DNA of 64,000 nt. Origin: an uncultured Patescibacteria group bacterium. GTDB taxonomy: Bacteria > Patescibacteriota > Patescibacteriia > UBA2591 > CALHIP01. The notes under the pieces were generated by a model. That model was not told where the DNA came from, did no database searches, and saw only the letters and a list, made by a program, of their open reading frames with translations. Positions 1-64,000 of this stretch are shown one piece after another; positions within the stretch are counted from its first letter, which is position 1; each line of letters starts with the position of its first letter. Location: contig CALHIP010000008.1 of the NCBI GenBank assembly GCA_938030745.1, forward strand, positions 2,297 through 66,296, given 5' to 3'. The position numbers and the translations under genes were made by a program.

Positions 1-63
1 TCAAAAAGAACTTCCTTTATACGAAAAATTTCATCATTTAGAAATTAATTTTCCTTCTCAAGA

Positions 64-531
64 ATGATTCCAGAGATTCAAACTATTATTTTAGCAATGG
101 TTCCAATTAATGAATTAAGAGGAACCATTCCATTGGCTATCTCAGTTTTTCACTTAGAACCTTCAAAAGCATTCTTTTTTTCGGTAATAGGAAATATTTT
201 ACCAATTTTTTTTCTTCTCTGGTTTTTGCCAAAATTTTCCGGTTTTCTTATTCAAAAATATAAATTCTTTAATATTTTTTTCTCTTGGCTTTTTTCAAGA
301 ACAAGAGATAGATTTTATAAAAAATATCAAAAATTTGGTGATTTTGCTTTAATCCTTTTTGTTGCTCTTCCTTTACCATTTACTGGTGCCTGGACAGGAG
401 CAGTAGCCAGTTTCCTTTTTGGTATTCCTTATTGGAAAGGATTGATCTTAATTTCTTTTGGAGTTATTATTGCTGGAATTATTGTTACTTTATTAAGTAC
501 TGGATTTTTTTCATTAATTGGTTTATTATAA
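64..531 (+). CDS. small integral membrane protein, resembles the putative small multidrug export (Sm_multidrug_ex) family
   Basis: 155 aa with ATG at 64; about 4 hydrophobic helices; ELRG-type motif near the N-terminus typical of that family; family assignment from memory only. Confidence 0.4.
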   Translation: MIPEIQTIILAMVPINELRGTIPLAISVFHLEPSKAFFFSVIGNILPIFFLLWFLPKFSGFLIQKYKFFNIFFSWLFSRTRDRFYKKYQKFGDFALILFVALPLPFTGAWTGAVASFLFGIPYWKGLILISFGVIIAGIIVTLLSTGFFSLIGLL

Positions 532-536
532 ATTAT

Positions 537-1316
537 ATGAAGAAAAAAATTGTTATTGCCAATTGGAAAATGAATTTAAACTTGAAAGAAACAAAGGATT
601 TAACTAAAAAAATCATTCAGGATTTAAAGAAAATAAAAAAGCTTAAGAACCTTGAAATAGTTCTTTGTCCATCTTTCCCAGCTATTTTTGCTGTAAAAAA
701 TTTGATTTCTCAAGCGAGAAAGTTACCAGTTTATCTTGGCGCACAAAATGTTTTTTGGGAAGAAAAAGGTGCTTATACTGGTGAGGTCTCAGTTCCTATT
801 TTAAAAGAACTAGGAGTTAAATTTATTATTTTAGGTCATTCAGAAAGAAGGGAATATCTTAAAGAAGATAATGAGATGATTCATAAAAAGACAAGAATTG
901 TTTTAGCTCATCATCTTATTCCTATCCTTTGTGTTGGCGAAACATTTGAAGAAAGATTAGCTGGCCAAAAAGATGTTATAATTATAAAACAAGTTTCTCG
1001 AGCTTTGGAAGGAATCGCTTTAGACAAGAAAGACAAATTAATTATTGCCTATGAACCTGTTTGGGTTATTGGTTCTGGTCAGGCAGTTAAACCAGATGAT
1101 GCTAAAGAAGCTAATTTAATAATAAAACAAAGATTATTCGATCTTTTTCCTGTCGATTTTGTTGAAAACAATATTAGACTAATTTACGGTGGAAGTGTTG
1201 ATAAAACTATTATTAAAGATTTTATTGAAAAAGATATTGATGGATTTCTAATTGGCGGATCAAGTTTAGAACCTGAAGAGTTTATTGAAATAATAAAAAT
1301 CCTTTCAGTTTCTTAA
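537..1316 (+). CDS. tpiA: triosephosphate isomerase
   Basis: ORF 432..1316; true start likely the ATG at 537 (MKKKIVIANWKMN). TIM signatures present: NWKMN, GHSERR, AYEPVWVIGSG. Confidence 0.9.
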   Translation: MKKKIVIANWKMNLNLKETKDLTKKIIQDLKKIKKLKNLEIVLCPSFPAIFAVKNLISQARKLPVYLGAQNVFWEEKGAYTGEVSVPILKELGVKFIILGHSERREYLKEDNEMIHKKTRIVLAHHLIPILCVGETFEERLAGQKDVIIIKQVSRALEGIALDKKDKLIIAYEPVWVIGSGQAVKPDDAKEANLIIKQRLFDLFPVDFVENNIRLIYGGSVDKTIIKDFIEKDIDGFLIGGSSLEPEEFIEIIKILSVS

Positions 1317-1322
1317 ATCTAT

Positions 1323-2192
1323 ATGTTAGTTCATTTAAAAGGAATTTTAGAGAAAGCAATTAAAGAGAATTATGCTCTTGGTTGTTTTGCTACCCATAAT
1401 TTAGAGACCACTCTTGGTATTCTTTTAGCTGCTCAAGCAAAGTCATCCCCAGTTATTATTGGTGTTAGCGCTAGATCTATTCGTTATGCTGGTTTAAAAC
1501 CAATCACTCATATTGTTAAAACAGCAGCTAAAAACATAACTCCTTTAATACCAGTTGTTTTACACCTTGATCACGGTGATACTTTTCATTCAGCAGTTGA
1601 ATGTATTCAGAGTGGTTTTTCTTCAATTATGATTGACGCTTCAGAATTACCTTTTGACGAAAATGTTAGTTTAACAAAGAGTGTTGTTGAATATGCCCAC
1701 CGCTTTAATGTTATGGTTGAAGGAGAAATAGGTAGGGTTCCTAAGACAAAAGAAGATATTAAAAGATTTAAATTAAAACCAGAAGAATTCCTAACTGATC
1801 CAGATATGGCGATTGAATTTGTTAAAAAAACAGGTGTTGACCGATTAGCAGTTAGTATAGGTAATATTCATGGGATATATAAAATAAAAAATCCGGTAAA
1901 ACTTGACTTTTTAAGATTAGAAAAAATTGCTCGAGCAGTAAAAATTCCATTGGTTCTTCATGGTGCTTCTGGACTGGAAAAAAAAGAAATAAAAAAAGCA
2001 ATTTCTTCAGGAGTAAGAATTATTAATATCCATACTGAAATTAATCTTGCCTTTTCACAATCTCTAAAGAAAACGTTGGCCAAAAATAAAGAAGAAATTG
2101 ATCCAAGAAAAATTCTTTCTCCTTCAATTGAAGCAGTAAAGAGAGTTGTTGAGAAAAAAATAGAAATTTTTGGTAGTATTGGTAAGGCTTAA
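1323..2192 (+). CDS. fba: class II fructose-bisphosphate aldolase
   Basis: 289 aa; N-terminus and LHLDHG metal-binding motif of class II aldolases; follows tpiA by 7 nt. Confidence 0.8.
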   Translation: MLVHLKGILEKAIKENYALGCFATHNLETTLGILLAAQAKSSPVIIGVSARSIRYAGLKPITHIVKTAAKNITPLIPVVLHLDHGDTFHSAVECIQSGFSSIMIDASELPFDENVSLTKSVVEYAHRFNVMVEGEIGRVPKTKEDIKRFKLKPEEFLTDPDMAIEFVKKTGVDRLAVSIGNIHGIYKIKNPVKLDFLRLEKIARAVKIPLVLHGASGLEKKEIKKAISSGVRIINIHTEINLAFSQSLKKTLAKNKEEIDPRKILSPSIEAVKRVVEKKIEIFGSIGKA

Positions 2193-2199
2193 TCGTTGA

Positions 2200-3054
2200 T
2201 TGAATTTATCTAAATTATTTATGTTTGATATTTTTTTAATTTTAATTATTTTTGTCTCTATTTTTTTAATTATAAAAATTTTAGTGAATAAATTCCCATT
2301 TCTTGTTAAAATAAATATTGATGAAATAGCTAAAGAAAAAGAAAAAAAACTCAAATTTAAAATTTTAGAAAAAAAGTTTAGAGAAAAATTAAAAAAACTT
2401 AATCTTGAAAATTTAGCCTATAAGATTTTTGGAGAAAAATTTAAAAAGATAAAAGAAAGAATTTCTCTTTTAGAGGAAAAATATTTTAAAAAATATATTG
2501 AAATTATTAAAAAGAAACCTTTAGAAGCAGATAAAAAAATAAAAATTTCTCTCAAACAAGGGGAAAAATTTTTAGAAAAAAAAGATTTTGATCAGGCAGA
2601 AAAAAAATTTAAAGAAGTTATCTATCTTGACCCAAGAAATTTGTTTGCCTTAAAAAATTTACTAGAGATTTATCTTTATCGAAAAGATTTTCTTCGAGCA
2701 AAGGAAATTTCTAAATATATTTTAGAACTTAATAAACAGGCAATAAAATGGTGGCAAAAATTTAGAAAAGATGAGAAAATACCTTCAGAACTGATTAATG
2801 AGATCACTCTTAGTTTGATAAATTTAGGGAATCTTTATCAAGAAATAAAAGAATTTAATAAAGCTTTCAATTGTTTCAAAAAGGCTTTTAAATTTATTCC
2901 GAATAACCCCTTAATTCTTGACTTCTTGATAGAAAATTCTATAATTTTAAAGAAAAAAGAAGAAGCTGAAAAATATTTAAAGAAAATAAAGGAAATTAAT
3001 CCGGAAAATCAAAAAATTAGTGAATGGGAAAAAAGAATTGCTTCTTTAAATTAA
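2200..3054 (+). CDS. lysine-rich hypothetical protein with N-terminal TM helix and TPR-like helical repeats
   Basis: 284 aa ORF; hydrophobic N-terminus; repeated LxxA/Y..G helical hairpin pattern (YLDPRNLFALKNLLEIY, LGNLYQEIKEFNKAFNCFKKA). Confidence 0.45.
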   Translation: MNLSKLFMFDIFLILIIFVSIFLIIKILVNKFPFLVKINIDEIAKEKEKKLKFKILEKKFREKLKKLNLENLAYKIFGEKFKKIKERISLLEEKYFKKYIEIIKKKPLEADKKIKISLKQGEKFLEKKDFDQAEKKFKEVIYLDPRNLFALKNLLEIYLYRKDFLRAKEISKYILELNKQAIKWWQKFRKDEKIPSELINEITLSLINLGNLYQEIKEFNKAFNCFKKAFKFIPNNPLILDFLIENSIILKKKEEAEKYLKKIKEINPENQKISEWEKRIASLN

Positions 3055-3059
3055 AGTAG

Positions 3060-3132
3060 GCCGAGATAGCTCAGTAGGTAGAGCGCGAACGTGGTAAGTT
3101 CGAGGTCGCGAGTTCGATTCTCGCTCTCGGCT
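3060..3132 (+). tRNA. tRNA-Thr (anticodon GGT)
   Basis: Cloverleaf folded by hand: acceptor GCCGAGA/TCTCGGC, anticodon stem CGAAC/GTTCG, loop GTGGTAA, T-loop TTCGATT. Confidence 0.75.
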
Positions 3133-3133
3133 T

Positions 3134-3218
3134 GGGCAGGTGGCAGAGCGGACAATTGCACGAGTCTGTAAAACTCGCGCCCTTTAGGGCTACGTAGGTT
3201 CGAATCCTACCCTGCCCA
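3134..3218 (+). tRNA. tRNA-Tyr (anticodon GTA), type II with long variable arm
   Basis: Acceptor GGGCAGG/CCTGCCC, anticodon stem CGAGT/ACTCG, loop CTGTAAA, long variable arm, T-loop TTCGAAT; 85 nt. Confidence 0.8.
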
Positions 3219-3222
3219 ATAA

Positions 3223-3294
3223 GCCAGCGTAGCTCAATGGTAGAGCAGTTGCTTTGTAAGCATCAGGTTGTCGGTTCAAGTCCGACCGCTGGCT
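3223..3294 (+). tRNA. tRNA-Thr (anticodon TGT)
   Basis: Acceptor GCCAGCG/CGCTGGC, D-arm GCTC..GAGC, anticodon loop TTTGTAA (one U-U mismatch in the anticodon stem), T-loop TTCAAGT. Confidence 0.7.
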
Positions 3295-3298
3295 TAAA

Positions 3299-3458
3299 TA
3301 TGAGAATAAAAGAAAACTTAGTCAAATTAGAATGCAGTCAATGTCATCGAATAAATTATTATACGAGAAAAAATAAAAAGAAAATTAAAATACTTTTAGA
3401 ATTAAAAAAATTTTGTAAACATTGCCGAAAACATACCTTGCATAAAGAGATAAAATAA
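3299..3458 (+). CDS. rpmG: 50S ribosomal protein L33
   Basis: Internal ATG of ORF 3237..3458 gives MRIKENLVKLECSQCHRINYYTRKNKKKIKILLELKKFCKHCRKHTLHKEIK (53 aa), with the two CxxC pairs and C-terminal HTLH.E.K typical of L33. The upstream part of the listed ORF is just the tRNA-Thr sequence. Confidence 0.75.
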
Positions 3459-3464
3459 TGAATT

Positions 3465-3535
3465 GGGGCTATAGTTCAATAGTAGAATAACGGTCTCCAA
3501 AACCGTTGATCTCCGTGCAAATCGGAGTAGCCCCG
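3465..3535 (+). tRNA. tRNA-Trp (anticodon CCA)
   Basis: Acceptor GGGGCTA/TAGCCCC, anticodon stem ACGGT/ACCGT, loop CTCCAAA, T-arm CTCCG-TGCAAAT-CGGAG. rpmG followed by tRNA-Trp is the classic arrangement upstream of secE-nusG. Confidence 0.75.
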
Positions 3536-3554
3536 TTCAAACAAAATTTAATTT

Positions 3555-4064
3555 ATGGCTATTTTTCCTTTCAAAAAAGAGGAAAGAGAGGAAATTCCTG
3601 AAAAAATTGAGAAAAAAGAAATACCTGAAACAGTGGAGATAAAACGGGAAATTGAGAAAGAAAAAGAAGTAAAAATTGAAGAAATTGGTGAAACACCAAC
3701 TACCTTACCACCAATTAGTATTCCAACTCCTGTTGAAGAAAAAATTGCTCCACCAAAAATAGAAAAATCACCAACATTAATTGAAATTGAACAAATTCTT
3801 TCAGAGGATTTAGATGAAATTTATCAATCACTCACACCTGAACAAAAATTAATTTTTAGGAAAAAGGGTGAAGAAACTGCTTCTAAAATTGAAGTCCTTA
3901 TTCAGCAAATAAAAATAAATATTAAAAAAATTTTTATTTTAATTCGTGACTGGTTATTAATTCTAGTAAAAATGATTCCTGGAGTAAATAAATTATTTTT
4001 AATTAAAGAAGCGAAAATAAAAACTGATAAAGTTCTAAATTTAGCTAAAAAGATAAGAAAATAA
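3555..4064 (+). CDS. hypothetical Glu/Lys/Pro-rich protein with C-terminal hydrophobic segment
   Basis: 169 aa; low-complexity EK-rich N-terminus, PPxxxP stretch, hydrophobic C-terminal helix; 8 nt upstream of the next gene. Confidence 0.35.
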   Translation: MAIFPFKKEEREEIPEKIEKKEIPETVEIKREIEKEKEVKIEEIGETPTTLPPISIPTPVEEKIAPPKIEKSPTLIEIEQILSEDLDEIYQSLTPEQKLIFRKKGEETASKIEVLIQQIKINIKKIFILIRDWLLILVKMIPGVNKLFLIKEAKIKTDKVLNLAKKIRK

Positions 4065-4071
4065 TAATTGT

Positions 4072-6609
4072 ATGACATCAGAACTCTATCAAATTACAAG
4101 TAAACTTATTTTTGGCAAGACACTTCTTTATACTGGTCTTATTCTCCTTATTTTTATTATTTTATTTTCTATACTTAAAAAGATTTTGAAAAAAATTACA
4201 GATTTTAAACAAGCTTTTGAAAAAGTTATCTTTCTTGTCACTTTACCAAAAGAGGCTTTAGAAGAAGAGAAAGAAAAAAAAGAAATAAAAGACTTATTGG
4301 CACCGGCTGAAACTTTTCTAGATAACTTGGGAGGTCTAAAAGTTGAGAGGTCTTTAAAAACCTTTCTTTTTGGCAGAAAAGATCATTTCTCTTTTGAAAT
4401 AGTTAGGTCTCAAGACGGTCTAATTTCTTTTTATGTTGTTGTTCCTCAATACCTTGCTTCTTTTACTGAACAACAAATTCATGCTCAATTTCCTTCAGCT
4501 CAAGTTGAAATTGTTTCCGATTATAATATTTTCTCTCCAAAAAATGTTGTTTTATCTGCTTATGCTTCTTTAAAAAAGATTCATATTTTACCAATTAAAA
4601 CCTATCTTAATCTTAATGTTGATCCTTTAAATGCAATTACAAATCCTTTAACGAAAATTGCCGAAGATGATGGAGCGGTGATTCAAATTATTGCTCGTTC
4701 AGCAAAAAAAGAATGGCATCACTTTCCAGCTAAAGTTGCTTATCATATGCAGCAAGGAAAAAGTTTTTCTGAAGCAATTTCAGAGGCTAAATTTAATCTT
4801 CTAAGAGAAATATCAAAAATTTTTTCTGAAGCTTTCAAAAGTGAGAAGAAAAAGAAAGAAAGAGAAGAAGAGAAAAAACAAAGACAACTTTCGCCAATGG
4901 AGCAAGAGATGGTCAAAAGTATTGAAAGTAAAAATTCAAAAGCAGGACTTGATGTCAATATCAGAATTATCGTTTCAGCTAAAACAAAAGAAATGGCAAA
5001 AACATATTTAGAAAATATTACCAATTCTTTTGCTCAATATACTCTTTATCATTATGGCAATGGTTTTAATTTTAGTATTACTTCCTCAGAAAAAATAGTT
5101 AATGATTTCATTTATCGAAGTTTTGACGAAGAGACGAGTTTTATTTTAAATACTGAAGAATTAACCAGCATTTTCCATTTCCCTTTACCAATTACTGAAA
5201 CACCAAATATTAGATGGTTAATTGCTCGAAAAGCGCCAGCGCCAGTTGAAGTGCCAAAAGAAGGAATAATTTTAGGTAAAAACATTTATCGTGGAGAAGA
5301 AACTTTAATTAGAATAAAAAGAGATGATCGTCGAAGACACGTCTATATTATTGGTAAAACTGGTACTGGTAAGACAGTTCTGATTTCAAATATGGTTAAG
5401 CAAGATATTTTAAATGGCGAAGGTGTTGGTGTTATTGATCCACATGGTGATTTAATCGAAGATATTTTATCTTGTATTCCAAAAGAAAGAGTTGAAGATG
5501 TTATTTTATTTGATGCTTCAGATACAGAAAGGCCAATTGGTTTAAATATGCTTGAAGCAAAAACAGAAGCACAAAAAGATTTTGCTGTCCAGGAAATGAT
5601 TGCTATATTTTATAAACTTTTTCCACCAGAAATTATTGGCCCAATGTTTGAGCATAATATGAGAAACGTGATGTTAACTTTAATGGCTGATATAAAAAAT
5701 CCTGGTACAATTGCTGAGATTCCAAGAATGTTTTCTGATCCCGATTATGCCAAGGTTTGGGTAGAAAAATTAAAAGATCCGGTTGTAAGGGCTTTTTGGG
5801 AAAAAGAAATGGCGAGGACAACCGAATTTCATAAATCAGAGATGCTTGGTTATCTCATTTCTAAGGTTGGCCGGTTTGTTGAAAATGAACTGATGAGAAA
5901 TATTATTGGTCAAGCCCACTCAGGTATTGATTTCCGTGAAGTAATGGATAAGCAAAAAATTTTATTAGTTAACCTTTCTAAAGGAAAAATTGGTGAAGTC
6001 AATGCTAACCTATTAGGTTTGGTCATTGTTTCAAAATTACAGATGGCAGCAATGGCGAGAGCTGATTTGCCAGAAGCAGAGAGAAAAGATTTTTATCTTT
6101 ATATTGATGAATTTCAAAACTTTATTACTGATTCAATTGCTACTATTTTATCAGAAGCAAGAAAATATCGGTTATGTTTAACCCTTGCTCATCAATACTT
6201 AGGTCAATTACTAGTTTCCTCTTCAGTGATTGGTGGCGGAGGAGGTGAAGCAAGAATTAGAGATGCTGTTTTAGGAACAGTTGGTACTTTTATTACTTTT
6301 AAAATTGGTATTGAAGATGCCGAAATTTTAGCTAAAGAATATAAGCCAGTTTTCAATGAATATGATTTAGTTAATGTTGAAAAATTTAATGCTTACGTCA
6401 AACTTTTAGTTGATAATCAACCAATTCGGCCATTCAGTATGGTTACCCTTCCACCAAAACCAGGTGATCGAAAAATAGCTGAAATGGTTCGCCAACTTTC
6501 CCGCTTAAAATATGGTCGACCAAAAGCACTTGTTGAGAAAGAAATTTTAGAAAGATCACAATTAGGTATGCCAGCAAGACAGAATATTGGTTTAGAGAAA
6601 AATCTTTAA
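4072..6609 (+). CDS. membrane-anchored type IV secretion coupling protein-like ATPase (TrwB/TraD/VirD4 AAD-bind family)
   Basis: 845 aa; N-terminal TM helix; Walker A IGKTGTGKT followed by VIDPHGDL (the DPxGD motif of coupling proteins); Walker B-like LYIDEFQNF about 270 aa downstream. Confidence 0.55.
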   Translation: MTSELYQITSKLIFGKTLLYTGLILLIFIILFSILKKILKKITDFKQAFEKVIFLVTLPKEALEEEKEKKEIKDLLAPAETFLDNLGGLKVERSLKTFLFGRKDHFSFEIVRSQDGLISFYVVVPQYLASFTEQQIHAQFPSAQVEIVSDYNIFSPKNVVLSAYASLKKIHILPIKTYLNLNVDPLNAITNPLTKIAEDDGAVIQIIARSAKKEWHHFPAKVAYHMQQGKSFSEAISEAKFNLLREISKIFSEAFKSEKKKKEREEEKKQRQLSPMEQEMVKSIESKNSKAGLDVNIRIIVSAKTKEMAKTYLENITNSFAQYTLYHYGNGFNFSITSSEKIVNDFIYRSFDEETSFILNTEELTSIFHFPLPITETPNIRWLIARKAPAPVEVPKEGIILGKNIYRGEETLIRIKRDDRRRHVYIIGKTGTGKTVLISNMVKQDILNGEGVGVIDPHGDLIEDILSCIPKERVEDVILFDASDTERPIGLNMLEAKTEAQKDFAVQEMIAIFYKLFPPEIIGPMFEHNMRNVMLTLMADIKNPGTIAEIPRMFSDPDYAKVWVEKLKDPVVRAFWEKEMARTTEFHKSEMLGYLISKVGRFVENELMRNIIGQAHSGIDFREVMDKQKILLVNLSKGKIGEVNANLLGLVIVSKLQMAAMARADLPEAERKDFYLYIDEFQNFITDSIATILSEARKYRLCLTLAHQYLGQLLVSSSVIGGGGGEARIRDAVLGTVGTFITFKIGIEDAEILAKEYKPVFNEYDLVNVEKFNAYVKLLVDNQPIRPFSMVTLPPKPGDRKIAEMVRQLSRLKYGRPKALVEKEILERSQLGMPARQNIGLEKNL

Positions 6610-6630
6610 TCAAATAAAAAATTTTAATCT

Positions 6631-7707
6631 ATGTTAACTCTTTATCGTAAATATCGTCCTCAAACATTTGCTGAAGTTATTGGGCAACAACATATTAAAA
6701 AAACATTAGAAAATGAAATCAAAACAGGCAAAATATCCCATGCCTATTTATTTTCAGGACCTCGTGGTTTAGGTAAAACAACCTTAGCAAGAATTTTTGC
6801 TAAAGCTGTTAATTGTGAAAAAAGAAAAATTGGTCAATCCGAACCTTGTAATGAGTGTTTTTCTTGTCGGGAAATTATGGCTGGTAAATCATTAGATTTA
6901 ATTGAAATTGATGCTGCTTCTAATCGAGGTATTAATGAAATTAAAGAACTTCGTGAAAGTGTAAGATTCCCTCCTTCAAGAGGAAAATATAAAGTTTTTA
7001 TCATTGACGAATCTCATCAGATAACAAGTGATGCTTTTAATGCTCTTTTAAAAACTTTGGAAGAACCACCAGAGCATGCTATTTTTATTTTAGTCACAAC
7101 TGAACTCCATAAAGTTCCTTTTACTATTGCTTCACGTTGTCAAAAATTTAATTTTAGGAAGGTTCAATTTGAAGAAATTTTAAATAGATTAAAAAAGATT
7201 GTTGAACTTGAAGGGTTAAAAGTTGATGAAGAAGTTTTAAAAAATATCGCCCGTCAATCTCAAGGTTTTGTTCGTGATGCAGAAAGTTTACTTGCCCAAG
7301 TTCTTTCTCTTAATGATAAAGAAATTACTTTAGAAGAAGCGAAAATTATTTTACCTCTCTCAGATTCTGAAAAAATAAATGAGTTTTTAAAATATCTATT
7401 AGAAAAAAATTCTTCAAAAGCAATTAAATTAATCAATCAATGTCTTGAGGAAGGAATAGATTTAAAACAATTTAATTCAGATCTAATTGAGTTTTTAAGA
7501 AAATTAATTTTATTTAAAATTGGTTCGCCATTAGAAAATGATTCTTTTTCATCAGACAAAATAATTTTATCTTTAGTTAAAGAAATAAAAATTAACGATT
7601 TAATAAAAATTATTGAAGAGTTTATTAAAATCAAAACTTCTTTAGAATATTCAGAAATTCCGCAACTTCCCTTTGAATTAGCTATTATTAAAATATGTCA
7701 TTTATAA
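6631..7707 (+). CDS. dnaX: DNA polymerase III subunit gamma/tau (short form)
   Basis: YRPQTFAEVIGQ, GPRGLGKTT Walker A, zinc module CNECFSC, IIDESHQ; only 358 aa (domains I-III). Confidence 0.85.
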   Translation: MLTLYRKYRPQTFAEVIGQQHIKKTLENEIKTGKISHAYLFSGPRGLGKTTLARIFAKAVNCEKRKIGQSEPCNECFSCREIMAGKSLDLIEIDAASNRGINEIKELRESVRFPPSRGKYKVFIIDESHQITSDAFNALLKTLEEPPEHAIFILVTTELHKVPFTIASRCQKFNFRKVQFEEILNRLKKIVELEGLKVDEEVLKNIARQSQGFVRDAESLLAQVLSLNDKEITLEEAKIILPLSDSEKINEFLKYLLEKNSSKAIKLINQCLEEGIDLKQFNSDLIEFLRKLILFKIGSPLENDSFSSDKIILSLVKEIKINDLIKIIEEFIKIKTSLEYSEIPQLPFELAIIKICHL

Positions 7708-8495
7708 ATTCGATCTTAATTTGGTTAACTAAATTTTTTGAAAAAATCCTTCCACCAACATATGGTATTTATGAAAAAGGTTCATTTCCTACCCATAGAA
7801 AACTTACTTTAAATCAAGCCAAAAGCCTAATTCTTTTAGGTGGTAAAAAAGAAAGATGGGAAAAAGAGACAGAATTTACTTACTCTTTTTTAAAAATTAA
7901 TTTTTTAGAGAAAAATAAAGAAAAAGAAATCTTTATTGCTGATTATGGTTGTGGTATTGGCCGTCTCATTTTGCCGATTCTAAAAGATTATCCTCAGACA
8001 AAAATTGTTGGTGTTGATGAATCAGAATCAATGATTGAATTAGCAAGAAAGTGGATACCAAAGATTTTTTTCGATGAAAAAAGAGTTGAACTTTTAAAAC
8101 CTAATCAATTTTTTGAGAAATACCAAAAAAAAGTTTTTGATTTAATTATGGCTATTTACGTTTTTCAACATATTTTTTTAAAAGAATTGCGGAAAATTTT
8201 ACCAGCTATTTATCAATTACTTAAAGATGATGGAAAATTGTTCATTGTTAATACTTTCCAAAATGATGATCCATTAAAAAGAGTAGTAACTATTAAAGAT
8301 CTTTTAAAACCATATTTTGAAAAAGAGATTGAGATTAGTCCATTTGAAAACAAAAAAGATTATATTTTCTGGATGGGTGTTATTGGTGCTGGTTACGGTG
8401 ATTGGCAAAAAATGGAAAAAGCTAAACTAAGATGTCAAAAATTTATGGGAATATACCGAAAAAAGATAAATAATGCGGGGTGGAGCAATTGGTAG
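7695..8495 (+). CDS. class I SAM-dependent methyltransferase
   Basis: DYGCGIGRL glycine-rich SAM motif I and a motif-II-like DLIMAIYVFQH; the 3' end overlaps tRNA-Gln. Confidence 0.55.
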   Translation: MSFINSILIWLTKFFEKILPPTYGIYEKGSFPTHRKLTLNQAKSLILLGGKKERWEKETEFTYSFLKINFLEKNKEKEIFIADYGCGIGRLILPILKDYPQTKIVGVDESESMIELARKWIPKIFFDEKRVELLKPNQFFEKYQKKVFDLIMAIYVFQHIFLKELRKILPAIYQLLKDDGKLFIVNTFQNDDPLKRVVTIKDLLKPYFEKEIEISPFENKKDYIFWMGVIGAGYGDWQKMEKAKLRCQKFMGIYRKKINNAGWSNW

Positions 8496-8546
8496 TCTCG
8501 TCGGGCTCTGGACCCGAAGATGAAGGTTCGAGTCCTTCCCCCGCAG
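8474..8546 (+). tRNA. tRNA-Gln (anticodon CTG) with U1-A72 first pair
   Basis: Acceptor TGCGGGG/CCCCGCA, anticodon stem TCGGG/CCCGA, loop CTCTGGA, T-arm GAAGG-TTCGAGT-CCTTC, discriminator G. U1-A72 also occurs in E. coli tRNA-Gln. Confidence 0.65.
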
Positions 8547-8629
8547 TAACTTTAGGGACAGTCTCTGCCTGTATAAGTATTTACTGATACAGGTTATATT
8601 TTGATTTGAATCACGAGTTATGTATTTAT

Positions 8630-9385
8630 ATGATTAATATTATTCCTATTAAAACAAAAATCTTAAAAAGGGGAGATTTTGAAAATCTTCTTAAGATTAT
8701 AGGGAAAAAAATTAGAAATAAAGATATTTTAGTTATTACCTCAAAAATAATTTCTTTAGAATATAATGGACTAATTAATTTAAAAAAAATTGTTTTTGGC
8801 CAAAAAGCTTACAAATTAGCAAAAAAATATGGTCTTTTACCTCCTTTCGTCCAATTAGTGATGAAAGAATCAGATAAAATATTAGGGGGTGTAAAAGGGG
8901 CAATTTTAACCCTTAAAAAAGGTGTTTTAATGGCTAATGCCGGTCTGGATAGGTCAAATGTGCCTAAAAATTATGTAATTAGAATTCCTAAAAATTTAGA
9001 AGAAATTGCTGAGAATATCCGTTTAAACCTTTGTTCTAAGCTTGGACTTTTAAAACTAGGTGTTGTTATTAACGATTCAGTTTGTTTACCTTTGCGCCGC
9101 GGAACTCACCATTTTGCTCTTGCTATTTCTGGTTTTTTTGGTATTATTGATGAAAGGGGAAAAAAAGATCTTTTCAATAAAAAAATGATGATTACTACAA
9201 GAAATATTGCCGACGAAATCGCCTCATTAGCTGGTTTAATAATGGGTGAGAGAAAAGAAAAAATTCCAGCTGTTATTATTCGAGGTCTTCCTGTTAAATT
9301 TACAAATTTACCTGCTGGAAAATTAACTAGACAATTAATAATCTCTCGACAAGAGGATCTTTTTAAGAATATTTTAAAAATTTAA
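8630..9385 (+). CDS. CofE-like (F420-0:gamma-glutamyl ligase family) protein
   Basis: ORF 8606..9385; likely start MINIIPIK at 8630; VITSKIIS and ANAGLDRSN motifs resemble the CofE/F420 ligase fold. Confidence 0.5.
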   Translation: MINIIPIKTKILKRGDFENLLKIIGKKIRNKDILVITSKIISLEYNGLINLKKIVFGQKAYKLAKKYGLLPPFVQLVMKESDKILGGVKGAILTLKKGVLMANAGLDRSNVPKNYVIRIPKNLEEIAENIRLNLCSKLGLLKLGVVINDSVCLPLRRGTHHFALAISGFFGIIDERGKKDLFNKKMMITTRNIADEIASLAGLIMGERKEKIPAVIIRGLPVKFTNLPAGKLTRQLIISRQEDLFKNILKI

Positions 9386-9396
9386 TTTTAATATTT

Positions 9397-10050
9397 ATGA
9401 AAAAACTTAATTTAAAACAAATTCTCTTTCTGATTATCTTTTTTGCTATTATTTTTATTGCTTCAAGAATTCCTCTTTTTAAAATTGTTGGTTCAAATCA
9501 GACCTTCACGCTTTTTGAGTTTCTTTATCCACTGCCTTCTGCCTTTCTTGGAACTTTTTTAGGTGCTGGAATTGTATTGTTAGTTAAAATTTTAAATTGG
9601 CTTTTTTCTGGTCAATCATTAGATCTTATTACTTTTATCAGATTTTTCCCAGCTGTTTTTGCTGCTATTTATTTTGCTAGTAAATTAAAACTGAATTTAA
9701 TTATTCCAATTATCTGTATGATCTTATTCTGGATTCATCCAGTTGGTCGAGCTAGTTTTCCTTATGGAGTCTTCTGGTTGATTCCAATTTTAGTTTTTCC
9801 TTTTAAGAAAAATCTGGCTTTAAATGCTTTAGGAACAACCTTTATTGCTCATGCTATTGGCTCAACTGCTTTTTTATATTCTGTAGAGATGCCAGCTGAA
9901 GTTTGGCGAAGTTTAATTCCTATTGTTTTTCTTGAAAGATTTATTTTTGCCACTGGCATTTTTATAAGTTATCTTGTTTTCTCAGTTTGTTTGAATTATA
10001 TTCTTAAGAAATTATCTAAAAAGGAAATGGTCTTAGAAATTAACAGATGA
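9397..10050 (+). CDS. polytopic membrane protein, unknown function
   Basis: 217 aa; about 6 hydrophobic helices; immediately follows the CofE-like gene. Confidence 0.4.
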   Translation: MKKLNLKQILFLIIFFAIIFIASRIPLFKIVGSNQTFTLFEFLYPLPSAFLGTFLGAGIVLLVKILNWLFSGQSLDLITFIRFFPAVFAAIYFASKLKLNLIIPIICMILFWIHPVGRASFPYGVFWLIPILVFPFKKNLALNALGTTFIAHAIGSTAFLYSVEMPAEVWRSLIPIVFLERFIFATGIFISYLVFSVCLNYILKKLSKKEMVLEINR

Positions 10051-10063
10051 ATTTTAGGAGGTT

Positions 10064-10780
10064 ATGATATCTATCATTATTCCTACCTATCAACACGGTA
10101 ATACAATTTTGAAAACTTTAAAAAGTATTTTTAATCAGACTGAACAAAATTTTGAGGTTATAATTGTTAACGATGGTTCTACTGATGATACGAAAAAAAA
10201 ATTAGAAATAGCTCAAAAAAAATGGCCTGGAAAAATTAAGGTTATCAATCAGGAAAGAAAAGGTGCTAATTCAGCTCGCAATCGCGGATATCAAGAATCA
10301 AAAGGTGATTTTTTATTTTTTTGTGATGCTGATGTTGAGTTAAGAAAGGATTGTTTAGAAAAAATGATTAAAACTTTAAAAGAGAATCCTTCTGCTAGTT
10401 ATGTTTATTCTTCTTTTAAATTCGGTTGGAAAATTTTCCCAAGTTTTGATTTCGATCCGGAAAGGTTAAAAAAAATGCCTTATATTTCAATGATGTCTTT
10501 AATTCGTCGAGAACATTTTCCTGGTTTTGATGAAAATATAAAAAAATTTCAAGATTGGGATCTTTGGTTGACAATGTTAGAAAAAGGTTATTACGGAGTC
10601 AGAATTCCGGAAATTCTATTTGTTGTTAAACCAAGGAAAATTGGTATTAGTACCTGGCTACCGAGTTTTCTTTACCATCTTCCTTGGCATATTTTTCCAT
10701 TTAAATTTTTTAAACCAAAAACTATTCAAAAATACGAAGAGGCGATGAAAATTATTAAAGAAAAACATAAACTGGAATAA
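10064..10780 (+). CDS. family 2 glycosyltransferase
   Basis: IIIPTYQ....FEVIIVNDGSTDDT N-terminus and DAD-type motif typical of GT2 enzymes; GGAGG Shine-Dalgarno 2 nt before the ATG. Confidence 0.65.
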   Translation: MISIIIPTYQHGNTILKTLKSIFNQTEQNFEVIIVNDGSTDDTKKKLEIAQKKWPGKIKVINQERKGANSARNRGYQESKGDFLFFCDADVELRKDCLEKMIKTLKENPSASYVYSSFKFGWKIFPSFDFDPERLKKMPYISMMSLIRREHFPGFDENIKKFQDWDLWLTMLEKGYYGVRIPEILFVVKPRKIGISTWLPSFLYHLPWHIFPFKFFKPKTIQKYEEAMKIIKEKHKLE

Positions 10781-10872
10781 ATTAATTAAACTTAATTTCC
10801 CTTGATAAATCAAATCATTGGATGAAGAAAAAAGGTAAGATTTCTTCGGATAAAAAATAAGAAAAATAAATT

Positions 10873-12795
10873 TTATCCAATTGCTTCCAAGAAAGAATTT
10901 TGAGGAAGGATTTTTTTAATTTCGTTTGGTAAAGGTGCGAGTGAATAAAGATTTTTTATTTTAATTAAAAAACTGATTTCAAAAATTTTTTTTCGTCTTG
11001 GAGGAAGAGAATAAGGAAAGATTTTAAAATTTTTATTTCGAAGGGATTGAATATTTTTCTCAAAATTTTGTGAAATTTTTTTAAGTTTTTCCCATTTTTT
11101 TTCTTGAATTGTTAACCTAAAAATTCTTGTAAATGGTGGATAAGAAAAATCCCTCCTAATTTCTAATTCTTGTTGATAAAAATTTTTAAAATTAAAAAGA
11201 TACGCATTTTCAATAGCATAATTTTCTTTTGACCAAGTTTGGATTATTAACGGAATATTAAAATGATTTACCCAATTGATTATCGCAACAATTTCTTGAA
11301 ATGTTTTTTCAGTAGAATGAAAATCAGGTTGATTAAGTAAAACATCAGCATTAACAATCCCAATTAGACCAATATCTCTTATCCAATCCTCATTAAAATT
11401 TCGCCAAAAAGGAAGGGTGGTAATAATTATTTCTTTATCAAAAGATTTATCTTTACTTGTTGAATCAATTCTTTCAACATTAGCAAAAGGAGCGAGAATT
11501 TCTTCAATTTTCTGAATAGCTAAACCTTTCATTTTTATCTCTGTCCCTTGACAAAATGGACATTTCAATGGCAGTTCCTCTTCATAGCCACAATGATGAC
11601 AAATAAGATAATAGATTTTATTTTTTTTATGAGCAATCAAGGGTAAATCACAGCGTGGGCAAGAAAAAAGATAACCACAATCCTGGCAAAAATTAAAAGT
11701 AGTGTATCCTTTTCTTTTTAAATAAAGAATAACCTTTTTTTTCTTTTTAATCGTATTAAAAATTGTTTCTTTTAAATCATCACTTAAGGGTGAGAAATTG
11801 CCTTTCCTCATTTCTTCTTTCATATCAATTAGTTTGACAATTTTCATCTTTTTCTCTTTTTTCAAATCAAAAGGTAAAAATTTTTTCTGACTAAAAGTAT
11901 ACCAGTAAGTTTCGACTCTCGGTGCTTGAGAGGAGAAAATTAATTTCGTCTTACTAAGTTTTGTTAATTTCCAAGCAATTGTTCTTGCATCATAATAAGG
12001 AAATTGTTCTGACCGATATAAATCATTTTCTTCGTCTTCTAAAATAATAAGACCCAGATTTTCAATTGGTGCAAAAATAGCCATTCTTGTACCAATAATT
12101 AATTCTGCCTTTCCATTTAAAATTTTTTGCCAGTTTGTCCAAATTTCTGATTTTTTTAAATTGGAATGTAAAATAGAAATTTCATCTGTTAAATTTTTAA
12201 AATATTTTAAAAATAATTCGATTTGATCAATCTCTGGTAGTAAGATTAAAACTTTTTGTTTTTTTTCTAGAGTTTTTTTAATTAAAAAATAATAAAGAGC
12301 AAATTTTTCAAAATAATTTTGCCAGATGAGCAAGAATTTTTTTCTTTTTGAATAGTTAAAAATATTAATCATTTTTTTGAGTTGGGGAAGAAAATTTTTT
12401 GAAATTTTCAATTCTTGAGTACTTAGTTCAACATTTACAACAGCTGATTTTTTTGTAACTTCTGGCAGGGAAGTTTTTAAAATGGTTGAAGGGGAAGCGA
12501 AATAAAAAGAAGAAAGCCATTTGATCATTTTTAAATAATTTTTAAAAATGATTGGCTGATCGAAAATTATTTTTTCTATTGACTTTAATTTTCTTTCTTT
12601 TGAAGTTTTTTTTAAGCCAACAACCAGGCCACTAATTTTTTTATTTCGAAAATATATTTTTACTAATTGTCCAAAATTAATTTTTTTCTCCAATTCTTTA
12701 GGCACTTTATAATCAAAAAAAGAAATCTCTCTTTTTATACCACGAGAGATAACAAAATAGGGAAGGCGAGTCAAAGGTATTACTTTAGCAATCAT
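10873..12795 (-). CDS. priA: primosomal protein N' homologue (PriA-like, helicase motifs degenerate)
   Basis: N-terminal 3' DNA-binding region; four CxxC pairs of the PriA zinc-binding domain (CQDCGYLFSCPRCD...CHHCGY...CPFCQG); collinear with E. coli PriA. The Walker A position reads QNYFEKFALYY and the DExH box reads DEEN. Confidence 0.7.
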   Translation of the reverse strand: MIAKVIPLTRLPYFVISRGIKREISFFDYKVPKELEKKINFGQLVKIYFRNKKISGLVVGLKKTSKERKLKSIEKIIFDQPIIFKNYLKMIKWLSSFYFASPSTILKTSLPEVTKKSAVVNVELSTQELKISKNFLPQLKKMINIFNYSKRKKFLLIWQNYFEKFALYYFLIKKTLEKKQKVLILLPEIDQIELFLKYFKNLTDEISILHSNLKKSEIWTNWQKILNGKAELIIGTRMAIFAPIENLGLIILEDEENDLYRSEQFPYYDARTIAWKLTKLSKTKLIFSSQAPRVETYWYTFSQKKFLPFDLKKEKKMKIVKLIDMKEEMRKGNFSPLSDDLKETIFNTIKKKKKVILYLKRKGYTTFNFCQDCGYLFSCPRCDLPLIAHKKNKIYYLICHHCGYEEELPLKCPFCQGTEIKMKGLAIQKIEEILAPFANVERIDSTSKDKSFDKEIIITTLPFWRNFNEDWIRDIGLIGIVNADVLLNQPDFHSTEKTFQEIVAIINWVNHFNIPLIIQTWSKENYAIENAYLFNFKNFYQQELEIRRDFSYPPFTRIFRLTIQEKKWEKLKKISQNFEKNIQSLRNKNFKIFPYSLPPRRKKIFEISFLIKIKNLYSLAPLPNEIKKILPQNSFLEAIG

Positions 12796-12800
12796 AAAAA

Positions 12801-13586
12801 TTAGAATTTAAAATTCATAACTAAATAGCCAACACCGAATGGTGCTTCATAAGAATAAAGTTCTGGTTTAACCTTTATTTTTTCTAAGATTCCTAAAAGA
12901 ATTAAAAATGAGCGGAGACCGCACTCGCCAGCTTCTTCAATCAATGTTTGATCCATTTCTAAAATTCCTTTTATATTTTTGTCTTTCAAAAAGGTAATTA
13001 ATTTTTTATCAAAAATTCCTGCTCGAGGCGAATAACCACCAGGTGCATCAGGGGTAAGACAATGTGAAAGATCACCTGAGGCAACAACAGCAATTTTCTT
13101 TTTTGAAAGATAAATCTCTTCTTTTAGGACTCGACCAAATTCAAGATGGGCCTGATAATCCAAGAATGAGTAGCCAATTGGAACAATTTTTGGTTGAATA
13201 TTTTTTGTTAGATAATATAAAGGAACAAGTGAACCATGATCAAGATTTTCTTCTTTAATTAAAACAATTGGTAATTTGCCTTCTAATTTTTCTTTGAAGT
13301 GATGGATAAATTCTAAATCAGGACTAAATTTTAAATCAGTCTTAAAATCACCAAATTGATGAAAGTTTCCAAAATATATTTCAGAAAAATTTATTGAAAA
13401 AGCATCGGTATAAATTACACCGTGAGGTGAAATGACAATTACTGTTTCAGGGTTTGCCTTCCTAAATTCTTCTTCCAATTTTTCCATAGCATCTATTGTT
13501 TTTTTAACCAATATTAAATTTTCCTGACCGATAGTCGGGATAATAATTGGTGGATGAGGAGAAATACCAGCAAAGACTAATGACAT
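12801..13586 (-). CDS. LigB/Memo-like class III extradiol dioxygenase-fold protein
   Basis: GISPHPPIIIP N-terminus, ISPHGV, LDHGSLVPL, ASGDLSHCL: motif set shared by LigB-type dioxygenases and the Memo/AmmeMemoRadiSam protein B family. Confidence 0.5.
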   Translation of the reverse strand: MSLVFAGISPHPPIIIPTIGQENLILVKKTIDAMEKLEEEFRKANPETVIVISPHGVIYTDAFSINFSEIYFGNFHQFGDFKTDLKFSPDLEFIHHFKEKLEGKLPIVLIKEENLDHGSLVPLYYLTKNIQPKIVPIGYSFLDYQAHLEFGRVLKEEIYLSKKKIAVVASGDLSHCLTPDAPGGYSPRAGIFDKKLITFLKDKNIKGILEMDQTLIEEAGECGLRSFLILLGILEKIKVKPELYSYEAPFGVGYLVMNFKF

Positions 13587-13603
13587 AAAATTAAATTAAT
13601 TTA

Positions 13604-14950
13604 TTATTTAATAATTTCAATAGGTTCACCTAAAGGATGTAAATTTAAAATATCTTCAGAGACAGTAATAATTCTATCCCATTGATAGCCAAGTTCAATA
13701 AAAACATCAGCTGAGACAATTGGTCTTCTTTTACCTAAAGAGATTAAATAAACTGTATCTTTTTCTTTAGATTTTAATAATGTGCCATCTCTAAATTTTA
13801 TTGGTTCAGCCAAAATAAACTCATCTAATTTTTCCTTTTTTACTTTAATAATTTTATCATAAGGAAAATTATTTAAAAGTATCTCTTTAGTATAGATCGG
13901 ATATTTAAATTCATCTTTGACATAATAGATCGCGCCACTTTCTTCATCCTGTAAAAGAGAGCCAACTGGATAGGGTGATAAAATTGGTTTACCTAAAGGA
14001 TAATTTTTTAAATCTTGATCAGAAACTTTAATAATTTCTTCAGGATTAAAACCAATCTCTTTAAAAATTTTTTCTGGAATTGGTCTTAGAGTTTTATTAA
14101 CTAAAAGATATCTTTGATTTTTCTCATCTTCCAATAATGAGTAATTTGGAAAATCCATTGGTTCACCAATTTCATATTTTAAAAGATCTTCTTTTGAGAT
14201 AGTTCTGACATTTTTAAATGAATAAGAAGCTAAAAAAACATTTTTTGAGAAAAAGGGCCGACGTTTACCATTCTGAATTAACCAAATACCAGGCTCATTC
14301 TTTAATTTCACTAAAGTATTATTTTCTATCGGTTCATTTTTTTTACCAAACCATTTTTGCCAGATCTGCCAAAAAAGATAATTGCTTTTAATATAAGGGG
14401 AATAATTATATAAAGCAGCTGTAGCTAAGTTTTGTGGCAAAACGAAAATGCCAGAAATTTTATAAACCTGACCAGGCTGAAAAATAAATTGTTCAGGATG
14501 ATCTAAAAAATAACGTAATCGCCAAGCTGCTCGATCAATTTGTTTAGCAAAACCACGAAATTTTTCAAGACAAGGTCGATTTTCATAACAAGCAAAACTA
14601 GTTGCCCAATCATATTGATTTGTTTTTGGTTTTTTTTGAGTAATTAGTGACTGTTCTTTTTGTAATAAAGTAATTAGAATTTGAGGGTTAATTCGATAAT
14701 TTTGCGAAGCTTTAAAAATAATTTGACTAGCTGATCTTATCTGACCGTCAAGATCATGAGTTTGATAATTAGCTAAACTTCCGCCTTGTTTTTTCAAAAA
14801 ATCTTCGATTTCTTGAAGATTCATTGCCTGATAATTATTTATTTCTTTATCAGAAATCAAATAGTCCGGATTAAATCCGGCTAAAACAGGGTTAATAAAA
14901 ACACATAAACTATAAATAATAAATAGTAGAGTAATAATAAAACGTTGCAT
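13604..14950 (-). CDS. secreted hypothetical protein with two internal repeats
   Basis: Signal peptide ([24 protein letters not shown]); two about 40-aa repeats (GKRRPFFSKNVF... and GKRRPIVSADVF...); no family recognised. Confidence 0.4.
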   Translation of the reverse strand: MQRFIITLLFIIYSLCVFINPVLAGFNPDYLISDKEINNYQAMNLQEIEDFLKKQGGSLANYQTHDLDGQIRSASQIIFKASQNYRINPQILITLLQKEQSLITQKKPKTNQYDWATSFACYENRPCLEKFRGFAKQIDRAAWRLRYFLDHPEQFIFQPGQVYKISGIFVLPQNLATAALYNYSPYIKSNYLFWQIWQKWFGKKNEPIENNTLVKLKNEPGIWLIQNGKRRPFFSKNVFLASYSFKNVRTISKEDLLKYEIGEPMDFPNYSLLEDEKNQRYLLVNKTLRPIPEKIFKEIGFNPEEIIKVSDQDLKNYPLGKPILSPYPVGSLLQDEESGAIYYVKDEFKYPIYTKEILLNNFPYDKIIKVKKEKLDEFILAEPIKFRDGTLLKSKEKDTVYLISLGKRRPIVSADVFIELGYQWDRIITVSEDILNLHPLGEPIEIIK

Positions 14951-17556
14951 TATTTTATAACTATTTTATCTTTTTCTACCTCTACTTTTACTTTTTGACC
15001 TTCTTTTATTTTTCCTTTAACAATTTCTAAAGCTAATTTATCTAAAATTTCTTTTTGAATAACTCGTTTTAATGGACGAGCGCCAAAAACTGGATCAAAA
15101 CCACGTTCAGCAATTAATTTTTTTGCCTCATCAGAAACTTCAATTTTGATATTTTTTTCTTCTAATCTTTTTTTGACTAAATTCAATTGTAACTCAACAA
15201 TTTTTTCAATATGTTGTTTTGTTAAAGCATGGAAAATTATTATCTCGTCTAAACGATTTAAAAACTCTGGTCTAAATCTTTCCTTTAAGGCTTCATAAAT
15301 TTTTTCTTTAACTTTTTCTTCAGTATCCATTTTTTCCCGATCTGAAATAAATCCTAAAGATGCTTTTTGGGCAAAATCCCTAATTATTTCAGAGCCTAAG
15401 TTTGAAGTCATAATAATAATCGTATTTTTGAAATTAACAGTTCTTCCTTTAGCATCAGTTAATCTTCCTTCGTCTAAAATCTGAAGTAAGAGGTTAAAAA
15501 CATCTGGATGAGCTTTTTCAATTTCATCAAAAAGTAGAACTGAATATGGGCGATGTCGAATTTTTTCTGTTAGTTGTCCACCTTCTTCATAGCCAACATA
15601 ACCTGGTGGTGAACCTATAATTTTTGCTACTTCGTGTTTTTCCATATATTCACTCATATCAAGACGGATTAAGGCTCTTTCATCGTCAAACAAAAATTCA
15701 GCTAAAGCTCGTGCCAGTTCTGTTTTGCCAACACCTGATGGTCCTAAAAACATAAAGGAACCTATTGGTCGATTTTCTTCAGCTACTCCAGCCCTTGAGC
15801 GACGAATAGCATTAGCTACTGCTTTAACTGCCTCTTCTTGATTAATTAAGCGTTGATGGATTCTTTCCTCCATTTTTGCTAATTTTTCTGTTTCTTCCTC
15901 TAACATTTTTTCAACTGGAATACCAGTCCACTGAGCAACAATTTTTGCAACATCTTCTTCAGAAACTTCTTCTTTAATAAATCTCTGTTCTTTTTGAATT
16001 TTAGCTAAACTTTTTTCTCGAGTTTTAATTTCTTTTTCTAATTCTGGAATTTTTCCATATTTTATCTCAGCAACTCTTTCTAAATTTGCTTCTCTTTCAG
16101 CAATTTCTAATTCTTGTTTTAGATTATCAATTTCTCTTTTTGCTTTTTTAATAGCTGTAACGATTTCTTTTTCTTTTAACCATCGCAACTCTAAAACTTT
16201 ACCTTTCTCTTTCAATTGTGCCAATTCTTTTTTTATTTTTTTAATTTTTTCTTGACTCTTTTTTTCTTTTTCTAAAGCCAATATTTCAACTTCTAATGTT
16301 TTTATTTTTCTTTTCAGTTTATCTAGTTCTTCTGGTTCTGATTCAATTTCTAATCTTAAAAAAGAACAAGCTTCATCTATTAAATCAACTGCTTTATCAG
16401 GTAAAAATCTATCAGTAATATAACGAGCTGAAAGCTTAGCAGCAGCAATAATTGCTTCATCAGAAATTCTTACGCCATGGTGAATTTCGTATTTTTCTTT
16501 GATTCCACGTAAAATAGCAATTGTCTCCTCAATTGTTGGTTCTGCAACATAAACTGGTTGAAATCTTCTTTCCAAAGCTGGATCTCTTTCAATATATTTT
16601 TGATATTCTTTTAGAGTTGTTGCGCCAATACAACGCAATTCTCCTTTAGCTAAAGCTGGTTTTAACATATTTGAAGCATCAATTGCTCCTTCAGCTGCTC
16701 CAGCACCAACTAAAGTATGTAATTCATCAATAAATAAAATATAATTGCCAGATCTTTTTATTTCTCTTAAAACTGCTTTCAGACGATTTTCAAACTCGCC
16801 TCGATATTTTGTTCCAGCAACTAAACCACCTAAATCTAAACTAATAATCTCTTTGTTTTTTATTGATTCAGGGACATCACCAGAAACAATTCTTTGAGCT
16901 AATCCTTCAACTATTGCTGTTTTACCAACACCAGCTTCACCAATTAAAACTGGATTATTTTTTGTCCTTCTTGATAGAACTTGCATTAATCTTCTAATTT
17001 CATCATCTCGACCAATAATTGGATCAAGTTTTTTCTCCCTAGCCATTTGGGTTAGATTTGTTGTATATTTTTCTAAAGCTTGATATTTTGATTCGGGTTC
17101 TGGTTCAGTTACTCTTTCTGTGCCTCTGACATCAGCTAAAGTTTTTAAAATTGAATCATAATTAGCTCCAAATTCAGCTAATAAATCTTTAATAATAGAA
17201 GGAACAGAGGCGAGGGCCAAAAGTAAGTGTTCAGTAGAAACATATTCATCTTTTAATCGATTTGCTTCTTTAGTTGCTTGAAAAAGTACCTTTTTTAGAA
17301 CTGGCGAGATATAAATTTCAGCTAGACCACCAAGACCAATTACTCGTGGCAAAAGAGCAATTGCACTTTCTGTTCTGGCTCTTAATTTCTCAATTGGTAG
17401 ACCCATTTTTTTTAAAACAGCAACTACTACTCCTTCTTCTTGAGAAAGTAAAGCTAAAAAAAGATGAGGAGTATCAACTTGTTGTTGTTCGTGTTCCATT
17501 GCCAGCGTATGGGCTAGCTGAATCGCTTCTTGGGCTTTAAGAGTAAAATTATCCAT
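14950..17556 (-). CDS. clpB: ATP-dependent chaperone ClpB
   Basis: Two AAA+ modules ([30 protein letters not shown]), long coiled-coil middle domain and a Clp N-domain. The ORF extends to 17607, but that start lies in the promoter; the start is placed at [11 protein letters not shown] (ATG 17556). Confidence 0.9.
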
Positions 17557-17565
17557 ATATTTTAT

Positions 17566-17594
17566 ATTATAGATGATTAGCACTTTCCTGTCAA
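17566..17594 (-). promoter_or_regulatory. sigma70-type promoter of clpB (TTGACA-17 nt-TATAAT), 9 nt upstream of the ATG
   Basis: Minus-strand read: TTGACAggaaagtgctaatcatcTATAATataaaatatATG; both hexamers perfect consensus with a 17-nt spacer. Confidence 0.6.
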
Positions 17595-17603
17595 GATTGC
17601 TAA
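17577..17603 (-). promoter_or_regulatory. CIRCE (HrcA operator) inverted repeat overlapping the clpB -35
   Basis: TTAGCACTT-N9-GATTGCTAA versus the consensus TTAGCACTC-N9-GAGTGCTAA (8/9 matches in each arm); the minus-strand read overlaps the -35 hexamer. Confidence 0.65.
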
Positions 17604-17813
17604 TCAAAGTTATCCACAGATCGAAAATGTTAAATGACTAAAAAGAAATTCATCTCTTATTAAAATTGACAAAATTTGAAAATATACTTGAATAAAAAAT
17701 AGAAAAAGAATTTTTTTCTCACCGATTACGAAAGTTTGTCTCTACTTATTCAGAATTGAATCTGAAGAAAGTTTTCTTAAAAAGGAAAGGAGGGTTTAAT
17801 AAGCTCCCTTTAT

Positions 17814-18827
17814 TTATTTCAAAATCAAATCCAGATTTTCTTTACATTTTCGACATTTTCCATCTTTATCAAACCGCTGGATTTCATAACCAATTCTTTT
17901 GATGTTTAATTCACCACATTTTGGGCAATAAGTATTTTCTCTTTGATCACCTGGCAAATTACCAGCATAAACATATTTTAAACCAACTTTTTTGCCAATC
18001 TCATAAGCTTGATAAATTATTTCTGGCGGAGTAGGTGAGACATTTATCATTTTGTAAGCTGGATAAAAGCGGGAAATATGCCAAGGAGTTTCTTTACCCA
18101 ATTCATTTTTGATAAATTTAGCGATATCTTCAAATTGATTACCTAAATCAGTATAACCAGGAATAACTAAGGTTGTGACTTCAATCCAAATTTTATTTTT
18201 TTTCATCCATTTTAGTGAATCTAAAACTGGCTGAAGTTTTCCACCACAAATTTTTTGATATAAATCGTCGCGGAAAAATTTTAAATCAACATTGGCTGCA
18301 TCTAAATAAGGACCAACCAATTCTAATGTCTTGTTACTCATATAGCCATTGGTTACCCAATTATTTTTCAATCCTTGTTTTTTTGCCAATTTCATTGTTT
18401 CAAAGGCAAACTCTAAAAAAATTGTTGGTTCAGTATAAGTATAAGAAATACTAAACAGATTATTTTTCTTTGCTATTTCAACAATTTCTTCTGGCGACAT
18501 TTCTTCACCTAAAATTTGACCATTGTAATCTCTTGGCATTTGAGAAATTTCATAATTTTGACAATGAAGACATCTAAAATTACAACCAACTGTAGCTATT
18601 GATAAAGAATAACTTCCTGGTAGCCAGTGGAAAAATGGTTTTTTCTCAATTGGATCAATATGAGAGGCCACTACCTTGCCATAAACTAAAGAATAAAGTT
18701 TACCATTTTGATTTTCTCTTACTCCACAAAAACCACGTTTGCCATCAGCAATAAGACAATGATGAGAACAAGCATTACATTTTACAACTTTATTTTTTAA
18801 TTTCTCATATAAAAGTGCCTCTTTCAT
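17814..18827 (-). CDS. AmmeMemoRadiSam system radical SAM enzyme
   Basis: N-terminal CNACSHHCLIADGKRGFCGVRE cysteine motif plus radical SAM GCNFRCLHCQN, and overall length typical of this family (recalled from memory). Confidence 0.65.
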   Translation of the reverse strand: MKEALLYEKLKNKVVKCNACSHHCLIADGKRGFCGVRENQNGKLYSLVYGKVVASHIDPIEKKPFFHWLPGSYSLSIATVGCNFRCLHCQNYEISQMPRDYNGQILGEEMSPEEIVEIAKKNNLFSISYTYTEPTIFLEFAFETMKLAKKQGLKNNWVTNGYMSNKTLELVGPYLDAANVDLKFFRDDLYQKICGGKLQPVLDSLKWMKKNKIWIEVTTLVIPGYTDLGNQFEDIAKFIKNELGKETPWHISRFYPAYKMINVSPTPPEIIYQAYEIGKKVGLKYVYAGNLPGDQRENTYCPKCGELNIKRIGYEIQRFDKDGKCRKCKENLDLILK

Positions 18828-18865
18828 ATCTTTTAATTATATTAAATTTTAGATATAATGTAAAT

Positions 18866-19423
18866 ATGCTGTTAAGAAAAAGATTTGATCAGAAAATAGT
18901 TGAAATCATCAAAAATAAAGGAGTTGGAGTTTTACCTACTGACACAATTTATGGTTTAGTTGGCAGCGCCCTCTCTAAAAAAGTAGTTAAAAGAATTTAT
19001 CAATTACGAAAGAGAAGACTTTCTAAACCTATGATTATTTTGATTGGTTCAGAAGATGATTTAAAAATATTTCGAATTAAAATTAATAAAAAAATAAAAG
19101 AAATATTAAAAAATTTTTGGCCTGGAAAAGTAAGTATCATTTTACCTTGTCCTCATAAAAAATTCTTTTATCTTCATCGCGGAACAAAGACATTAGCTTT
19201 CCGTTTACCAAAAAATAAAAAATTAATTAATTTTTTAAAAAAGACAGGACCATTAGTTGCTCCTTCAGCTAATTTAGAAGGAAAAAAACCAGCTGAAACA
19301 ATTAAAGAAGCAAAAAAATATTTTGGCGAAAAAATTGATTTTTATCTTGATGGAGGAAGAATAAAATCTTTACCCTCAACTTTAATTGCTATAAAAAATG
19401 ATCAAATTATAATTAAAAGATGA
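18866..19423 (+). CDS. tsaC: L-threonylcarbamoyladenylate synthase (YrdC/TsaC family)
   Basis: GVGVLPTDTIYGLVGSA, KPMIILIGS, GPLVAPSANLEGK; start moved to the internal ATG at 18866 to avoid overlapping the convergent gene. Confidence 0.7.
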   Translation: MLLRKRFDQKIVEIIKNKGVGVLPTDTIYGLVGSALSKKVVKRIYQLRKRRLSKPMIILIGSEDDLKIFRIKINKKIKEILKNFWPGKVSIILPCPHKKFFYLHRGTKTLAFRLPKNKKLINFLKKTGPLVAPSANLEGKKPAETIKEAKKYFGEKIDFYLDGGRIKSLPSTLIAIKNDQIIIKR

Positions 19424-19908
19424 TAAAAACCCTTATTATTTATTTTTCGATTCATCATCAGAATACAGAAAAAATAGCTAAAGTGATAGCTGAAGTTCTA
19501 AATGCAGATTTAAAAAGAGTTGATCAGACAAAACCAAAAGAAATTGATAATTATGATTTAATTGGTTTTGGTTCAGGAATTTATTTTGGTAATTATCATA
19601 GGGCTCTGATTGATTTTGTTAAAAATTTGCCAGAAGTAAAAAATAAAAATTGTTTTATTTTCTCAACAAGCGGTAGACCGGAATCTATTTTTTTTAATTT
19701 ATTTACAAAAAATTTCAAAAAAATTTTAGAAAAGAAAGGTTTTAAAATTATTGGTCAATTCAATTGTCCTGGTTTTGATACTTATGGTTTATTAAAATTT
19801 ATTGGCGGAATTAATAAAGGTCGGCCAAATGAAAAAGATATGGAACTAGCCAAAAAATTTGCTTATAATTTAAAAGAACAAATCATAATTGACAAAAGAA
19901 AAATTTAA
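19420..19908 (+). CDS. flavodoxin-like fold protein
   Basis: MIKTLIIYFSIHHQNTEKIAKVIAE N-terminus and DLIGFGSGIYFG, typical of flavodoxin-like proteins. Confidence 0.45.
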   Translation: MIKTLIIYFSIHHQNTEKIAKVIAEVLNADLKRVDQTKPKEIDNYDLIGFGSGIYFGNYHRALIDFVKNLPEVKNKNCFIFSTSGRPESIFFNLFTKNFKKILEKKGFKIIGQFNCPGFDTYGLLKFIGGINKGRPNEKDMELAKKFAYNLKEQIIIDKRKI

Positions 19909-19975
19909 AGATATGATTAAGTTATTATTTAGCTTTAAAGGTCGAAATTAAAATTTAATTTATTAACTTTAAATT

Positions 19976-21124
19976 ATGAAAACAAGAAAGATTTTCTTTT
20001 TCCTTCTTATTAGTCTGCTTTTTTTCAGTTTTTTGTTAATGACTGTTAAGGCCGGAGTCGGAAATTCAGGGAGTCGGAAAATTGTTGTTTTCAAGAAAGG
20101 AATTTTAAACGAAGAGGCTCAAGACGAATTGATTTTACGAACTGGCGGAGTTAAATTAAAAAATCTTGATTTAATTGGTGCTAAAGTAGTCTGGTTACCT
20201 TCAAAAGCTGCTGAGCAAGCATTATTGACTCATCCTGGCATTTTACGGATCGACGATGATGTTGAAGTTTTTGCTCTAGAACAAGTCTTACCCTGGGGAA
20301 TTTCTCGTATTCGAGCTAATCAAGCTTGGACCTATACAACTGGCAATGGCATTAAAGTTGGTATCATTGATACTGGAATTCAACTTGATCATCCTGATTT
20401 AGCTAGCAACATCAAAGGTGGTTACAATGCTATTAATCCGAAAAAAACAGCTAATGATGATAATGGTCATGGTACACATGTTGCAGGTATAGTTGCTGCT
20501 ATCAATAATAGTATTGGTGTGGTTGGCGCATCTCATCAAGCCTGGCTTTATGCTATTAAAGTTTTAAATGCTAATGGCTCTGGTTATTTATCTGATGTCA
20601 TTGAAGGGATTGAATGGGCGATCAACAACAATCTTTCTGTTATTAATTTAAGTTTAGGTACTTCAAGTGATGTCCAATCATTTCATGATGCGATTATTGC
20701 TGCAAAAAATGCTGGCTTAGTTGTGGTAGCAGCTGCTGGTAATAATGGTGGAACAGTCCTATATCCTGCTCGCTATCCAGAAGCAATTGCTGTTTCTGCT
20801 ATTGATCAAAACAATGTCATTGCTTCTTGGTCTAACCGTGGTCCAGAAATTGATTTAGCTGCTCCAGGAGTGAATATTTATTCAACTTACCGTCGCTCAC
20901 GTTATACAACAATGTCTGGAACATCTATGGCTGCACCTCATGTCACCGGTGCTGTTGCTTTACTTTTAAAGCGGACAGAAAAATGCGATACTAACAATGA
21001 TGGCAAATGCAGTCCTGATGAAGTCCAAACAAGATTACAGAATACAGCTATTGATCTTGGTGAATCTGGCTTTGATCCCCTTTACGGTTGGGGATTAGTT
21101 GATGCCTTATCTGCTGTCCAATAA
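19976..21124 (+). CDS. secreted subtilisin-like serine protease (S8)
   Basis: Signal peptide; catalytic triad motifs GIIDTGI (Asp), HGTHVAG (His), GTSMAAPHVTG (Ser); N-terminal propeptide-like region. Confidence 0.8.
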   Translation: MKTRKIFFFLLISLLFFSFLLMTVKAGVGNSGSRKIVVFKKGILNEEAQDELILRTGGVKLKNLDLIGAKVVWLPSKAAEQALLTHPGILRIDDDVEVFALEQVLPWGISRIRANQAWTYTTGNGIKVGIIDTGIQLDHPDLASNIKGGYNAINPKKTANDDNGHGTHVAGIVAAINNSIGVVGASHQAWLYAIKVLNANGSGYLSDVIEGIEWAINNNLSVINLSLGTSSDVQSFHDAIIAAKNAGLVVVAAAGNNGGTVLYPARYPEAIAVSAIDQNNVIASWSNRGPEIDLAAPGVNIYSTYRRSRYTTMSGTSMAAPHVTGAVALLLKRTEKCDTNNDGKCSPDEVQTRLQNTAIDLGESGFDPLYGWGLVDALSAVQ

Positions 21125-21159
21125 GAAGAATTGATTAAACTAGTCCATATCTAGTCCAA

Positions 21160-21705
21160 ATGGATAGATTTATTTATTCTTTTATTAAAATTATTCCTTG
21201 TTGGATCAAACCAAATCATCTTTCTATTTTCCGAATTATTCTAGTTGGACCAATTAATGTTTTACTTTTAATCGGCCGAAATTTAATTGCAGTTATTCTT
21301 TTTGTTTTCGCTGCTTTACTTGATACTTTTGATGGTGTTTTAGCTAGGATTCGTTTTCAAAAAACAAAAGAAGGTGAGTGGCTTGATCCTTTTGCTGATA
21401 AATTATTAATCATCAGTATTCTTTTAATTTATGGCTGGAATCGTCTACCTATTTGGATAATTCTTATTATTCTTATATTAGAGTGTTTACTTGTTTTAGG
21501 TCGACCAATCAAAATAAAATTTAAGAAATCAACTGGAGCTAATATTTTTGGAAAGTTAAAAATGACTACTCAAAGTTTAGCTGTTGTTGGCCTTATTATA
21601 AATCTTGATTTTTTAAGGCGAGGAGTTATTTTTCTTTTCTTAATATCAATCTTTTTTGCTTTTTTAAGTTTGTTAGCTCACCTTTTTGATATTTTAAAAT
21701 CTTAA
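21160..21705 (+). CDS. CDP-alcohol phosphatidyltransferase family membrane protein
   Basis: LDTFDGVLAR...DPFADKLL matches the D-G-x2-A-R...D-x3-D signature; multiple TM helices. Confidence 0.55.
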   Translation: MDRFIYSFIKIIPCWIKPNHLSIFRIILVGPINVLLLIGRNLIAVILFVFAALLDTFDGVLARIRFQKTKEGEWLDPFADKLLIISILLIYGWNRLPIWIILIILILECLLVLGRPIKIKFKKSTGANIFGKLKMTTQSLAVVGLIINLDFLRRGVIFLFLISIFFAFLSLLAHLFDILKS

Positions 21706-21709
21706 TTTT

Positions 21710-22186
21710 ATGAAAATTACTACTTTAACTAATCCCCTTCAGACAATTTTATTAACCTGCCGATATAAAGATAAAGACAATATTATGACTCTTGATTGGC
21801 ATACACCCCTTTCTTTTAATCCAATGCTTTATGCTGTCTCAATTGGTAAAACTCGTTTTTCTTTAGAATTAGTTAAAAAATCAAAAGTTTTTGTTGTTAA
21901 TTTTGTTTCAAAGGATTTAGAAAAAGAAGTTTTGTTTTGTGGCCGACATTCAGGAAGAGATTTAGATAAATTTAAAGAGACGGGGCTAGAAAAAGAAGAA
22001 GCAGAAACAATTAATTGTCCTCGGATCAAACAAGCAATTGGTTATTTAGAGTGTGAGGTAATCAAAGAAATTGAAGTTGGCGATCATGTTTTGTTTATCA
22101 GCAAAGTAAAAAAAGCAGAATTAAAAAGAAGAGAGAAAAGACTTTTCCATCTTTTTGAAGATAAATTTACTACTACAATCCAATGA
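21710..22186 (+). CDS. flavin reductase-like FMN-binding domain protein
   Basis: Resembles PF01613-type flavin reductase-like proteins (MTLDWHTPLSFNPMLYAVSIG). Confidence 0.45.
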   Translation: MKITTLTNPLQTILLTCRYKDKDNIMTLDWHTPLSFNPMLYAVSIGKTRFSLELVKKSKVFVVNFVSKDLEKEVLFCGRHSGRDLDKFKETGLEKEEAETINCPRIKQAIGYLECEVIKEIEVGDHVLFISKVKKAELKRREKRLFHLFEDKFTTTIQ

Positions 22187-22752
22187 AAATTAGATCTTTT
22201 ATCGCTATTAATTTACCAGACTCTTTAAAAAAAGAGTTGGGTTTTTTAATAGAGAAATTGAAAAAAGAGAATAAAAAAATCCCTATTAAATGGGTATCTA
22301 ATGAAGGACTTCATATCACTCTTCATTTTTTAGGCTCACAAGAAGAAAGTATTTTAGAAAAAGTAGGTGAGGCGATTGAAAGAAAAATTAGTCAGCTTCA
22401 TCTTAATAAAAATAAAATTGAATTATTTTTAACTAATTTTGGTGGATTTCCAAACTTATCTCGGCCGAGAGTTTTATTTATCAATTTAGAAAGTCAAAAT
22501 CTTCAAATTCTAGAAAAATTCCAAAAAGAATTGGGCAAAGAAATAGAAAAATTAGGAATTGAAATTGATAAAAGATCTTGGACACCACATATCACATTAG
22601 CTCGGTTTAGAATACCAACCACGCCTAATCTTAGATCTCAAATTTCAAATATTAAAAACTTATCTTTTGAAGTCAGATCGATTGACCTAATGAAAAGCGA
22701 ATTAACACCATCAGGTGCTAAATATTCAATTTTAAAATCTTTTAAATTATGA
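22183..22752 (+). CDS. thpR: RNA 2',3'-cyclic phosphodiesterase (2H family, LigT/ThpR)
   Basis: Two H-x-T-x motifs (LHITLHFLG and PHITLARF) at the correct spacing for the 2H phosphoesterase fold. Confidence 0.7.
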   Translation: MKIRSFIAINLPDSLKKELGFLIEKLKKENKKIPIKWVSNEGLHITLHFLGSQEESILEKVGEAIERKISQLHLNKNKIELFLTNFGGFPNLSRPRVLFINLESQNLQILEKFQKELGKEIEKLGIEIDKRSWTPHITLARFRIPTTPNLRSQISNIKNLSFEVRSIDLMKSELTPSGAKYSILKSFKL

Positions 22753-23657
22753 TTTCTATTATTATCACTAGCAAAAAAGAAGAAAAAACTTTACCTTTGG
22801 CATTAAAAGCAATTTTAGAAGAAGAAATCCCAGATTCAGAAATAATTGTTGTCAGTCCAGATGAAGAAACAGAAAAAATCATCAAAGAACTCTCTATACC
22901 TCTCTTTTCGGACGGCCGCGCAAAACAGACTATGTCGATTCGATATTTAAAAGATAAAGGAATAGGTAAGCCAGCTGCTTTAAATTTAGCATTCAAAGAG
23001 GCAAGAGGAGAAATCTTAGTTTTAACTGACGGCGATGTTCTTATCGAAAAAGGAGCAATAAAAAAATTATTAAAATATTTTGACGATGAAAATATCGGTG
23101 CAGTAACCGGTCGACCTGTTTCTGTCAACCCATCAAATCAAATGTTTGGTTATTGGTCGCATTTTCTAACCAAAGCTGCTGACAATCTGCGAAGAAAAAG
23201 ATCAAAAAATGGAGAATACCTTGTTTGTTCCGGTTATCTTTACGCGATTCGAAATATTATTAGAGAAATTCCTGAAGATACTTTAGTTGAAGATTCGATT
23301 ATTTCAGAAATGATTTATCAAAAAGGATATAAAATTGCTTATGAACCACAATCAAGAGTTTTTGTCAAATATCCTGACAATTTTTCTGATTGGCTAAAAC
23401 AAAAAATTAGGACAACTGGCGGATATACTCAAAAATTCAAAATTCAAAATTCAAAACTCAAAATTCAAAAAATGCGAAGCTTTTTAGGCGAAGTAAAAGA
23501 TGGCTTAAAATTATTCTTTACTTACCCAAAAAATTTGAAAGAATTTTTCTGGACAATTTTGCTTTATCTTGCTCGCTTATATCTCTGGTTTTTAATTTTT
23601 TGGCAAATTAAAATTTTAAAAAAGACATCTTGGCCAAGAATAGAAAGTACAAAATAA
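22749..23657 (+). CDS. family 2 glycosyltransferase (contains a heptanucleotide repeat tract)
   Basis: MISIIITSKKEE...DGDV.. layout of GT2 with a C-terminal membrane segment; repeat tract at 23436..23470. Confidence 0.55.
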   Translation: MISIIITSKKEEKTLPLALKAILEEEIPDSEIIVVSPDEETEKIIKELSIPLFSDGRAKQTMSIRYLKDKGIGKPAALNLAFKEARGEILVLTDGDVLIEKGAIKKLLKYFDDENIGAVTGRPVSVNPSNQMFGYWSHFLTKAADNLRRKRSKNGEYLVCSGYLYAIRNIIREIPEDTLVEDSIISEMIYQKGYKIAYEPQSRVFVKYPDNFSDWLKQKIRTTGGYTQKFKIQNSKLKIQKMRSFLGEVKDGLKLFFTYPKNLKEFFWTILLYLARLYLWFLIFWQIKILKKTSWPRIESTK

Positions 23658-23681
23658 GCTCCTGGTTTTAACCAGGAGCTT
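23656..23681. terminator. bidirectional intrinsic terminator hairpin between convergent genes
   Basis: Perfect 12-bp palindrome AAGCTCCTGGTT-TT-AACCAGGAGCTT between the GT2 stop (23657) and the pilT stop (23694). Confidence 0.65.
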
Positions 23682-23693
23682 AAACCTTTATCA

Positions 23694-24806
23694 TTAAGAA
23701 AGAAGGTTCCTCAATTCTTTTGGATCATTAGCATACAAAAGAGCTGTTTCTCGTGTAACATACCCCCTTTTCACTAATTCAGCTAAATATTCATCATATC
23801 TAATACCAACTTCTCCATGAACCGCAGAATCTAATTGATGAATCTTCCATTCTCGGATCATGTTAGCATAACCAGGAGTAACAAATACAATCTCAAAAAC
23901 AGCGACCCTGCCCTTACCATCCGCTCGTGGAACTAATCTTTGGCAAAAAATACCAATCACACTTACAGAGAACATGGTGCGAATTTGCGGTCTAACATTC
24001 TCGGGGAAAATATCTACATATCGTCCAACAGTTTGAGCTGCATTTCGGGTGTGAAGAGTAGAAAGAACAAGATGTCCTGTCTCAGCTGCGCGCAAAGCTG
24101 TCTCTGCTGTCTCTAAATCTCGAATCTCAGCAACCAAAAAATTGTTAGGAACCTCTCGCATCCCCGCTCGAATTCGATCTGCGAAATTAAAGAAATCCTT
24201 TTCAAATTCACATTGACTAATTGTTCCTGAATATTTTCTATTATCAAATTCAAATTCTATAGGATCTTCAAGGGTGATCATATGAATTGCCCGTGTCTGA
24301 AGAATGTAATCAGTGAAAGTTGCTAAAGTCGTCGTTTTACCACTTCCGGTAGGGCCAGTCACTAAAATAAGACCATTCTGACGAGATAACAGTTCTTTAA
24401 TCTTGGGAATATACTCTGGAAGAACAAAGATCTCTTCAAAAGAGAAAATTTTTTGAGGTAAGAGTCTGATGGCAATGGCAAGTGACCCCCTTTGGAGATA
24501 AACTGAAATCCGCAATCTAGTAATTGGTTCAGTAGAAAGTGTCAAACTCAGTTCATTATAACCACGATTTTTTATTTTTTCAATAAAACTTTTATAGCTT
24601 TCGTCAGTTTCTTGATAAAAAGGCCGGGATAAACTAACCAATTCTCTGACATACTTAATGATATCATCATTATTTAGAATTGGTTCGCCCTCTATTTTTT
24701 GAAAAACACCATCAATCTTTAATTGAGGCGGTTTATCCTTAATGCATAATAAATCAGAAGCCCGCTTCTTCACTCCTATTTCTAAAAGCTCAATTATTTT
24801 TCTCAT
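23694..24806 (-). CDS. pilT: type IV pilus retraction ATPase PilT
   Basis: Walker A GPTGSGKTTTLA, PilT/PilU-family layout, 370 aa; strong Shine-Dalgarno (AGGAGGTGGAA) before the ATG. Confidence 0.85.
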   Translation of the reverse strand: MRKIIELLEIGVKKRASDLLCIKDKPPQLKIDGVFQKIEGEPILNNDDIIKYVRELVSLSRPFYQETDESYKSFIEKIKNRGYNELSLTLSTEPITRLRISVYLQRGSLAIAIRLLPQKIFSFEEIFVLPEYIPKIKELLSRQNGLILVTGPTGSGKTTTLATFTDYILQTRAIHMITLEDPIEFEFDNRKYSGTISQCEFEKDFFNFADRIRAGMREVPNNFLVAEIRDLETAETALRAAETGHLVLSTLHTRNAAQTVGRYVDIFPENVRPQIRTMFSVSVIGIFCQRLVPRADGKGRVAVFEIVFVTPGYANMIREWKIHQLDSAVHGEVGIRYDEYLAELVKRGYVTRETALLYANDPKELRNLLS

Positions 24807-24903
24807 TTTCCACCTCCTTTTAAAGAACTTTCTTTATAAATATTATAAATCTTTATTTATTTTTGTCAAATTAAACTCCCCAAACTAATTAAGAGGTTAT
24901 AGG

Positions 24904-24932
24904 TTGATATTTTTTTAATTTTTAGTTAAAAT
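24904..24932 (+). promoter_or_regulatory. sigma70-type promoter of gltX (TTGATA-17-TAAAAT), 6 nt from the ATG
   Basis: TTGATAtttttttaatttttagtTAAAATaattgtATG; no Shine-Dalgarno, so the mRNA is leaderless or nearly so. Confidence 0.5.
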
Positions 24933-24938
24933 AATTGT

Positions 24939-26477
24939 ATGGTCAGAGTACGTTTTGCTCCAAGTCCAACAGGCTTTTTACACATTGGTAGCTTGCGAAC
25001 CGCTCTTTATAATTTTTTATTTGCTCGAAAAAATAAAGGTAAATTTATCTTAAGAATTGAAGATACTGACATCAAAAGACAGGTTCCTGGCGCTTTAGAA
25101 AATCTTATAATAGTTTTAAAAAAAATGGGGCTTGATTATGATGAAGGTCCTTTTTTAGTTAAACTAAAAAACAAAAAATTAGTAATTAAACAAAAGGGGA
25201 AATATGGACCTTATATCCAATCACAAAGATTGAAAATTTATCAAAAATTTGCTCAAAAATTAGTTAAAAATGGTTATGCTTATTATTGTTTTTGCACTCA
25301 AGCTGAATTGGAGAAAATGCGACAAGAACAAATAGCAAAAAAAATACCTCCGATGTATGATGAAAGATGCCGGAAATTAAGCGAAAAAGAAATCAAAAGA
25401 AAATTAGAAGAAAAGATTCCTTATGTTATCAGATTAAAAGTTCCAGAAGAGGGGAGGATTAAATTTTATGACTTAATTCGCGGTGAAATAGAATTTGATT
25501 TTAAAAACATTGATGATCAAGTTTTATTAAAATCAGATGGTTACCCAACGTATCATCTAGCTGTTGTTGTTGATGATTATTTGATGAAAATTACCCATAT
25601 TATCAGAGGAGAGGAGTGGTTACCAAGTGTGCCGAAACATTTATTAATTTATCAAGCATTAGGTTGGCAACCACCAAAATTTGCTCATCTTCCTTTAATT
25701 TTAAATCCTGATCGTTCTAAACTCTCAAAAAGAAAATCTGATGTTGCAGTTGAAAGTTATTTAAATCTAGGCTATTTACCGGAAACAATTTTAAATTTCA
25801 TTGCTTTGCTTGGTTGGAATCCTGATACTAATCAAGAAATTTTTTCTTTAGATGAATTGATAAAAGAATTTTCTTTAGAAAAAATTCAGAAATCAGGTGC
25901 AATTTTTAATCGAGAAAAATTAGATTGGATGAACGGTTTATATATTAGAAACAAATCTGTTAATGAGCTAACAAAATTATCTTTACCATTTTTAATTAAT
26001 GCTAAATTAATAGAAAAAATTAATCGAAAATTTAAAATTATCCAAACAAAAGAAATTGTTGATTTTAACTGGTTAAAGAAAATTGTAAGTTTAGAACAAG
26101 AAAGAATGAAAAAATTAGCTGATCTTGAACAATTGGCTGATTTCTTTTTTAAGGAAAAGTTGGATTATTCTGCTGAAATCTTAATCTGGAAAAAAATGAA
26201 TTTTCCCCAAGTTAAGAATAATCTTAAATTAATCAAAAAAAATTTATTAAAAATTTCTAAAAATAAATTTAAAACAAAAGAGATTTATAAGACTTTAGAA
26301 AAATTAGCTAAAGAAAAGGGGACGGGTGAAATTTTCTGGCCATTCCGAGTAGCTCTTTCTGGCAAAACTGCTTCACCACCACCAGCCGAAATTGCTGAGA
26401 TTTTAGGTAAAGAAAAAACAATTAAGAGAATAGATGAGGCGATTAAATTATTAAATTATGAAGATTCAAAAAAATAA
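24939..26477 (+). CDS. gltX: glutamyl-tRNA synthetase
   Basis: VRVRFAPSPTGFLHIGSLRTALYN (HIGH motif), KLSKR (KMSKS-type motif), 512 aa. Confidence 0.9.
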   Translation: MVRVRFAPSPTGFLHIGSLRTALYNFLFARKNKGKFILRIEDTDIKRQVPGALENLIIVLKKMGLDYDEGPFLVKLKNKKLVIKQKGKYGPYIQSQRLKIYQKFAQKLVKNGYAYYCFCTQAELEKMRQEQIAKKIPPMYDERCRKLSEKEIKRKLEEKIPYVIRLKVPEEGRIKFYDLIRGEIEFDFKNIDDQVLLKSDGYPTYHLAVVVDDYLMKITHIIRGEEWLPSVPKHLLIYQALGWQPPKFAHLPLILNPDRSKLSKRKSDVAVESYLNLGYLPETILNFIALLGWNPDTNQEIFSLDELIKEFSLEKIQKSGAIFNREKLDWMNGLYIRNKSVNELTKLSLPFLINAKLIEKINRKFKIIQTKEIVDFNWLKKIVSLEQERMKKLADLEQLADFFFKEKLDYSAEILIWKKMNFPQVKNNLKLIKKNLLKISKNKFKTKEIYKTLEKLAKEKGTGEIFWPFRVALSGKTASPPPAEIAEILGKEKTIKRIDEAIKLLNYEDSKK

Positions 26478-27687
26478 AATAAAATTTTTAAAAATTTTAT
26501 TTGTTTTTTTTCTTTTATTTTTTGTTTTAATCTTTCAAATTAGAGCTCAGGATACTGATGAGCTTAAAGAAAAAATAAGACAATACCAAGAATATATTAA
26601 AGAATTAGAAAAACAGCAAAAATTTTATGAAGAAAATATAAAAATAAAGAGAAAAGAAGCTATAACTTTAAAAAACCAAATTGCGATTTTAGAAAATCAG
26701 ATTGCTAAAACAAAAACAGAAATTAAGAAAAAAGAAGCACAGATTAATAAAACAAATTTAGAGATAGAACAAATTCAATCTCAAATTAAAGATAAAGATT
26801 TAAAACTTTCCGACCTTAAAGAAAAAATTGCTGAACTTATAAGGAAAATATACCAATATGAGAATAAAAGTTATCTTGAAATTATTCTCTTAAACGAAAA
26901 CCTTTCTGAATATTTTAATCTTTTAAAGACAACACAAGATTTACAAAATTCATTACAGAAAACTTATGATGCTATTTTATTAATTAAAGAGAATTTAGAA
27001 GATAAAGAAAAACAACTTCAAAACAAAAAATTAGAATTAGAAAATTTAAAAAAAGAATTAACTCTTCAGAAGAAAAATTTAGAAAGTGAAGAAAGAGCAA
27101 AAAAGAATCTTTTAGAAGAAACTCGTGGAGCAGAATGGAAGTTTCAAAATCTTTTAGCTGAAGCAAGATTAGAAATGAGACAAGTAGAATTAGAAATTGC
27201 TCGACTAGAAAAAGAAATTAGGAAGAGGTTAGAGAAAGAAAAAGAAAAAAGATGGCAGGAATTAGAAGAATTGGGGATAATTGTTTTTTCTTGGCCAGTG
27301 CCAAATGAGGGGATTACTGCTACTTTTCATGATCCAGATTATCCTTTTAAAAAATGGCTTGGCGAACATTCTGGTATCGATATTAGAGCTAACCAAGGAA
27401 CACCTGTAAAGGCTTCTGCTTCTGGTTATGTTGCTCGAGCTAAATATGGCGGAATGGGGTATTCCTATATTATGATTATTCATCAACAGGGATTTTCAAC
27501 TGTTTACGGACATCTTTCAAAAATTAATGTTGAGGAAGGTGTTTTTGTAAAAAGAGGTGAAATTATTGGTTTAACAGGAGGACTTCCTGGTACACCTGGA
27601 GCTGGCCGATTTTCAACCGGTCCTCATCTTCATTTTGAAATTCGAAAAGATGGTATTCCAGTAAATCCATTAAATTATTTACCATAA
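26458..27687 (+). CDS. M23 family metallopeptidase with N-terminal coiled coil (EnvC-like)
   Basis: Signal/TM segment, about 250 aa of coiled coil, then M23 motifs HSGIDIRANQGTPVKA and GPHLHFEI. Confidence 0.75.
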   Translation: MKIQKNKIKFLKILFVFFLLFFVLIFQIRAQDTDELKEKIRQYQEYIKELEKQQKFYEENIKIKRKEAITLKNQIAILENQIAKTKTEIKKKEAQINKTNLEIEQIQSQIKDKDLKLSDLKEKIAELIRKIYQYENKSYLEIILLNENLSEYFNLLKTTQDLQNSLQKTYDAILLIKENLEDKEKQLQNKKLELENLKKELTLQKKNLESEERAKKNLLEETRGAEWKFQNLLAEARLEMRQVELEIARLEKEIRKRLEKEKEKRWQELEELGIIVFSWPVPNEGITATFHDPDYPFKKWLGEHSGIDIRANQGTPVKASASGYVARAKYGGMGYSYIMIIHQQGFSTVYGHLSKINVEEGVFVKRGEIIGLTGGLPGTPGAGRFSTGPHLHFEIRKDGIPVNPLNYLP

Positions 27688-27742
27688 ATTTTACTAAACC
27701 TTCGATTAATGTGTTAATACATTAATACAGAGTAAATTTGAT

Positions 27743-28693
27743 TTATATTTTTCTACCACTATGGAATTTGCGATGGATATCACGAAGACGAGGATTAGTA
27801 ACATGAGTATAAACTTGAGTAGTAGTGATATTCTTGTGACCAAGAAATTCTTGAACAACTCTTATATCAACACCTTGAGTCAAAAGATCAGTCGCGAAAG
27901 AATGTCGGAGAACGTGAGGAGTAGTGATTATTGGAATGCCAGCTAAAAGAGCATATTTTTTAACAATATTTTCGATTGAACGAATAGAGAGTCTTCTTGA
28001 AGTATTTTTTGGACCGCGATAATTTATAAAAAGAGCCTTTTCTTCATCTTTTCTAGTCATTAAATAATTTCTTAAAGCCCTAATTGCTCTCTCAGAAAAA
28101 TAAACTGTTCTTGTTCTGCCGCCTTTTCCAGTAATAACAATCTCTAAATCTTTTGTTTCTGGTTTAATTTTTATTTGATCTCGATTAAGGTTAACTAATT
28201 CTGCTACTCTTAATCCAGTAGAAAAAAGTGTTTCTAAAATTGCTTTATCACGCAAACCAATAATTGTTTTTTCATTTGGTGTTTCTAAAAGTTTTTTTAT
28301 TTGATCTAAACTGAGAAATTTAATAGTTTTTTCCTTTTCTTCTTTAGCTAATTTTATTTTTTCTGCTGGCAAAGAAATAATTCCTCGGTCAGTAAAATAA
28401 TTTAAAAGAGCTCTTAAAGCAATTAAATAATAATTTTGTGTACTTTTTTTCAGAGGAGTTTTTTTTAATTTATTAAAAGAACGAGAGAGCCAAACTCGAT
28501 ATTTCCAAATATGCTCTTCAGTTAATTCAGCTGGTTTTATCTGAGAGATTTTATTTTCTTTAAGCCAATCAAAAAATTTTTTTAAAAATCTATTATAATT
28601 TTCTTGAGTTTTATTAGAAAGACCCTTTTCTACAGCTAAATACTCAAGAAAATCATTTAAATGATTAATAATTGGCTTATTATTTTTCCGCAT
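27743..28693 (-). CDS. tyrosine site-specific recombinase (XerC/XerD-like)
   Basis: C-terminal catalytic region HVLRHSFATDLLTQGVDIRVVQEFLGHKNITTTQVYTHV (R..H-R-H...Y); N-terminal SAM-like domain. Confidence 0.75.
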   Translation of the reverse strand: MRKNNKPIINHLNDFLEYLAVEKGLSNKTQENYNRFLKKFFDWLKENKISQIKPAELTEEHIWKYRVWLSRSFNKLKKTPLKKSTQNYYLIALRALLNYFTDRGIISLPAEKIKLAKEEKEKTIKFLSLDQIKKLLETPNEKTIIGLRDKAILETLFSTGLRVAELVNLNRDQIKIKPETKDLEIVITGKGGRTRTVYFSERAIRALRNYLMTRKDEEKALFINYRGPKNTSRRLSIRSIENIVKKYALLAGIPIITTPHVLRHSFATDLLTQGVDIRVVQEFLGHKNITTTQVYTHVTNPRLRDIHRKFHSGRKI

Positions 28694-28841
28694 AGTATTA
28701 CCTAATTTCGCTTAACCTACCTTATGCGAAGTTTAATCCTTTTTATTATAAAGAGTTAAAAATAATCTGTAAATCCTACCCCCTGTGGATAAATCGGATA
28801 AAACTCGTATCGGATAAAACTCGTTTTGTTATTCTTCATCT

Positions 28842-29657
28842 TTATTTATAAAAAATTCGGCCACTAAATCTTAAATCAATATATTCAAGTTTTTTTCGAT
28901 CAGTAATTTTCTCTTTTAAAATTAATAGGAGATTCCTCACCTGCTCTTTAATATCTCCTTTTGGATCAAAATAAATTTTCCAATTTTCTGAAGTAAATGC
29001 TTGATAAATTAAAGCGCCATTTACTTCATTTATTTCAATCTTTAAAATTTTAAAATCAAGATTAGAAGTCTTTTTTAAAAAATCAAAGACAGATAAAATT
29101 GAAATTTCGCTTAATTCTTTCTCTACTTTATTTTCAACTATTGGTAAATTTGCTATATCTACTTCTTCTTGAGAGATCTTTTTAATAATCTCGCCATTTT
29201 TATTTAAAAGAAAATAGTCACCTAAAAATAAAAAAACTACTTCTGGCTTCCAGGCAGAAATTTTTATTTTTATTTCTCGATTAAAATTTCTTTTAATTTC
29301 AAAATTTTCTATTTTTTGATCTCTTAATAAAAGATTTTTTATTTCCTTTTTAGGGAAAAAAAATATATTATCTAAATTTAAAAAATAAAATTTTTTCGAT
29401 AAAATTTTATTAATTTCATTTTTTAATTGTTGTTCATCGATTTTAACTAATGGATAATCTTTAATTTCAAAAGAAATAAATTTGATCTTAAAAATTGGAG
29501 AAAAAAAAATCAAATAAAAAGAGCTAGCCAATAAAATTATCAAAAAAATTAGAGAAAAGATAAAAAATTTTGAAATTTTTTTCTTCTTTTCGTGTTGACG
29601 AAAAGCTATCATTCTTTTAGGAATTTGTTTTTTTTCAAAAAGAGAAATTATCCTCAT
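28842..29657 (-). CDS. ftsQ: FtsQ/DivIB-like cell division protein
   Basis: Basic N-terminus, single TM helix, POTRA-like extracytoplasmic region; positioned directly after ddl as in dcw clusters. Start set at the internal Met (MRIISLF) to limit overlap with ddl. Confidence 0.45.
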   Translation of the reverse strand: MRIISLFEKKQIPKRMIAFRQHEKKKKISKFFIFSLIFLIILLASSFYLIFFSPIFKIKFISFEIKDYPLVKIDEQQLKNEINKILSKKFYFLNLDNIFFFPKKEIKNLLLRDQKIENFEIKRNFNREIKIKISAWKPEVVFLFLGDYFLLNKNGEIIKKISQEEVDIANLPIVENKVEKELSEISILSVFDFLKKTSNLDFKILKIEINEVNGALIYQAFTSENWKIYFDPKGDIKEQVRNLLLILKEKITDRKKLEYIDLRFSGRIFYK

Positions 29658-29667
29658 TCTTTTTGAT

Positions 29668-30738
29668 TTACAAAGGTCCTTTTTTATTTTTATGTGCTTC
29701 AAGTCCTAATTGAATAATTTTATCTAAAAATTCTTCTGGTGACATCCCGACTTCGGCTGCTTGATGAAAAACCATAGTTGACGGTGTTACGCCAGGTAAA
29801 GTATTTGGCTCTAAAACAATTATTTCTCCATTTCTAACAAACATATCAATTCTTGGATAACCTTTAAGATTTAAAATTTGACAAACTTTAATAGCGGTTT
29901 CTTTAGCTTTTTTAGTTGTTTCTTCATCTAATCGAGCTGGAGTAATCATTTCTGCGCCACCAGGAAGAAATTTATCAAGCAAAGTTAAATATCCTAAATT
30001 CTGTTGCCAAGGTGTTTCAGTTAAAGGCAAAGCTTCTAATTCTTCATTACCTAAAACCGAACAAGTAATTTCTATCGCATTCTCAATATATTCATCAACT
30101 AAAATAATCCTATCCCAAATAAAAGCCTTTTTCATTGCCTCATCAAGATCTTTTTCCTCTTTAACAACAGTAATTCCTGTGCTACAACCCTCACGTGATG
30201 GTTTAACTAAACAAGGAAAGCCAATTTCCTTCTTTATCTTCTCTTTAATAATTTTAGCTGAAGAAGGGTCCATCCAATCTTTATCATAAACAGCTAGATA
30301 TTTCGGTACCTTAATTCCATGTAAAGTTAAGATTTTTCTTAAAGCATATTTATCCATTCCAAGTGCTGATGCTAATACACCTGAGCCATTGTAAGGAATA
30401 TTTAAAATCTCTAATAATCCTTGAAAACACCCATCTTCTAAATATTTACCATGACCGATAATAAAGGCAAAATCAATTAGTTCAGGTAATTTTTCATAAG
30501 GAATTTTTTCAGCTTGACCTTCAAGTAGTGCTTCAAGATCTGAAGTTGTATTTTGGATAATCAAAAAATCATTGATTCGCCACAATTTTAATTTTGAATC
30601 AACAAAAATTGGGATTTTCTCATATTTTTCTGCTGGTATTTTATAATAAACATTTCTTCCACCTTCAAGCGAAACTTCTTTTTCACTCGAAACTCCACCA
30701 AAAATAATACCAATCCTTAATTTATTCTTCTTGTCCAT
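29668..30738 (-). CDS. ddl: D-alanine--D-alanine ligase family paralog with variant second-substrate subsite (predicted D-Ala-D-X/depsipeptide ligase)
   Basis: ATP-grasp Ddl fold (IGIIFGGVSSEKEVSLEGG, GYPRIDMF, LEPNTLPG). By alignment to E. coli DdlB the Ser150 position reads Cys (EGCSTG) and the Lys215-Tyr216 position reads Lys-Phe (LDKFLPGG). Confidence 0.75.
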   Translation of the reverse strand: MDKKNKLRIGIIFGGVSSEKEVSLEGGRNVYYKIPAEKYEKIPIFVDSKLKLWRINDFLIIQNTTSDLEALLEGQAEKIPYEKLPELIDFAFIIGHGKYLEDGCFQGLLEILNIPYNGSGVLASALGMDKYALRKILTLHGIKVPKYLAVYDKDWMDPSSAKIIKEKIKKEIGFPCLVKPSREGCSTGITVVKEEKDLDEAMKKAFIWDRIILVDEYIENAIEITCSVLGNEELEALPLTETPWQQNLGYLTLLDKFLPGGAEMITPARLDEETTKKAKETAIKVCQILNLKGYPRIDMFVRNGEIIVLEPNTLPGVTPSTMVFHQAAEVGMSPEEFLDKIIQLGLEAHKNKKGPL

Positions 30739-30897
30739 AGTTTTTAATTATAATAAATTTTTATAAAAATGTTAAGTTGATTCTTAAAATAAAAAAAATT
30801 TTTTAAGATAATAAAACTTTTTCTCATTTCTGATGAGTTCTTTTTTAGATCTCAGTCCATTTGAAATCGTCTTGACTACTCATTAGTTCTTCTTCTC

Positions 30898-31140
30898 TTA
30901 TTTAACCCAGTCAGCTCCTAATTTTCTCATTTTCTGGCAGATGTCTTTTATCTCCCTTTCTAGTGAGAGTAACTCATTTCTCTGATTCTCACAAAGCTGA
31001 CCGCCGAGGGACTCTTTTTTTGCTTCCATCTCAGCCAATTTGTTTAAAATTTCGATTCGTCTTTTATCAATTTCTGTCAGTGTTTCTATTCTTTCTCTTT
31101 CGGGCTGAGATAGAAATTGTTCTTGGCCCCTCTCTTTCAT
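30898..31140 (-). CDS. hypothetical small charged protein, GC-richer than neighbours
   Basis: 80 aa, predicted helical and charged; about 39% GC by hand count versus about 30% nearby; sits between the two ddl paralogs beside a repeat element. Confidence 0.3.
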   Translation of the reverse strand: MKERGQEQFLSQPERERIETLTEIDKRRIEILNKLAEMEAKKESLGGQLCENQRNELLSLEREIKDICQKMRKLGADWVK

Positions 31141-31239
31141 AAATATTGTGTTAATACATTAATACGAAAATTGATTTATTTTTCATTTTTTATTATATCT
31201 TATTTAAATAATTTAGTCAAGAGACCCAAAATAATAATT

Positions 31240-32307
31240 TTAGAGTGGCCCTTTTTTATTCTGATGAGCTTGGAAAGCTAATTCAATAATTTTTGTTAAA
31301 AAATCTGTTAAGCTTAAACCAGCTAAAGCAGCCTGGTGATAAGTCCAAGATGATGGTCCCATACCAGTTGAAGCAGCGGAATTTGGATCAGTTATTAATA
31401 CCTTACCATCCTCTTCAATAAAACCATCAATTCTGGCATAACCTCGGCAACCTAAAGCTAAATATGTCCTTCTCGCCTGCTCCTGAATCTCTTTAATTAT
31501 TTTTTCATCAATTTTTATTGGCGTGATTTTTTTTGAAGCTCCGGGTAGATATTTGTGGTCATAGGTAAAGATTTCTGAATCATAAATTGTTTCTGTTGGT
31601 AAAAAAGCGACTGGATCCTCGTTACCAAAAACAACACAGGAAAATTCACGACCTTTAATTCTTTCTTCAATTAAAACTTCATTATCATATTCTAAAGCAT
31701 AATTTATTCCTTTTTCTAAATCTTTTTCATCTTTAACTAACATTACACCAATAGTTGAACCTTCACGAGTTGGTTTAGTAACAATTGGATAAGAAAATTT
31801 TTCTTTAATTGTTTTTTTTATCGCCTCTTTATTTTTCTCCCAATCACTTCTTTTAATCACTAAATATTCTGGTAAATTTATCCTACCATCTGCTTTCATC
31901 AACTCTCTTTGCATTTTTTTATCTAAACCTAAAGCAGCTGAAAGAACGCCCGAACCAGTATAAGGAATATTCAATATTTCTAAAACTCCTTGAAGACAAC
32001 CATCATCACCATATTTGCCATGAGTAACTAAAAAAGCTAAATCAATTAAATCTTTTAATTCTTCAATAAAAATTCTTTTTGCTCCTTTTATTTGTAAATT
32101 TTCTTCAATCTCTTTGCAAGTGTTGCGAATAATTAAACCTTCTGGAATTTGCCAGAATCTTAATTGAGAATCCCAGAAAATGGCAATTGGAATAAATTTT
32201 GTCCGATCTAAATGTTGATAAACATGCCGACCACCAGCTAAAGAAACTTCTTTTTCTGATGATTTTCCACCAAAAATTACACCAATTCTAAATTTCTTAT
32301 TTTCCAT
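31240..32307 (-). CDS. ddl: D-alanine--D-alanine ligase (canonical active-site residues)
   Basis: IGVIFGGKSSEKEVSLAGG, KPTREGSTIG (Ser retained), FTYDHKYLPG (Lys-Tyr retained), GYARIDGF, DPNSAAS. Confidence 0.85.
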   Translation of the reverse strand: MENKKFRIGVIFGGKSSEKEVSLAGGRHVYQHLDRTKFIPIAIFWDSQLRFWQIPEGLIIRNTCKEIEENLQIKGAKRIFIEELKDLIDLAFLVTHGKYGDDGCLQGVLEILNIPYTGSGVLSAALGLDKKMQRELMKADGRINLPEYLVIKRSDWEKNKEAIKKTIKEKFSYPIVTKPTREGSTIGVMLVKDEKDLEKGINYALEYDNEVLIEERIKGREFSCVVFGNEDPVAFLPTETIYDSEIFTYDHKYLPGASKKITPIKIDEKIIKEIQEQARRTYLALGCRGYARIDGFIEEDGKVLITDPNSAASTGMGPSSWTYHQAALAGLSLTDFLTKIIELAFQAHQNKKGPL

Positions 32308-32372
32308 ATATTTTTAAAAAAATTCTCCTATACTATTTTACGCGGCCGCTTTAAATAGTTTAGTTAGGATTT

Positions 32373-33596
32373 TTATTTATAGATTCTTGGTAAAAGTGGA
32401 TTAATTCGGGTTACTATTTCATAATTGATTGTTCCAATTTTTTCAGCCAGTTCTTCAGCGGTAATTTCTTCATTACCTTGTTTGCCGATTAAGACTACTT
32501 CATCTCCAATTTTAACATTAGGAATTTTTGTTACTTCAACCATTATTAAATTCATACAAACCCGACCACGAATTTGAGCTCGCCTTCCCCGAATTAAGAC
32601 CTGACCTTTATTTGATAATTTTCGATCATAACCATCCCAATAACCTACTGGCAAAACTGCAATTTTTGTTTTTCTTCTACAGCGATAAGTACAACCATAA
32701 CCAATAGGTGTTCCTGCTGATAATTCCTTAACTTGAATCACTTTTGTCTTCCAACTTAAGGCGGGTTTTAATTTTAATCTTATACCTTGTTTTTTTTCTA
32801 ATCCCTTGCTTGTTAGAGCTCCCTTCCAACCAAAAAGATCAGAAGCTAATTTTCGAGTTTCAGCTGATGGCCATAAACCATAAAGCCCGATTCCAATTCG
32901 AACTAAATTAAAATAAGTGGCAGGATTTCCAATAGTTGAAGCGGTACAACCAGCATGAATTAAGTCAAAAAAAGAGTCAAGACCAATTTTTTTGTTAATT
33001 TCTTCCACCACCCTCTTTAATCTTTCAGTCTGTAAAAGCGTATATTTTTGATTATAAGCCTCTGCATTGGCAAAATGGGTAAAGATACCTTTGAAGGTCA
33101 AACCAGGCAATTTAAGGCATTTTAAAACAAAATTTAAGCTATCTTTCGGTAAAACTCCAATCCTTGAGGTGCCAGTATCAATTTTTATATGAATTTTTGC
33201 CTCTTTACCTATTTTTTGGCTTAATTTCGACAAAATTTTTGCCTGTGGATAAGTATAAACAGCAAATTCTATTTCCTGACGAAGGGCTTGAATTTGACTC
33301 TTAATATCTTTAAGATCCCAATAAGTTAAAACAAGGATAGGTTTTTTAATACTTATTTTTCTTAAGATTAAAGCTTCATCTAAATAAGCTACTCCAAAAT
33401 AATCAATATATTCTTTAATAATTTTTGCTACACCAACTAATCCGTGACCATAAGCATTTGACTTAACGACTGCCATTAATTTTATTTTCGGCCCAACAAT
33501 TTTTTTGAATTCTTTCAAATTATTAATTAATGCTGATTTAGAAATTTCTACCCAAGTCAACATAATAATCAAAATTGATTGATAATTTCTGGCCAT
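32373..33596 (-). CDS. alr: alanine racemase
   Basis: VVKSNAYGHG PLP-lysine motif; about 400 aa; an alternative start MLTWVEI at 33563 would remove the overlap with serS. Confidence 0.8.
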   Translation of the reverse strand: MARNYQSILIIMLTWVEISKSALINNLKEFKKIVGPKIKLMAVVKSNAYGHGLVGVAKIIKEYIDYFGVAYLDEALILRKISIKKPILVLTYWDLKDIKSQIQALRQEIEFAVYTYPQAKILSKLSQKIGKEAKIHIKIDTGTSRIGVLPKDSLNFVLKCLKLPGLTFKGIFTHFANAEAYNQKYTLLQTERLKRVVEEINKKIGLDSFFDLIHAGCTASTIGNPATYFNLVRIGIGLYGLWPSAETRKLASDLFGWKGALTSKGLEKKQGIRLKLKPALSWKTKVIQVKELSAGTPIGYGCTYRCRRKTKIAVLPVGYWDGYDRKLSNKGQVLIRGRRAQIRGRVCMNLIMVEVTKIPNVKIGDEVVLIGKQGNEEITAEELAEKIGTINYEIVTRINPLLPRIYK

Positions 33597-34813
33597 TTAA
33601 AAGTTTTATCTTTTTCTTGATAATTTTCAATGATAGCAATTATTGTTCTTGGCATAGCTAAAGCTGTTGCATTTAAAGTATGGACAAAAATATTTTTGTT
33701 ATCTTTGTTTTTATATCTAATTTTTAATCGCCTTGCCTGGAAATCAGTACAATTCGAAGATGAAGCAATTTCACGATATCTTTTTTGAGAAGGAAACCAC
33801 GCTTCAATATCATATGTTGCTGCTGAAGGATAACTTAAGTCACCAGTACAAATTTGAATTACTCGATAGGGCAGGCCCAATTTTTTTACTAATTCCTCTT
33901 CAAGAGCAATAAGAAGTTGATGTTCTTTTTGCGAATCTTCAGGTTTAGTAAAAGAAACCATCTCTACTTTCTCAAATTGATGGACTCGAAAAATTCCTTT
34001 GACATCTTTACCATAAGAACCTGCTTCACGCCGAAACGAGGAACAAGGAAAACCAACATAACGAATTGGCAAATCTTCTTCTTTTAAAATTTCGTTAGCA
34101 TGCATAGCAATTAAAGATTGCTCAGCTGTGCCAATCAAATATAATTTATCTTTTTCTATAAAATAAGTTTCATCTGGTGCCTGATCTAAATAACCCATTC
34201 CTCTCATTATTTCTGGTTTCAACATCAATGGAGGAACAACTGCTATAAATGGCTTATTACTAATTGCTAATTGTTTTTCTTTTATTATTTTTTTTATATT
34301 TTCTTCATTAGTTAGAAAATTAACAGCAAAATTAATAAGTTTTAATTCAAGTAAGGCTACCTTATCTTTTAAATAATAAAAACGGGAGCCAGCAACTTTT
34401 GCTCCGCGTTCGGTATCAATTAAATCACCAACAATTTCTAAATATTCTTTAAAATCACCTTCTGGTATTTTTCCAACTCTTTTTATTTCAACATTCCCTT
34501 TTTCATCTGGATAAACTGGAACATCAGGAAGGGGAATATTCGGAATTTTAAAAATGAGGTTTTGAAAATCTTCTTCTACTTTGTCTAATTCTTTTTCTAA
34601 TTTTTTTATTTCTTCTTTTTTTAATCTTAATTCTTCAATCGGCAAATTTTTATTTAATTTTTTTTCTCTTCTTAATTTTTCTATTTTTTTAATTAATTCT
34701 CTCCTTTTTTGATCTAATTTTAATAATTTATCGAAATCAATTTTAACTCCTCGATTTTGACAAGCAGTTTTTATTTTCTGAAGATTTTGACGGATAAATT
34801 TAATATCAATCAT
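33569..34813 (-). CDS. serS: seryl-tRNA synthetase
   Basis: N-terminal coiled-coil arm (MIDIKFIRQN...), class II catalytic core, 414 aa. Confidence 0.9.
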   Translation of the reverse strand: MIDIKFIRQNLQKIKTACQNRGVKIDFDKLLKLDQKRRELIKKIEKLRREKKLNKNLPIEELRLKKEEIKKLEKELDKVEEDFQNLIFKIPNIPLPDVPVYPDEKGNVEIKRVGKIPEGDFKEYLEIVGDLIDTERGAKVAGSRFYYLKDKVALLELKLINFAVNFLTNEENIKKIIKEKQLAISNKPFIAVVPPLMLKPEIMRGMGYLDQAPDETYFIEKDKLYLIGTAEQSLIAMHANEILKEEDLPIRYVGFPCSSFRREAGSYGKDVKGIFRVHQFEKVEMVSFTKPEDSQKEHQLLIALEEELVKKLGLPYRVIQICTGDLSYPSAATYDIEAWFPSQKRYREIASSSNCTDFQARRLKIRYKNKDNKNIFVHTLNATALAMPRTIIAIIENYQEKDKTFKWPEIINQF

Positions 34814-36263
34814 ATTTTGGCTTAAGAGTTGGAAATAAAATTACCTCTTTAATATTTTTTGAATTGGTTAAAATCATTACCAATCGATCCAGACCAATAC
34901 CACAACCAGCTGTTGGCGGCATACCATATTTTAACGCTTCAATAAAATCTTTATCATACATTTGTGCTTCTTCATCGCCTCTTTCTTTTAATTTCAATTG
35001 TTCTTTAAATCTTTCTTCTTGATCTAAAGGATTGTTTAATTCTGAATAACCATTACAAAGTTCTAATTTACCAACTAAAAGTTGAAATCGTTCAACATAA
35101 TTTGGATCATCTGGTGTTCTTTTTGCTAAAGGTGAAAGTTCAACTGGATAATTAATAATAAAAGTTGGGTCTTTAATCTTTGTTCTGACACACTCTTTAA
35201 AAATTTCATCAACAATTTTTTGCCAAGACCAATTTTTCTCTACTTTCAATCCTAATTTTTTTGCCTCTTGATAAATCTTTTTTTGTTCTTTCAATTCTTC
35301 TAAATTAAGACCAGTAAATTCTTTAATTGCTAAAACAAATTTTTTTCTTTGATAAGGAGGTTTAAAATTTATCTTCTCGTTCCTAAATTTTACTTCAAAT
35401 TGTAATTTTAATTTTTCAAAAAGATAAAGAAAAAGTTTTTCTATTAAATTCATTAAATCGTTATAATCGGCATAAGCCTGATAAAATTCAATTTGAGTAA
35501 ACTCTGGGTTATGCATCCAATCAATCCCCTCATTTCTAAAACATTTAGTAATTTCAAAAACCTTTTCAAAGCCACCAACAATTAATCTTTTTAAATAGAG
35601 TTCAGGAGCAATTGAAAGATAAAGATTTATATCTAAAGCATCATGATAAGTAATAAATGGTTTTGCTATTGCTCCGCCAGCAATTGGTTGTAAAATTGGT
35701 GTCTCGACCTCGATAAAATTTTGTTCAATAAAAAATTGACGAACTGTTTTTATAATTTGAAATCTTTTTTTAAAAACTTCTTTAGTTTCTTGATTAGCAA
35801 TTAAATCTAAATATCTTTTTCGATAACGAATCTCAATATCTTCTAAACCATGCCATTTTTCTGGTAGAGGCAAAAGGGATTTGGCAATAATTCGAAAATT
35901 ATTTAAAACTAATGTTTTTTCTCCTGTTTTTGTTTTCATTAAATTGCCCCTGACCTCAAGAAAATCGCCAATATCAATCAATTCTAAGAAAATTTTATAT
36001 TTTTTCTTACCTAATAAGTCTTCTTTTAAGTAAATTTGAAAATCTCCACTTTCATCAGATAAATTGGCAAAAGTAGCTTTACCATGTTCACGAATACTTT
36101 TTATTCTTCCAACTAAACATATTTCTGAATCTTTCAAATCATTGAATTTATCCTTCACTTCCTGGCAGGTATGAGTTCGAAAAACTCTAGCTGGATAAGG
36201 ATCAATTCCTAAGTTTTCTAATTTTTTCAGTTTTTCTCTTCTTATTTTCTCTAAATCAGTCAT
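34806..36263 (-). CDS. lysS: lysyl-tRNA synthetase (class II)
   Basis: N-terminal OB anticodon-binding domain and class II motifs; ends GCGIGLDRLVMILT... Confidence 0.9.
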   Translation of the reverse strand: MTDLEKIRREKLKKLENLGIDPYPARVFRTHTCQEVKDKFNDLKDSEICLVGRIKSIREHGKATFANLSDESGDFQIYLKEDLLGKKKYKIFLELIDIGDFLEVRGNLMKTKTGEKTLVLNNFRIIAKSLLPLPEKWHGLEDIEIRYRKRYLDLIANQETKEVFKKRFQIIKTVRQFFIEQNFIEVETPILQPIAGGAIAKPFITYHDALDINLYLSIAPELYLKRLIVGGFEKVFEITKCFRNEGIDWMHNPEFTQIEFYQAYADYNDLMNLIEKLFLYLFEKLKLQFEVKFRNEKINFKPPYQRKKFVLAIKEFTGLNLEELKEQKKIYQEAKKLGLKVEKNWSWQKIVDEIFKECVRTKIKDPTFIINYPVELSPLAKRTPDDPNYVERFQLLVGKLELCNGYSELNNPLDQEERFKEQLKLKERGDEEAQMYDKDFIEALKYGMPPTAGCGIGLDRLVMILTNSKNIKEVILFPTLKPKYD

Positions 36264-36285
36264 AAATTATATTATAATAACAAAA

Positions 36286-36741
36286 TTATAAAATATCAAT
36301 AATCTTAAATCTCTTCTTACCAGCTGGCGTCTGGATTTCTCCAACTTCTCCTTTCTTCTTTCCTAAAAGTGATTTGCCTAATGGCGAAGCAATAGAAATT
36401 TTTCCTTCTGAAGGAGAAGAACTTTCAGAACTAACTAAGGTTATTTTCATCTTTTCTTTATCAATCTCAATTAAAACTTTAGAACCAATTGAAATTGTCT
36501 TTTCCTCTTCTTTTTTTGGTTTAACTACAACAGCTATTCTTAAAAGATTTTCCAATCGTCTAATTTCTGCTTCTATTAAACCTTGTTCTTCTTTAGTTGA
36601 AACATATTCAGCATTTTCTGCTAAATCACCGTATTCTTGAGCAGCAGCAATTCTTTGAGCAATTTCTGGTCTTTTTATTTTTTTTAAATAATCTAATCTT
36701 TCTTTTATTTTTTTGTATTCTTCTTCAGTGAGATATTGCAT
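36286..36741 (-). CDS. greA: transcription elongation factor GreA
   Basis: MQYLTEEEYKKIKERL...AQEYGDLAENAEY coiled coil plus a C-terminal FKBP-like domain. The ORF extends to 36780; start set at MQYL. Confidence 0.85.
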   Translation of the reverse strand: MQYLTEEEYKKIKERLDYLKKIKRPEIAQRIAAAQEYGDLAENAEYVSTKEEQGLIEAEIRRLENLLRIAVVVKPKKEEEKTISIGSKVLIEIDKEKMKITLVSSESSSPSEGKISIASPLGKSLLGKKKGEVGEIQTPAGKKRFKIIDIL

Positions 36742-36850
36742 AGGAAAATAAAAAAGATAGCCCTGTTTACTTATTTTCAACAGGTTAAAATTAAATCTGA
36801 ATTGATTATTTTATTATACCAAAAATCTTAAGACAAGATATCCACAGGTA

Positions 36851-36859
36851 TGATATAAT
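36851..36859 (+). promoter_or_regulatory. extended -10 promoter element (TGaTATAAT) for fmt, 7 nt upstream of the ATG
   Basis: gtaTGATATAATatataaaATG; weak -35; a TATCCACAG motif lies immediately upstream. Confidence 0.4.
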
Positions 36860-36866
36860 ATATAAA

Positions 36867-37811
36867 ATGTTAAAACTTATTAATCAAAATTTGCGAATTA
36901 TATTTATTGGCACACCAGAATTTGCAGCAATTATATTAGAAAAATTGATTAAATCTGGTTATTTCCCTATAGCAGTAGTCACTGGACCAGATAAACCATC
37001 AGGCCGCAAACAGATTCTTGTTCCTTCGCCTGTTAAAGTTTTAGCAGAGAAAAATAAAATTCCAATTTTTCAACCAGAAAAAATTATAAATTTAAAATCA
37101 GAGATTAAAAATTTAGATCCAGATTTAATAATATTAGCGGCTTATGGTCAGATCATTCCAAAAGATATTTTAGATATTCCTCGATATGGTGCTTTAAATA
37201 TTCATCCTTCACTTTTACCAAAATATCGAGGTCCTTCACCGATTCAAACTACAATTTTAAATGGTGATAGCAAAACAGGAGTAACAATTATTTTAATGGA
37301 TGAAAAAATAGATCACGGACCTATTCTTGGCCAGAAAAAAATAATTATAAATAAAATAGATTCAGTTGAACTGACAAAAATTTTAGCAGAACTTGGTGGT
37401 GATTTACTGATAGAAATATTGCCTAAATATTTAAAAGGAGAAATTAAGCCAAAACCTCAAAATCATTCTCAAGCAACTTATACAAAATTTATTAAAAAAG
37501 AAGATGGAAGAATCAATTGGCAAAAATCAGCAGAGGAAATAGAAAGAATGATCAGAGCTTATTATCCATGGCCATCTGTTTTTACTAAAATAAAAAATAA
37601 AATATTAAAAATATTTAAAGTAAAAATTTTAAAGATAAATCATAAAAAAGAACCAGGAACAGTTTTTTTGACAGAAAAAAAAGAATTAGCTGTTGCCTGT
37701 GGTCAGGATGCTTTAGTTTTAGAAGAAGTCCAATTTGAGGGTAAAAAACGAATAACTGCTCAAGAATTTATTAACGGTTATCCATGGATTATTAATTTTA
37801 TTCTGAAATAA
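36867..37811 (+). CDS. fmt: methionyl-tRNA formyltransferase
   Basis: RIIFIGTPEFAAIILEKL N-terminus, NIHPSLLPKYRGPSPIQ motif, C-terminal Fmt domain. Confidence 0.85.
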   Translation: MLKLINQNLRIIFIGTPEFAAIILEKLIKSGYFPIAVVTGPDKPSGRKQILVPSPVKVLAEKNKIPIFQPEKIINLKSEIKNLDPDLIILAAYGQIIPKDILDIPRYGALNIHPSLLPKYRGPSPIQTTILNGDSKTGVTIILMDEKIDHGPILGQKKIIINKIDSVELTKILAELGGDLLIEILPKYLKGEIKPKPQNHSQATYTKFIKKEDGRINWQKSAEEIERMIRAYYPWPSVFTKIKNKILKIFKVKILKINHKKEPGTVFLTEKKELAVACGQDALVLEEVQFEGKKRITAQEFINGYPWIINFILK

Positions 37812-37882
37812 AAATTTTTAGAATAAAAAATTTTTAAGTTTTATAAACTATTTATGAAATTTCTGATTTAACCTTTCTAGAT

Positions 37883-38098
37883 TTACGATCCTTGTCTCTT
37901 TCTTCTAAATATTTCTCTTCTTTTTCTCATACAATCACGGCAATAAATCTTATCTAGCCTTGTTGGATCAGGAACAAAAGGTAATTCTTTAATTTCTGCT
38001 CCACACTCACAACATTTAATGTTTAAATCTGAGACATCAAACATCTTTCGTGGCCGAAAACCTCGACGAGTAAAATTTTCATTTCGTTGATGAGCCAT
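37883..38098 (-). CDS. small basic zinc-ribbon protein (CxxC-x20-CxxC)
   Basis: 71 aa; CCECG...CRDC; very basic termini; preceded by a structured intergenic region. Confidence 0.4.
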   Translation of the reverse strand: MAHQRNENFTRRGFRPRKMFDVSDLNIKCCECGAEIKELPFVPDPTRLDKIYCRDCMRKRREIFRRKRQGS

Positions 38099-38221
38099 AA
38101 ATTAGGCCTTTTGGAGACCTAATTTACGGCTTTTAATTTTAGTAATTAAAGTCGTAATTTTAGGTTCTCCAAAAATTTTTAATATATTTAAAAACTCGAC
38201 CATTTCCTAGATTATATCATA

Positions 38222-39967
38222 CTACATTCTCTCTAATGTTTCAATTCCTAACAAGTTAAGCCCCTTTTTTAAAACTTGCCCAATTGCTTCAATTAAAGCT
38301 AATCTTGCCTCTTTTATTTTTTTTGGATTTTTCAAAACTGGATATCGATGATAAAAAGTATTAAAAGTTTGCCCTAATTTTAAAAGATAATTTGCTAAAT
38401 AAGAGGGATTATAGAAGAAAATTGATTTTTCTAAAACTTCAGGAAAATCAAAAAGTAATCTTAAGAGTTCTATTTCTTCTTGTTCTTTCAACATTGAGTA
38501 GTCAATTGTTTTAAATTTCAAGCTTAAGATTTTTGATTTTTTAAATATTCCTTTAATTCTGGCATAAGTATATAAAAGATAGGGTCCTGTTGCTCCTTCA
38601 AAAGAAATCTCTTTTTCCGGATCATAGTTAATATTTTCAGATGGAGAAAATTTAAGAAAGAAAAACTTTAAAGATGCTAAAGCGATTTTTTCTGCTCTTT
38701 CTTCTAATTCAGAAGGTAAAATATCCTTTTCTCTTTTTAAAATTTCACCTTTAGCTATTTTTTTAACCTCGGAAAGAAGATCGTCAATTTCAACAACTTT
38801 TCCTTCTCTTGATTTCATTCTGCCAGCAGGTAGAAAAACTAAACCATAAGAAAGATGATAACAATTTTTTACCCAATCAAATCCAAAAATTTCTAAAATT
38901 TTAAATAAAACTTTAAAGTAATTTTCTTGTTCTGAGCCAACAACATAAATAGATAAATCAGGTTTAAATTCATCATATTTTAATTTAGCCAGCCCAATAT
39001 CTTGAGTGATATAAATACTTGTTCCATCAGCTCTGATTAAGACTTTTTTTCCTAAATTATAATTTGTTAAATCAATTTCGATTGCTCCATCTTCTCTTTT
39101 ATAGCAGAGATTATTTTCTAAAGCCTTTAAGACAATTTCTTTACCAAGTTTATAAATCTCACTTTCATAATACCATTTATCAAATTCAATACCTAATTTT
39201 CTATAAGTTTCTTTAAATCCATCGATTGCCCAGCTATTCATTTTTTGCCAAAGCTGCCAGACTTCTTGATTTCCTTCTTCCCATTTTCTTAACATCTCAT
39301 GAGCTTCATCTAAAAGATGTGGGTTTTCTTTAACTTTTTCACCAAAAAGAGTATAAAATTTTCCAACAAAATAATCACCTTTCATTTTCTCAGTTTCTGG
39401 TGTTTTACCTTCACCCCATTTTTGATAAGCCAACATTGATTTGGTAATATGGATTCCTCGGTCATTAATTAAATTTGCTCTGATAACCTTATAGCCAAAA
39501 TTTTTAAATAAATTAGCTAAACTCATTCCTAAAAGATTATTTCTTAAAATACCTAGATGTTGTGGTTTATTAGTATTTGGTGATGAAAACTCTATTATTA
39601 CTGTTTTGCCCTCGCCTATCTTTGACGAAGCATAATTTTCTTTTTCCTCTAAGATTTCGTTTAAAACTAAAGAAAAAAATTTTTCTTTATTGAAGAAAAA
39701 ATTTAGATAGGGACCAAAGGCAACAACTTTTTCAATTAATTCATTTATTTTAACTTTTGCTGATAAAATTTTAGCAACATCTTCTGGATTTTTTTTGATT
39801 TTTTCTCCTAATTTAAAACAAGCCCAACCTAAATCGCCCATTTTTATTTCTGGTGGAATTTCTAATTTAAAATCTAAATCAGTAATTATCTCTTTACCAA
39901 ATTCTTCTTCAATTACTTTTTTTAAATTAAGAATAATTGTTTCTTTAACTTGAGAAATTTTACTCAT
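38222..39967 (-). CDS. argS: arginyl-tRNA synthetase
   Basis: 581 aa class I aaRS with a HIGH-like NTNKPQHLGILRN, a DALK-type anticodon-binding domain and the characteristic C-terminal ...ETLERM. Confidence 0.85.
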   Translation of the reverse strand: MSKISQVKETIILNLKKVIEEEFGKEIITDLDFKLEIPPEIKMGDLGWACFKLGEKIKKNPEDVAKILSAKVKINELIEKVVAFGPYLNFFFNKEKFFSLVLNEILEEKENYASSKIGEGKTVIIEFSSPNTNKPQHLGILRNNLLGMSLANLFKNFGYKVIRANLINDRGIHITKSMLAYQKWGEGKTPETEKMKGDYFVGKFYTLFGEKVKENPHLLDEAHEMLRKWEEGNQEVWQLWQKMNSWAIDGFKETYRKLGIEFDKWYYESEIYKLGKEIVLKALENNLCYKREDGAIEIDLTNYNLGKKVLIRADGTSIYITQDIGLAKLKYDEFKPDLSIYVVGSEQENYFKVLFKILEIFGFDWVKNCYHLSYGLVFLPAGRMKSREGKVVEIDDLLSEVKKIAKGEILKREKDILPSELEERAEKIALASLKFFFLKFSPSENINYDPEKEISFEGATGPYLLYTYARIKGIFKKSKILSLKFKTIDYSMLKEQEEIELLRLLFDFPEVLEKSIFFYNPSYLANYLLKLGQTFNTFYHRYPVLKNPKKIKEARLALIEAIGQVLKKGLNLLGIETLERM

Positions 39968-40299
39968 AAAGAAAAAATTAATATTGCTGAGATAATTAAA
40001 AAAAGATTACTTAAAAAAGATGAAAAAATTAAAAAATAATTTAAAATTTTTTCTTTAGAAAGAAAAACTATCAAGAGAAAATTAACAACTAGAATAATTA
40101 AGCCAACTAAAGGCATTTCAAAAAGATAGATTTTTTTGTCAAGACGATCAACACCAGCTAAAACAGAATAGTGGATAATAGTTATTTCTTTTAAATTTTT
40201 ATAGTTAAGATAAACGAAAAACCAGAGAAAAAGATTGAGTAAAAAAGTAATTGTGATAAAAATAAAAGCTATTTTTTCTTGTTTTAAAAATAATTCCAT
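39964..40299 (-). CDS. small membrane protein, unknown function
   Basis: 111 aa, three hydrophobic helices; overlaps the argS start by 4 nt. Confidence 0.35.
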   Translation of the reverse strand: MELFLKQEKIAFIFITITFLLNLFLWFFVYLNYKNLKEITIIHYSVLAGVDRLDKKIYLFEMPLVGLIILVVNFLLIVFLSKEKILNYFLIFSSFLSNLFLIISAILIFSL

Positions 40300-40318
40300 A
40301 ATTTAGATTATATCAAAT

Positions 40319-40347
40319 TTGACAAAATTAATCAAATATGGTAATTT
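40319..40347 (+). promoter_or_regulatory. sigma70-type promoter of rpmA (TTGACA-17-TAATTT), 8 nt from the ATG
   Basis: tTTGACAaaattaatcaaatatggTAATTTaaaattgtATG. Confidence 0.5.
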
Positions 40348-40355
40348 AAAATTGT

Positions 40356-40628
40356 ATGGCCCATAAAAAATCAGGAACATCAACAAGATTAGGAAGGGAT
40401 TCTATAGCTAAAAGATTAGGAGTTAAAATTTATCCTGGTCAAATAGCAAAAGCCGGTTCTGTTATTATTCGCCAAAGAGGAACACCGTTTCGAGCAGGAA
40501 AAAATGTCAGGAGAGGAAAAGATGATACTTTATATGCTGTCAAGGAAGGTAAGGTAAAATTTGTTTGGCGAAAAGTTCCAAGATTTACTGGTAAATTAAA
40601 ATGGACAAAATATGTGGAAGTAGAATAG
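40356..40628 (+). CDS. rpmA: 50S ribosomal protein L27
   Basis: [46 protein letters not shown] matches the L27 consensus. Confidence 0.9.
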
Positions 40629-40649
40629 AGATTTCTAAAATAAAATAGC

Positions 40650-41594
40650 ATGAATAAATTAGTTGTAATTTTAGGTCCAACTGCTTCAGGAAAAACTGAA
40701 TTAGCCATTAAACTGGCTAAATTTTTTAATGGTGAAATTATAAATGCTGATTCAAGACAAATCTATCGTGATATGGATATTGGTACAGGTAAACCACTCA
40801 AAACAAAAAATAAAAAACAAAAAACAAAAAATTTTATTTTGATAAATGGGATACCACATTATTTAATTGATATAGTCAGACCAAACCAGAATTTTACTGT
40901 CGCAGAGTTTAAGGAAAGAGCTATAAAAATTATTAAGGACATTCAAAAAAGGGGTAAAATTCCCTTTCTTGTTGGTGGAACAGGACTTTATATTCAAGCA
41001 GTTGTTGATAATTTTCAAATTCCAAAAGTAAAACCAGATAGAAAATTAAGAGCAAAATTAGAAAAACAAATTAAAAAAAATGGTTTAAATTGGGCTTGGC
41101 AAAAATTGTTAAAACTTGATCCAGAAGCAGAAAAATTTGTCCAAAAAGAGAATCCGCGTCGAATTATCCGTGCTTTAGAAGTTTGTTTAAAAACAAAAAA
41201 AAGATTTTCCGAATTAAGGAGAAAAGGGAAACCTCTTTTTGATGTCTTAGAAATAGGAATTAAATTACCACGGAAGATTCTTTATCAAAAAATTAATCAG
41301 CGAGTAGAAAAAATGATCAGAAATGGATTAGTTGATGAAGTAAAAAGAATATATCAGTCTCTTGATAATAAAAAAATAAATACTTTACCATCATTAAGTG
41401 GAATAGGATATAAAGAAATAATTAGTTATCTTAAAGGGAAAATCGATTTAAAAGATGCTATTGAGGAAATTAAAAAAAATACTCGCCGATTTTCTCGGCG
41501 ACAAATGACTTGGTTTAAAAAAGATAAGAGAATTGTTTGGATTAAAAATTATCAAGAAGCAAAAAAAATTATTTCCAATTTTTTAAAAAAATAG
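40650..41594 (+). CDS. miaA: tRNA dimethylallyltransferase
   Basis: VVILGPTASGKTELAIKLA P-loop, INADSRQIYRDMDIGTGKP. Confidence 0.85.
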   Translation: MNKLVVILGPTASGKTELAIKLAKFFNGEIINADSRQIYRDMDIGTGKPLKTKNKKQKTKNFILINGIPHYLIDIVRPNQNFTVAEFKERAIKIIKDIQKRGKIPFLVGGTGLYIQAVVDNFQIPKVKPDRKLRAKLEKQIKKNGLNWAWQKLLKLDPEAEKFVQKENPRRIIRALEVCLKTKKRFSELRRKGKPLFDVLEIGIKLPRKILYQKINQRVEKMIRNGLVDEVKRIYQSLDNKKINTLPSLSGIGYKEIISYLKGKIDLKDAIEEIKKNTRRFSRRQMTWFKKDKRIVWIKNYQEAKKIISNFLKK

Positions 41595-41663
41595 CCTCAA
41601 CCGGATTCGAACCGGTGTTTTCGCCGTGAGAGGGCGATGTCCTAACCACTAGACGATGAGGCC
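41593..41663 (-). tRNA. tRNA-Glu (anticodon CTC)
   Basis: Minus-strand read GGCCTCATCGTCTAGTGGTTAGGACATCGCCCTCTCACGGCGAAAACACCGGTTCGAATCCGGTTGAGGCT; anticodon stem TCGCC/GGCGA, loop CTCTCAC. Confidence 0.7.
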
Positions 41664-41704
41664 ATTTTTATTTTATCAAAAATTTAAAATTTGTCTACCT
41701 TAAT

Positions 41705-42994
41705 TTATATCCAACCTTTTTCTTGTCTAACTAATAATTTTTCTGCTTTTTCTGGTTCAGCCATTATTTCTTTAATTACCTTTTCCATTCTTACTTTTTG
41801 CGAACCCTTAACTAAAATAATATCCCCATAAATAATTTTTTCTTTAAGAAATTTACCCGCTTCTTCTGAATTTTCAAACTCAAAAATTAAATCCTGATGA
41901 AAACCATTTTCTTTAGCTCCTTCAGCAATCTTTTTTGCTAAATTCCCTACTGTGATTAAAAGATCAAAATTATATTCAGTTATTTTTTTACCAATTTTAA
42001 AATGAGCTTCTTCTGCAAATTGGCCAAGTTCTAACATTTCACCTAAAACAACAATTTTTCTTCTTCCCGGTAAAGTTAAAATTTCTTTTAAAGTTTCAAG
42101 AGCAGCTTCAACTGCTTCCGGAGAAGAATTATATGAGTCATCGATAATTAAACTTTTTTTAATTCCGTTAATTAATTTCATTCTTCCTGCTAACGGTTCG
42201 AATTCTTTTAATGATTCGACAATTTCTAAAAGATTAATTCCCATTACTAAACCGACACTAATTGCTGCTAAAACGGAATAGACCTGATGACGAGCTATAA
42301 TTTTTGGCAGAAAAACAGGTATGATATTACCACGATAATTAATTTTAAATTTTAAACCATAAATTTTAATTTCTCCTCTTTCAGTAATTTCTTGATCAAG
42401 ATTTATTTCTAATCCTTTAAGATCAACTTTCCTTGTTAGACCATAGGTAAAAACTTTTGCTCGAATTTTATCTTTTATTTCTAAAATCTTCTCATCATCA
42501 CCATTTAAAATTGCCCAGCCTTGTCGTGGTAAATGGGTAACAATAATTTCTTTTTCTTTTAAAATATTTTCCAAACTTTTAAAAGCTTCCAAATGAACAG
42601 GAGCAATAGCTGTAATTACGCCAATCTGACAAGGAGCAATTTTTGTTAAATATCTTATATCACCTGGTTTATCAGCAGCCATCTCTAAAATTAAAATTTT
42701 TGGAAATTTAATAGGAAAAATAATTTCAAATAATCCTTTTAAGAAAACTTTCAACCAACCAAAAATAGACTTACCTTGACTTTCAGCATTAATAATTGTT
42801 AATGGTAAACCAATCTCATTATTATAATTTTTTGGCGAAGCACGAACAAAAAATTTTTTCTTTAAAACTAAAGCAATTGCTTCTTTAGTTGATGTTTTTC
42901 CAACACTGCCGGTAATACCAATAATAAAAGGCTTATATTTTCTAATTATTATTTTTGCTAAGAGACCTAAAATTTTTTCGATAAATTTTTTCAT
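41705..42994 (-). CDS. murF: UDP-MurNAc-tripeptide--D-alanyl-D-alanine ligase
   Basis: Mur ligase P-loop IIGITGSVGKTSTKE; central and C-terminal Mur ligase domains; position in the dcw cluster. Confidence 0.85.
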   Translation of the reverse strand: MKKFIEKILGLLAKIIIRKYKPFIIGITGSVGKTSTKEAIALVLKKKFFVRASPKNYNNEIGLPLTIINAESQGKSIFGWLKVFLKGLFEIIFPIKFPKILILEMAADKPGDIRYLTKIAPCQIGVITAIAPVHLEAFKSLENILKEKEIIVTHLPRQGWAILNGDDEKILEIKDKIRAKVFTYGLTRKVDLKGLEINLDQEITERGEIKIYGLKFKINYRGNIIPVFLPKIIARHQVYSVLAAISVGLVMGINLLEIVESLKEFEPLAGRMKLINGIKKSLIIDDSYNSSPEAVEAALETLKEILTLPGRRKIVVLGEMLELGQFAEEAHFKIGKKITEYNFDLLITVGNLAKKIAEGAKENGFHQDLIFEFENSEEAGKFLKEKIIYGDIILVKGSQKVRMEKVIKEIMAEPEKAEKLLVRQEKGWI

Positions 42995-42996
42995 AA

Positions 42997-44739
42997 TTAT
43001 TCTTCTGTTGGTGGTATTTTATAATATTTAAGAATAAAATCAGCTAATTTAGCGAAGGTTGGAGTAGCAGTCCGATCGCTAAACCTCTCTAATTTTGGAT
43101 TATCTAATTTAACTAAAGCAACAAATCTTGGATTGTCAGCAGGAGCAAAACCACCAAAGGAGTGAATTGTCTCATCTGAATAACTACCAAAATAGGCAAT
43201 TTGAGCTGTTCCAGTTTTGCCAGCTACCAAATAGCCAGGAACAGCAGCTCTTTTTCCCCAACCATTTTTAACTACTGAAATCATTAAATCTTTTAAAATT
43301 TCTGCGGTTGAAGGAGAAATAACTTGACGAACTTCTTGTGGTTTATTTTCAAATATAATACCTTCTGAAGAAACAATTTTTTTAACTAAATATGGCCTCA
43401 TTAATTTTCCGCCATTGGCGATAACCGCTAAACCCATTGTCATCTGTAAAGGAGTAACTGCTATCCCTTGGCCAAAAGAAGCAGTTGCTAAATAAATTTC
43501 TTTATTTTCTGAAAGATTTTTAATGTCTCCCTTTGCCTCAGCTGGCAAATCAATTCCTGTTTTTTCACCAAAACCAAATTTTTTTACAAAATGACGGAAA
43601 GTATCTAAACCAACTTTCTGGGCAATAAAAATTGCTCCAGTATTAATAGATTTTTCTAAAACCTCCCTCATTGTTCTTTGACCATAAATTTTTTCACCAG
43701 CATTTTTTATAGTATAACTACCAATTTTAACAAAACCTTTATCTTCGTAAGTTGTCTCTGGAGTGATTTTTTCTTCTTCTAAACCAGCAGCAAAAGTAAT
43801 AAGTTTAAAAATTGAACCTGGCTCATATTGAAAAGAAATAGCTGAGTTTGAAAAAAGAGTAATATCTTTGACTTTGAAATATTCATTAGGATCAAAATAA
43901 GGATAATTACAGAGGGCTAAAATTGCTCCTGTCTTTGGCTCAACTACAACAACATTTCCACTTTTTGCTTTATATTTCTCAATCGCCTCTTCTAAAATCT
44001 GACATGACTTTATCTGAATTGGTCTTTCAATAGTCAAAATAATATTTGAACCATCCTTTGGTTTTTTAAAAATAATTTCTCTACTGGCAATAATTATCTC
44101 GCCAATTCCTTTTTCACCTCTAATTAATCCAGCTTTACCAGAAAGAATATCTTCATAATATTCTTCAAGACCATAGCGACCAATTTTTTTATCTCCTTTG
44201 AAACCAAAAAAACCTAAAAGATGTGAAAAATATTTACCATCAGGATAGAATCGATTTAATTTTCTTTCAAAATATATTCCTTTAATTGATTTTTTTTCAA
44301 TTTCTTCTTTCTCTTTTTCGGAAAGATCGTTTTTCAAAATTTCATAACTGTCATTTTTTTTAGAAATTTTTTCTAATATTTTTCTAAAATCTTCGTTTTT
44401 TTCATCGATAGGAATTTTTAAAACTTCGGCTAATTGAGATGCTACTTCGTACGGATTTGAAATCTGATTAGGAATTGCACAAAGATTATAAGTATAAATA
44501 TTTAAAGCAATTGGAATTTTTTCTTCTCCTTCTTCAACAAAAATTTCTCCCCTTTTAGGCTCTATTTCTTTTTCAAAAATTCTAAGATTTTTAGCTAAAA
44601 CTTTATATTTTTTACCTTCAATAATTTGGAGTTTGACCAATCTTAAAATAATAATTAGCCATAAAATAAAAAAAATAATCCCTATAAAAATAATTCTTGA
44701 AAAATTATTTTTCTTCGGCTTAGTAAGTTTAAAAACCAT
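42997..44739 (-). CDS. ftsI: penicillin-binding transpeptidase (FtsI/PBP2-like)
   Basis: N-terminal TM, PBP dimerisation region, transpeptidase motifs SIFK (SxxK), SINT (SxN), KTGT. Confidence 0.85.
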   Translation of the reverse strand: MVFKLTKPKKNNFSRIIFIGIIFFILWLIIILRLVKLQIIEGKKYKVLAKNLRIFEKEIEPKRGEIFVEEGEEKIPIALNIYTYNLCAIPNQISNPYEVASQLAEVLKIPIDEKNEDFRKILEKISKKNDSYEILKNDLSEKEKEEIEKKSIKGIYFERKLNRFYPDGKYFSHLLGFFGFKGDKKIGRYGLEEYYEDILSGKAGLIRGEKGIGEIIIASREIIFKKPKDGSNIILTIERPIQIKSCQILEEAIEKYKAKSGNVVVVEPKTGAILALCNYPYFDPNEYFKVKDITLFSNSAISFQYEPGSIFKLITFAAGLEEEKITPETTYEDKGFVKIGSYTIKNAGEKIYGQRTMREVLEKSINTGAIFIAQKVGLDTFRHFVKKFGFGEKTGIDLPAEAKGDIKNLSENKEIYLATASFGQGIAVTPLQMTMGLAVIANGGKLMRPYLVKKIVSSEGIIFENKPQEVRQVISPSTAEILKDLMISVVKNGWGKRAAVPGYLVAGKTGTAQIAYFGSYSDETIHSFGGFAPADNPRFVALVKLDNPKLERFSDRTATPTFAKLADFILKYYKIPPTEE

Positions 44740-44741
44740 AA

Positions 44742-45104
44742 TTATTTTTTACTGACAGCTGTTTCAAATAATGGTCTAAGATAATCTACTTTCTCTGTTT
44801 TAATGAAAGATGTTAAATTTTTTTGAATAGTCTCTGATGATTCTAGTTTTATTTTTTCTAAAAGAAGAGATTTGTTAATTTTCTCTAGCTCATCTTTCTT
44901 TTTTTCTAATTCATTAAGTTTAAAACCGAGACTGACAATCTGATTCATTTGAATTAGATAAAGAATAAGAGTAATAAAAATAAGACCAAGAAGAATAATG
45001 TTTAAGATGAATGGATTTTTTAAAACAAAACCAGCAACATTTTTCTTTGACAAGAAAAGACTATTATGACGATTTAATGAAAAATTTTTTATATAAGGAG
45101 ACAT
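44742..45104 (-). CDS. ftsL: FtsL-like small bitopic cell division protein
   Basis: 120 aa; single TM followed by a coiled coil; located between rsmH and ftsI. Confidence 0.45.
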   Translation of the reverse strand: MSPYIKNFSLNRHNSLFLSKKNVAGFVLKNPFILNIILLGLIFITLILYLIQMNQIVSLGFKLNELEKKKDELEKINKSLLLEKIKLESSETIQKNLTSFIKTEKVDYLRPLFETAVSKK

Positions 45105-45119
45105 ATTTTATTCTAAATT

Positions 45120-46013
45120 CTAAACTATCTTAAACGCTGCTCTTAATTTTGCTGAACGAGACCGAGGATTATTTTTAATTTCTTGATTAGTTGGTCGAAC
45201 TGGCTTTTTAGTTAAAATTTTTAAAATCCCTTCTTTTGCTTTTTGACGGAAAAAATTTTTGACAATTCTATCTTCTAAAGAATGATAAGAGATGATCACT
45301 AATTTTCCATTTTTTCCTAAAACTTCAATTGTTTGAGGAAGAACTTTTTTTAAATTTTCAAGTTCATCATTAACAGCAATTCTTAGGGCTTGAAAAACTC
45401 TTGCTAAAGTTTTAAATCTAAATCGATAGACTCCAAATTTTTCCAAAACTTCATTTATTACTTCAACTAATTGTTTAGTTGTTTTAATTTTATTTTTCCG
45501 ACGCTTATCTAAGATATTTCTAACTATCGGTTTAGCAAATTTTTCTTCTCCATATTCTTTTAAAATTTTTTCTAACATTTCTTTTGGATACTGGTTAATT
45601 ATTTCAGCAGCAGTTATTCCATTTTTAGCATATCTCATATCTAAAAACTCGTCTTTCTGGAAACTAAACCCTTTTCCACTTTTTTCCAATAAATCTGTAG
45701 ACAAGCCAAGATCAATAAGAATACCAGAAATATCTTTAAAATTATATTTTTCAATGATCCTTTTTAAATTAATAAAATTTTCATTAACGAGAATTAATCT
45801 ATTCTTTATTTTTGCTTTTTTATTCTTTATTTTAGTTAATTCATCAATTGCTTCTTTTGATAAGTCAATACCCAATAGTTTTCCCTTCGGTTCTATTAAT
45901 TTTAAAATTACAAATGCATGTCCTCCACCACCAATTGTACAGTCAATAAAATTTTGATTTGGTTTTGGTGAAAGATAATTAATAACTTCTTTTAAAAGAA
46001 CAGGAATATGCAT
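45120..46013 (-). CDS. rsmH: 16S rRNA (cytosine1402-N4)-methyltransferase
   Basis: MHIPVLLKEV...FIDCTIGGGGHA N-terminal signature. Confidence 0.9.
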   Translation of the reverse strand: MHIPVLLKEVINYLSPKPNQNFIDCTIGGGGHAFVILKLIEPKGKLLGIDLSKEAIDELTKIKNKKAKIKNRLILVNENFINLKRIIEKYNFKDISGILIDLGLSTDLLEKSGKGFSFQKDEFLDMRYAKNGITAAEIINQYPKEMLEKILKEYGEEKFAKPIVRNILDKRRKNKIKTTKQLVEVINEVLEKFGVYRFRFKTLARVFQALRIAVNDELENLKKVLPQTIEVLGKNGKLVIISYHSLEDRIVKNFFRQKAKEGILKILTKKPVRPTNQEIKNNPRSRSAKLRAAFKIV

Positions 46014-46025
46014 ATTTTATTATTT

Positions 46026-46460
46026 TTAAACTCCAATTTCTCCTAATGTCTCAGCAATATCCTTACTTTCTTTTTCAGATTGTCTTTTATATTCTTCCCA
46101 TTCTTTTTCATCCCAAATTTCTAAGCGATTATATAAACCAGCAATAACTACATTTTTTTTAATCTTAGCGTATTTTTTTAAATAATCAGGCAAAATTATT
46201 CTTCCTTGAACATCAAGTTTTACATCCATTGCTCCAGCTAGCATTAATCTGGCAAAAGCTCTTGTTTTTGCTTTGCTAATTGGCAGTTGAGATAGTTTTA
46301 AAGCTAATTTTTCCCATTCATCTTTAGAATAAAGGAAAAGACAATTATCAATTCCTCTTGTTACTACTACTCCCTTTTTTAAATTTAACCGAAATTTTGG
46401 TGGTATAGACAACCTTGATTTTTCATCTAATTTGTAGTGATACTCACCTATAAAAGGCAT
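46026..46460 (-). CDS. mraZ: transcriptional regulator MraZ
   Basis: MPFIGEYHYKLDEKSRLSIP and a second repeat GRIILPDYLKKYAK: the duplicated MraZ fold. Confidence 0.9.
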   Translation of the reverse strand: MPFIGEYHYKLDEKSRLSIPPKFRLNLKKGVVVTRGIDNCLFLYSKDEWEKLALKLSQLPISKAKTRAFARLMLAGAMDVKLDVQGRIILPDYLKKYAKIKKNVVIAGLYNRLEIWDEKEWEEYKRQSEKESKDIAETLGEIGV

Positions 46461-46506
46461 AGTAATTTTCTAAATTACATAATTTTCCACAAAAACCGAG
46501 ATTTTT

Positions 46507-46597
46507 CCCCACATTTATCCACAATTTTACACTTAAATACACTATAAACCATTTTTCTCCACTAATCAACTTAATTCTGTGGATATTTTGTGGATAA
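46507..46597 (-). promoter_or_regulatory. mraZ upstream operator region: direct GTGKR repeats (MraZ-box-like) plus three TTATCCACA/TATCCACA DnaA-box-like 9-mers
   Basis: Minus-strand read GTGTAtttaaGTGTAaaattGTGGAtaaatGTGGGg (4 repeats at 10-bp period) 50-90 nt upstream of the mraZ ATG. Plus TTATCCACAaaaTATCCACAG further upstream (forward strand 46579-46597). Confidence 0.5.
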
Positions 46598-46650
46598 AAA
46601 AATTAACCCTTTAAAGGTTTAACTTTTACTTAAGTTAATACACTTATTTA

Positions 46651-47043
46651 TCAGATCTTTTTCTTTCTACTTATAGTAATATTTGGTTCTTTATCATAAA
46701 TCGGTAAAATTATTTTTTTCTTTAATTTTTTTATCCCTATTTTGATTGCCTCTTTTATTGTTTTTATTTTGTTAATCTTTACTAAACTTAATGGAATATT
46801 TAAAAATCTACCAAAAATATTAGTCATCGTTATTATTTTTCTTGATTGAGTAAAAGACAAAGAATTAGAAATAATAATTACACCTTGAAAGTCTTTAATT
46901 TTTATTTTATATTTTTTTATAATTTTTGCTATAATCTTTAAGAAATTATCTCTTTCATCTTTTAATAGAAAAGAAATAAGTTTTTCTTTTTTGACTAAAA
47001 TTATAGAATGTGGTAAAATTCCCTTGTTGATAACTAAATACAT
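46651..47043 (-). CDS. TsaB/YeaZ-like protein (degenerate)
   Basis: 130 aa; MYLVINKGI... and GVIIISNSLSFTQSRKIITMTNIFGRFLNIPLSLV parallel the TsaB GVGPGSFTGLRIG...G....PL.GV segment, but the glycine motif is replaced. Confidence 0.35.
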   Translation of the reverse strand: MYLVINKGILPHSIILVKKEKLISFLLKDERDNFLKIIAKIIKKYKIKIKDFQGVIIISNSLSFTQSRKIITMTNIFGRFLNIPLSLVKINKIKTIKEAIKIGIKKLKKKIILPIYDKEPNITISRKKKI

Positions 47044-47046
47044 ATT

Positions 47047-49017
47047 ATGATCGATATTTCTAAAATTTGTTTTTCAAATCCTAAGAAAACGAATTCTTTT
47101 ATTAAAACCGATCATTTTTTTCCTTCACAATCTACAAAAAAGATTTTCGGCGAACTTATCTCATTAATTGAGATAGAAATTCCTAAAAATTTAAACAAAG
47201 AAGGTTTTAATTTAGCTAAAGAAATCTCAGAAATTATTATTAACGGAATTAGAACTAATTATTATAACCCAGAAAAATTAAAAGATGAAGAGAATCCAGA
47301 GATAATTTTTGAAAATTCTTTACAGAAATTGAATCGATTGATCTATCAAGAAATAATTGGTTCAAGATCAATTGAGTCAATAATTAAAAACCTTAATGCA
47401 GTAATTGCCCTTATTCATGAAGAAAGAGTTTATTTTTCACCAGTTGGCTCAGTTCAAGTTTTTATTTTAAAGAAAAACAAAATTATTGATTTAATGCCAA
47501 AAGAGAAAACTATTTTTACTCCTTCAAAAATTTTCTTCCAGATTGTTAGTGGTACTTTAGAGAAGAATGACTGTTTGTTTTTCACAACTGCTAATTTTTT
47601 AGACTATTTTGTTTTTGAAAAATTAAATAATATTATTTTGAAATATTCAGTTAGTGAAGCAACAAAAAAATTAGAAGAGATTTTAGAAAATTTAAAAGAT
47701 AAAATCTCTCTTGGTGCTTTTATTCTAAAAAGAATTGAGAAAAAGATTCCAAAAGAAATTCCTGTTGAAGTTGAAAAAATAGAAAAAGTTCCAGTTAAAA
47801 TTACTGTTCAGTCAGCTGAAGAAAAAATCAAAGAGAAACCAATAATTCAAGAAATAAAGAAAGAAGAAAAACCACCAATAGAGAAACCAAAAATCAAAAT
47901 AGAATTTCCAATAAAAAAAATTTCTTTTCCTCGAATAAAAATAAATACTTTTTTGATTATTATTTTAATTATTTTCTTAGTTTTGACTCTAATTAAAGGA
48001 CAGATCAAGGAAAAAGAAATGGCTAAATTTTTACTTGCCTTTCAAGAAATTCAAACAAAAAATACCTTACTTGAAGCAAGTATTGCTTATAAAGATCTAA
48101 AAAAAGCTAAATTTTTAGCTGAAGAAATCAAAAATAAAATCACCTTAATTCGAGCAAAGACAAAAATAGAAAAAGAAATTTTAGAGAATCTTAAAAAAGC
48201 TTTTGAAGAAAATATAGATAAACTCTATGGTTTTGAAAGAATTAGAGAACCAAAGATATTAATTGATTTCTCATCATTAGATAAAAACGGAGAATTTACT
48301 GGATTAACCCATAAGAATGGATATTTTTTTGTTTTTAATCAGAGGACAAAAGAAATTTATGAATTTAATCAGAAAACAAATAAAATTTCTCCTTTGGTAA
48401 AAACAGATTTAATTATCCAAAAGATAATTAATTACTCTTCTGAGGAATTAATTTTAATTGGTCAAAATGATATTCGATTGTTTAATATTAAAAATAAAAA
48501 GATTTCCCCTTTGAAAATAGAATCAACAACAAAAGAATTAACAATTAATGATTTAACAATCTATGAGAATAAACTTTATATTTTAGATAAAAAAAATAAT
48601 CAAATTTTTAAATATCTGAAAGTTGAGTCTGGTTTTGGTAGAGAAACCAGTTGGTTAAAAGAAAAAGTTGATTTAAAAGACATTGTTTCTTTTGTTATCG
48701 ATGGCTCAATTTATCTTCTAAAAGGCGATGAAATTCTGAAATTCTATTTAGGTAAAAAGGTTAATTTTAACCTAGAAAATGTTTATCCTTCTTTAGAAAA
48801 AGCAAAAAAGATCTTTACTGAAATAGATCTTAAAAATATTTATCTTTTAGAACCAAAAAATAAAAGAGTTTTGATTTTTGAAAAAAATGGTAAATTTGTT
48901 AAACAAATTACTTCTGAAAAATTTACTGATTTGAAAGATTTTATTGTCGATGAAAAGAAAAATAAAATTTGGCTTCTTAATGGTTCTCAAATTTTTTCTC
49001 TTGATTTGAATAAATAA
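47047..49017 (+). CDS. large hypothetical membrane protein: N-terminal PP2C/SpoIIE-like (likely inactive) domain, central TM helix, C-terminal beta-propeller-like repeats
   Basis: 656 aa; hydrophobic helix near aa 300 (TFLIIILIIFLVLTLI); C-terminal recurring blade-like segments (LYILDKKNNQIFKY, IYLLKGDEILKF, IYLLEPKNKRVLIFEKNG, IWLLNGSQIFSLD). Confidence 0.4.
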   Translation: MIDISKICFSNPKKTNSFIKTDHFFPSQSTKKIFGELISLIEIEIPKNLNKEGFNLAKEISEIIINGIRTNYYNPEKLKDEENPEIIFENSLQKLNRLIYQEIIGSRSIESIIKNLNAVIALIHEERVYFSPVGSVQVFILKKNKIIDLMPKEKTIFTPSKIFFQIVSGTLEKNDCLFFTTANFLDYFVFEKLNNIILKYSVSEATKKLEEILENLKDKISLGAFILKRIEKKIPKEIPVEVEKIEKVPVKITVQSAEEKIKEKPIIQEIKKEEKPPIEKPKIKIEFPIKKISFPRIKINTFLIIILIIFLVLTLIKGQIKEKEMAKFLLAFQEIQTKNTLLEASIAYKDLKKAKFLAEEIKNKITLIRAKTKIEKEILENLKKAFEENIDKLYGFERIREPKILIDFSSLDKNGEFTGLTHKNGYFFVFNQRTKEIYEFNQKTNKISPLVKTDLIIQKIINYSSEELILIGQNDIRLFNIKNKKISPLKIESTTKELTINDLTIYENKLYILDKKNNQIFKYLKVESGFGRETSWLKEKVDLKDIVSFVIDGSIYLLKGDEILKFYLGKKVNFNLENVYPSLEKAKKIFTEIDLKNIYLLEPKNKRVLIFEKNGKFVKQITSEKFTDLKDFIVDEKKNKIWLLNGSQIFSLDLNK

Positions 49018-49019
49018 AA

Positions 49020-50489
49020 TTATTTAAGAAATTTTTTTAAAATTTTTTCAACTATTTTCGGATTTGCCCTACCTTTTGTTGCTAACATTACCTGACCAAC
49101 TAGATAATTGATCGCATTTTTTTTGCCTTTTTTATAGTCAGCTACCGCTTCGGGATAATTCTCTAAAACTAAACTTACAGCATTTTTAATTTCTTCTTCA
49201 TCAGTAATTTCCTCTAATTTCTCTTGAGAAAGAATTGCTTCAGGAGATTCACCAGTTTCATACATTTTTTTTAAAATATCTTGAGCAAATTTATTTGAAA
49301 CAATTCTTTTTTCAATTAAAAAGAGATAAATAAAATCTGAAAAATCTTCCGGTTTAATTTTTTCTAAAAATTTCCCGCCAAGGGTTGTCTCTAAACCAAA
49401 GAGTCGAGTTAGCCAATCACCAACTTTTTTAGCTAACTTCTTTTTTTCATTTTCTAATACCTCATCTCCTTCAATTACTTCTTTTAATTTTTCTTCTAAT
49501 AGACTCATTACTTTTTCAACATAATCAGATAAATCCTTTTCTTCAGTCAACATTTTTGCATAAAGAGGAGGAAATCCATATACTTCTATAAATCTCTTTC
49601 TTTTTGCAGAAGGCAATTCTGGTAATTGACTTCTTAATTCTTTAATTAAATCATCAGAAATTTCCAAGGGTGGTAAATCAGGTTCAGGAAAATAACGATA
49701 ATCTTCAACTTCCTCCTTGATCCGCTGTTCGACAGTTTTTTGAATTTTTTCGTCCCAACCGCGTGTTTCTTGAATAATTTTTCCTCCGCTTTCCAAGATT
49801 TTTGTTTGTCTTTTTATTTCATATTCAATTGCCCGCTCGACAGCACGGAAAGAATTTAAATTTTTTATTTCTACCCTTACACCAAGAGAAGGAAAATTAT
49901 TAACCGAGAGTGAAATATTTACCTCACACCTCATCTCACCTTTTTCCATATTTGCTTCAGAAATCCCTAATGTCCGAACAATTCGCTGAAGCTCACGACA
50001 AAATTCTTTAGCCTCCCTAGCTGAATGAATGTCTGGTTCAGTAACTAACTCTAAAAGTGGCACACCTGCCCGATTGAAGTCAATTAAAGTTTTATCAGAA
50101 AAATGATAAAGTTTAGCTGTATCTTCCTCTAAGTGAATTTCACGAATCCGAATTCTTCTTCCATTAATTTCTAAAAAAGCATTTTTTACCAATGGCATCC
50201 TCTTTTGTGAAATCTGATAGCCTTTTGGTAGATCGGGATAAAAATAATTTTTTCTTTCAAAATAATTTTTTTTCTGAATTTCGCCATTTAAAGCTAAACC
50301 TAAAAATAAAGCCATTTTTACTGCTTTTTCATTTAAGATTGGTAAAGTTCCAGGATGAGCTAGACAAATTGGACAAACACTAGAATTTGGCGCTGCATCA
50401 AATTTCGGATTTTCACAATAACAAAACATCTTTGATTTAGTCGCTAATTGTAAGTGAATTTCTAAACCAATATTGGCTTTATATTTCAT
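49020..50489 (-). CDS. gatB: Asp-tRNA(Asn)/Glu-tRNA(Gln) amidotransferase subunit B
   Basis: MKYKANIGLEIHLQL...CPICLAHPGTLP N-terminus; C-terminal GatB/YqeY domain. Confidence 0.9.
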   Translation of the reverse strand: MKYKANIGLEIHLQLATKSKMFCYCENPKFDAAPNSSVCPICLAHPGTLPILNEKAVKMALFLGLALNGEIQKKNYFERKNYFYPDLPKGYQISQKRMPLVKNAFLEINGRRIRIREIHLEEDTAKLYHFSDKTLIDFNRAGVPLLELVTEPDIHSAREAKEFCRELQRIVRTLGISEANMEKGEMRCEVNISLSVNNFPSLGVRVEIKNLNSFRAVERAIEYEIKRQTKILESGGKIIQETRGWDEKIQKTVEQRIKEEVEDYRYFPEPDLPPLEISDDLIKELRSQLPELPSAKRKRFIEVYGFPPLYAKMLTEEKDLSDYVEKVMSLLEEKLKEVIEGDEVLENEKKKLAKKVGDWLTRLFGLETTLGGKFLEKIKPEDFSDFIYLFLIEKRIVSNKFAQDILKKMYETGESPEAILSQEKLEEITDEEEIKNAVSLVLENYPEAVADYKKGKKNAINYLVGQVMLATKGRANPKIVEKILKKFLK

Positions 50490-50496
50490 AAATTAT

Positions 50497-51162
50497 TTAG
50501 ATATATTTTTTGACAATTTCCCAAACTTTTTTAGCAATTTCTTTTTTAGGTAAAACTTTTCCATTTTTAGTACAGTTGACCAGTTGCCAACCATATTTTT
50601 TGACAATGAATGAAGCATTTTTTTCCACTAATTTTAAAAATTGAATATTTTTTTCGTGTTGATCAAACTTTTTTCCTTTAAGGTAGCGCCGATTTTTCTT
50701 TTTCTTTAAAAGCTTTCTTCCTAAATGATGGGGAGCTTTAAGATATAAAACCAAATCTGGTTTTGGTAAACAAAAAAAATTATATTCTACATCTTCAAGC
50801 CATTTTAAAAATTTTTCTCTTTCCTTCTTTTTTAATTTCACGCTTTGATATAAAAAATTAGAGGTTGAATAACGATTAGCAATAATTATTTGTTTTTTTA
50901 AAATTTTTTTTATTTTTTCTTTTACTTGCCACCGATCAAAAGCATAAAGAAGAGAAGTAAAATATGGATTAACTTCTTCAATTTTTTTAAATTCACCCCG
51001 AAGATACATAGCAACAATTTTTCCCCAGAAAGTCTGATATTGAGGAAAGTCAAAAATCTTAACTTTATACCCTTCTTTTTTTAATTTTTTAGCTAAAAGA
51101 CTAGTTTGTGTTGCTTTCCCAGTTCCATCTAATCCTTCAAAAACAATGAGTTTTCCTTTCAT
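50497..51162 (-). CDS. tmk: thymidylate kinase
   Basis: KLIVFEGLDGTGKATQ P-loop; DRY-type motif region (FDRW). Confidence 0.8.
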   Translation of the reverse strand: MKGKLIVFEGLDGTGKATQTSLLAKKLKKEGYKVKIFDFPQYQTFWGKIVAMYLRGEFKKIEEVNPYFTSLLYAFDRWQVKEKIKKILKKQIIIANRYSTSNFLYQSVKLKKKEREKFLKWLEDVEYNFFCLPKPDLVLYLKAPHHLGRKLLKKKKNRRYLKGKKFDQHEKNIQFLKLVEKNASFIVKKYGWQLVNCTKNGKVLPKKEIAKKVWEIVKKYI

Positions 51163-52529
51163 ATTTTCATAAATTTAATTAATTGGGGATGAACTTTTTT
51201 TATTTCTTGATACATTGCCTTGGCAATTTGACAATAAGAAGGATGAGCTTTTGAAGAGGTCCTTAAAGGAATTAAATGATAAAGTTCGCGGAGATTCAAA
51301 GTCATAAGAAATCTTTTGCGGAAGGCTAATGGTAAAACATAAGGGGCCTCTTCTTTAAATTTTTTTGAGATCTTTAAAAAAGCTGAGCTGGCTTCCTCCA
51401 TTTTTTCTTCAAATTCTTTTTTGAAACCATATTTAGAAATTTCTTCAGGAATTATATAACCATAATCAATTCCCAACTCCTGATTAGTTTGAGTACACAT
51501 TCGATGTCTTTGTAAATCGCGGAAAGCACCATAATCTAATAAAATATCAAATGTATAAGTAGTATGTTCAAATTCTCTTAAAGGAAGATCATGAGGTCCT
51601 CTATTTTTCATTGCCTGATTTAGAATTTTTTCTTTTTCTTTTTTACTCATTTTTCTAACTTTGTTTTTTATTTGTTGATAAGACAATTTTGAAAAACGAT
51701 AAAGAAGGGCAACTAAAATTCTTTCTTCGGCATCTTTATCGTATTTAACAAGTTGAACTGGTTTCTCTTTCTTTATTTTGATATTTGAAAATAAATTTGT
51801 CGCCAATCTTTTAAAACTTTTACTTGTTTCTATTAAATAAGGATTTGGCTCAACGTATCTAATAAGAGTTGGAGTAATTTTTAAACCAGCAGTTTTTAAT
51901 TCTTGACCAATCTCCTGGAATTCTTCTAAAGGTGAAGAAAGGAGTTTTTTAATTAAATGGGCTAAAGAACGAGCGTTAATGGTCATCCCCAAATTTGTCA
52001 ATGTTGAAGTTGGTAAAATAACTCTAACAATGTCACAAGTTTTTGCTTTACATGTTGACTCATATAAATTTTCGGCCATTTCTTTTGGCCGAGGAAACTC
52101 CTTTTTTATCTGGTGATTAATTTTCTCATAAAGATAAAGATAAAAATTGATTAAATTTTGACAAGTTTTTTCATATAACTCCTTAAATTCCGAAGTTAAA
52201 ATTTTTTTTGGTCGATAAAATTTATCTTTTTCAAAAACTTGGTATCTTGTTGATTTCTCGGTAAATGAAGCAAGCCGGGTATCTTCAATAGCTTTAGTAG
52301 CTAAGATAGAAACATTTTCTATAGCTAAAGATAAAACTGCATGTTCAGCAATAGATGAATGACCAAACCCTAAGACCCATTTTTCATGAAATTGAGAAGA
52401 TTTTTCCGTTGTTAATTCTTTAGCAATTTCATCAAAAGGTAATGGTGAACGACTACATTTAGCAAATGTTACCGCCCTTACTTCTGGCGGTAGATCTTTT
52501 AAAGGATAGATCCGACGCTTATAATTCAT
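51159..52529 (-). CDS. thyX: flavin-dependent thymidylate synthase ThyX, tandem double-domain form
   Basis: Two ThyX-like halves: half 1 GHSSIAEHAVLSLAIENVSILATKAIEDTRLASFTEKSTRY (S..RY kept, RHR reads DTR); half 2 EHTTYTFDILLDYGAFRDLQRHRMCT (RHR kept). Adjacent to tmk. Confidence 0.55.
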   Translation of the reverse strand: MNYKRRIYPLKDLPPEVRAVTFAKCSRSPLPFDEIAKELTTEKSSQFHEKWVLGFGHSSIAEHAVLSLAIENVSILATKAIEDTRLASFTEKSTRYQVFEKDKFYRPKKILTSEFKELYEKTCQNLINFYLYLYEKINHQIKKEFPRPKEMAENLYESTCKAKTCDIVRVILPTSTLTNLGMTINARSLAHLIKKLLSSPLEEFQEIGQELKTAGLKITPTLIRYVEPNPYLIETSKSFKRLATNLFSNIKIKKEKPVQLVKYDKDAEERILVALLYRFSKLSYQQIKNKVRKMSKKEKEKILNQAMKNRGPHDLPLREFEHTTYTFDILLDYGAFRDLQRHRMCTQTNQELGIDYGYIIPEEISKYGFKKEFEEKMEEASSAFLKISKKFKEEAPYVLPLAFRKRFLMTLNLRELYHLIPLRTSSKAHPSYCQIAKAMYQEIKKVHPQLIKFMKI

Positions 52530-52608
52530 AAATTAAAAAATCACTTTAGCCAGGAATAACGAAAATATTTTTCATAGACGATCTATTTATAAATTATTTA
52601 AGTATAAT

Positions 52609-53778
52609 TTATTTAAGCAATTTTTTCAATACATCTACCTTATCTGTCTTTTCCCAGGTAAAATTTTTTTCCTCACGACCAAAATGGCCATAACAAGCAG
52701 TTTGACGAAAAATCGGTCTTAAAAGATTTAATTGTTTTATCATTCCAGCTGGTGAAAGATCAAAAACTTTTTCAATTGCTTCAATAATTTTCTTTTCCTC
52801 AACTTCAGCTGTACCAAAAGTATTTAAAGAAATTGCCAAAGGATATGTTCCGCCAATCACAAAAGCAAGTTGGAGTTCACATTTTTTGGCAATTTTAGCA
52901 GCAACAATATTTTTACAAATGTATCTAGCCATATAAGAAGCAGTTCGATCAACTTTAGTCGGATCTTTACCTGACCAGGCACCTCCACCATGAGCACAAG
53001 CTGAACCATAACCATCAACTTCTGTTTTTCTTCCACTCATTCCTGTATCAGAAACTGGACCACCAATAACAAAACGACCAGTGTTGTTAATATAAAATTG
53101 AGTTTTTTTAGTTAAATATTCTTGACAAACAGGTTTAATTACTTCTTTAATAATTGCTTCTTTTAAAATACTCATTTTTACATTTGGCTCATGTTGAGCA
53201 GCAATAACAACACTGGTTAATCTTTTTGGTCTACCATTTTCATATTCAACAGAAACCTGAGATTTACCATCTGGTCTTAAAAAATCTAAAATTTTCTTTT
53301 TTCTAACTTCAGCCAATCTTTTAGTTAATCGATGAGCTAACAAAATTGGTAAAGGCATCAATTGAGGTGTTTCATCAACAGCATAACCAATCATTATTCC
53401 TTGATCGCCAGCTCCTTGTCTTTTCGATCCAGTTTTTCTGACTCCGCGAGCAATGTCTGATGACTGTTCAGCAATAGTATTTAAAACAGCAACTGTTCGA
53501 TAATCAAATCCATATTCTGGTTTTATATAGCCAATATCTTTTAAAACATCACGAACTAAATTATTCTGATCAACCCAGGCTGAAGTAGTAATTTCTCCAC
53601 CAACAATAACATAACCTTTTGAGGTGAAAACTTCGCAAGCAACCCTGGCATATTTATCCTGCTTTATAATTCTATCAAGCATTTCATCAGCAATCTGATC
53701 ACAAATTTTATCCGGATGACCTTCAGTTACAGATTCTGAAGTTAAAATGTAATTTCTTTTATTTGGATCATTAATCAT
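52609..53778 (-). CDS. metK: S-adenosylmethionine synthetase
   Basis: TSESVTEGHPDKICDQIAD N-terminal signature, GGGAWSGKDPTKVDR. Confidence 0.9.
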   Translation of the reverse strand: MINDPNKRNYILTSESVTEGHPDKICDQIADEMLDRIIKQDKYARVACEVFTSKGYVIVGGEITTSAWVDQNNLVRDVLKDIGYIKPEYGFDYRTVAVLNTIAEQSSDIARGVRKTGSKRQGAGDQGIMIGYAVDETPQLMPLPILLAHRLTKRLAEVRKKKILDFLRPDGKSQVSVEYENGRPKRLTSVVIAAQHEPNVKMSILKEAIIKEVIKPVCQEYLTKKTQFYINNTGRFVIGGPVSDTGMSGRKTEVDGYGSACAHGGGAWSGKDPTKVDRTASYMARYICKNIVAAKIAKKCELQLAFVIGGTYPLAISLNTFGTAEVEEKKIIEAIEKVFDLSPAGMIKQLNLLRPIFRQTACYGHFGREEKNFTWEKTDKVDVLKKLLK

Positions 53779-53789
53779 AGGATTAGTTT

Positions 53790-55157
53790 TTATTTTGCTC
53801 CTTTACCTAAAATAATTAATGGGATAGTTTTTAAAATTATCTCAAAATCTTTGAAAATTGTCCAATTCTCAAGATAATAAAGATCAATTTTTGCTTCCTC
53901 TTCAAAAGGCAAATCAGAACGACCATAAAGTTGAGCTAGACCTGTTATTCCTGGTTTGATAAAAAGAAGTTTCTTTTGATATTTTTCATAAAGTGCTACT
54001 TCTTCTGGCTCATGTGGTCGAGGTCCAACTAAACTCATTTCACCTTTAATAACATTAATAAGTTGTGGCAACTCATCGAGGCTAGTCTTTCTTAAAAATT
54101 TGCCAAATCTTGTAATTCTTGGATCATTTTTCATTTTGAAAAGCGGTCCCTTTCTTTCAGAAAAAGGAAGGAGATCTTTTTTCATTTTATCCGCATCTTT
54201 AATCATTGAACGAAATTTCAAAATAAAAAATTTTTTACCTTTTTCACCAACCCTTTCTAATTTAACAAAGACAGGTCCTTCTGAATCCAATTTAATAATT
54301 ATTCCAAGAATAAGAAATAATGGTAAACAAAGAATTAAGAATAAACTAGCAAAAACAATATCAAAAATTCTTTTTGCCACCTTCCCCCAACCTTCTAAAG
54401 CAGTCCTTTTAATAGAGATTAAAGGCAAACCAAAAAATGTTTCTATTCCGACATTTCTCATTTGAGCATCAAACGGATCTGCTATATATTTAAAATGCAA
54501 ATGAAAATCATCAGCCAAACTTAATAGTCGCCACCTTTCTTTTCTTTCTATTGATGGATCTAAAAGAATAATTTCATCAACCTGATTTGATTTTTCTTTT
54601 AAGAAATCCTCGTTAAGATCTGATGGATTTTTAAACCAAGCAATTATCTGATAGCCAAAATTTGGATTGTTAGAGATAAGATCAACAAAATCTCTTGCTA
54701 ATTTAGCTGAACCTAGACAAATAATTTTCTGAAAAATTTTTGCTTTTTTCAAAATACTTTTCCAAATAGATCGAAAAATTTTTCTTCCTAACCAAACATA
54801 AAAAATTGAGAAAAACCAGCCAGCTAAAACAATAAATCTTGAAGAAAAAAGTTCTCGACTAAAAAAAATTACTAATATGATTATCAGTATTGCTGAAGAA
54901 CAGGAGAAAAAGATTTTAGTAAATTCTTTTTTTTGATTCGGAGAATAAAGAGTTGATAAAGCAAAAATTAGAAGAAAGAAAAGAGAAATTAAAAGTGAAT
55001 AGAAAAAATAAGTTTTAAATGGAATTTCAAAAATAACTGGCCGTAATTCAATTAAAGCTTTAAATCTTAACCAGTAAATTGTTAAAGAGGTTAGAACAAG
55101 CATTAAATAATCAACAGGCAAAAGAAGAATTGAAAATATAAGATCTGGTCTGCGCAT
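53790..55157 (-). CDS. polyprenyl-phosphate sugar phosphotransferase (bacterial sugar transferase family, WbaP/EpsL-like)
   Basis: N-terminal multi-TM region; C-terminal conserved sugar-transferase domain (KRIFDIVFASLFLILCLPLFLILGIIIKLDSEGPVFVKLERVGEKGKKFFILKFRSM...SLVGPRP). Confidence 0.75.
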   Translation of the reverse strand: MRRPDLIFSILLLPVDYLMLVLTSLTIYWLRFKALIELRPVIFEIPFKTYFFYSLLISLFFLLIFALSTLYSPNQKKEFTKIFFSCSSAILIIILVIFFSRELFSSRFIVLAGWFFSIFYVWLGRKIFRSIWKSILKKAKIFQKIICLGSAKLARDFVDLISNNPNFGYQIIAWFKNPSDLNEDFLKEKSNQVDEIILLDPSIERKERWRLLSLADDFHLHFKYIADPFDAQMRNVGIETFFGLPLISIKRTALEGWGKVAKRIFDIVFASLFLILCLPLFLILGIIIKLDSEGPVFVKLERVGEKGKKFFILKFRSMIKDADKMKKDLLPFSERKGPLFKMKNDPRITRFGKFLRKTSLDELPQLINVIKGEMSLVGPRPHEPEEVALYEKYQKKLLFIKPGITGLAQLYGRSDLPFEEEAKIDLYYLENWTIFKDFEIILKTIPLIILGKGAK

Positions 55158-55190
55158 ATTAATTTATATTATACCAAAAAAACAATAAAA

Positions 55191-55523
55191 AGCTAGGTAG
55201 ATCATAAGCCGAATTCTGTACTGGCATTAGAAAATGCCAGTTGATGGTCATTAATCTAGGTTCGAGATTACTCTCGAACTCGAACGGGATTTTCTCCCTT
55301 TCACCCGGTAGGGATTTAGCCGTTTCACCTTGGCATTACTGCCAAGCTTACCCTTTTGAAAGGGTAGGTCTGTTCTTACGAACAAACCCGTCTCTGTTCG
55401 CACCCCTATCCTTGCGGACGACGGCTGTTAGCCGTTACCTTTTTAACCAACCTTTTAGGTTGGTGGGTGTTCGGACTTTCCTCTCCGATTAAATTTCGGA
55501 GCGACCATCTGATCTACCTAGCT
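55191..55523 (-). ncRNA. rnpB: RNase P RNA (bacterial type)
   Basis: Minus-strand read begins AGCTAGGTAGATCA...GGAGAGGAAAGTCCGAAC (P4 5' strand GGAAAGUCCG) and ends ...ACAGAATTCGGCTTATGATCTACCTAGCT (P4 3' strand plus P1 pairing with the 5' end). GC-rich island in an AT-rich genome. The forward ORF 55241..55492 inside it is spurious. Confidence 0.75.
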
Positions 55524-55555
55524 TATTATAATTATAAAACAAATAAAATTTTTCG

Positions 55556-56410
55556 TCAAGTTTTTTGATTTTTTAAAATTTTAAAATCTTCTTCACTATC
55601 GATATCTTGAGCAAAAGAAGGAAGATCAATAATTTCAAAATGACAATTTTTTTCTTTTTGAAATTCTTTTTTAATTAAGACAGAACTAACAAATCTTTCC
55701 AATTCAGAAAAAGTTAGTTCTTTTTTTAGATATTTTTTAAAAATAAAAAACATTTTAATAATTTTTGGCAGAAGAAAAAATATTAAAGTTGGATACCTAA
55801 AAAAGAGAAAAACTGTTTTAATAAGCATTGAAAAAAAACGGAACCAGGAAGTTGTTCTTTTTTTTCTTGTTGGTCGAAGTAAATCGGTCAGAAAATAAAT
55901 TATTTTCTTATTTAAATGGTTTGGTCGAATGATAAAGAAATTATAAACAAAAATATAAGGAGAGAAATGATTTTTTTTATTTTTTTTAAAAAAATCTGGC
56001 TCTCTTTTAATTTTTATAAGATTAATTGGTGTAAAGCCGGAGATGATATCACAATCTAAATATGGTTCTATTTTAAGGAATAATTTTTTAAAATCATCAC
56101 TTTTAGGCAAAATATCAAAAGTAGTAATAGCAATCTGAACATCTTGATCAAAGTTTTTTTCTAAAAAATTAAAGATAAATTTAAGATTATCTTTTAATGT
56201 CCTTTTACTAATAAAAAATTTAACCCCTTCTTTTTCTTTAAATTCTTTTGGCCCAATTAGATAAATTTCTGAAAAACAATCAGATTCTTTTATCTGTCTA
56301 ATTAAATAATCTAAAATCAACTCATTATTTATTTTTAACTCAAAAAGTCTTTTTCTAAAAAATTCGTTTTCTAAATCATAACCAGCTAAAATGAAAATAG
56401 GAATCTTCAT
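55556..56410 (-). CDS. hypothetical protein
   Basis: 284 aa; translationally coupled (4-nt overlap) to rnhA; no family recognised with confidence. Confidence 0.3.
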   Translation of the reverse strand: MKIPIFILAGYDLENEFFRKRLFELKINNELILDYLIRQIKESDCFSEIYLIGPKEFKEKEGVKFFISKRTLKDNLKFIFNFLEKNFDQDVQIAITTFDILPKSDDFKKLFLKIEPYLDCDIISGFTPINLIKIKREPDFFKKNKKNHFSPYIFVYNFFIIRPNHLNKKIIYFLTDLLRPTRKKRTTSWFRFFSMLIKTVFLFFRYPTLIFFLLPKIIKMFFIFKKYLKKELTFSELERFVSSVLIKKEFQKEKNCHFEIIDLPSFAQDIDSEEDFKILKNQKT

Positions 56411-56811
56411 ATTAAAAATTTATTAATAGCTTGATTAACTAATCTATCTGCTTCTTTGTTTTTTTCCCTTGGAATATAAAAAAAATTTACTTTTTTAAAA
56501 TTTTGAGAGAGATTCCAGATTTTCACAAATGCCCGAGCAAGTTCTTGATTCTTAATTTTAAATTTTCGATTGAGTTGGCCAACCAAAAGTTCGCTATCTA
56601 AATAAATATCTATTTCCTTTGCTTTTATTTCTTTTGCTTGGTTTAGAGCTTCAATTATTGCTTGATATTCTGCCTGATTATTTGTTTTCTCGCCAATAAA
56701 TTTTGAGTATCTCTTAACTAAATTTTTCTTTTCATCATAAATGACTCCGCCAATTGCTGCCGGTCCAGGATTTCCCCTTGATCCTCCATCAGTATAAATA
56801 ATAAGTTTCAT
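56407..56811 (-). CDS. rnhA: ribonuclease HI
   Basis: IYTDGGSRGNPGPAAIG, EYQAIIEAL, LDSELLVGQL, NKEADRLVNQA: RNase H catalytic DEDD residues in context. Confidence 0.8.
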   Translation of the reverse strand: MKLIIYTDGGSRGNPGPAAIGGVIYDEKKNLVKRYSKFIGEKTNNQAEYQAIIEALNQAKEIKAKEIDIYLDSELLVGQLNRKFKIKNQELARAFVKIWNLSQNFKKVNFFYIPREKNKEADRLVNQAINKFLI

Positions 56812-59393
56812 AAATTTTTTTGTTTAAATATTAATTTACCAAATTCAATTAGAATTAAATTAATCAATCCTAAATCAATTAAGATTAACCAATCAGAAAA
56901 ATTCAAAGCTACTGTTTTTAAAAATTTTTGGAAAATTGGTAAATAGATAGCAATTAAAAACATCAATCCTCCAAAAATAACACTTAAATTTAAAAATAAA
57001 TTATCAAACGGATTATATTCCCAAATATTCTTTTTTAAATTTTTACAACCAAAAACATAAAAAAGGGTTGCTATACCTAAACCAACAAAAATCATTGTTC
57101 TCACATAAAATATATCTTTAGTTGTCTGCCAAAGAAATAAAAAGAGAGCTAATAGAATCAAATTAGTGAAAATACCAATAATGAAAATCATAAATCTCAT
57201 TTGTTTATCTAAGATTGGCACATCTAAACCTCTCGGTTTTTCTTTCATTAATTCTTCCGATGTTTTTTCATAGGCTAAAGCCATGGCAGGTGGCCCATCT
57301 TGAATAATATTAACCCATAAAATTTGGGCTGGTAAAACTGGCAGGGGCAAACCTAAAATTAAACTTGTTCCAACTAAAATTACCTCTGTAAAACTTGAAG
57401 CCATTAAATAAAGAACAATTTTTTTAATATTATCAAAAATCCCTCGACCTTCTTTAATTGCTTCAACAATAGTTTTAAAATTATCATCTAAAAGAACCAT
57501 ATCAGCGGTCTCTTTTGTTACATTAGTCCCTGAAGCTAAAGAAATGCCAATATCAGCTGATTTAATAGCTGGTGCATCGTTAATCCCATCACCAGTCATT
57601 GCGACAACTTCTTTTTTTGCTTGTAAAATATCAACGATTCTAATTTTATGTCTTGGCTCAACTCGAGCAAAAATATTAATTTTATTTATTTTCTTGGTCA
57701 TTTCTTCGTCAGTTAATTTATCAAGATCTTTTCCTTCTAAAATCTCTTTGTTAGTTAAGCCAATTTCTTTAGCAATCGTTTCAGTTGTTAATTTATGATC
57801 ACCGCTAACAATAATTGGTCTAATGCCTGCTTTTTGGCATTCTTTAATTGTTTCTTTTGCTTCTTTTCTTAAAGGATCTTTTAAAACAATAAGGCCGACA
57901 AAAACCAAATTATTAATATCTTCAAACGAAAGATTTAAAACTGTGGATTCAAAATTTTTATAAGCAAAAGCTAAAATTCTTAAACCACTTCTTGTTAATT
58001 CTAAATATCTTTTTTCTATTTCTTGATATATATCTTTAGTTAATTCTATTTCGCCTTTTTCTGTTTTAATATAACTTGACATTTTTAATATTCTTTCTGG
58101 TGCTCCTTTGACAAAAATAATTTTTGAATTTTTTGTTTTATGGAGGGTTGCCATCCACATTCTTTCTGAATCGAAAGGAATTTCGTCAAGGCGAGGAAAA
58201 TTTTGCTGATTTTTTTTATAATCTAAACCAAATTTTACGGCTGATAAAAGAATTGCTTTCTCTGTCTCATCACCGTGAAGAATCCAATTTTCTATTTTTT
58301 CATCAGGATTTTCAACGATGACATTGTTACAAAGTAAACCAATTTTTAAAACCAGGTCTTTAAAATTATTAAAAGTAATAATTTCAGAAACACTCATTTT
58401 CCCTTCAGTAAGAGTTCCAGTCTTGTCCATACAAATAGTTGTCACTGAGCCTAAAGTTTCAGTAGCAATTAATTTTCTTATTAAAGCCTTCTTTTTTAAT
58501 ATTCTTTGCATACCAATAGCCAGACAAACAGTAATAGCAATCACCAATCCTTCTGGGACGCCAGCGACTATTACTGCTATTGAGGTTAAAAGTATTTCTA
58601 AAAATGGTCGGCCTGTGGTTAGGCCAATAAAAAAAATAAACAAAGCTAAAATAATAATTACTGAACCAATGATTTTAGCTAAATTTTCTATCTTTTTTTG
58701 AAGTGGTGTTTTCTCTTCCTTTGTTTCTTTAATTAAAGTAGCAATTTTGCCAAATTCAGTTTTTAAACCAGTATTAACCACTACTGCTAATCCTTTCCCT
58801 CGACTGACAATTGTTCCAGCATAGACCATATTTTCTCGATCAGCTAAAGGTGTGTCTTTTGGTAAAATATCTATTTTTTTATCTGAAGGTCTTGATTCAC
58901 CGGTTAAAACTGATTCTATAGTTTGTAAATTATGACTTTTAATCACTCTGGCATCGGCTAAAACTATATCTCCTGCTTCTAAAATAACAATATCACCAGG
59001 AACAAGATTTTCAGCTGAAGTAAGAGATTGTTCATTGTTTCTAATCACTTTTGCTTTATACTCAACCATTTTTCTTAATTGATGAATTGCTCTTTCTGCT
59101 TTTTCTTCTTGCCAATAACCAATTAAAGTATTTAAAAAAACTGCCATTAAAATGACAGTTAAATCTTTAATTTCTTTTAAAATTAAACAGAAGAAGCCGG
59201 CAATGATTAAAATAATAATTAATGGATTTTTAAATTGAGAGAAAAAAATAATTAATTTTTCTGCTCTTTTCGGCTCTGGTAATTTATTAAAACCATATTT
59301 TTGAAGTCTTTTTTTTACCTCTTCAGGAGTAAGACCATTTTCATTAGTCTCTAATTTTTGAAAGACTTCTTCTTTACTTAAGGAATGCCACAT
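56808..59393 (-). CDS. P-type cation-transporting ATPase (P2-type, Ca2+/Mg2+ ATPase-like)
   Basis: DKTGTLT phosphorylation motif, TGES, MTGDGINDAPA, 861 aa with about 10 TM helices. Confidence 0.85.
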   Translation of the reverse strand: MWHSLSKEEVFQKLETNENGLTPEEVKKRLQKYGFNKLPEPKRAEKLIIFFSQFKNPLIIILIIAGFFCLILKEIKDLTVILMAVFLNTLIGYWQEEKAERAIHQLRKMVEYKAKVIRNNEQSLTSAENLVPGDIVILEAGDIVLADARVIKSHNLQTIESVLTGESRPSDKKIDILPKDTPLADRENMVYAGTIVSRGKGLAVVVNTGLKTEFGKIATLIKETKEEKTPLQKKIENLAKIIGSVIIILALFIFFIGLTTGRPFLEILLTSIAVIVAGVPEGLVIAITVCLAIGMQRILKKKALIRKLIATETLGSVTTICMDKTGTLTEGKMSVSEIITFNNFKDLVLKIGLLCNNVIVENPDEKIENWILHGDETEKAILLSAVKFGLDYKKNQQNFPRLDEIPFDSERMWMATLHKTKNSKIIFVKGAPERILKMSSYIKTEKGEIELTKDIYQEIEKRYLELTRSGLRILAFAYKNFESTVLNLSFEDINNLVFVGLIVLKDPLRKEAKETIKECQKAGIRPIIVSGDHKLTTETIAKEIGLTNKEILEGKDLDKLTDEEMTKKINKINIFARVEPRHKIRIVDILQAKKEVVAMTGDGINDAPAIKSADIGISLASGTNVTKETADMVLLDDNFKTIVEAIKEGRGIFDNIKKIVLYLMASSFTEVILVGTSLILGLPLPVLPAQILWVNIIQDGPPAMALAYEKTSEELMKEKPRGLDVPILDKQMRFMIFIIGIFTNLILLALFLFLWQTTKDIFYVRTMIFVGLGIATLFYVFGCKNLKKNIWEYNPFDNLFLNLSVIFGGLMFLIAIYLPIFQKFLKTVALNFSDWLILIDLGLINLILIEFGKLIFKQKNL

Positions 59394-59537
59394 AAAGAAT
59401 CAAATGAAGTAAATGATAAAGATTGTATTATTATATTCTTTTTTTAAAAAATAAACAAGTCTTTTTTAAATCTCTGTCAATGTGTTAACACGCTGGATTA
59501 GAAAATATAGATTGTTAAAGAAATATAAAGACTAACT

Positions 59538-60476
59538 TCATTTTTTAGTTATAAGAACTTTTTTTCTTAAAAGATAGAGAATAAAAAACACAATTAAAAA
59601 GATAATTAGAGTAATGATTAGATCTAACCAATTTTTTTGGGTTTTAGGAGGTAATATTTCAATTCTTTGATTGCCAGCTTTATCAATAGCTTTTACCTTG
59701 ATAAAACTTTTTAAAGTTTGATCAGCTAATAAATAAGGACTTTCTGCTCTTTGCCAATTTTCTTTATCTTTATTTTTTGTTTCTGAAACTTCATAGTGAT
59801 CAATGCCAGTTTGTTTGTCAGTAGTAAAAAAGACAATAAAGTATTTTCCATCAAAAATAGAAGGATCATTTTGGATTTTAATTTCAAATGACTCTGGTGG
59901 AATTTTGTCTTTTTCTAATTCTTCTTGCCATTCATTTTTTACTATCAAAGGTTTATCCTCTGAAATGTTAATTAAAGCAGATTTTAGGGTTAATTTTGTT
60001 GGTGTACCTAAACCATCGTTTAAAAGAACTTGACTTGTTTCTAAGAATTCTATTTTGCCAGATCCTTTTATAATATCTTTGCTTTTGAAAATAATTTTTG
60101 CTAACAAATTGCTTTTCCCAGGATCGCCAGGAATTTGGCCAGTATAACCACCGATAATACCGCCAGCAAAAGAAATAGTTCCTTCATCTCGATTGATTAT
60201 TGGCTGATGCGGAATGACTGTTAAAATAGAATTACCAAAACTTAAATCAATAACTTCTAATAAATCTTTAGGATATTTCAAATTAACTTCAACAACATTG
60301 ATATTCTCATTTGGTTCTAAATCTATCCTATTTTCAAGAACAAATATCTCGCCCACTTTATATTCAGCCATTGATGGTTCTAAATATAAAATAGCTGCCT
60401 GACAAGAATTGAAAATCAAAAATGAAAAAGCTAAAATACAAATCAAAAATGTAAAAAATTTTTCTTCTCTCTTCAT
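59538..60476 (-). CDS. membrane-anchored surface protein with cohesin-like domain
   Basis: Signal peptide, C-terminal TM anchor plus basic tail; the central roughly 140 aa has the alternating beta-strand pattern of cohesin modules (NVVEVNLKYPKDLLEVIDLSFG...ISFAGGIIG...LAKIIFKSKDIIKGSGKIEF). Confidence 0.4.
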   Translation of the reverse strand: MKREEKFFTFLICILAFSFLIFNSCQAAILYLEPSMAEYKVGEIFVLENRIDLEPNENINVVEVNLKYPKDLLEVIDLSFGNSILTVIPHQPIINRDEGTISFAGGIIGGYTGQIPGDPGKSNLLAKIIFKSKDIIKGSGKIEFLETSQVLLNDGLGTPTKLTLKSALINISEDKPLIVKNEWQEELEKDKIPPESFEIKIQNDPSIFDGKYFIVFFTTDKQTGIDHYEVSETKNKDKENWQRAESPYLLADQTLKSFIKVKAIDKAGNQRIEILPPKTQKNWLDLIITLIIFLIVFFILYLLRKKVLITKK

Positions 60477-60519
60477 TTTTTTGTTTTTAAAATTTTGTTT
60501 TGGTAGATGAAATGTGTGT

Positions 60520-61581
60520 TTACCCTGTCCAGTAATATAGCAAAATACTTAAATCTGTATAATTGACCTTGCCATCACCATTTAGATCAGCGCGTGGATT
60601 TTTTGGTTTGCCCCAGTTATAAAGTAAGATTGAGACATCAACAAAATTAATTGTATTTCGATCCTTTTTATCAAAATCACAGTTTAGATTGGCTTTATGG
60701 CATTTTTCAGTTGGTGGTGGTTTAGTCGGTAATTCTTCTAAAACTTGGAAAGACAATGTCTTAGAAAAATCAGTAATTAAACCATTTGGAGCTTGTGCCT
60801 TACTTTTGACTGAATGTTGGCCAATTTCCAATGGTGTCGTATCTAAATTATAAAAATAAGCGCCGACTAAATCGGCCTTAGTTTTTTTAATTAAAGGTTC
60901 AGTTGGAGAATAAACATAAATGATAATTTCAGATTGAGGAGCAGTCTGGCCCAAAATACCAAGTGTTTCACCTTTTTTAACTCGATCAGTTGTTAAATCA
61001 ATAGTTGGTGGCAAAAAAATGTTAGAAATAGTTGTTGTTACTCCAGCAGTAATAGTCACAGTAAAACTAAAAGTTTGTGATCTTCTGCCTTTGTTATCTT
61101 CAGCCCATAAACTAAAAGTCCAAACTCCGGCTGTAAGATTTGTTAATTCTATTTTAAAACTTGCACCTGGATCAGCAATTGTTGAACCAGCTACTACACC
61201 ATCTTTTAGTACTGTAACATTAGCCATTGGGTAAGCCATCCCTTGAATAATAACTCTAGTTTCAGCTGGTGGTGGAACATAAACACCTCCGCCACCTCCT
61301 CCACCGCCACTGTAACAGCCAGAGGTATCAAAGAGACAACCAGATGTACATCTTAATGTCCCTCCGCTATAACCTAAACTCTGACAAGTTGCTCCACCTA
61401 AATCAGTTCTATCGCATTGTTCTCCTTCTTCTTTAACATTATTGCCACAAACACTTATTTTAATTGTAGCCCAAATTGTGGCATTTTGAGCTTTTACATT
61501 ATAAAAATGATTAAAGGTTAGTCCAGCTAAAATAATCAAAAACAAAAAAATAGAAAGCCTTTTTTCGCTCTTTATTTTCAT
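60520..61581 (-). CDS. secreted protein with Gly-rich linker, Ig-like beta domain and C-terminal dockerin-like module
   Basis: Signal peptide; Cys-rich N-domain; GGGGGGGG linker; C-terminus DLNGDGKVNYTDLSILLYYW plus INFVDVSILLYNWGK resembles the duplicated Ca-binding dockerin repeat. Confidence 0.5.
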   Translation of the reverse strand: MKIKSEKRLSIFLFLIILAGLTFNHFYNVKAQNATIWATIKISVCGNNVKEEGEQCDRTDLGGATCQSLGYSGGTLRCTSGCLFDTSGCYSGGGGGGGGVYVPPPAETRVIIQGMAYPMANVTVLKDGVVAGSTIADPGASFKIELTNLTAGVWTFSLWAEDNKGRRSQTFSFTVTITAGVTTTISNIFLPPTIDLTTDRVKKGETLGILGQTAPQSEIIIYVYSPTEPLIKKTKADLVGAYFYNLDTTPLEIGQHSVKSKAQAPNGLITDFSKTLSFQVLEELPTKPPPTEKCHKANLNCDFDKKDRNTINFVDVSILLYNWGKPKNPRADLNGDGKVNYTDLSILLYYWTG

Positions 61582-61600
61582 TTTTGTTTAAATTTAAAAT

Positions 61601-62218
61601 CTACTTTTTCCTAATTCCAATTTGCAGTGTAAAAAATTTTCGAAAAATTGCAATAATAATTGCCACAACTAACATTCCTAAAACAATCTGGCACCACGGA
61701 GAGTACATTACCCACAAAGAAAGAATTCGATAATAAATTCCTTCAAAAATATTAGCTGGAGCAACTGTAAAATATAGTTTAGCTGCTGCTGCTACACCAA
61801 CTGATGTTTGACCGGTTACTGATTTTTTTATTGGATGCCCTTCTAAATAAACAAAATAATTTCCAGGTTTTACTCCTTTTAAAGGTAGGCTCAATTTAAT
61901 TTGAACTTGCTGAACCTGGCCTGGTTTTAAATAAAAAGTTGATGGCTCAAAAGAAAACCATTCTTTTTTTGGTTTTAGTCCCATCTCTGGATTGGTTTCC
62001 TGTCCTTCATGATATTCAACAGAAACTCCGTATTCGCCTGGTTCATCGCCAGTGTTTAGAACTGGTAAAGAAGGTAAGGTATAAATTAATCCTGGCTTTA
62101 ATGGTTGATCAACTACGATCTTTCCTATTCCTACACCAACACCTATTTTCGCTAATACTAGAATGGGCAAAAAAAGTATTAAACAAACAATCAAACCACT
62201 GGCTTGGGCTTTTCTCAT
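61601..62218 (-). CDS. hypothetical surface protein with N-terminal signal/TM and C-terminal TM anchor
   Basis: 205 aa; hydrophobic N-terminus; beta-rich middle; C-terminal TM (IVLGMLVVAIIIAIF) followed by basic residues. Confidence 0.35.
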   Translation of the reverse strand: MRKAQASGLIVCLILFLPILVLAKIGVGVGIGKIVVDQPLKPGLIYTLPSLPVLNTGDEPGEYGVSVEYHEGQETNPEMGLKPKKEWFSFEPSTFYLKPGQVQQVQIKLSLPLKGVKPGNYFVYLEGHPIKKSVTGQTSVGVAAAAKLYFTVAPANIFEGIYYRILSLWVMYSPWCQIVLGMLVVAIIIAIFRKFFTLQIGIRKK

Positions 62219-62266
62219 ATACTAAATTTTAATTGCAAGTTAATTCTAGTTTTTATTTATTAGTTA

Positions 62267-62782
62267 CTAGCTAGCAGCCTCAGCCATAATAGTCACATCA
62301 ACTTGCTGTTCGGTATAGTATTGAGTAGCAGTGGGTGTGCCAAGCCTTAACTGAATTTCAACTGTACCATTAACAGGAATATTTGTATCCAATGTCTGAT
62401 AAGAAGTTGTCAAAGCTGTATAATTTGTTGGTGGATTTGAACAATCATAATCTGTGTCATTACAGAATTGATGAGTATATTGTTCATTACCAGGTGTTGA
62501 AGCCAAAGTCCAGTTAGCAGAGTTCTGACCTTTAATTTTAAAATTCTCAATCACATTACCATTATTAGTAGCAGTTTGCATCGCATTTAAATCTAAAGTG
62601 CTTTTCCAACTATTAAGCGGCATTGTTCCATATTCAACTCTTCCAGGATCAACTGAAACTGAAATATTCTGGGCTGTAACTGTAGCTTCTATTGTGGCTG
62701 TATCTGCTGCTTTTACCGTGATTGTCCCTATTGCTAAGCCAACTAAAGCAATTACTATTATTAAAGAAATTAGGCTTTTCAT
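62267..62782 (-). CDS. secreted beta-rich protein, paralog family A (WxL-like motif)
   Basis: Signal peptide with VKA/AD cleavage site; C-terminal roughly 110 aa shared with the next gene (FCNDTDYDCSNPPTNYTALTTSYQTLDTNIP); contains NWTLASTP. Confidence 0.4.
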   Translation of the reverse strand: MKSLISLIIVIALVGLAIGTITVKAADTATIEATVTAQNISVSVDPGRVEYGTMPLNSWKSTLDLNAMQTATNNGNVIENFKIKGQNSANWTLASTPGNEQYTHQFCNDTDYDCSNPPTNYTALTTSYQTLDTNIPVNGTVEIQLRLGTPTATQYYTEQQVDVTIMAEAAS

Positions 62783-62899
62783 ACTCTTTTTTTATAACTT
62801 TTTAATAAACTTAAAATTCGACCTTTAACTAAAGTAATTATAGCATAGATTATTAGTCAAGTACAGAATAGTTATCCACAAATATAATTTAATAATTTA

Positions 62900-63999
62900 T
62901 TACTGTACTGCTTGGATTGTTACATCAACTGATTGCTGACCAAAACAACTTGATTCAGTTGGAGTAGTTATTTGAAGTTGAATATCAACAGTACCACCTG
63001 GAGGAATATTTGTATCCAATGTCTGATAAGAAGTTGTCAGAGCTGTATAGTTTGTTGGTGGATCTGAACAATCATAATCTGTGTCATTACAAAATCGATG
63101 AATATACTGATCAACACCATTTTCTGAAGCCAATGTCCAGGTACAACCACCACCAGTAGCATTTTGTCCTTTAATATTTAAATTTACAGTCACATTGCCA
63201 TCATTAGTCACAGTTTGCATATCTCCATTCGGCGGCATATCACTAGGTAAGGTACTTTTTGAAGTATTGGCAGGCATAATACCGTACTCGACTCGTCCAT
63301 CAGAAACAAAGATTGAAATTAAAGCCATACTAGATTCCAACCACTCAATATCAAATCTAAATCTTACATTAGTATCACCAGCTGCTTGTTCTTGATAAAG
63401 AGCAATTCCTTCGCCAGGCTGTAAAATTAATTCGTCACCAAAGAAAATTTCAATTTCGTAATCACCGTAAGATTGATTGGCCGCACCAGGAACTGTCACT
63501 CCCAAAAACCGAGAATCAATAGTGCCAGCAAAATTAACTGTTACTCCACTAATTCTTATTTCAGCTGTTGAAGTTCCAGTACCAGTATGTTTTTTAGGAA
63601 TATCAGCATTTGAAATTTGTGTTCCGCCCAATGCTGAAGTTATTTTTCTTAAAGTTGCTGGAATATAACCTGGTGCAGTTAAGGTTCCAAATCTATCTGC
63701 TCTAATTCCTATTCTTTTGACAACATAATTTTTATTTGAATTTGAAGGATTAAATAAAGTAGCGTAAACATAATTAGCGCTTAAAGAACCATCAACAGGA
63801 CCAATTGTCATTAAATATTCTCCTTGAGAATTTGGAGTATTGGCTTGATTTACTTCTTGCCACTCAATTAAAATTTTGACCCTTAAATTACCACTGCCTG
63901 AAGCTGTGTCATGATGCAAAACAATTCCCTCTCCAGGTTGTAAAATAATTCTTTCATCATTGGCAAACAAAAGCTCTCGATAACCAGTTAAAGAAGGTG
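62900..63999 (-). CDS. secreted beta-rich protein, paralog family A, larger member; 5'-partial (reading frame open to the window edge)
   Basis: The ORF start at 63970 is a TTG, and the frame stays open to position 64000, so the gene likely begins outside the window. Internal tandem domain repeats (LQPGEGIVLHHD... twice) precede a C-terminal domain about 90% nt-identical over about 100 nt to the 62267..62782 gene. Confidence 0.4.
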   Translation of the reverse strand, partial: PSLTGYRELLFANDERIILQPGEGIVLHHDTASGSGNLRVKILIEWQEVNQANTPNSQGEYLMTIGPVDGSLSANYVYATLFNPSNSNKNYVVKRIGIRADRFGTLTAPGYIPATLRKITSALGGTQISNADIPKKHTGTGTSTAEIRISGVTVNFAGTIDSRFLGVTVPGAANQSYGDYEIEIFFGDELILQPGEGIALYQEQAAGDTNVRFRFDIEWLESSMALISIFVSDGRVEYGIMPANTSKSTLPSDMPPNGDMQTVTNDGNVTVNLNIKGQNATGGGCTWTLASENGVDQYIHRFCNDTDYDCSDPPTNYTALTTSYQTLDTNIPPGGTVDIQLQITTPTESSCFGQQSVDVTIQAVQ

Positions 64000-64000
64000 C

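Follow-up and report, generated by a model that had tools for sequence, protein, structure and literature searches.

Two copies of a short repeat enclose 3.4 kb of a Patescibacteria chromosome that carries a XerC/D-like recombinase gene (xer), and the question is whether they bound a mobile element, mark the chromosome-dimer resolution site (dif) or serve some other function. In the first-pass annotation, one possible reading was that copy 1 is dif and copy 2 a pseudo-dif, together bounding a Xer-exploiting element with xer, ftsQ, ddl2 and orf80. We analysed the surrounding 64,000 nucleotides (the window) and propose that two distinct DNA elements lie around xer, a dif-xer terminus module and a separate motif family, with no mobile element involved; to this reading as a whole we give about an even chance. 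The previous gene calls (a tyrosine recombinase, FtsQ, two D-Ala-D-Ala ligase paralogues and an 80-aa ORF) hold, and the genes concerned are:

26458..27687, plus strand: M23 peptidase gene, convergent with xer; the window's gene-strand change falls here
27743..28693, minus strand: xer, XerC/D-like tyrosine recombinase of 316 aa (Pfam Phage_integrase and SAM-like N-terminal domain)
28842..29702, minus strand: ftsQ/divIB-like gene (FtsQ_DivIB_C), kept upstream of xer in relatives
29668..30738, minus strand: ddl2, D-Ala-D-Ala ligase paralogue, with its own promoter-like site at 30747-30775
30898..31140, minus strand: orf80, gene of a small coiled-coil-like protein (80 aa), in a cassette of ~0.5 kb (30739-31239)
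31192..31220, minus strand: orf80 promoter-like site, TTGACT-17-TATAAT, 11/12 matches
31240..32307, minus strand: ddl1, D-Ala-D-Ala ligase, adjoining the orf80 cassette

The xer product scores 238 bits with both the XerD and the XerC model, below either equivalog cut-off, and 125 bits with the XerS model; its relatives in Patescibacteria are 66-80% identical. Both repeat copies contain the exact 19-mer TGTGTTAATACATTAATAC on the plus strand (27710-27728 and 31147-31165). With up to three mismatches allowed, 0.03 chance matches are expected in the whole window against the two seen, which bears out two copies in the same orientation, the start given before for the first being off by one. On the xer-proximal side the likeness goes on with indels (AAATATAAATCAAATTT versus AAAAATAAATCAATTTT, 15/17) at a local alignment score of 13 against a mean of 6.3 for random 32-mers from the window (P ~0.005). 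A repeat of about 45 nt and about 85% identity is therefore a fair description, with a tail that is only moderately secure because this null is mostly coding DNA. The core sites are:

27702..27729, minus strand: copy 1 (c1), in xer sense TGTATTAATGT-ATTAAC-ACATTAATCGA, containing the 19-mer at 27710-27728
31139..31166, minus strand: copy 2 (c2), CGTATTAATGT-ATTAAC-ACAATATTTAT, containing the 19-mer at 31147-31165
59473..59500, plus strand: diverged third family member (s3), TCTGTCAATGT-GTTAAC-ACGCTGGATTA, found by position-weight scan

Copy 1 is indeed palindromic, perfectly so as 8-6-8 (ATTAATGT-GTTAAT-ACATTAAT) and at 9/11 positions when read as 11-bp arms. Its 28-bp core lies 13 nt past the xer stop, in the middle of the 55-nt gap between the convergent M23 peptidase gene, ending at 27687, and xer, ending at 27743; the overlap with the xer stop codon (27743-27745) described earlier applies only to the AT-rich tail of the repeat. 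Copy 2 lies in the orf80 5' leader, between promoter-like site and ATG, its last two bases being the A and T of that ATG. The window had been said to hold no other copy, but s3 is found past the stop of a 312-aa ORF and ahead of a P-type ATPase gene start and, lying on the plus strand, is inverted relative to c1 and c2. Its score is 33.4, whereas 20 shuffled windows reached at most 15.2. These values are partly circular because the matrix was built from 9 related sites including all three window members; nothing else in the window exceeds the shuffle maximum. Both s3 arms align by eye with the xer-adjacent site of the relatives L082 and L089, and a counterpart upstream of the ATPase orthologues was looked for and is not conserved. 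The family members have in common a 20-bp core, TGTATyAATGT-(G/A)TTAAC-AC, and differ in the distal arm. With its 11-6-11 layout and one conserved and one variable arm, the repeat looks like a recombinase core site. It contains no terminator-like site and its fold z-scores (0.0 to -0.9) are not unusual, which disposes of the suggestion of a shared terminator-like motif.

To judge from the relatives, the 3,437 bp that separate the two copies belong to the ordinary core chromosome and form no mobile element, because gene order is shared and copy 2 is missing exactly where orf80 is missing. Four relatives (L082, L089, L169, L174) are collinear in the order alr-ddl1-(orf80)-ddl2-ftsQ-xer. L089 has ddl1-ddl2-ftsQ-xer without orf80 and copy 2, L169 has ftsQ-xer with no ddl gene between alr and xer, and both keep the xer-adjacent copy. 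The sole unit that varies between genomes is the 0.5-kb orf80 cassette between ddl1 and ddl2 (present in L082 and L174, absent from L089 and L169), which brings copy 2 along; in orthologous loci copy 2 thus varies with orf80, whereas the segment as a whole is kept. The "variant ddl" of the first-pass annotation turns out to be a conserved tandem paralogue, ~46% identical in protein to ddl1 and 82-83% to its orthologues in relatives. The orf80 product, without a Pfam match, has a few homologues (78-107 aa) and is 45% identical, with no gaps, to that of L082, where the orf80 -10 box plus the next bases (TATAATAAAAAATGAA) is identical. An element bounded by dif and pseudo-dif would resemble those of CTX-phi, VGJ-phi, TLC-phi and the gonococcal island in having direct repeats near xer whose centre and one arm agree while the second arm is degenerate, and the different distal arms and the near-perfect 11-6-11 palindrome of copy 1, adjoining xer at a terminus-like strand switch, also fit. 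However, the repeats are not dif-like, the interval is core chromosome with genes and order common to L089 and L169 without copy 2, and only the orf80 unit, itself not flanked by two copies, differs between genomes. This model is already contradicted, and hardly credible given a far better dif candidate inside the supposed element:

28705..28732, minus strand: candidate dif site, ACTTCGCATAA-GGTAGG-TTAAGCGAAAT, 11-6-11, ending 12 nt before the xer ATG
28745..28773, minus strand: xer promoter-like site, TTTACA-17-TATAAT, 11/12 matches

The arms of this candidate are symmetric at 9/11 positions, and the left one has no second occurrence in the window. No sequence of the window matches E. coli dif better than this one, which ties for first place with 19/28, a score that is not significant window-wide. 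Position-weight scanning revealed dif-like sites on the xer strand, at most 300 nt upstream of the xer ATG, in 85 loci and, with either strand counted within 900 nt, in ~110 of 168 related loci; only ~3 matches lie elsewhere in ~2 Mb. Variants such as ACTTCGCATAATGTATATTAATACACGT agree with proteobacterial dif over an unbroken run of 16 bases (E. coli) or 18 bases (Erwinia) that takes in the TGTATA centre; the dif sequences of E. coli, Erwinia and Sodalis were taken from PMC2731167. Four of the closest relatives (L086, L170, L171, L172) have xer without a dif-like site in the DNA available. The promoter-like site would put dif inside a transcribed leader, where it could also fold as an RNA hairpin; among 76 unique sites, positions 3 and 26 covary, with G-C in 45 and T-A in 23. 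Chromosome dimers are most likely resolved at this 28-bp site (28705-28732), between the xer promoter and ATG, where Xer would act: two monomers would bind the two near-symmetric arms, and strand exchange would take place across the 6-bp centre, as at XerS/difSL. Copy 1 was considered as dif and rejected, given this canonical dif-like site on the other side of xer and a repeat without significant similarity to dif arms; c2 and s3 show none, and c1 has in its distal arm a weak likeness to the left arm of dif (10/14, P ~0.03, uncorrected).

In streptococci and lactococci, difSL lies immediately upstream of xerS as a single module at the terminus (Le Bourgeois et al. 2007, PMC1914069; PMC5357621), and it was speculated to lie between the xerS promoter and ORF or to be part of the promoter (PMC1914069). 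A recombinase-adjacent dif of this type had been among the earlier suggestions, and the locus looks so, at the terminus, although the site is not copy 1. In both systems the recombination site immediately precedes the recombinase gene, the pair lies at the terminus GC-skew and strand switch, and the linkage is kept across many genomes despite changing neighbour genes. In contrast to XerS (356 aa), the window's recombinase is XerC/D-like with 316 aa, and its site is a canonical 28-bp 11-6-11 with a 6-bp centre. It resembles the dif of Proteobacteria, whereas difSL is atypical, with 31 bp and an 11-bp centre. With XerCD/dif of Proteobacteria and Firmicutes (Carnoy and Roten 2009, PMC2731167), the site shares its 28 bp, its non-coding, palindromic nature, its position near the terminus and the pattern CGCATAA-TGTAxx-TTA. 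It agrees with Sodalis dif at 21/28 positions by our own count, and in related CPR sites the unbroken identity to E. coli or Erwinia dif extends over 16-18 bases. Nevertheless, canonical xer genes lie far from dif whereas the present site is part of the xer leader, the XerD-side arm differs in its outer part (TTAAGCGAAAT in the window, TTATGTTAAAT in the canonical site), the window-type arms are nearly symmetric and covarying, and the G+C (0.39 versus ~0.29 for the window) is above the genome average, unlike in proteobacterial dif sites, where it is below.

To locate the terminus, we pooled 116 related loci whose Xer has an identity of 56% or more. Genes upstream are oriented with xer by 484 to 46 and those downstream against it by 445 to 84, and the strand-independent GC-skew side term is -0.049 (95% CI -0.069 to -0.033), so that the xer 3' end is where both gene orientation and the strand-corrected GC skew switch. 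A simpler left/right comparison gave a plus-to-minus skew change in 38/69 loci, and 32 more distant loci showed no orientation or GC-skew side effect. The window has a like orientation pattern (28:3 and 6:19) and a side term of -0.021 whose confidence interval spans zero; on its 67-kb contig local GC skew largely follows gene strand, so that the terminus is not demonstrable from the window alone. The placement of the dif-xer module at the replication terminus is well supported, and this looks like the terminus of the present Patescibacteria genome as well.

A terminus position raises the possibility that the repeats are polar fork barriers (Ter-like) or terminus-organising sites (matS-like) bound by a terminus protein. 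Copy 1 lies exactly at the gene-strand change, adjoining dif, all three copies are at or at most 32 kb from that point, and E. coli TerB sits in the tus promoter, a precedent for sites in promoter regions. We nevertheless consider this highly improbable: c2 (minus) and s3 (plus) point in opposite directions although both are on one side of the presumed terminus, a misfit for a fork trap, there is no candidate protein, and the motif is limited to a narrow clade.

The motif occurs in the closest clade only, where Xer has an identity of 77% or more. A copy lies 12-48 nt past the xer stop in five genomes (the window, L082, L088, L089, L169) and at +212 in a sixth, L086, with none in ~150 more distant loci (~2 Mb in all). 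The xer-adjacent copies of the window and L082 are identical at 17/19 positions, with only short chance-level matches in the surrounding intergenic DNA. Three genomes retain the copy associated with orf80: the window, L082 (18/19 identical) and L174 (diverged), the latter two having the orthologous c2 sequence directly before the orf80 ATG, and orf80 itself is only 45-54% identical across the genomes that keep it. This conservation speaks against a REP-like or MITE-like palindrome that spreads between genes without host function, the xer-adjacent copy being an old insertion. Such a repeat would account for imperfect palindromes of ~30-45 nt that lie exclusively between genes, in one case where two convergent genes end, for three copies in 64 kb, for ~30-nt A-core-B versions at non-orthologous places (the xer-GT2 gap of L082 and L089; 59.5 kb in the window), for tandem half-units in L082 and L088, and for s3 not being kept in orthologous contexts. 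However, the xer-adjacent copy is orthologously placed in 5-6 genomes whose Xer is only 77-80% identical, the orf80 copy persists in three, the intergenic DNA flanking both is not alignable, only ~1 copy per 80-95 kb of available DNA occurs outside xer and orf80, and domain libraries gave no RAYT-like or transposase gene among ~30 of the window's 70 ORFs of at least 80 aa. We therefore regard this origin as quite unlikely.

The strict tie of one copy to the xer 3' end through several context changes, together with the 11-6-11 architecture, would also suit secondary Xer sites, which the dif recombinase binds without productive recombination. Xer could then autoregulate orf80-ddl2-ftsQ-xer or organise the terminus like the XerD-binding sites of Bacillus subtilis; XerD-bound, non-recombining sites at that terminus were reportedly described by Karaboja and colleagues in 2021. 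Similarly, distant CPR relatives cluster copies of their own dif left arm (TGTCGCACAAT) within ~2.5 kb of xer/dif, also at the same post-xer position. TGTCGCACA occurs in 29/153 loci against 1.3 expected, and loci with the GTCGCA-type dif arm have 41 extra copies in 27/47, those of the other type 9 in 6/47. Against this, the motif of the present clade, TGTATyAATGT-GTTAAC-AC, is unlike dif arms and has no significant similarity to them; its inner arm bases are AATGT/ACATT versus ATAA/TTAA in the dif candidate, and dif half-sites are not enriched in the window (5 with at most one mismatch versus 3.7 expected). Secondary Xer sites thus appear unlikely.

Core sites of another site-specific recombination, serving cassette capture or exchange, for example of orf80, would have the same 11-6-11 layout, with a conserved arm and centre and interchangeable distal arms (types A', B, C). 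The two copies of one genome share the central hexamer, ATTAAC twice in the window, within an identical 19-mer, and GTTAAC twice in L082, whereas orthologous copies differ, a hint of exchange between copies. Moreover, a copy lies at one edge of insertions near xer (the orf80 cassette; a 236-aa ORF in L086), and in L088 a copy at 1337 is upstream of dif and the xer promoter, with a 2.6-kb insertion between dif and xer. Yet no insertion has copies at both ends, no B-arm remnant is found at the far edge of the M23-gltX-T2SSE or the L086 insertion, and xer is the sole recombinase gene in the window by tblastn. The window is also collinear with L082 on both sides of xer, and thus no inversion occurred between the inverted copies c1 and s3. 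We consider cassette recombination decidedly improbable.

The preferred reading keeps the repeat apart from the dif-like site as a clade-specific DNA motif, as its sequence and distribution suggest, and takes its copies as putative binding sites of one sequence-specific DNA-binding protein. Binding sites for a regulator, one of the earlier suggestions, still appear the best reading of the repeat itself. Like operators of dimeric transcription factors, the motif has a quasi-palindromic core of 12-20 bp (TGTGTTAACACA in relatives) and occurs in the leader or promoter regions of orf80, the L086 236-aa ORF and the ATPase gene. In contrast to such operators, the best-conserved copy has no nearby promoter, no cognate regulator gene is evident, and placement relative to promoters is not uniform, c2 lying in a 5' leader, s3 and the L086 copy upstream of or abutting a -35 box, and c1 at no promoter. 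The lack of conservation of s3, the layout like that of a recombinase core site, the central hexamer common to the two copies of a genome and the weak dif likeness of c1 also count against binding sites. A regulatory effect may nevertheless follow: at orf80, a protein bound to c2 between promoter and ATG would act as a roadblock or repressor, and at the xer 3' end it may mark or insulate the terminator-less convergent gap at the terminus.

The window, AT-rich (~29% G+C) and with the gene content of a Patescibacteria (CPR) genome, carries the exact 19-mer TGTGTTAATACATTAATAC at 27710-27728 and 31147-31165 (+ strand). A window-wide search allowing up to 3 mismatches returned these two matches only, against 0.03 expected, which confirms, with a one-base coordinate offset, the repeat reported in the first-pass annotation. 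The 19-mers lie in two sites, c1 and c2, and every gene between them is on the minus strand, in the order ddl1, orf80, ddl2, ftsQ, xer.

Features of the repeat region, in the order of the genes from c2 to c1, and the third repeat member
31240-32307, minus: ddl1, D-Ala-D-Ala ligase gene
31139-31166, minus: c2, repeat copy
30898-31140, minus: orf80, 80-aa ORF in a ~0.5-kb cassette between the ddl genes
29668-30738, minus: ddl2, D-Ala-D-Ala ligase paralogue
28842-29702, minus: ftsQ
28705-28732, minus: dif candidate in the xer leader
27743-28693, minus: xer, XerC/D-like tyrosine recombinase gene
27702-27729, minus: c1, repeat copy
59473-59500, plus: s3, inverted third member

Read in the xer sense, c1 is TGTATTAATGT-ATTAAC-ACATTAATCGA, with an arm symmetry of 9/11 and a perfect 8-6-8 palindrome, and it occupies the 55-nt gap separating xer from a convergent M23-peptidase gene (end 27687). 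The second copy, c2, lies between the orf80 ATG and a strong promoter-like site, TTGACT-17-TATAAT (31192-31220); the similarity of the two copies extends on the xer-proximal side, where they agree at a further 15 of 17 positions (P ~0.005 when compared with random segments of the window). The earlier statement that the window holds no other copy did not stand: scanning with a matrix built on family sites located s3, TCTGTCAATGT-GTTAAC-ACGCTGGATTA, at 59473-59500 (+), 32 kb off and upstream of a P-type ATPase gene (56808-59393). Beyond the family members, nothing in the window scored above the shuffle maximum.

The first-pass annotation read c1 as a dif site, c2 as a pseudo-dif and both as the bounds of a 3.4-kb Xer-exploiting integrated element (27.7-31.2 kb). 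In its layout c1 does have two arms of ~11 bp with partial dyad symmetry around a centre of 6-8 bp. Its sequence is not related to known dif sites or to those of the lineage: c1 was not among the best matches to the E. coli, B. subtilis and difSL sites, its distal arm matches a dif arm at 10/14 positions (P ~0.03), and the similarity of c2 and s3 to the arms of the 28705-28732 site is at chance level. Furthermore, the repeat has three members in 64 kb, not one copy per chromosome. A dif-type site was found instead in the xer leader.

This candidate, ACTTCGCATAA-GGTAGG-TTAAGCGAAAT at 28705-28732 (-), has the 11-6-11 architecture with dyad symmetry (9/11 between arms) and lies in the 148-nt non-coding ftsQ-xer spacer, with a promoter-like TTTACA-17-TATAAT upstream of it and the xer ATG 12 nt downstream. 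It matches E. coli dif at 19/28 positions, a joint-best score in the window that is at chance level window-wide; it resembles established dif sites, the XerD-side outer arm only partly. Its left arm is unique in the window, and a search with known dif sequences found nothing above chance elsewhere in it. Across related loci a dif-site matrix scan gave 85 loci with a match on the xer strand in the 300 nt preceding the xer ATG, and 110 of 168 when either strand and up to 900 nt were allowed, some sites being on the opposite strand. Stray matches elsewhere numbered ~3 in ~2 Mb, and there is one dif-type site in the 64-kb window and one per related locus. The first of two variants from related CPR loci has an unbroken run of 16 bases in common with E. 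coli dif and one of 18 with that of Erwinia, the centre TGTATA included.

Dif-type sites of related CPR loci and established dif sites (the latter from PMC2731167)
Related CPR locus, first variant: ACTTCGCATAATGTATATTAATACACGT
Related CPR locus, second variant: ACTTCGCATAATGTAGATTAAGCGAAGT
E. coli dif: GGTGCGCATAATGTATATTATGTTAAAT
Erwinia dif: GGTTCGCATAATGTATATTATGTTAAAT
Sodalis dif: AGTACGCATAATGTAGATTATGTTAAAT

The leader element was at first read as an RNA hairpin, until comparison with dif sequences showed a dif-type site. Among 76 unique sites, positions 3 and 26 of the arms covary (G-C in 45, T-A in 23), and positions 8 and 21 both hold A in 71. Two coupled states together with a fixed non-pair fit a palindrome read by protein better than a free RNA helix; the site may nonetheless have an RNA role in the xer leader. 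Close to the xer promoter, a DnaA-box-like sequence (TTATCCACA / TGTGGATAA) lies ~10-20 nt upstream of the -35 box in the window (28784-28792, -) and in L082 (~9901-9909; the prefix L denotes related xer loci or contigs), and TTATCCGAT occurs twice beside it at window ~28795-28815. DnaA-box-like sequences also precede the clpB promoter in relatives (L082 ~15527-15535, L086 ~9823-9831), which is itself overlapped by a CIRCE-like inverted repeat, TTAGCAGTC-N9-GAGTGCTAA (L082 15540-15570, L086 9838-9865).

The location of the site on the chromosome was assessed on 116 non-redundant loci with an Xer at least 56% identical, using naive ORFs. Upstream of xer 484 ORFs run with the gene and 46 against it, whereas downstream 445 run against and 84 with it. 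After fitting gene strand, GC skew retained a side term of -0.049 (95% CI -0.069 to -0.033); no such strand-independent term was seen in 32 loci with more distant Xer, and in a simple left/right comparison skew passed from positive to negative in 38 of 69 loci. Converging genes and a strand-independent flip of skew are the signature of a replication terminus, and the switch falls at the xer 3' end, ~1 kb from the dif candidate. The pooled loci thus place the site at the terminus; the window alone has the same orientation pattern and a skew term in the same direction that is not significant. The earlier suggestion of a recombinase-linked dif is supported in part, the probable dif at the terminus being the 28705-28732 site rather than the repeat. 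Recombination at dif by Xer is normally under FtsK control; the window yielded no ftsK gene, and its 845-aa ATPase (4072-6609) matches VirD4/TraD-type models.

The recombinase is strongly conserved, with 66-80% identity among Patescibacteria relatives. It scores ~238 bits on both the XerD and the XerC model, below the cut-offs, and 125 bits on XerS (cut-off 267), and is thus an Xer that is not XerS; among solved structures, E. coli XerD is the nearest to it in sequence. It is the only recombinase in the window. In XerS/difSL-type modules difSL directly precedes xerS, the pair being located at the skew shift (PMC1914069; PMC5357621). The arrangement described here is alike in having the site before the gene at the terminus and physically linked to it across genomes, but is built of canonical-type parts. 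Exceptions to the linkage are L086 and L170-L172 (Xer 74-78%), in which xer adjoins divergently transcribed genes and no dif-like site occurs in the 6-15 kb present, so gene and site can be separated, and L088, where a 2.6-kb insertion (1690-4366) parts the xer promoter and dif-like site (1758-1785) from the xer ATG. This insertion carries a DUF7897 gene on the opposite strand and has no second dif-like site at its other edge. In L090 (6968-8477) xer is succeeded by a 176-aa ORF and then by another Xer-like ORF (332 aa), with a dif half-site copy just beyond the latter. A full-text literature search found no paper combining Patescibacteria or Parcubacteria with Xer or dif.

We asked whether the interval between c1 and c2 is mobile, using 80 genomic and 80 metagenomic loci plus contigs of the closest relatives; c1 x c2 recombination would produce the junctions ...AATCAATTTTCGTATTAATGTATTAACACATTAATCGAAGG... 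(deletion) and ...TTTACTCTGTATTAATGTATTAACACAATATTTATGAAAG... (circle).

Gene order and motif copies at xer loci of close relatives
L082 (Xer 78%): serS-alr-ddl1-orf80-ddl2-ftsQ-(89 aa)-xer; motif once before orf80 and once after xer
L174 (Xer 86% over the N-terminal part, the contig end cutting Xer): order of L082 up to the contig limit; motif once before orf80
L089 (Xer 77%): serS-alr-ddl1-ddl2-ftsQ-xer, ddl genes 28 nt apart, without orf80; motif after xer only
L169 (Xer 78%): serS-alr-ftsQ-(89 aa)-xer, without ddl; motif after xer only

Synteny in these four loci rules out a recent insertion of the 3.4-kb interval. L089 and L169 lack c2 but keep ftsQ-xer in place, and L089 keeps ddl2 too; ddl2 shares 82-83% identity with its orthologues and ~46% with ddl1, and is thus an old tandem paralogue. 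Accessory content that comes and goes as a unit was not seen, since the interval holds xer, ftsQ and ddl2 in conserved order, and the arrangement of an integrative element exploiting Xer, flanked by dif and a dif-like site, is likewise absent: the flanking repeats are un-dif-like and the dif-like site is inside the interval. There is no integrated element at 27.7-31.2 kb. The only variable unit among close relatives is the ~0.5-kb orf80 cassette, of which c2 is part. The orf80 protein aligns gap-free, at 45-54% identity, with small proteins encoded at the same position in L082 and L174, and orf80 looks like a real gene from this comparison; the search for homologues as a functional clue yielded only a few small proteins, all from this clade and with no domain. 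An independent assembly of the same sequence (L001, Logan contig ERR9287632_46206) ends at about window 30877, inside the orf80 3' end, a break that may reflect population variation at the cassette.

On the far side of xer, window and L082 are collinear (GT2, LigT, radical SAM, ClpB, Memo, PriA) apart from insertions. A ~32-kb inversion between the inverted c1 and s3 had some appeal, as the arms seem swapped relative to L082 (where the site by xer is A-B, compared with A-A' and A''-B for the window sites); it was rejected, both xer flanks of the window being collinear with L082, insertions aside.

To characterize the repeat, motif sites were aligned in the xer sense as arm (11), centre (6) and arm (11).

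Motif sites of the repeat family (arm, centre, arm)
Window c1: TGTATTAATGT ATTAAC ACATTAATCGA
Window c2: CGTATTAATGT ATTAAC ACAATATTTAT
L082 after xer: TGTATTAATGG GTTAAC ACGCTGATTAG
L089 motif site: TGTATCATCGT GTTAAC ACGCTAATTAG
L088 motif site: TGTATCAATGT GTTAAC ACAGTTTTTAT
L169 motif site: TGTGTTAATGT ATTAAT ACGGTATTATA
L082 before orf80: TCTATCATTGT GTTAAC ACAATATATTA
L174 before orf80: TGTTTTAGTGT ATTAAT ACAATATATGA

The proximal arm, the centre and an 'AC' are conserved and the distal arm is variable; in relatives the distal arm of the c1-type site is asymmetric (4-6/11, counted by eye), and the c1 palindrome is not preserved. Both arms of s3 align by eye with the xer-adjacent sites of L082 and L089. 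Matches to a 20-nt matrix were confined to loci with an Xer at least 77% identical, with none in ~150 other loci totalling ~2 Mb. Close relatives with the motif always have one copy 12-48 nt past the xer stop (at +212 in L086). Besides the three members in the 64-kb window, L082 and L088 have two each (one in L088 at 1337-1364), and ~95 kb of close relatives hold ~8 copies, 7 of them at xer or orf80. These counts bear on a possible REP-like dispersed extragenic palindrome, for which numerous copies per genome at gene ends would be expected. Downstream of xer and ahead of the orf80 start codon, both orthologous positions, the motif is better conserved than the sequence around it.

The repeat was also considered as a terminator or RNA element. 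A G+C-rich hairpin with a T run and a stable fold is lacking, fold z-scores being 0.02, -0.90 and 0.16; no terminator-like site was found in 27400-29000 and 30600-31400, nor any Rfam match in 26500-32500, and the earlier idea of a shared terminator-like motif was not borne out. Elsewhere in the window, the T2SSE-like ATPase and GT2 genes converge on a G+C-rich hairpin, AAGCTCCTGGTTAAAACCAGGAGCTT at 23657-23694, that resembles a bidirectional terminator, whereas the gap at xer has no hairpin. As the repeat is un-dif-like and no terminator and is conserved beyond its surroundings, and as the window has no second recombinase, we interpret the repeat as a protein-binding motif particular to the clade of the window.

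The site in the orf80 leader, conserved in 3 genomes and with a copy abutting the -35 box in L086, would suit the operator of a regulon, but c1 has no promoter, and s3 is absent upstream of three orthologues of the P-type ATPase gene (70-72% identical), so that it was rejected as a conserved operator. Other readings can draw on a layout like a recombinase core site, on interchangeable distal arms with an A-core-B version at two non-orthologous places, on a central hexamer shared within a genome (ATTAAC in the window, GTTAAC in L082) and on insertions near xer that bear a copy at one edge. Xer-mediated integration at c1 of the M23-gltX-T2SSE block, or of a 236-aa ORF in L086, was rejected, the far edges carrying neither a second site nor a B-arm remnant. 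A phage attP was rejected too: the motif had seven exact matches in viral contigs, judged near chance from a rough guess at collection size, and two of the seven lie within unrelated AT-rich repeat arrays. Two AT-rich viral contigs from IMG/VR (L179 ~380-520, L182 ~1690-1780) contain dense arrays of TTAATGTATTAA(C)AC-like units matching the motif core, which are probably unrelated iteron-like repeats. The HpaI site GTTAAC is not avoided (8 observed, 10 expected). For annotation this amounts to a correction: the interval is no integrated element, and the repeat, taken as a clade-specific protein-binding motif, should not be labelled dif.

More distant relatives have other satellite sites. Copies of TGTCGCACAAT lie after xer and at other spots within ~2.5 kb; rejected as a homologue of the repeat, this sequence is actually the left arm of those loci's own dif-type site. 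TGTCGCACA is present in 29 of 153 loci, where 1.3 would be expected. Extra arm copies track the type of dif arm, with 41 copies in 27 of 47 loci for the GTCGCA type and 9 copies in 6 of 47 for the TTCGCA type, which makes satellite sites around the module a recurrent theme. The window's clade has the TTCGCA-type arm, no half-site enrichment and the c1-type motif instead. Half-site-like copies aaaTGTCGCACAATAtta surround xer in both orientations within ~2.5 kb, e.g. in L121, L116, L043, L157 and L164, and the satellite copies of the GTCGCA-type subclade are plausibly Xer half-sites.

In many distant relatives an ORF of ~165 aa follows xer and has copies of the dif left arm TGTCGCACAAT on either side; one of these copies also serves as a -35 region (TTGTCGCAyAAT-17-TATAAT).

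Regions of the ~165-aa ORF in distant relatives
L116: 6992-7673
L121: 6966-7615
L043: 10994-11570
L124: 8023-8670
L002: 1132-1872
L091: 7491-8082

From its motif ..DGCFDLQFR.. alone we take this ORF to be a LAGLIDADG-type homing endonuclease; one copy scanned matched no NCBIfam model. A LAGLIDADG domain also occurs in an intein of the L082 radical-SAM gene (13021-15459, 812 aa), of which the window orthologue (17814-18827, 337 aa) is intein-free.

The repeat is a separate clade-specific motif, distinct from the dif candidate. A wider picture, which we offer as speculation and consider improbable, is that dimer resolution in a large Patescibacteria clade relies on a self-contained terminus cassette: a canonical-type dif in the leader of a single XerC/D-like gene, through which xer is autoregulated, plus lineage-specific satellite sites organising the terminus. 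Xer occupying dif in the transcribed leader would adjust xer expression, while the satellites, which one subclade has as dif half-sites and the subclade of the window as the TGTATyAATGT-GTTAAC motif, would recruit Xer or a partner protein and so organise the terminus, for instance by unloading SMC, arresting forks or insulating converging transcription. Control of small genes linked to the terminus, orf80 among them, would be a further role.

Chromosome maintenance in Patescibacteria (CPR), whose genomes are tiny and which lack a cultured model, has been inferred from gene content alone. The conserved dif-xer module at the terminus gives dimer resolution in CPR a concrete candidate site and protein, and provides a terminus marker for closing or checking CPR genomes from metagenomes. 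The layout of a site next to its recombinase, described for XerS and XerH, would have arisen also with canonical-type parts. Moreover, the extra motifs near the module, the c1-type repeat included, are candidate terminus-associated protein-binding sites in organisms with no known system of this kind.

What the first reader, a model, noticed from the sequence alone, without database searches (positions are those of the whole stretch)
29668..32307. Tandem ddl paralogs; the downstream copy carries the S150/Y216 substitutions diagnostic of D-Ala-D-lactate (depsipeptide) ligases
Two D-Ala-D-Ala ligase family genes sit in tandem after alr. The downstream copy (29668..30738, directly coupled to ftsQ) has Cys and Phe where E. 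coli DdlB has Ser150 and Tyr216.

Aligned against E. coli DdlB (KPSREGSSVG ... FYDYEAKYLSD):
- Upstream copy (31240..32307): KPTREGSTIG and FTYDHKYLPG, so the Ser150 and Lys215-Tyr216 positions are kept.
- Downstream copy (29668..30738): KPSREGCSTG and LDKFLPGG, so Ser150 reads Cys and Tyr216 reads Phe. Arg255, Glu270 and Asn272 equivalents (GYPRIDMF, LEPNTLPG) are retained.

In DdlB the Ser150-Tyr216-Lys215 triad sets D-Ala selectivity at the second subsite. Y216F or S150A mutants gain D-Ala-D-lactate ligase activity. Naturally vancomycin-resistant Leuconostoc and Lactobacillus depsipeptide ligases carry Phe at this position.

This organism may therefore make D-Ala-D-Lac (or D-Ala-D-X) terminated peptidoglycan precursors alongside the canonical dipeptide. 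That would be a built-in glycopeptide-resistance-like route or a second cell-wall precursor pool. The variant copy is the one sitting in the dcw-like ddl-ftsQ position.
Basis: partly seen in the sequence, partly recalled or inferred. Interest (0 to 1): 0.72.

Follow-up and report, generated by a model that had tools for sequence, protein, structure and literature searches.

The report
Conserved two-part D-Ala-D-Ala ligase pair
The two adjacent cell-wall ligase genes are real and the second one does lack the usual Ser/Tyr pair, but this is one half of an ancient two-part ligase found in many bacterial phyla, often fused into one protein, and not a special antibiotic-resistance feature of this organism.

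Summary
On the minus strand, alr is followed by two ddl paralogs and an ftsQ-like gene. The downstream copy (29668-30738) has Cys185 and Phe257 at the E. coli DdlB Ser150 and Tyr216 positions. The upstream copy (31240-32307) keeps Ser and Tyr.

The trait is not specific to this organism:
- All 120 best homologs of the downstream copy, and all 86 related loci, carry C150/L210/F216/T281 ("CF-type").
- The upstream copy belongs to a second conserved type ("Y-type") with S150/Y216 but Asp at E68 and E270.
- The Y-then-CF gene pair, same order and strand, recurs in Patescibacteria, Anaerolineae, Syntrophales and Bipolaricaulia (69 of 76 assessable loci).
- In Dependentiae, Bacteroidota and others the two are fused into one 650-1285 aa protein, always Y-module then CF-module.

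The nine positions that separate the types all lie in active-site motifs. Both copies keep the ATP-grasp catalytic core.

Most likely this is a co-inherited, probably heterodimeric, housekeeping ligase that feeds MurF. D-Ala-D-lactate synthesis by the CF site is possible but untested. No D-lactate dehydrogenase or VanX-like gene is linked. The system also occurs in double-membraned (diderm) and intracellular bacteria. Plant DDL is likewise a double-ligase fusion, and moss makes ordinary D-Ala-D-Ala precursor; I could not check the plant module types.

The parts
32373..33596 (-). alr (alanine racemase, 407 aa), first gene of the alr-ddlY-ddlCF arrangement
   Evidence: TIGR00492 scores 362.8 bits against a cut-off of 168. 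An alr lies upstream of the pair in many related loci.
31240..32307 (-). ddl 'Y-type' module (355 aa). It keeps S184 and Y253 (DdlB S150/Y216). It has D101 (E68), D307 (E270), a 2-aa insertion A311-A312 and W321 (L282).
   Evidence: AlphaFold model pLDDT 89.2. All 120 best homologs have Y216, S150 and D270.
31192..31220 (-). promoter-like site (TTGACT-17-TATAAT, 11 of 12 matches) ahead of the small ORF
   Evidence: Conserved in the 82-85% identical relative L007. This is a consensus match only.
30898..31140 (-). 80-aa ORF inserted between the two ddl genes; function unknown
   Evidence: no family. Conserved in frame in L007, with a 3-nt indel. Absent from other Patescibacteria loci, where the gap is 2-87 nt.
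30747..30775 (-). promoter-like site (TTAACA-17-TATAAT, 11 of 12 matches) directly ahead of the CF-type ddl
   Evidence: Conserved in L007.
29668..30738 (-). ddl 'CF-type' module (356 aa). It has C185 (S150), L251 (Y210), F257 (Y216), T321 (S281) and M322 (L282). The full ATP/Mg catalytic set is kept: E19, H96, E101, K130, K179, K256, R296, D298, E310, N312, G316.
   Evidence: AlphaFold model pLDDT 87.3; ordinary Ddl fold with TM about 0.8 and at most 31% identity to any solved structure.
30184..30186 (-). TGT codon of Cys185, at the DdlB Ser150 position
   Evidence: Cys in 120 of 120 homologs.
29968..29970 (-). TTT codon of Phe257, at the DdlB Tyr216 position
   Evidence: Phe in 120 of 120 homologs.
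28842..29657 (-). ftsQ-like gene (271 aa as called), 10 nt downstream of the CF-type ddl
   Evidence: Gene call with a faint FtsQ_DivIB_C hit. No NCBIfam hit.

Best explanation
The two genes are this Patescibacteria (candidate phyla radiation, CPR) organism's version of an ancient, co-inherited two-module D-Ala-D-X ligase.

Origin. One ancestral tandem duplication produced two types. The 'Y-type' module keeps S150/Y216 but has Asp at E68 and E270. The 'CF-type' module has C150/L210/F216/T281 and keeps canonical E68/E270. The two have stayed together ever since. They are adjacent genes in Patescibacteria, Anaerolineae, Syntrophales and Bipolaricaulia. They are one fused Y-CF polypeptide in Dependentiae, Bacteroidota and others, and probably in plant DDL.

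Shown:
- The conserved signatures.
- The conserved order.
- The fusions.
- Retention of the catalytic core in both modules.
- All type-discriminating residues lie in active-site motifs.

Inferred:
- The two modules work together, most likely as a heterodimer that mimics the usual Ddl homodimer.
- They are the cell's housekeeping supplier of the D-Ala-D-X unit that MurF adds to the peptidoglycan precursor.
- The CF site is the constant catalytic engine.
- The CF site has a relaxed or altered second-substrate pocket, having lost the E15-S150-Y216 hydrogen-bond triad.
- The main product is most probably D-Ala-D-Ala, with some capacity for D-Ala-D-Lac or another D-Ala-D-X.

The C150/F216 signature is therefore a family trait, not an organism-specific resistance adaptation.
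For: - Signature conservation: 120 of 120 CF homologs, 120 of 120 Y homologs and 86 of 86 CF genes in loci.
- Pairing: Y directly upstream of CF on the same strand in 69 of 86 loci, which is 69 of 76 with enough flank. In 32 of those the gap is 31 nt or less, or the genes overlap.
- Spread: 540 species-level genomes matched CF-specific peptide patterns.
- Relatedness: the two types are about 45% identical to each other and about 30% to DdlB, LmDdl2 or VanA. A neighbour-joining tree separates both types from those references in 94 of 100 bootstraps, and the two types show mirrored branching.
- Fusions: about 75 representative clusters of double-Ddl proteins, plus 119 of 119 Dependentiae proteins, have a Y-type N-module and a CF-type C-module joined by an 8-16 aa linker. 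Named sources are Bacteroidetes MED-G17, Cytophagales, a Rickettsiales-labelled MAG and Anaerolineaceae.
- Active-site focus: only nine positions discriminate the types at 90% or higher conservation, namely DdlB 68, 150, 189, 216, 217, 270, 274, 275 and 281. All lie in active-site motifs.
- CF as the constant module: it never loses a catalytic residue. Y-type sublineages carry K144L, or H63L/N272H/G276I.
[quoted passage not shown] It is closest to FCB-group (Fibrobacteres-Chlorobi-Bacteroidetes) bacteria (PMC9434261; PMC3493653). [quoted passage not shown]
Against: - No biochemical or interaction data exist for either type.
- Heterodimer formation is inferred only from co-inheritance and fusion. 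I could not run a multimer or fused-chain structure prediction.
- In seven Syntrophales loci the CF gene has no Y gene within 2.5-4 kb upstream, and one K144L Y-type gene is solitary. Adjacency is therefore not obligatory.
- In this window the two genes are 501 bp apart, with an intervening small ORF and separate promoter-like sites. That argues against strict translational coupling here.
- I could not check that the plant DDL modules are Y-type and CF-type, so the moss data bear on this system only by inference.
- I could not check whether these genomes carry a third, canonical ddl.
- Bootstrap support for each module clade is only 55-57%.
Confidence: 0.6

Rival explanations
1. The CF-type copy is a dedicated D-Ala-D-lactate (depsipeptide) ligase and the Y-type copy makes D-Ala-D-Ala. 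The cell would then hold two precursor pools and be intrinsically tolerant to glycopeptides.
For: - C150 and F216 replace both residues whose mutation gives DdlB D-Ala-D-Lac activity. Phe at this site marks the depsipeptide ligases of lactic acid bacteria (PMC5996685; PMC7691350).
- The omega-loop Tyr210 is also replaced, by an invariant Leu.
- Residue 282 is hydrophobic (M/C/V) as in LmDdl2, not Arg as in VanA (Arg in VanC/VanG is from memory).
- A partner that keeps S/Y could cover D-Ala-D-Ala supply.
- All type-specific differences lie in the active site.
Against: - No D-lactate dehydrogenase or VanX-like gene in the window or in 86 related loci. None appears in the annotated neighbourhoods.
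- The system occurs in diderm Syntrophales and Bacteroidota and in intracellular Dependentiae.
- The copy is only about 30% identical to LmDdl2 or VanA and far below Van-model cut-offs.
- Natural depsipeptide ligases keep Ser150.
- Y-type partners lose canonical catalytic residues in some lineages, which would leave those cells with no dipeptide ligase.
- Moss, whose DDL is a double-Ddl fusion, shows the Ala-Ala pentapeptide and a vancomycin effect. The module types there are unverified.
Confidence: 0.17
2. The two are independent isozymes, like E. coli DdlA and DdlB. Both would be ordinary D-Ala-D-Ala ligases that do not interact, kept adjacent only by operon inertia.
For: - Both keep the full catalytic core and give ordinary Ddl-fold models.
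- In this window they have separate promoter-like sites and a 501-bp spacer.
- Some genomes have the CF gene unlinked from any Y gene.
Against: - Redundant isozymes would not be expected to keep reciprocal, invariant active-site differences across phyla.
- Nor would they be expected to fuse repeatedly in a fixed order into a single polypeptide.
Confidence: 0.13
3. One module is mainly non-catalytic. The Y-type module would serve as a structural or regulatory partner (a pseudo-enzyme or substrate-sensing subunit) for the catalytic CF-type module.
For: - Y-type sublineages carry K144L, replacing an ATP-phosphate lysine.
- Others carry H63L/N272H/G276I.
- All Y-types have Asp at the Mg-bridging E270 position.
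- CF modules never deviate at catalytic positions.
Against: In this window and in most lineages the Y-type keeps E15, H63, K97, K144, S150, K215, Y216, R255, D257, N272 and G276, at about 50% overall identity across phyla. That pattern is typical of an active enzyme. E-to-D changes are conservative.
Confidence: 0.1

Closest known systems
Plant DDL (Arabidopsis At3g08840; Physcomitrium patens DDL), a fusion of two Ddl enzymes
   Same: - It has a two-Ddl-module architecture (PMC9954125).
- It is reported closest to FCB-group/CFB bacteria, and Bacteroidota fused proteins are Y-module plus CF-module.
- It functions in peptidoglycan precursor synthesis: the ddl knock-out gives macrochloroplasts and moss makes the Ala-Ala pentapeptide.
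   Different: Here the modules are separate genes 501 bp apart. I could not obtain a plant sequence, so the Y/CF identity of the plant modules is inferred, not tested.
Fused double-Ddl proteins of Dependentiae and Bacteroidota (annotated only as 'D-alanine--D-alanine ligase' or 'ATP-grasp domain-containing protein')
   Same: They have the same two module types in the same order, with the same signatures. They group with the window's copies in the tree.
   Different: They are a single polypeptide with an 8-16 aa linker. Their N-module keeps E68, where the separate Y-type genes have D68. Some carry roughly 50-aa insertions or an extra C-terminal membrane/PASTA-like region.
LmDdl2-type D-Ala-D-Lac ligases of Leuconostoc and Lactobacillus (PDB 1ehi)
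   Same: They have Phe at the DdlB Tyr216 position next to the invariant Lys, and a hydrophobic residue at position 282.
   Different: - About 30% identity and an independent origin.
- LmDdl2 keeps Ser150 and Tyr210, whereas the CF-type has Cys and Leu.
- LmDdl2 is a single enzyme without a Y-type partner.
E. coli DdlB and its Y216F / S150A mutants (PDB 2dln, 1iow)
   Same: The fold and catalytic core are the same. The CF-type naturally carries substitutions at both mutated positions.
   Different: About 30% identity. The mutants gain only weak depsipeptide activity. The CF-type also differs at positions 210, 212, 274, 281 and 282.
VanA/B/D and VanC/E/G resistance ligases
   Same: They belong to the same superfamily and fold. 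VanG is the best-scoring solved structure by sequence, at 162 bits.
   Different: Scores are 3-6 fold below the curated cut-offs. There are no vanH, vanX or vanT neighbours. The CF-type has no Arg at position 282 and no VanA-type omega loop.

Membership tests
Ddl family (ATP-grasp D-Ala-D-X ligases; Pfam PF01820+PF07478, TIGR01205) | N- and C-terminal Ddl domains and a whole-protein score at the curated cut-off | tested here: met
   Both copies carry PF01820 and PF07478. Downstream copy: NF002528 262.2 bits against a cut-off of 262, and TIGR01205 244.8 against 245.65 (borderline). Upstream copy: TIGR01205 249.4 against 245.65, and NF002378 246.9 against 243.
Ddl family | ATP/Mg catalytic residues (DdlB K97, K144, K215, R255, D257, E270, N272, G276, E15, H63) | tested here: met
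   All are present in the downstream copy. The upstream copy has all of them except E270, which is Asp.
Strict D-Ala-D-Ala ligases (DdlB-like) | E15-S150-Y216 hydrogen-bond triad | tested here: not met
   The downstream copy has C185 and F257. The upstream copy meets this feature (S184, Y253).
LmDdl2-type depsipeptide ligases (lactic acid bacteria) | Phe at the Tyr216 position | tested here: met
   K256-F257 aligns with LmDdl2 K260-F261.
LmDdl2-type depsipeptide ligases (lactic acid bacteria) | Membership of the DdlA-like clade of lactic acid bacteria | tested here: not met
   30% identity to LmDdl2 against 45-59% to Y- and CF-type proteins. It separates from LmDdl2 in 94 of 100 bootstraps. 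It scores 129 bits to 1ehi, against 162 to VanG.
LmDdl2-type depsipeptide ligases (lactic acid bacteria) | D-Ala-D-Lac synthesis | not testable with these tools
   This needs an enzyme assay or precursor mass spectrometry.
VanA/B/D-type D-Ala-D-Lac ligases | Score at the curated model cut-off, with vanH/vanX neighbours | tested here: not met
   NF000206 scores 161 bits against 550, and VanA 128 against 775. tblastn with VanX and a D-LDH finds nothing in the window or 86 related loci.
VanC/E/G-type D-Ala-D-Ser ligases | Score at the curated cut-off, with Arg at the DdlB L282 position | tested here: not met
   NF000207 scores 174 bits against 520, and VanG 206 against 495. Residue 282 is Met, or Cys/Val in relatives.
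Two-module Y+CF Ddl system (tandem genes or fused protein) | A Y-type module (S150/Y216/D270) immediately followed by a CF-type module (C150/L210/F216/T281), same strand and order | tested here: met
   Window genes 31240-32307, then 29668-30738. The same arrangement is seen in 69 loci and in all complete fused proteins.
Two-module Y+CF Ddl system (tandem genes or fused protein) | Physical association of the two modules | not testable with these tools
This needs a multimer prediction or a pull-down.

The most novel reading that the evidence does not exclude
The Y+CF pair is an obligate heteromeric ligase with two non-equivalent active sites. The Y site would make D-Ala-D-Ala. The CF site would make a depsipeptide or another D-Ala-D-X. 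This dual-output enzyme would be shared by Patescibacteria, Anaerolineae, Syntrophales, Bipolaricaulia, Dependentiae, part of the Bacteroidota and, through an old gene transfer, the plastid DDL of plants. A large and mostly uncultured part of the bacterial tree, and plant plastids, would then build peptidoglycan from a mixed precursor pool.
Probability: 0.12. Interest if true: 0.85.

Novelty: new variant of a known kind. Interest (0 to 1): 0.55.

Why it matters
Ddl is a textbook homodimeric enzyme and an antibiotic target (D-cycloserine directly, vancomycin indirectly). This analysis shows that many phyla carry a co-inherited pair of diverged Ddl modules instead, separate or fused, with reciprocal and invariant active-site changes.

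The full-text searches run here found no paper that describes the bacterial pair or its residue signature.

The finding gives a concrete, testable explanation for why plant DDL is a double enzyme. It predicts which half carries which signature.

It also warns against reading Phe at position 216 as a vancomycin-resistance marker outside lactic acid bacteria.

If the CF site does make a depsipeptide or another D-Ala-D-X, cell-wall chemistry in CPR, Chloroflexota and related uncultured groups would differ from the standard model.

Tried and rejected
- Rfam scan of 28500-34000, looking for a leader or riboswitch in the conserved intergenic stretch: nothing at E up to 1.
- tblastn with VanX and a D-lactate dehydrogenase against the window and 86 related loci: no hits.
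- Pfam on 20 further window ORFs of suitable size: no 2-hydroxyacid dehydrogenase or M15 peptidase. They turned out to be mraW, ftsI, a Mur ligase and housekeeping genes.
- P0164 (525 aa) looked like a possible fusion. Its extension is an unrelated N-terminal stretch, not a second Ddl.
- The roughly 0.9-kb gene between Y and CF in many Syntrophales is a signal-peptide, outer-membrane-like protein, not a D-Lac or dipeptidase enzyme.
- Structure models give only an ordinary Ddl fold with a low-confidence omega loop. No coordinates are available, so no active-site geometry could be measured.
- AlphaFold-database fold search, meant to find named carriers and plant DDL, was unavailable.
- The Hirano 2016 Plant Cell paper and the T. 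thermophilus cation paper are not held. No supplements contained plant DDL sequences.
- Literature searches for the bacterial pair or fusion found nothing.
- An initial idea that VanC-type ligases carry Phe at position 216 was dropped. From memory, VanC keeps K-Y and its Phe250 aligns nearer DdlB Tyr210. I did not test this.
Full report
**What is in the window**

The window is low in G+C (about 29%). Its best protein matches are named Patescibacteria. On the minus strand the gene order is:
- lysS and serS
- alr (32373-33596)
- a 355-aa Ddl-family gene (31240-32307)
- an 80-aa ORF (30898-31140)
- a 356-aa Ddl-family gene (29668-30738)
- an ftsQ-like gene and a xerC-like gene

**Checking the observation**

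DdlB matched 2dln/1iov exactly. The other two were corrected at one and four residues.

Three MAFFT runs and independent phmmer pairwise alignments all agree. The downstream protein has Cys185 at DdlB Ser150 (KPSREGCSTG) and Phe257 at Tyr216 (LDKFLPG). R296, D298, E310 and N312 stand at R255, D257, E270 and N272. Both variant positions adjoin invariant residues (E148-G149 and K215), so a register error is not plausible.

The upstream protein keeps Ser184 and Lys252-Tyr253. Codon coordinates were confirmed.

It has Asp101 for E68, Asp307 for the Mg-bridging E270, a two-residue insertion after N272 (DPNSAASTG) and Trp321 for L282.

**The signature is a family trait**

- All 120 best homologs of the downstream copy, down to 51% identity, have C150, L210, F216 and T281, with every ATP/Mg residue intact. 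They come from Patescibacteria, Chloroflexota/Anaerolineae and Bipolaricaulia. I call this the CF-type.
- All 120 best homologs of the upstream copy have S150, Y216 and D270; 117 of 120 have D68, and position 282 is F or W. I call this the Y-type. The 2-aa insertion is confined to the Patescibacteria members.
- The two types are about 45% identical to each other. They are only about 30% identical to DdlB, LmDdl2 or VanA.
- A neighbour-joining tree separates both types from those references in 94 of 100 bootstraps. The two types show mirrored internal branching. Support for each type as a clade is modest, at 55-57%.

The Phe therefore arose independently of the one in lactic acid bacteria.

**The pair is conserved as a cassette**

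Neighbourhood look-ups show a Y-type gene immediately followed by a CF-type gene on the same strand. This holds in Anaerolineae (L001-L003), Syntrophales (L004, L006) and Bipolaricaulia (L005), often next to alr or a MurF-Alr fusion.

A scan of one genome per species found 540 loci that match CF-specific peptide patterns. I examined 86 loci:
- 69 have the Y-type gene directly upstream.
- 10 of the remaining 17 have less than 2 kb of upstream flank.
- 7 Syntrophales loci lack a Y-type gene within 2.5-4 kb.

In 32 pairs the gap is 31 nt or less, or the genes overlap.

**The two modules are also found fused**

An exhaustive HMMER search with the CF copy returned about 75 cluster representatives, 650-1285 aa long, that contain two Ddl modules. 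In every complete one the N-module is Y-type (S150/Y216/D270/F282) and the C-module is CF-type (C150/L210/F216/E270/T281).

Named members come from Bacteroidetes MED-G17, Cytophagales, a Rickettsiales-labelled MAG and an Anaerolineaceae MAG. A further 119 of 119 roughly 740-aa proteins, those with source names all from Candidatus Dependentiae or Babeliales, show the same architecture, with an 8-16 aa linker.

Repeated fusion in a fixed order is classic evidence that two proteins act together.

**Where the two types differ**

Only nine alignment positions are at least 90% conserved within each type and different between them: DdlB 68, 150, 189, 216, 217, 270, 274, 275 and 281. All lie in the GEDG, P-loop, K215-Y216, ExN and G276-S281 active-site motifs.

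The pattern is reciprocal:
- The CF-type keeps the canonical metal-side residues (E68, E270, P275) but has lost the Ser-Tyr of the substrate triad and changed S281.
- The Y-type keeps the triad and S281 but changes E68 and E270.

The CF-type never loses a catalytic residue in any set examined. Y-type sublineages show K144L, or H63L/N272H/G276I in Bipolaricaulia and Dojkabacteria.

**Structure**

AlphaFold models of both window proteins are confident (pLDDT 87.3 and 89.2), with a disordered omega loop in the CF copy. The CF model is an ordinary Ddl fold, with TM about 0.8 to Thermus, Salmonella and S. aureus Ddl, VanG and LmDdl2. No solved structure is more than 31% identical.

**Link to known biology**

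The literature supports the Phe/Tyr rule in lactic acid bacteria and the weak depsipeptide activity of DdlB Y216F and S150A (PMC5996685; PMC7691350).

Plant DDL is described as a fusion of two putative DDL enzymes (PMC9954125). It is closest to Fibrobacteres-Chlorobi-Bacteroidetes or 'Chlamydiae/CFB' bacteria. [quoted passage not shown]

Bacteroidota fused proteins are Y+CF, so plant DDL probably is too. I could not obtain a plant sequence, so this remains an inference.

I found no paper describing the bacterial tandem or fused pair.

**Interpretation**

The best-supported reading is an ancient, co-inherited two-module ligase that serves as the housekeeping source of the MurF substrate. The two modules probably act as a heterodimer that mimics the usual Ddl homodimer.

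The depsipeptide hypothesis is not excluded. The CF pocket has lost exactly the residues that enforce D-Ala selectivity in DdlB. Several points argue against a glycopeptide-resistance role:
- No D-lactate dehydrogenase or VanX-like gene is linked to the pair (neighbourhoods).
- The system is present in diderm and intracellular bacteria.
- It is distant from the LmDdl2 and Van families.
- The moss data, if applicable, show a D-Ala-D-Ala precursor.

**Local details**

In this lineage the two ddl genes are 501 bp apart. The spacer holds an 80-aa ORF that is conserved in frame in the closest relative, L007. Each downstream unit is preceded by an 11-of-12 sigma-70-like site that is also conserved in L007. 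No Rfam family matches the region. The window also carries a separate mraW-ftsI-Mur ligase cluster at 41.7-46 kb.

Noticed in passing
window 30898-31140 (-): An 80-aa coiled-coil-like ORF sits between the two ddl genes. It is conserved in frame in the closest relative (L007) and has its own strong promoter-like site. It is absent from other Patescibacteria loci and matches no family.
   Followed up: partly
window 30739-30897 (-): The non-coding stretch between the small ORF and the CF-type ddl is conserved in L007. It includes a short inverted repeat (ATGAGT...ACTCAT) and a TTAACA-17-TATAAT site. There is no Rfam match.
   Followed up: partly
L005 4925-6004; L056 2801-3958; L061 2785-3948: A third variant of the upstream partner occurs in Bipolaricaulia, Dojkabacteria and one other MAG. 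It has H63L, N272H and G276I, with canonical E68 and E270. The same changes in three lineages suggest a distinct subtype rather than random decay.
   Followed up: partly
P0166, P0167, P0174 and about 20 others; L089 6001-7062; L090 6001-7056: A sublineage of Y-type proteins in Anaerolineae replaces the ATP-binding Lys144 with Leu (VVLPAREGSS). One is paired with a CF-type gene (L090) and one is solitary (L089).
   Followed up: partly
L004 4006-5970; L006 3937-5892: The alanine racemase upstream of the pair in Syntrophales is about 650 aa. Only the first 365 or so residues match alr. The C-terminal 280 or so residues have no Pfam hit.
   Followed up: no
L035, L044, L053, L058, L060 and others, between the two ddl genes: Many Syntrophales loci carry a roughly 257-aa gene between the Y and CF genes. 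It has a signal peptide and looks like an outer-membrane beta-barrel protein. Mla lipid-transport genes lie downstream.
   Followed up: partly
P0256, P0261, P0285 (1244-1285 aa): Some fused double-Ddl proteins carry an extra C-terminal region of about 350 aa, with a Pro-rich linker, a predicted membrane segment and PASTA-like repeats. This suggests a membrane-anchored ligase that senses the cell wall.
   Followed up: no
P0252-P0296 (about 860-950 aa fused proteins): The Bacteroidota-type fused proteins have insertions of about 50 aa in each module at the HMM position just before the omega loop (between profile positions about 201 and 205).
   Followed up: no
window 41705-46013 (-): A partial division/cell-wall cluster (mraW, a PBP transpeptidase and a 429-aa Mur ligase) lies 11 kb away from the ddl-ftsQ genes. 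The dcw genes are therefore split in this genome.
   Followed up: partly
L090 4155-5537 (-) and 11722-13056 (+): Next to one Anaerolineae Y/CF pair lie a 460-aa FAD_binding_4 oxidase, a glyoxalase, a MurF-Alr fusion and a further ATP-grasp L-amino-acid-ligase-like gene. The oxidase family includes FAD-dependent D-lactate dehydrogenases, but this was seen in one locus only.
   Followed up: no
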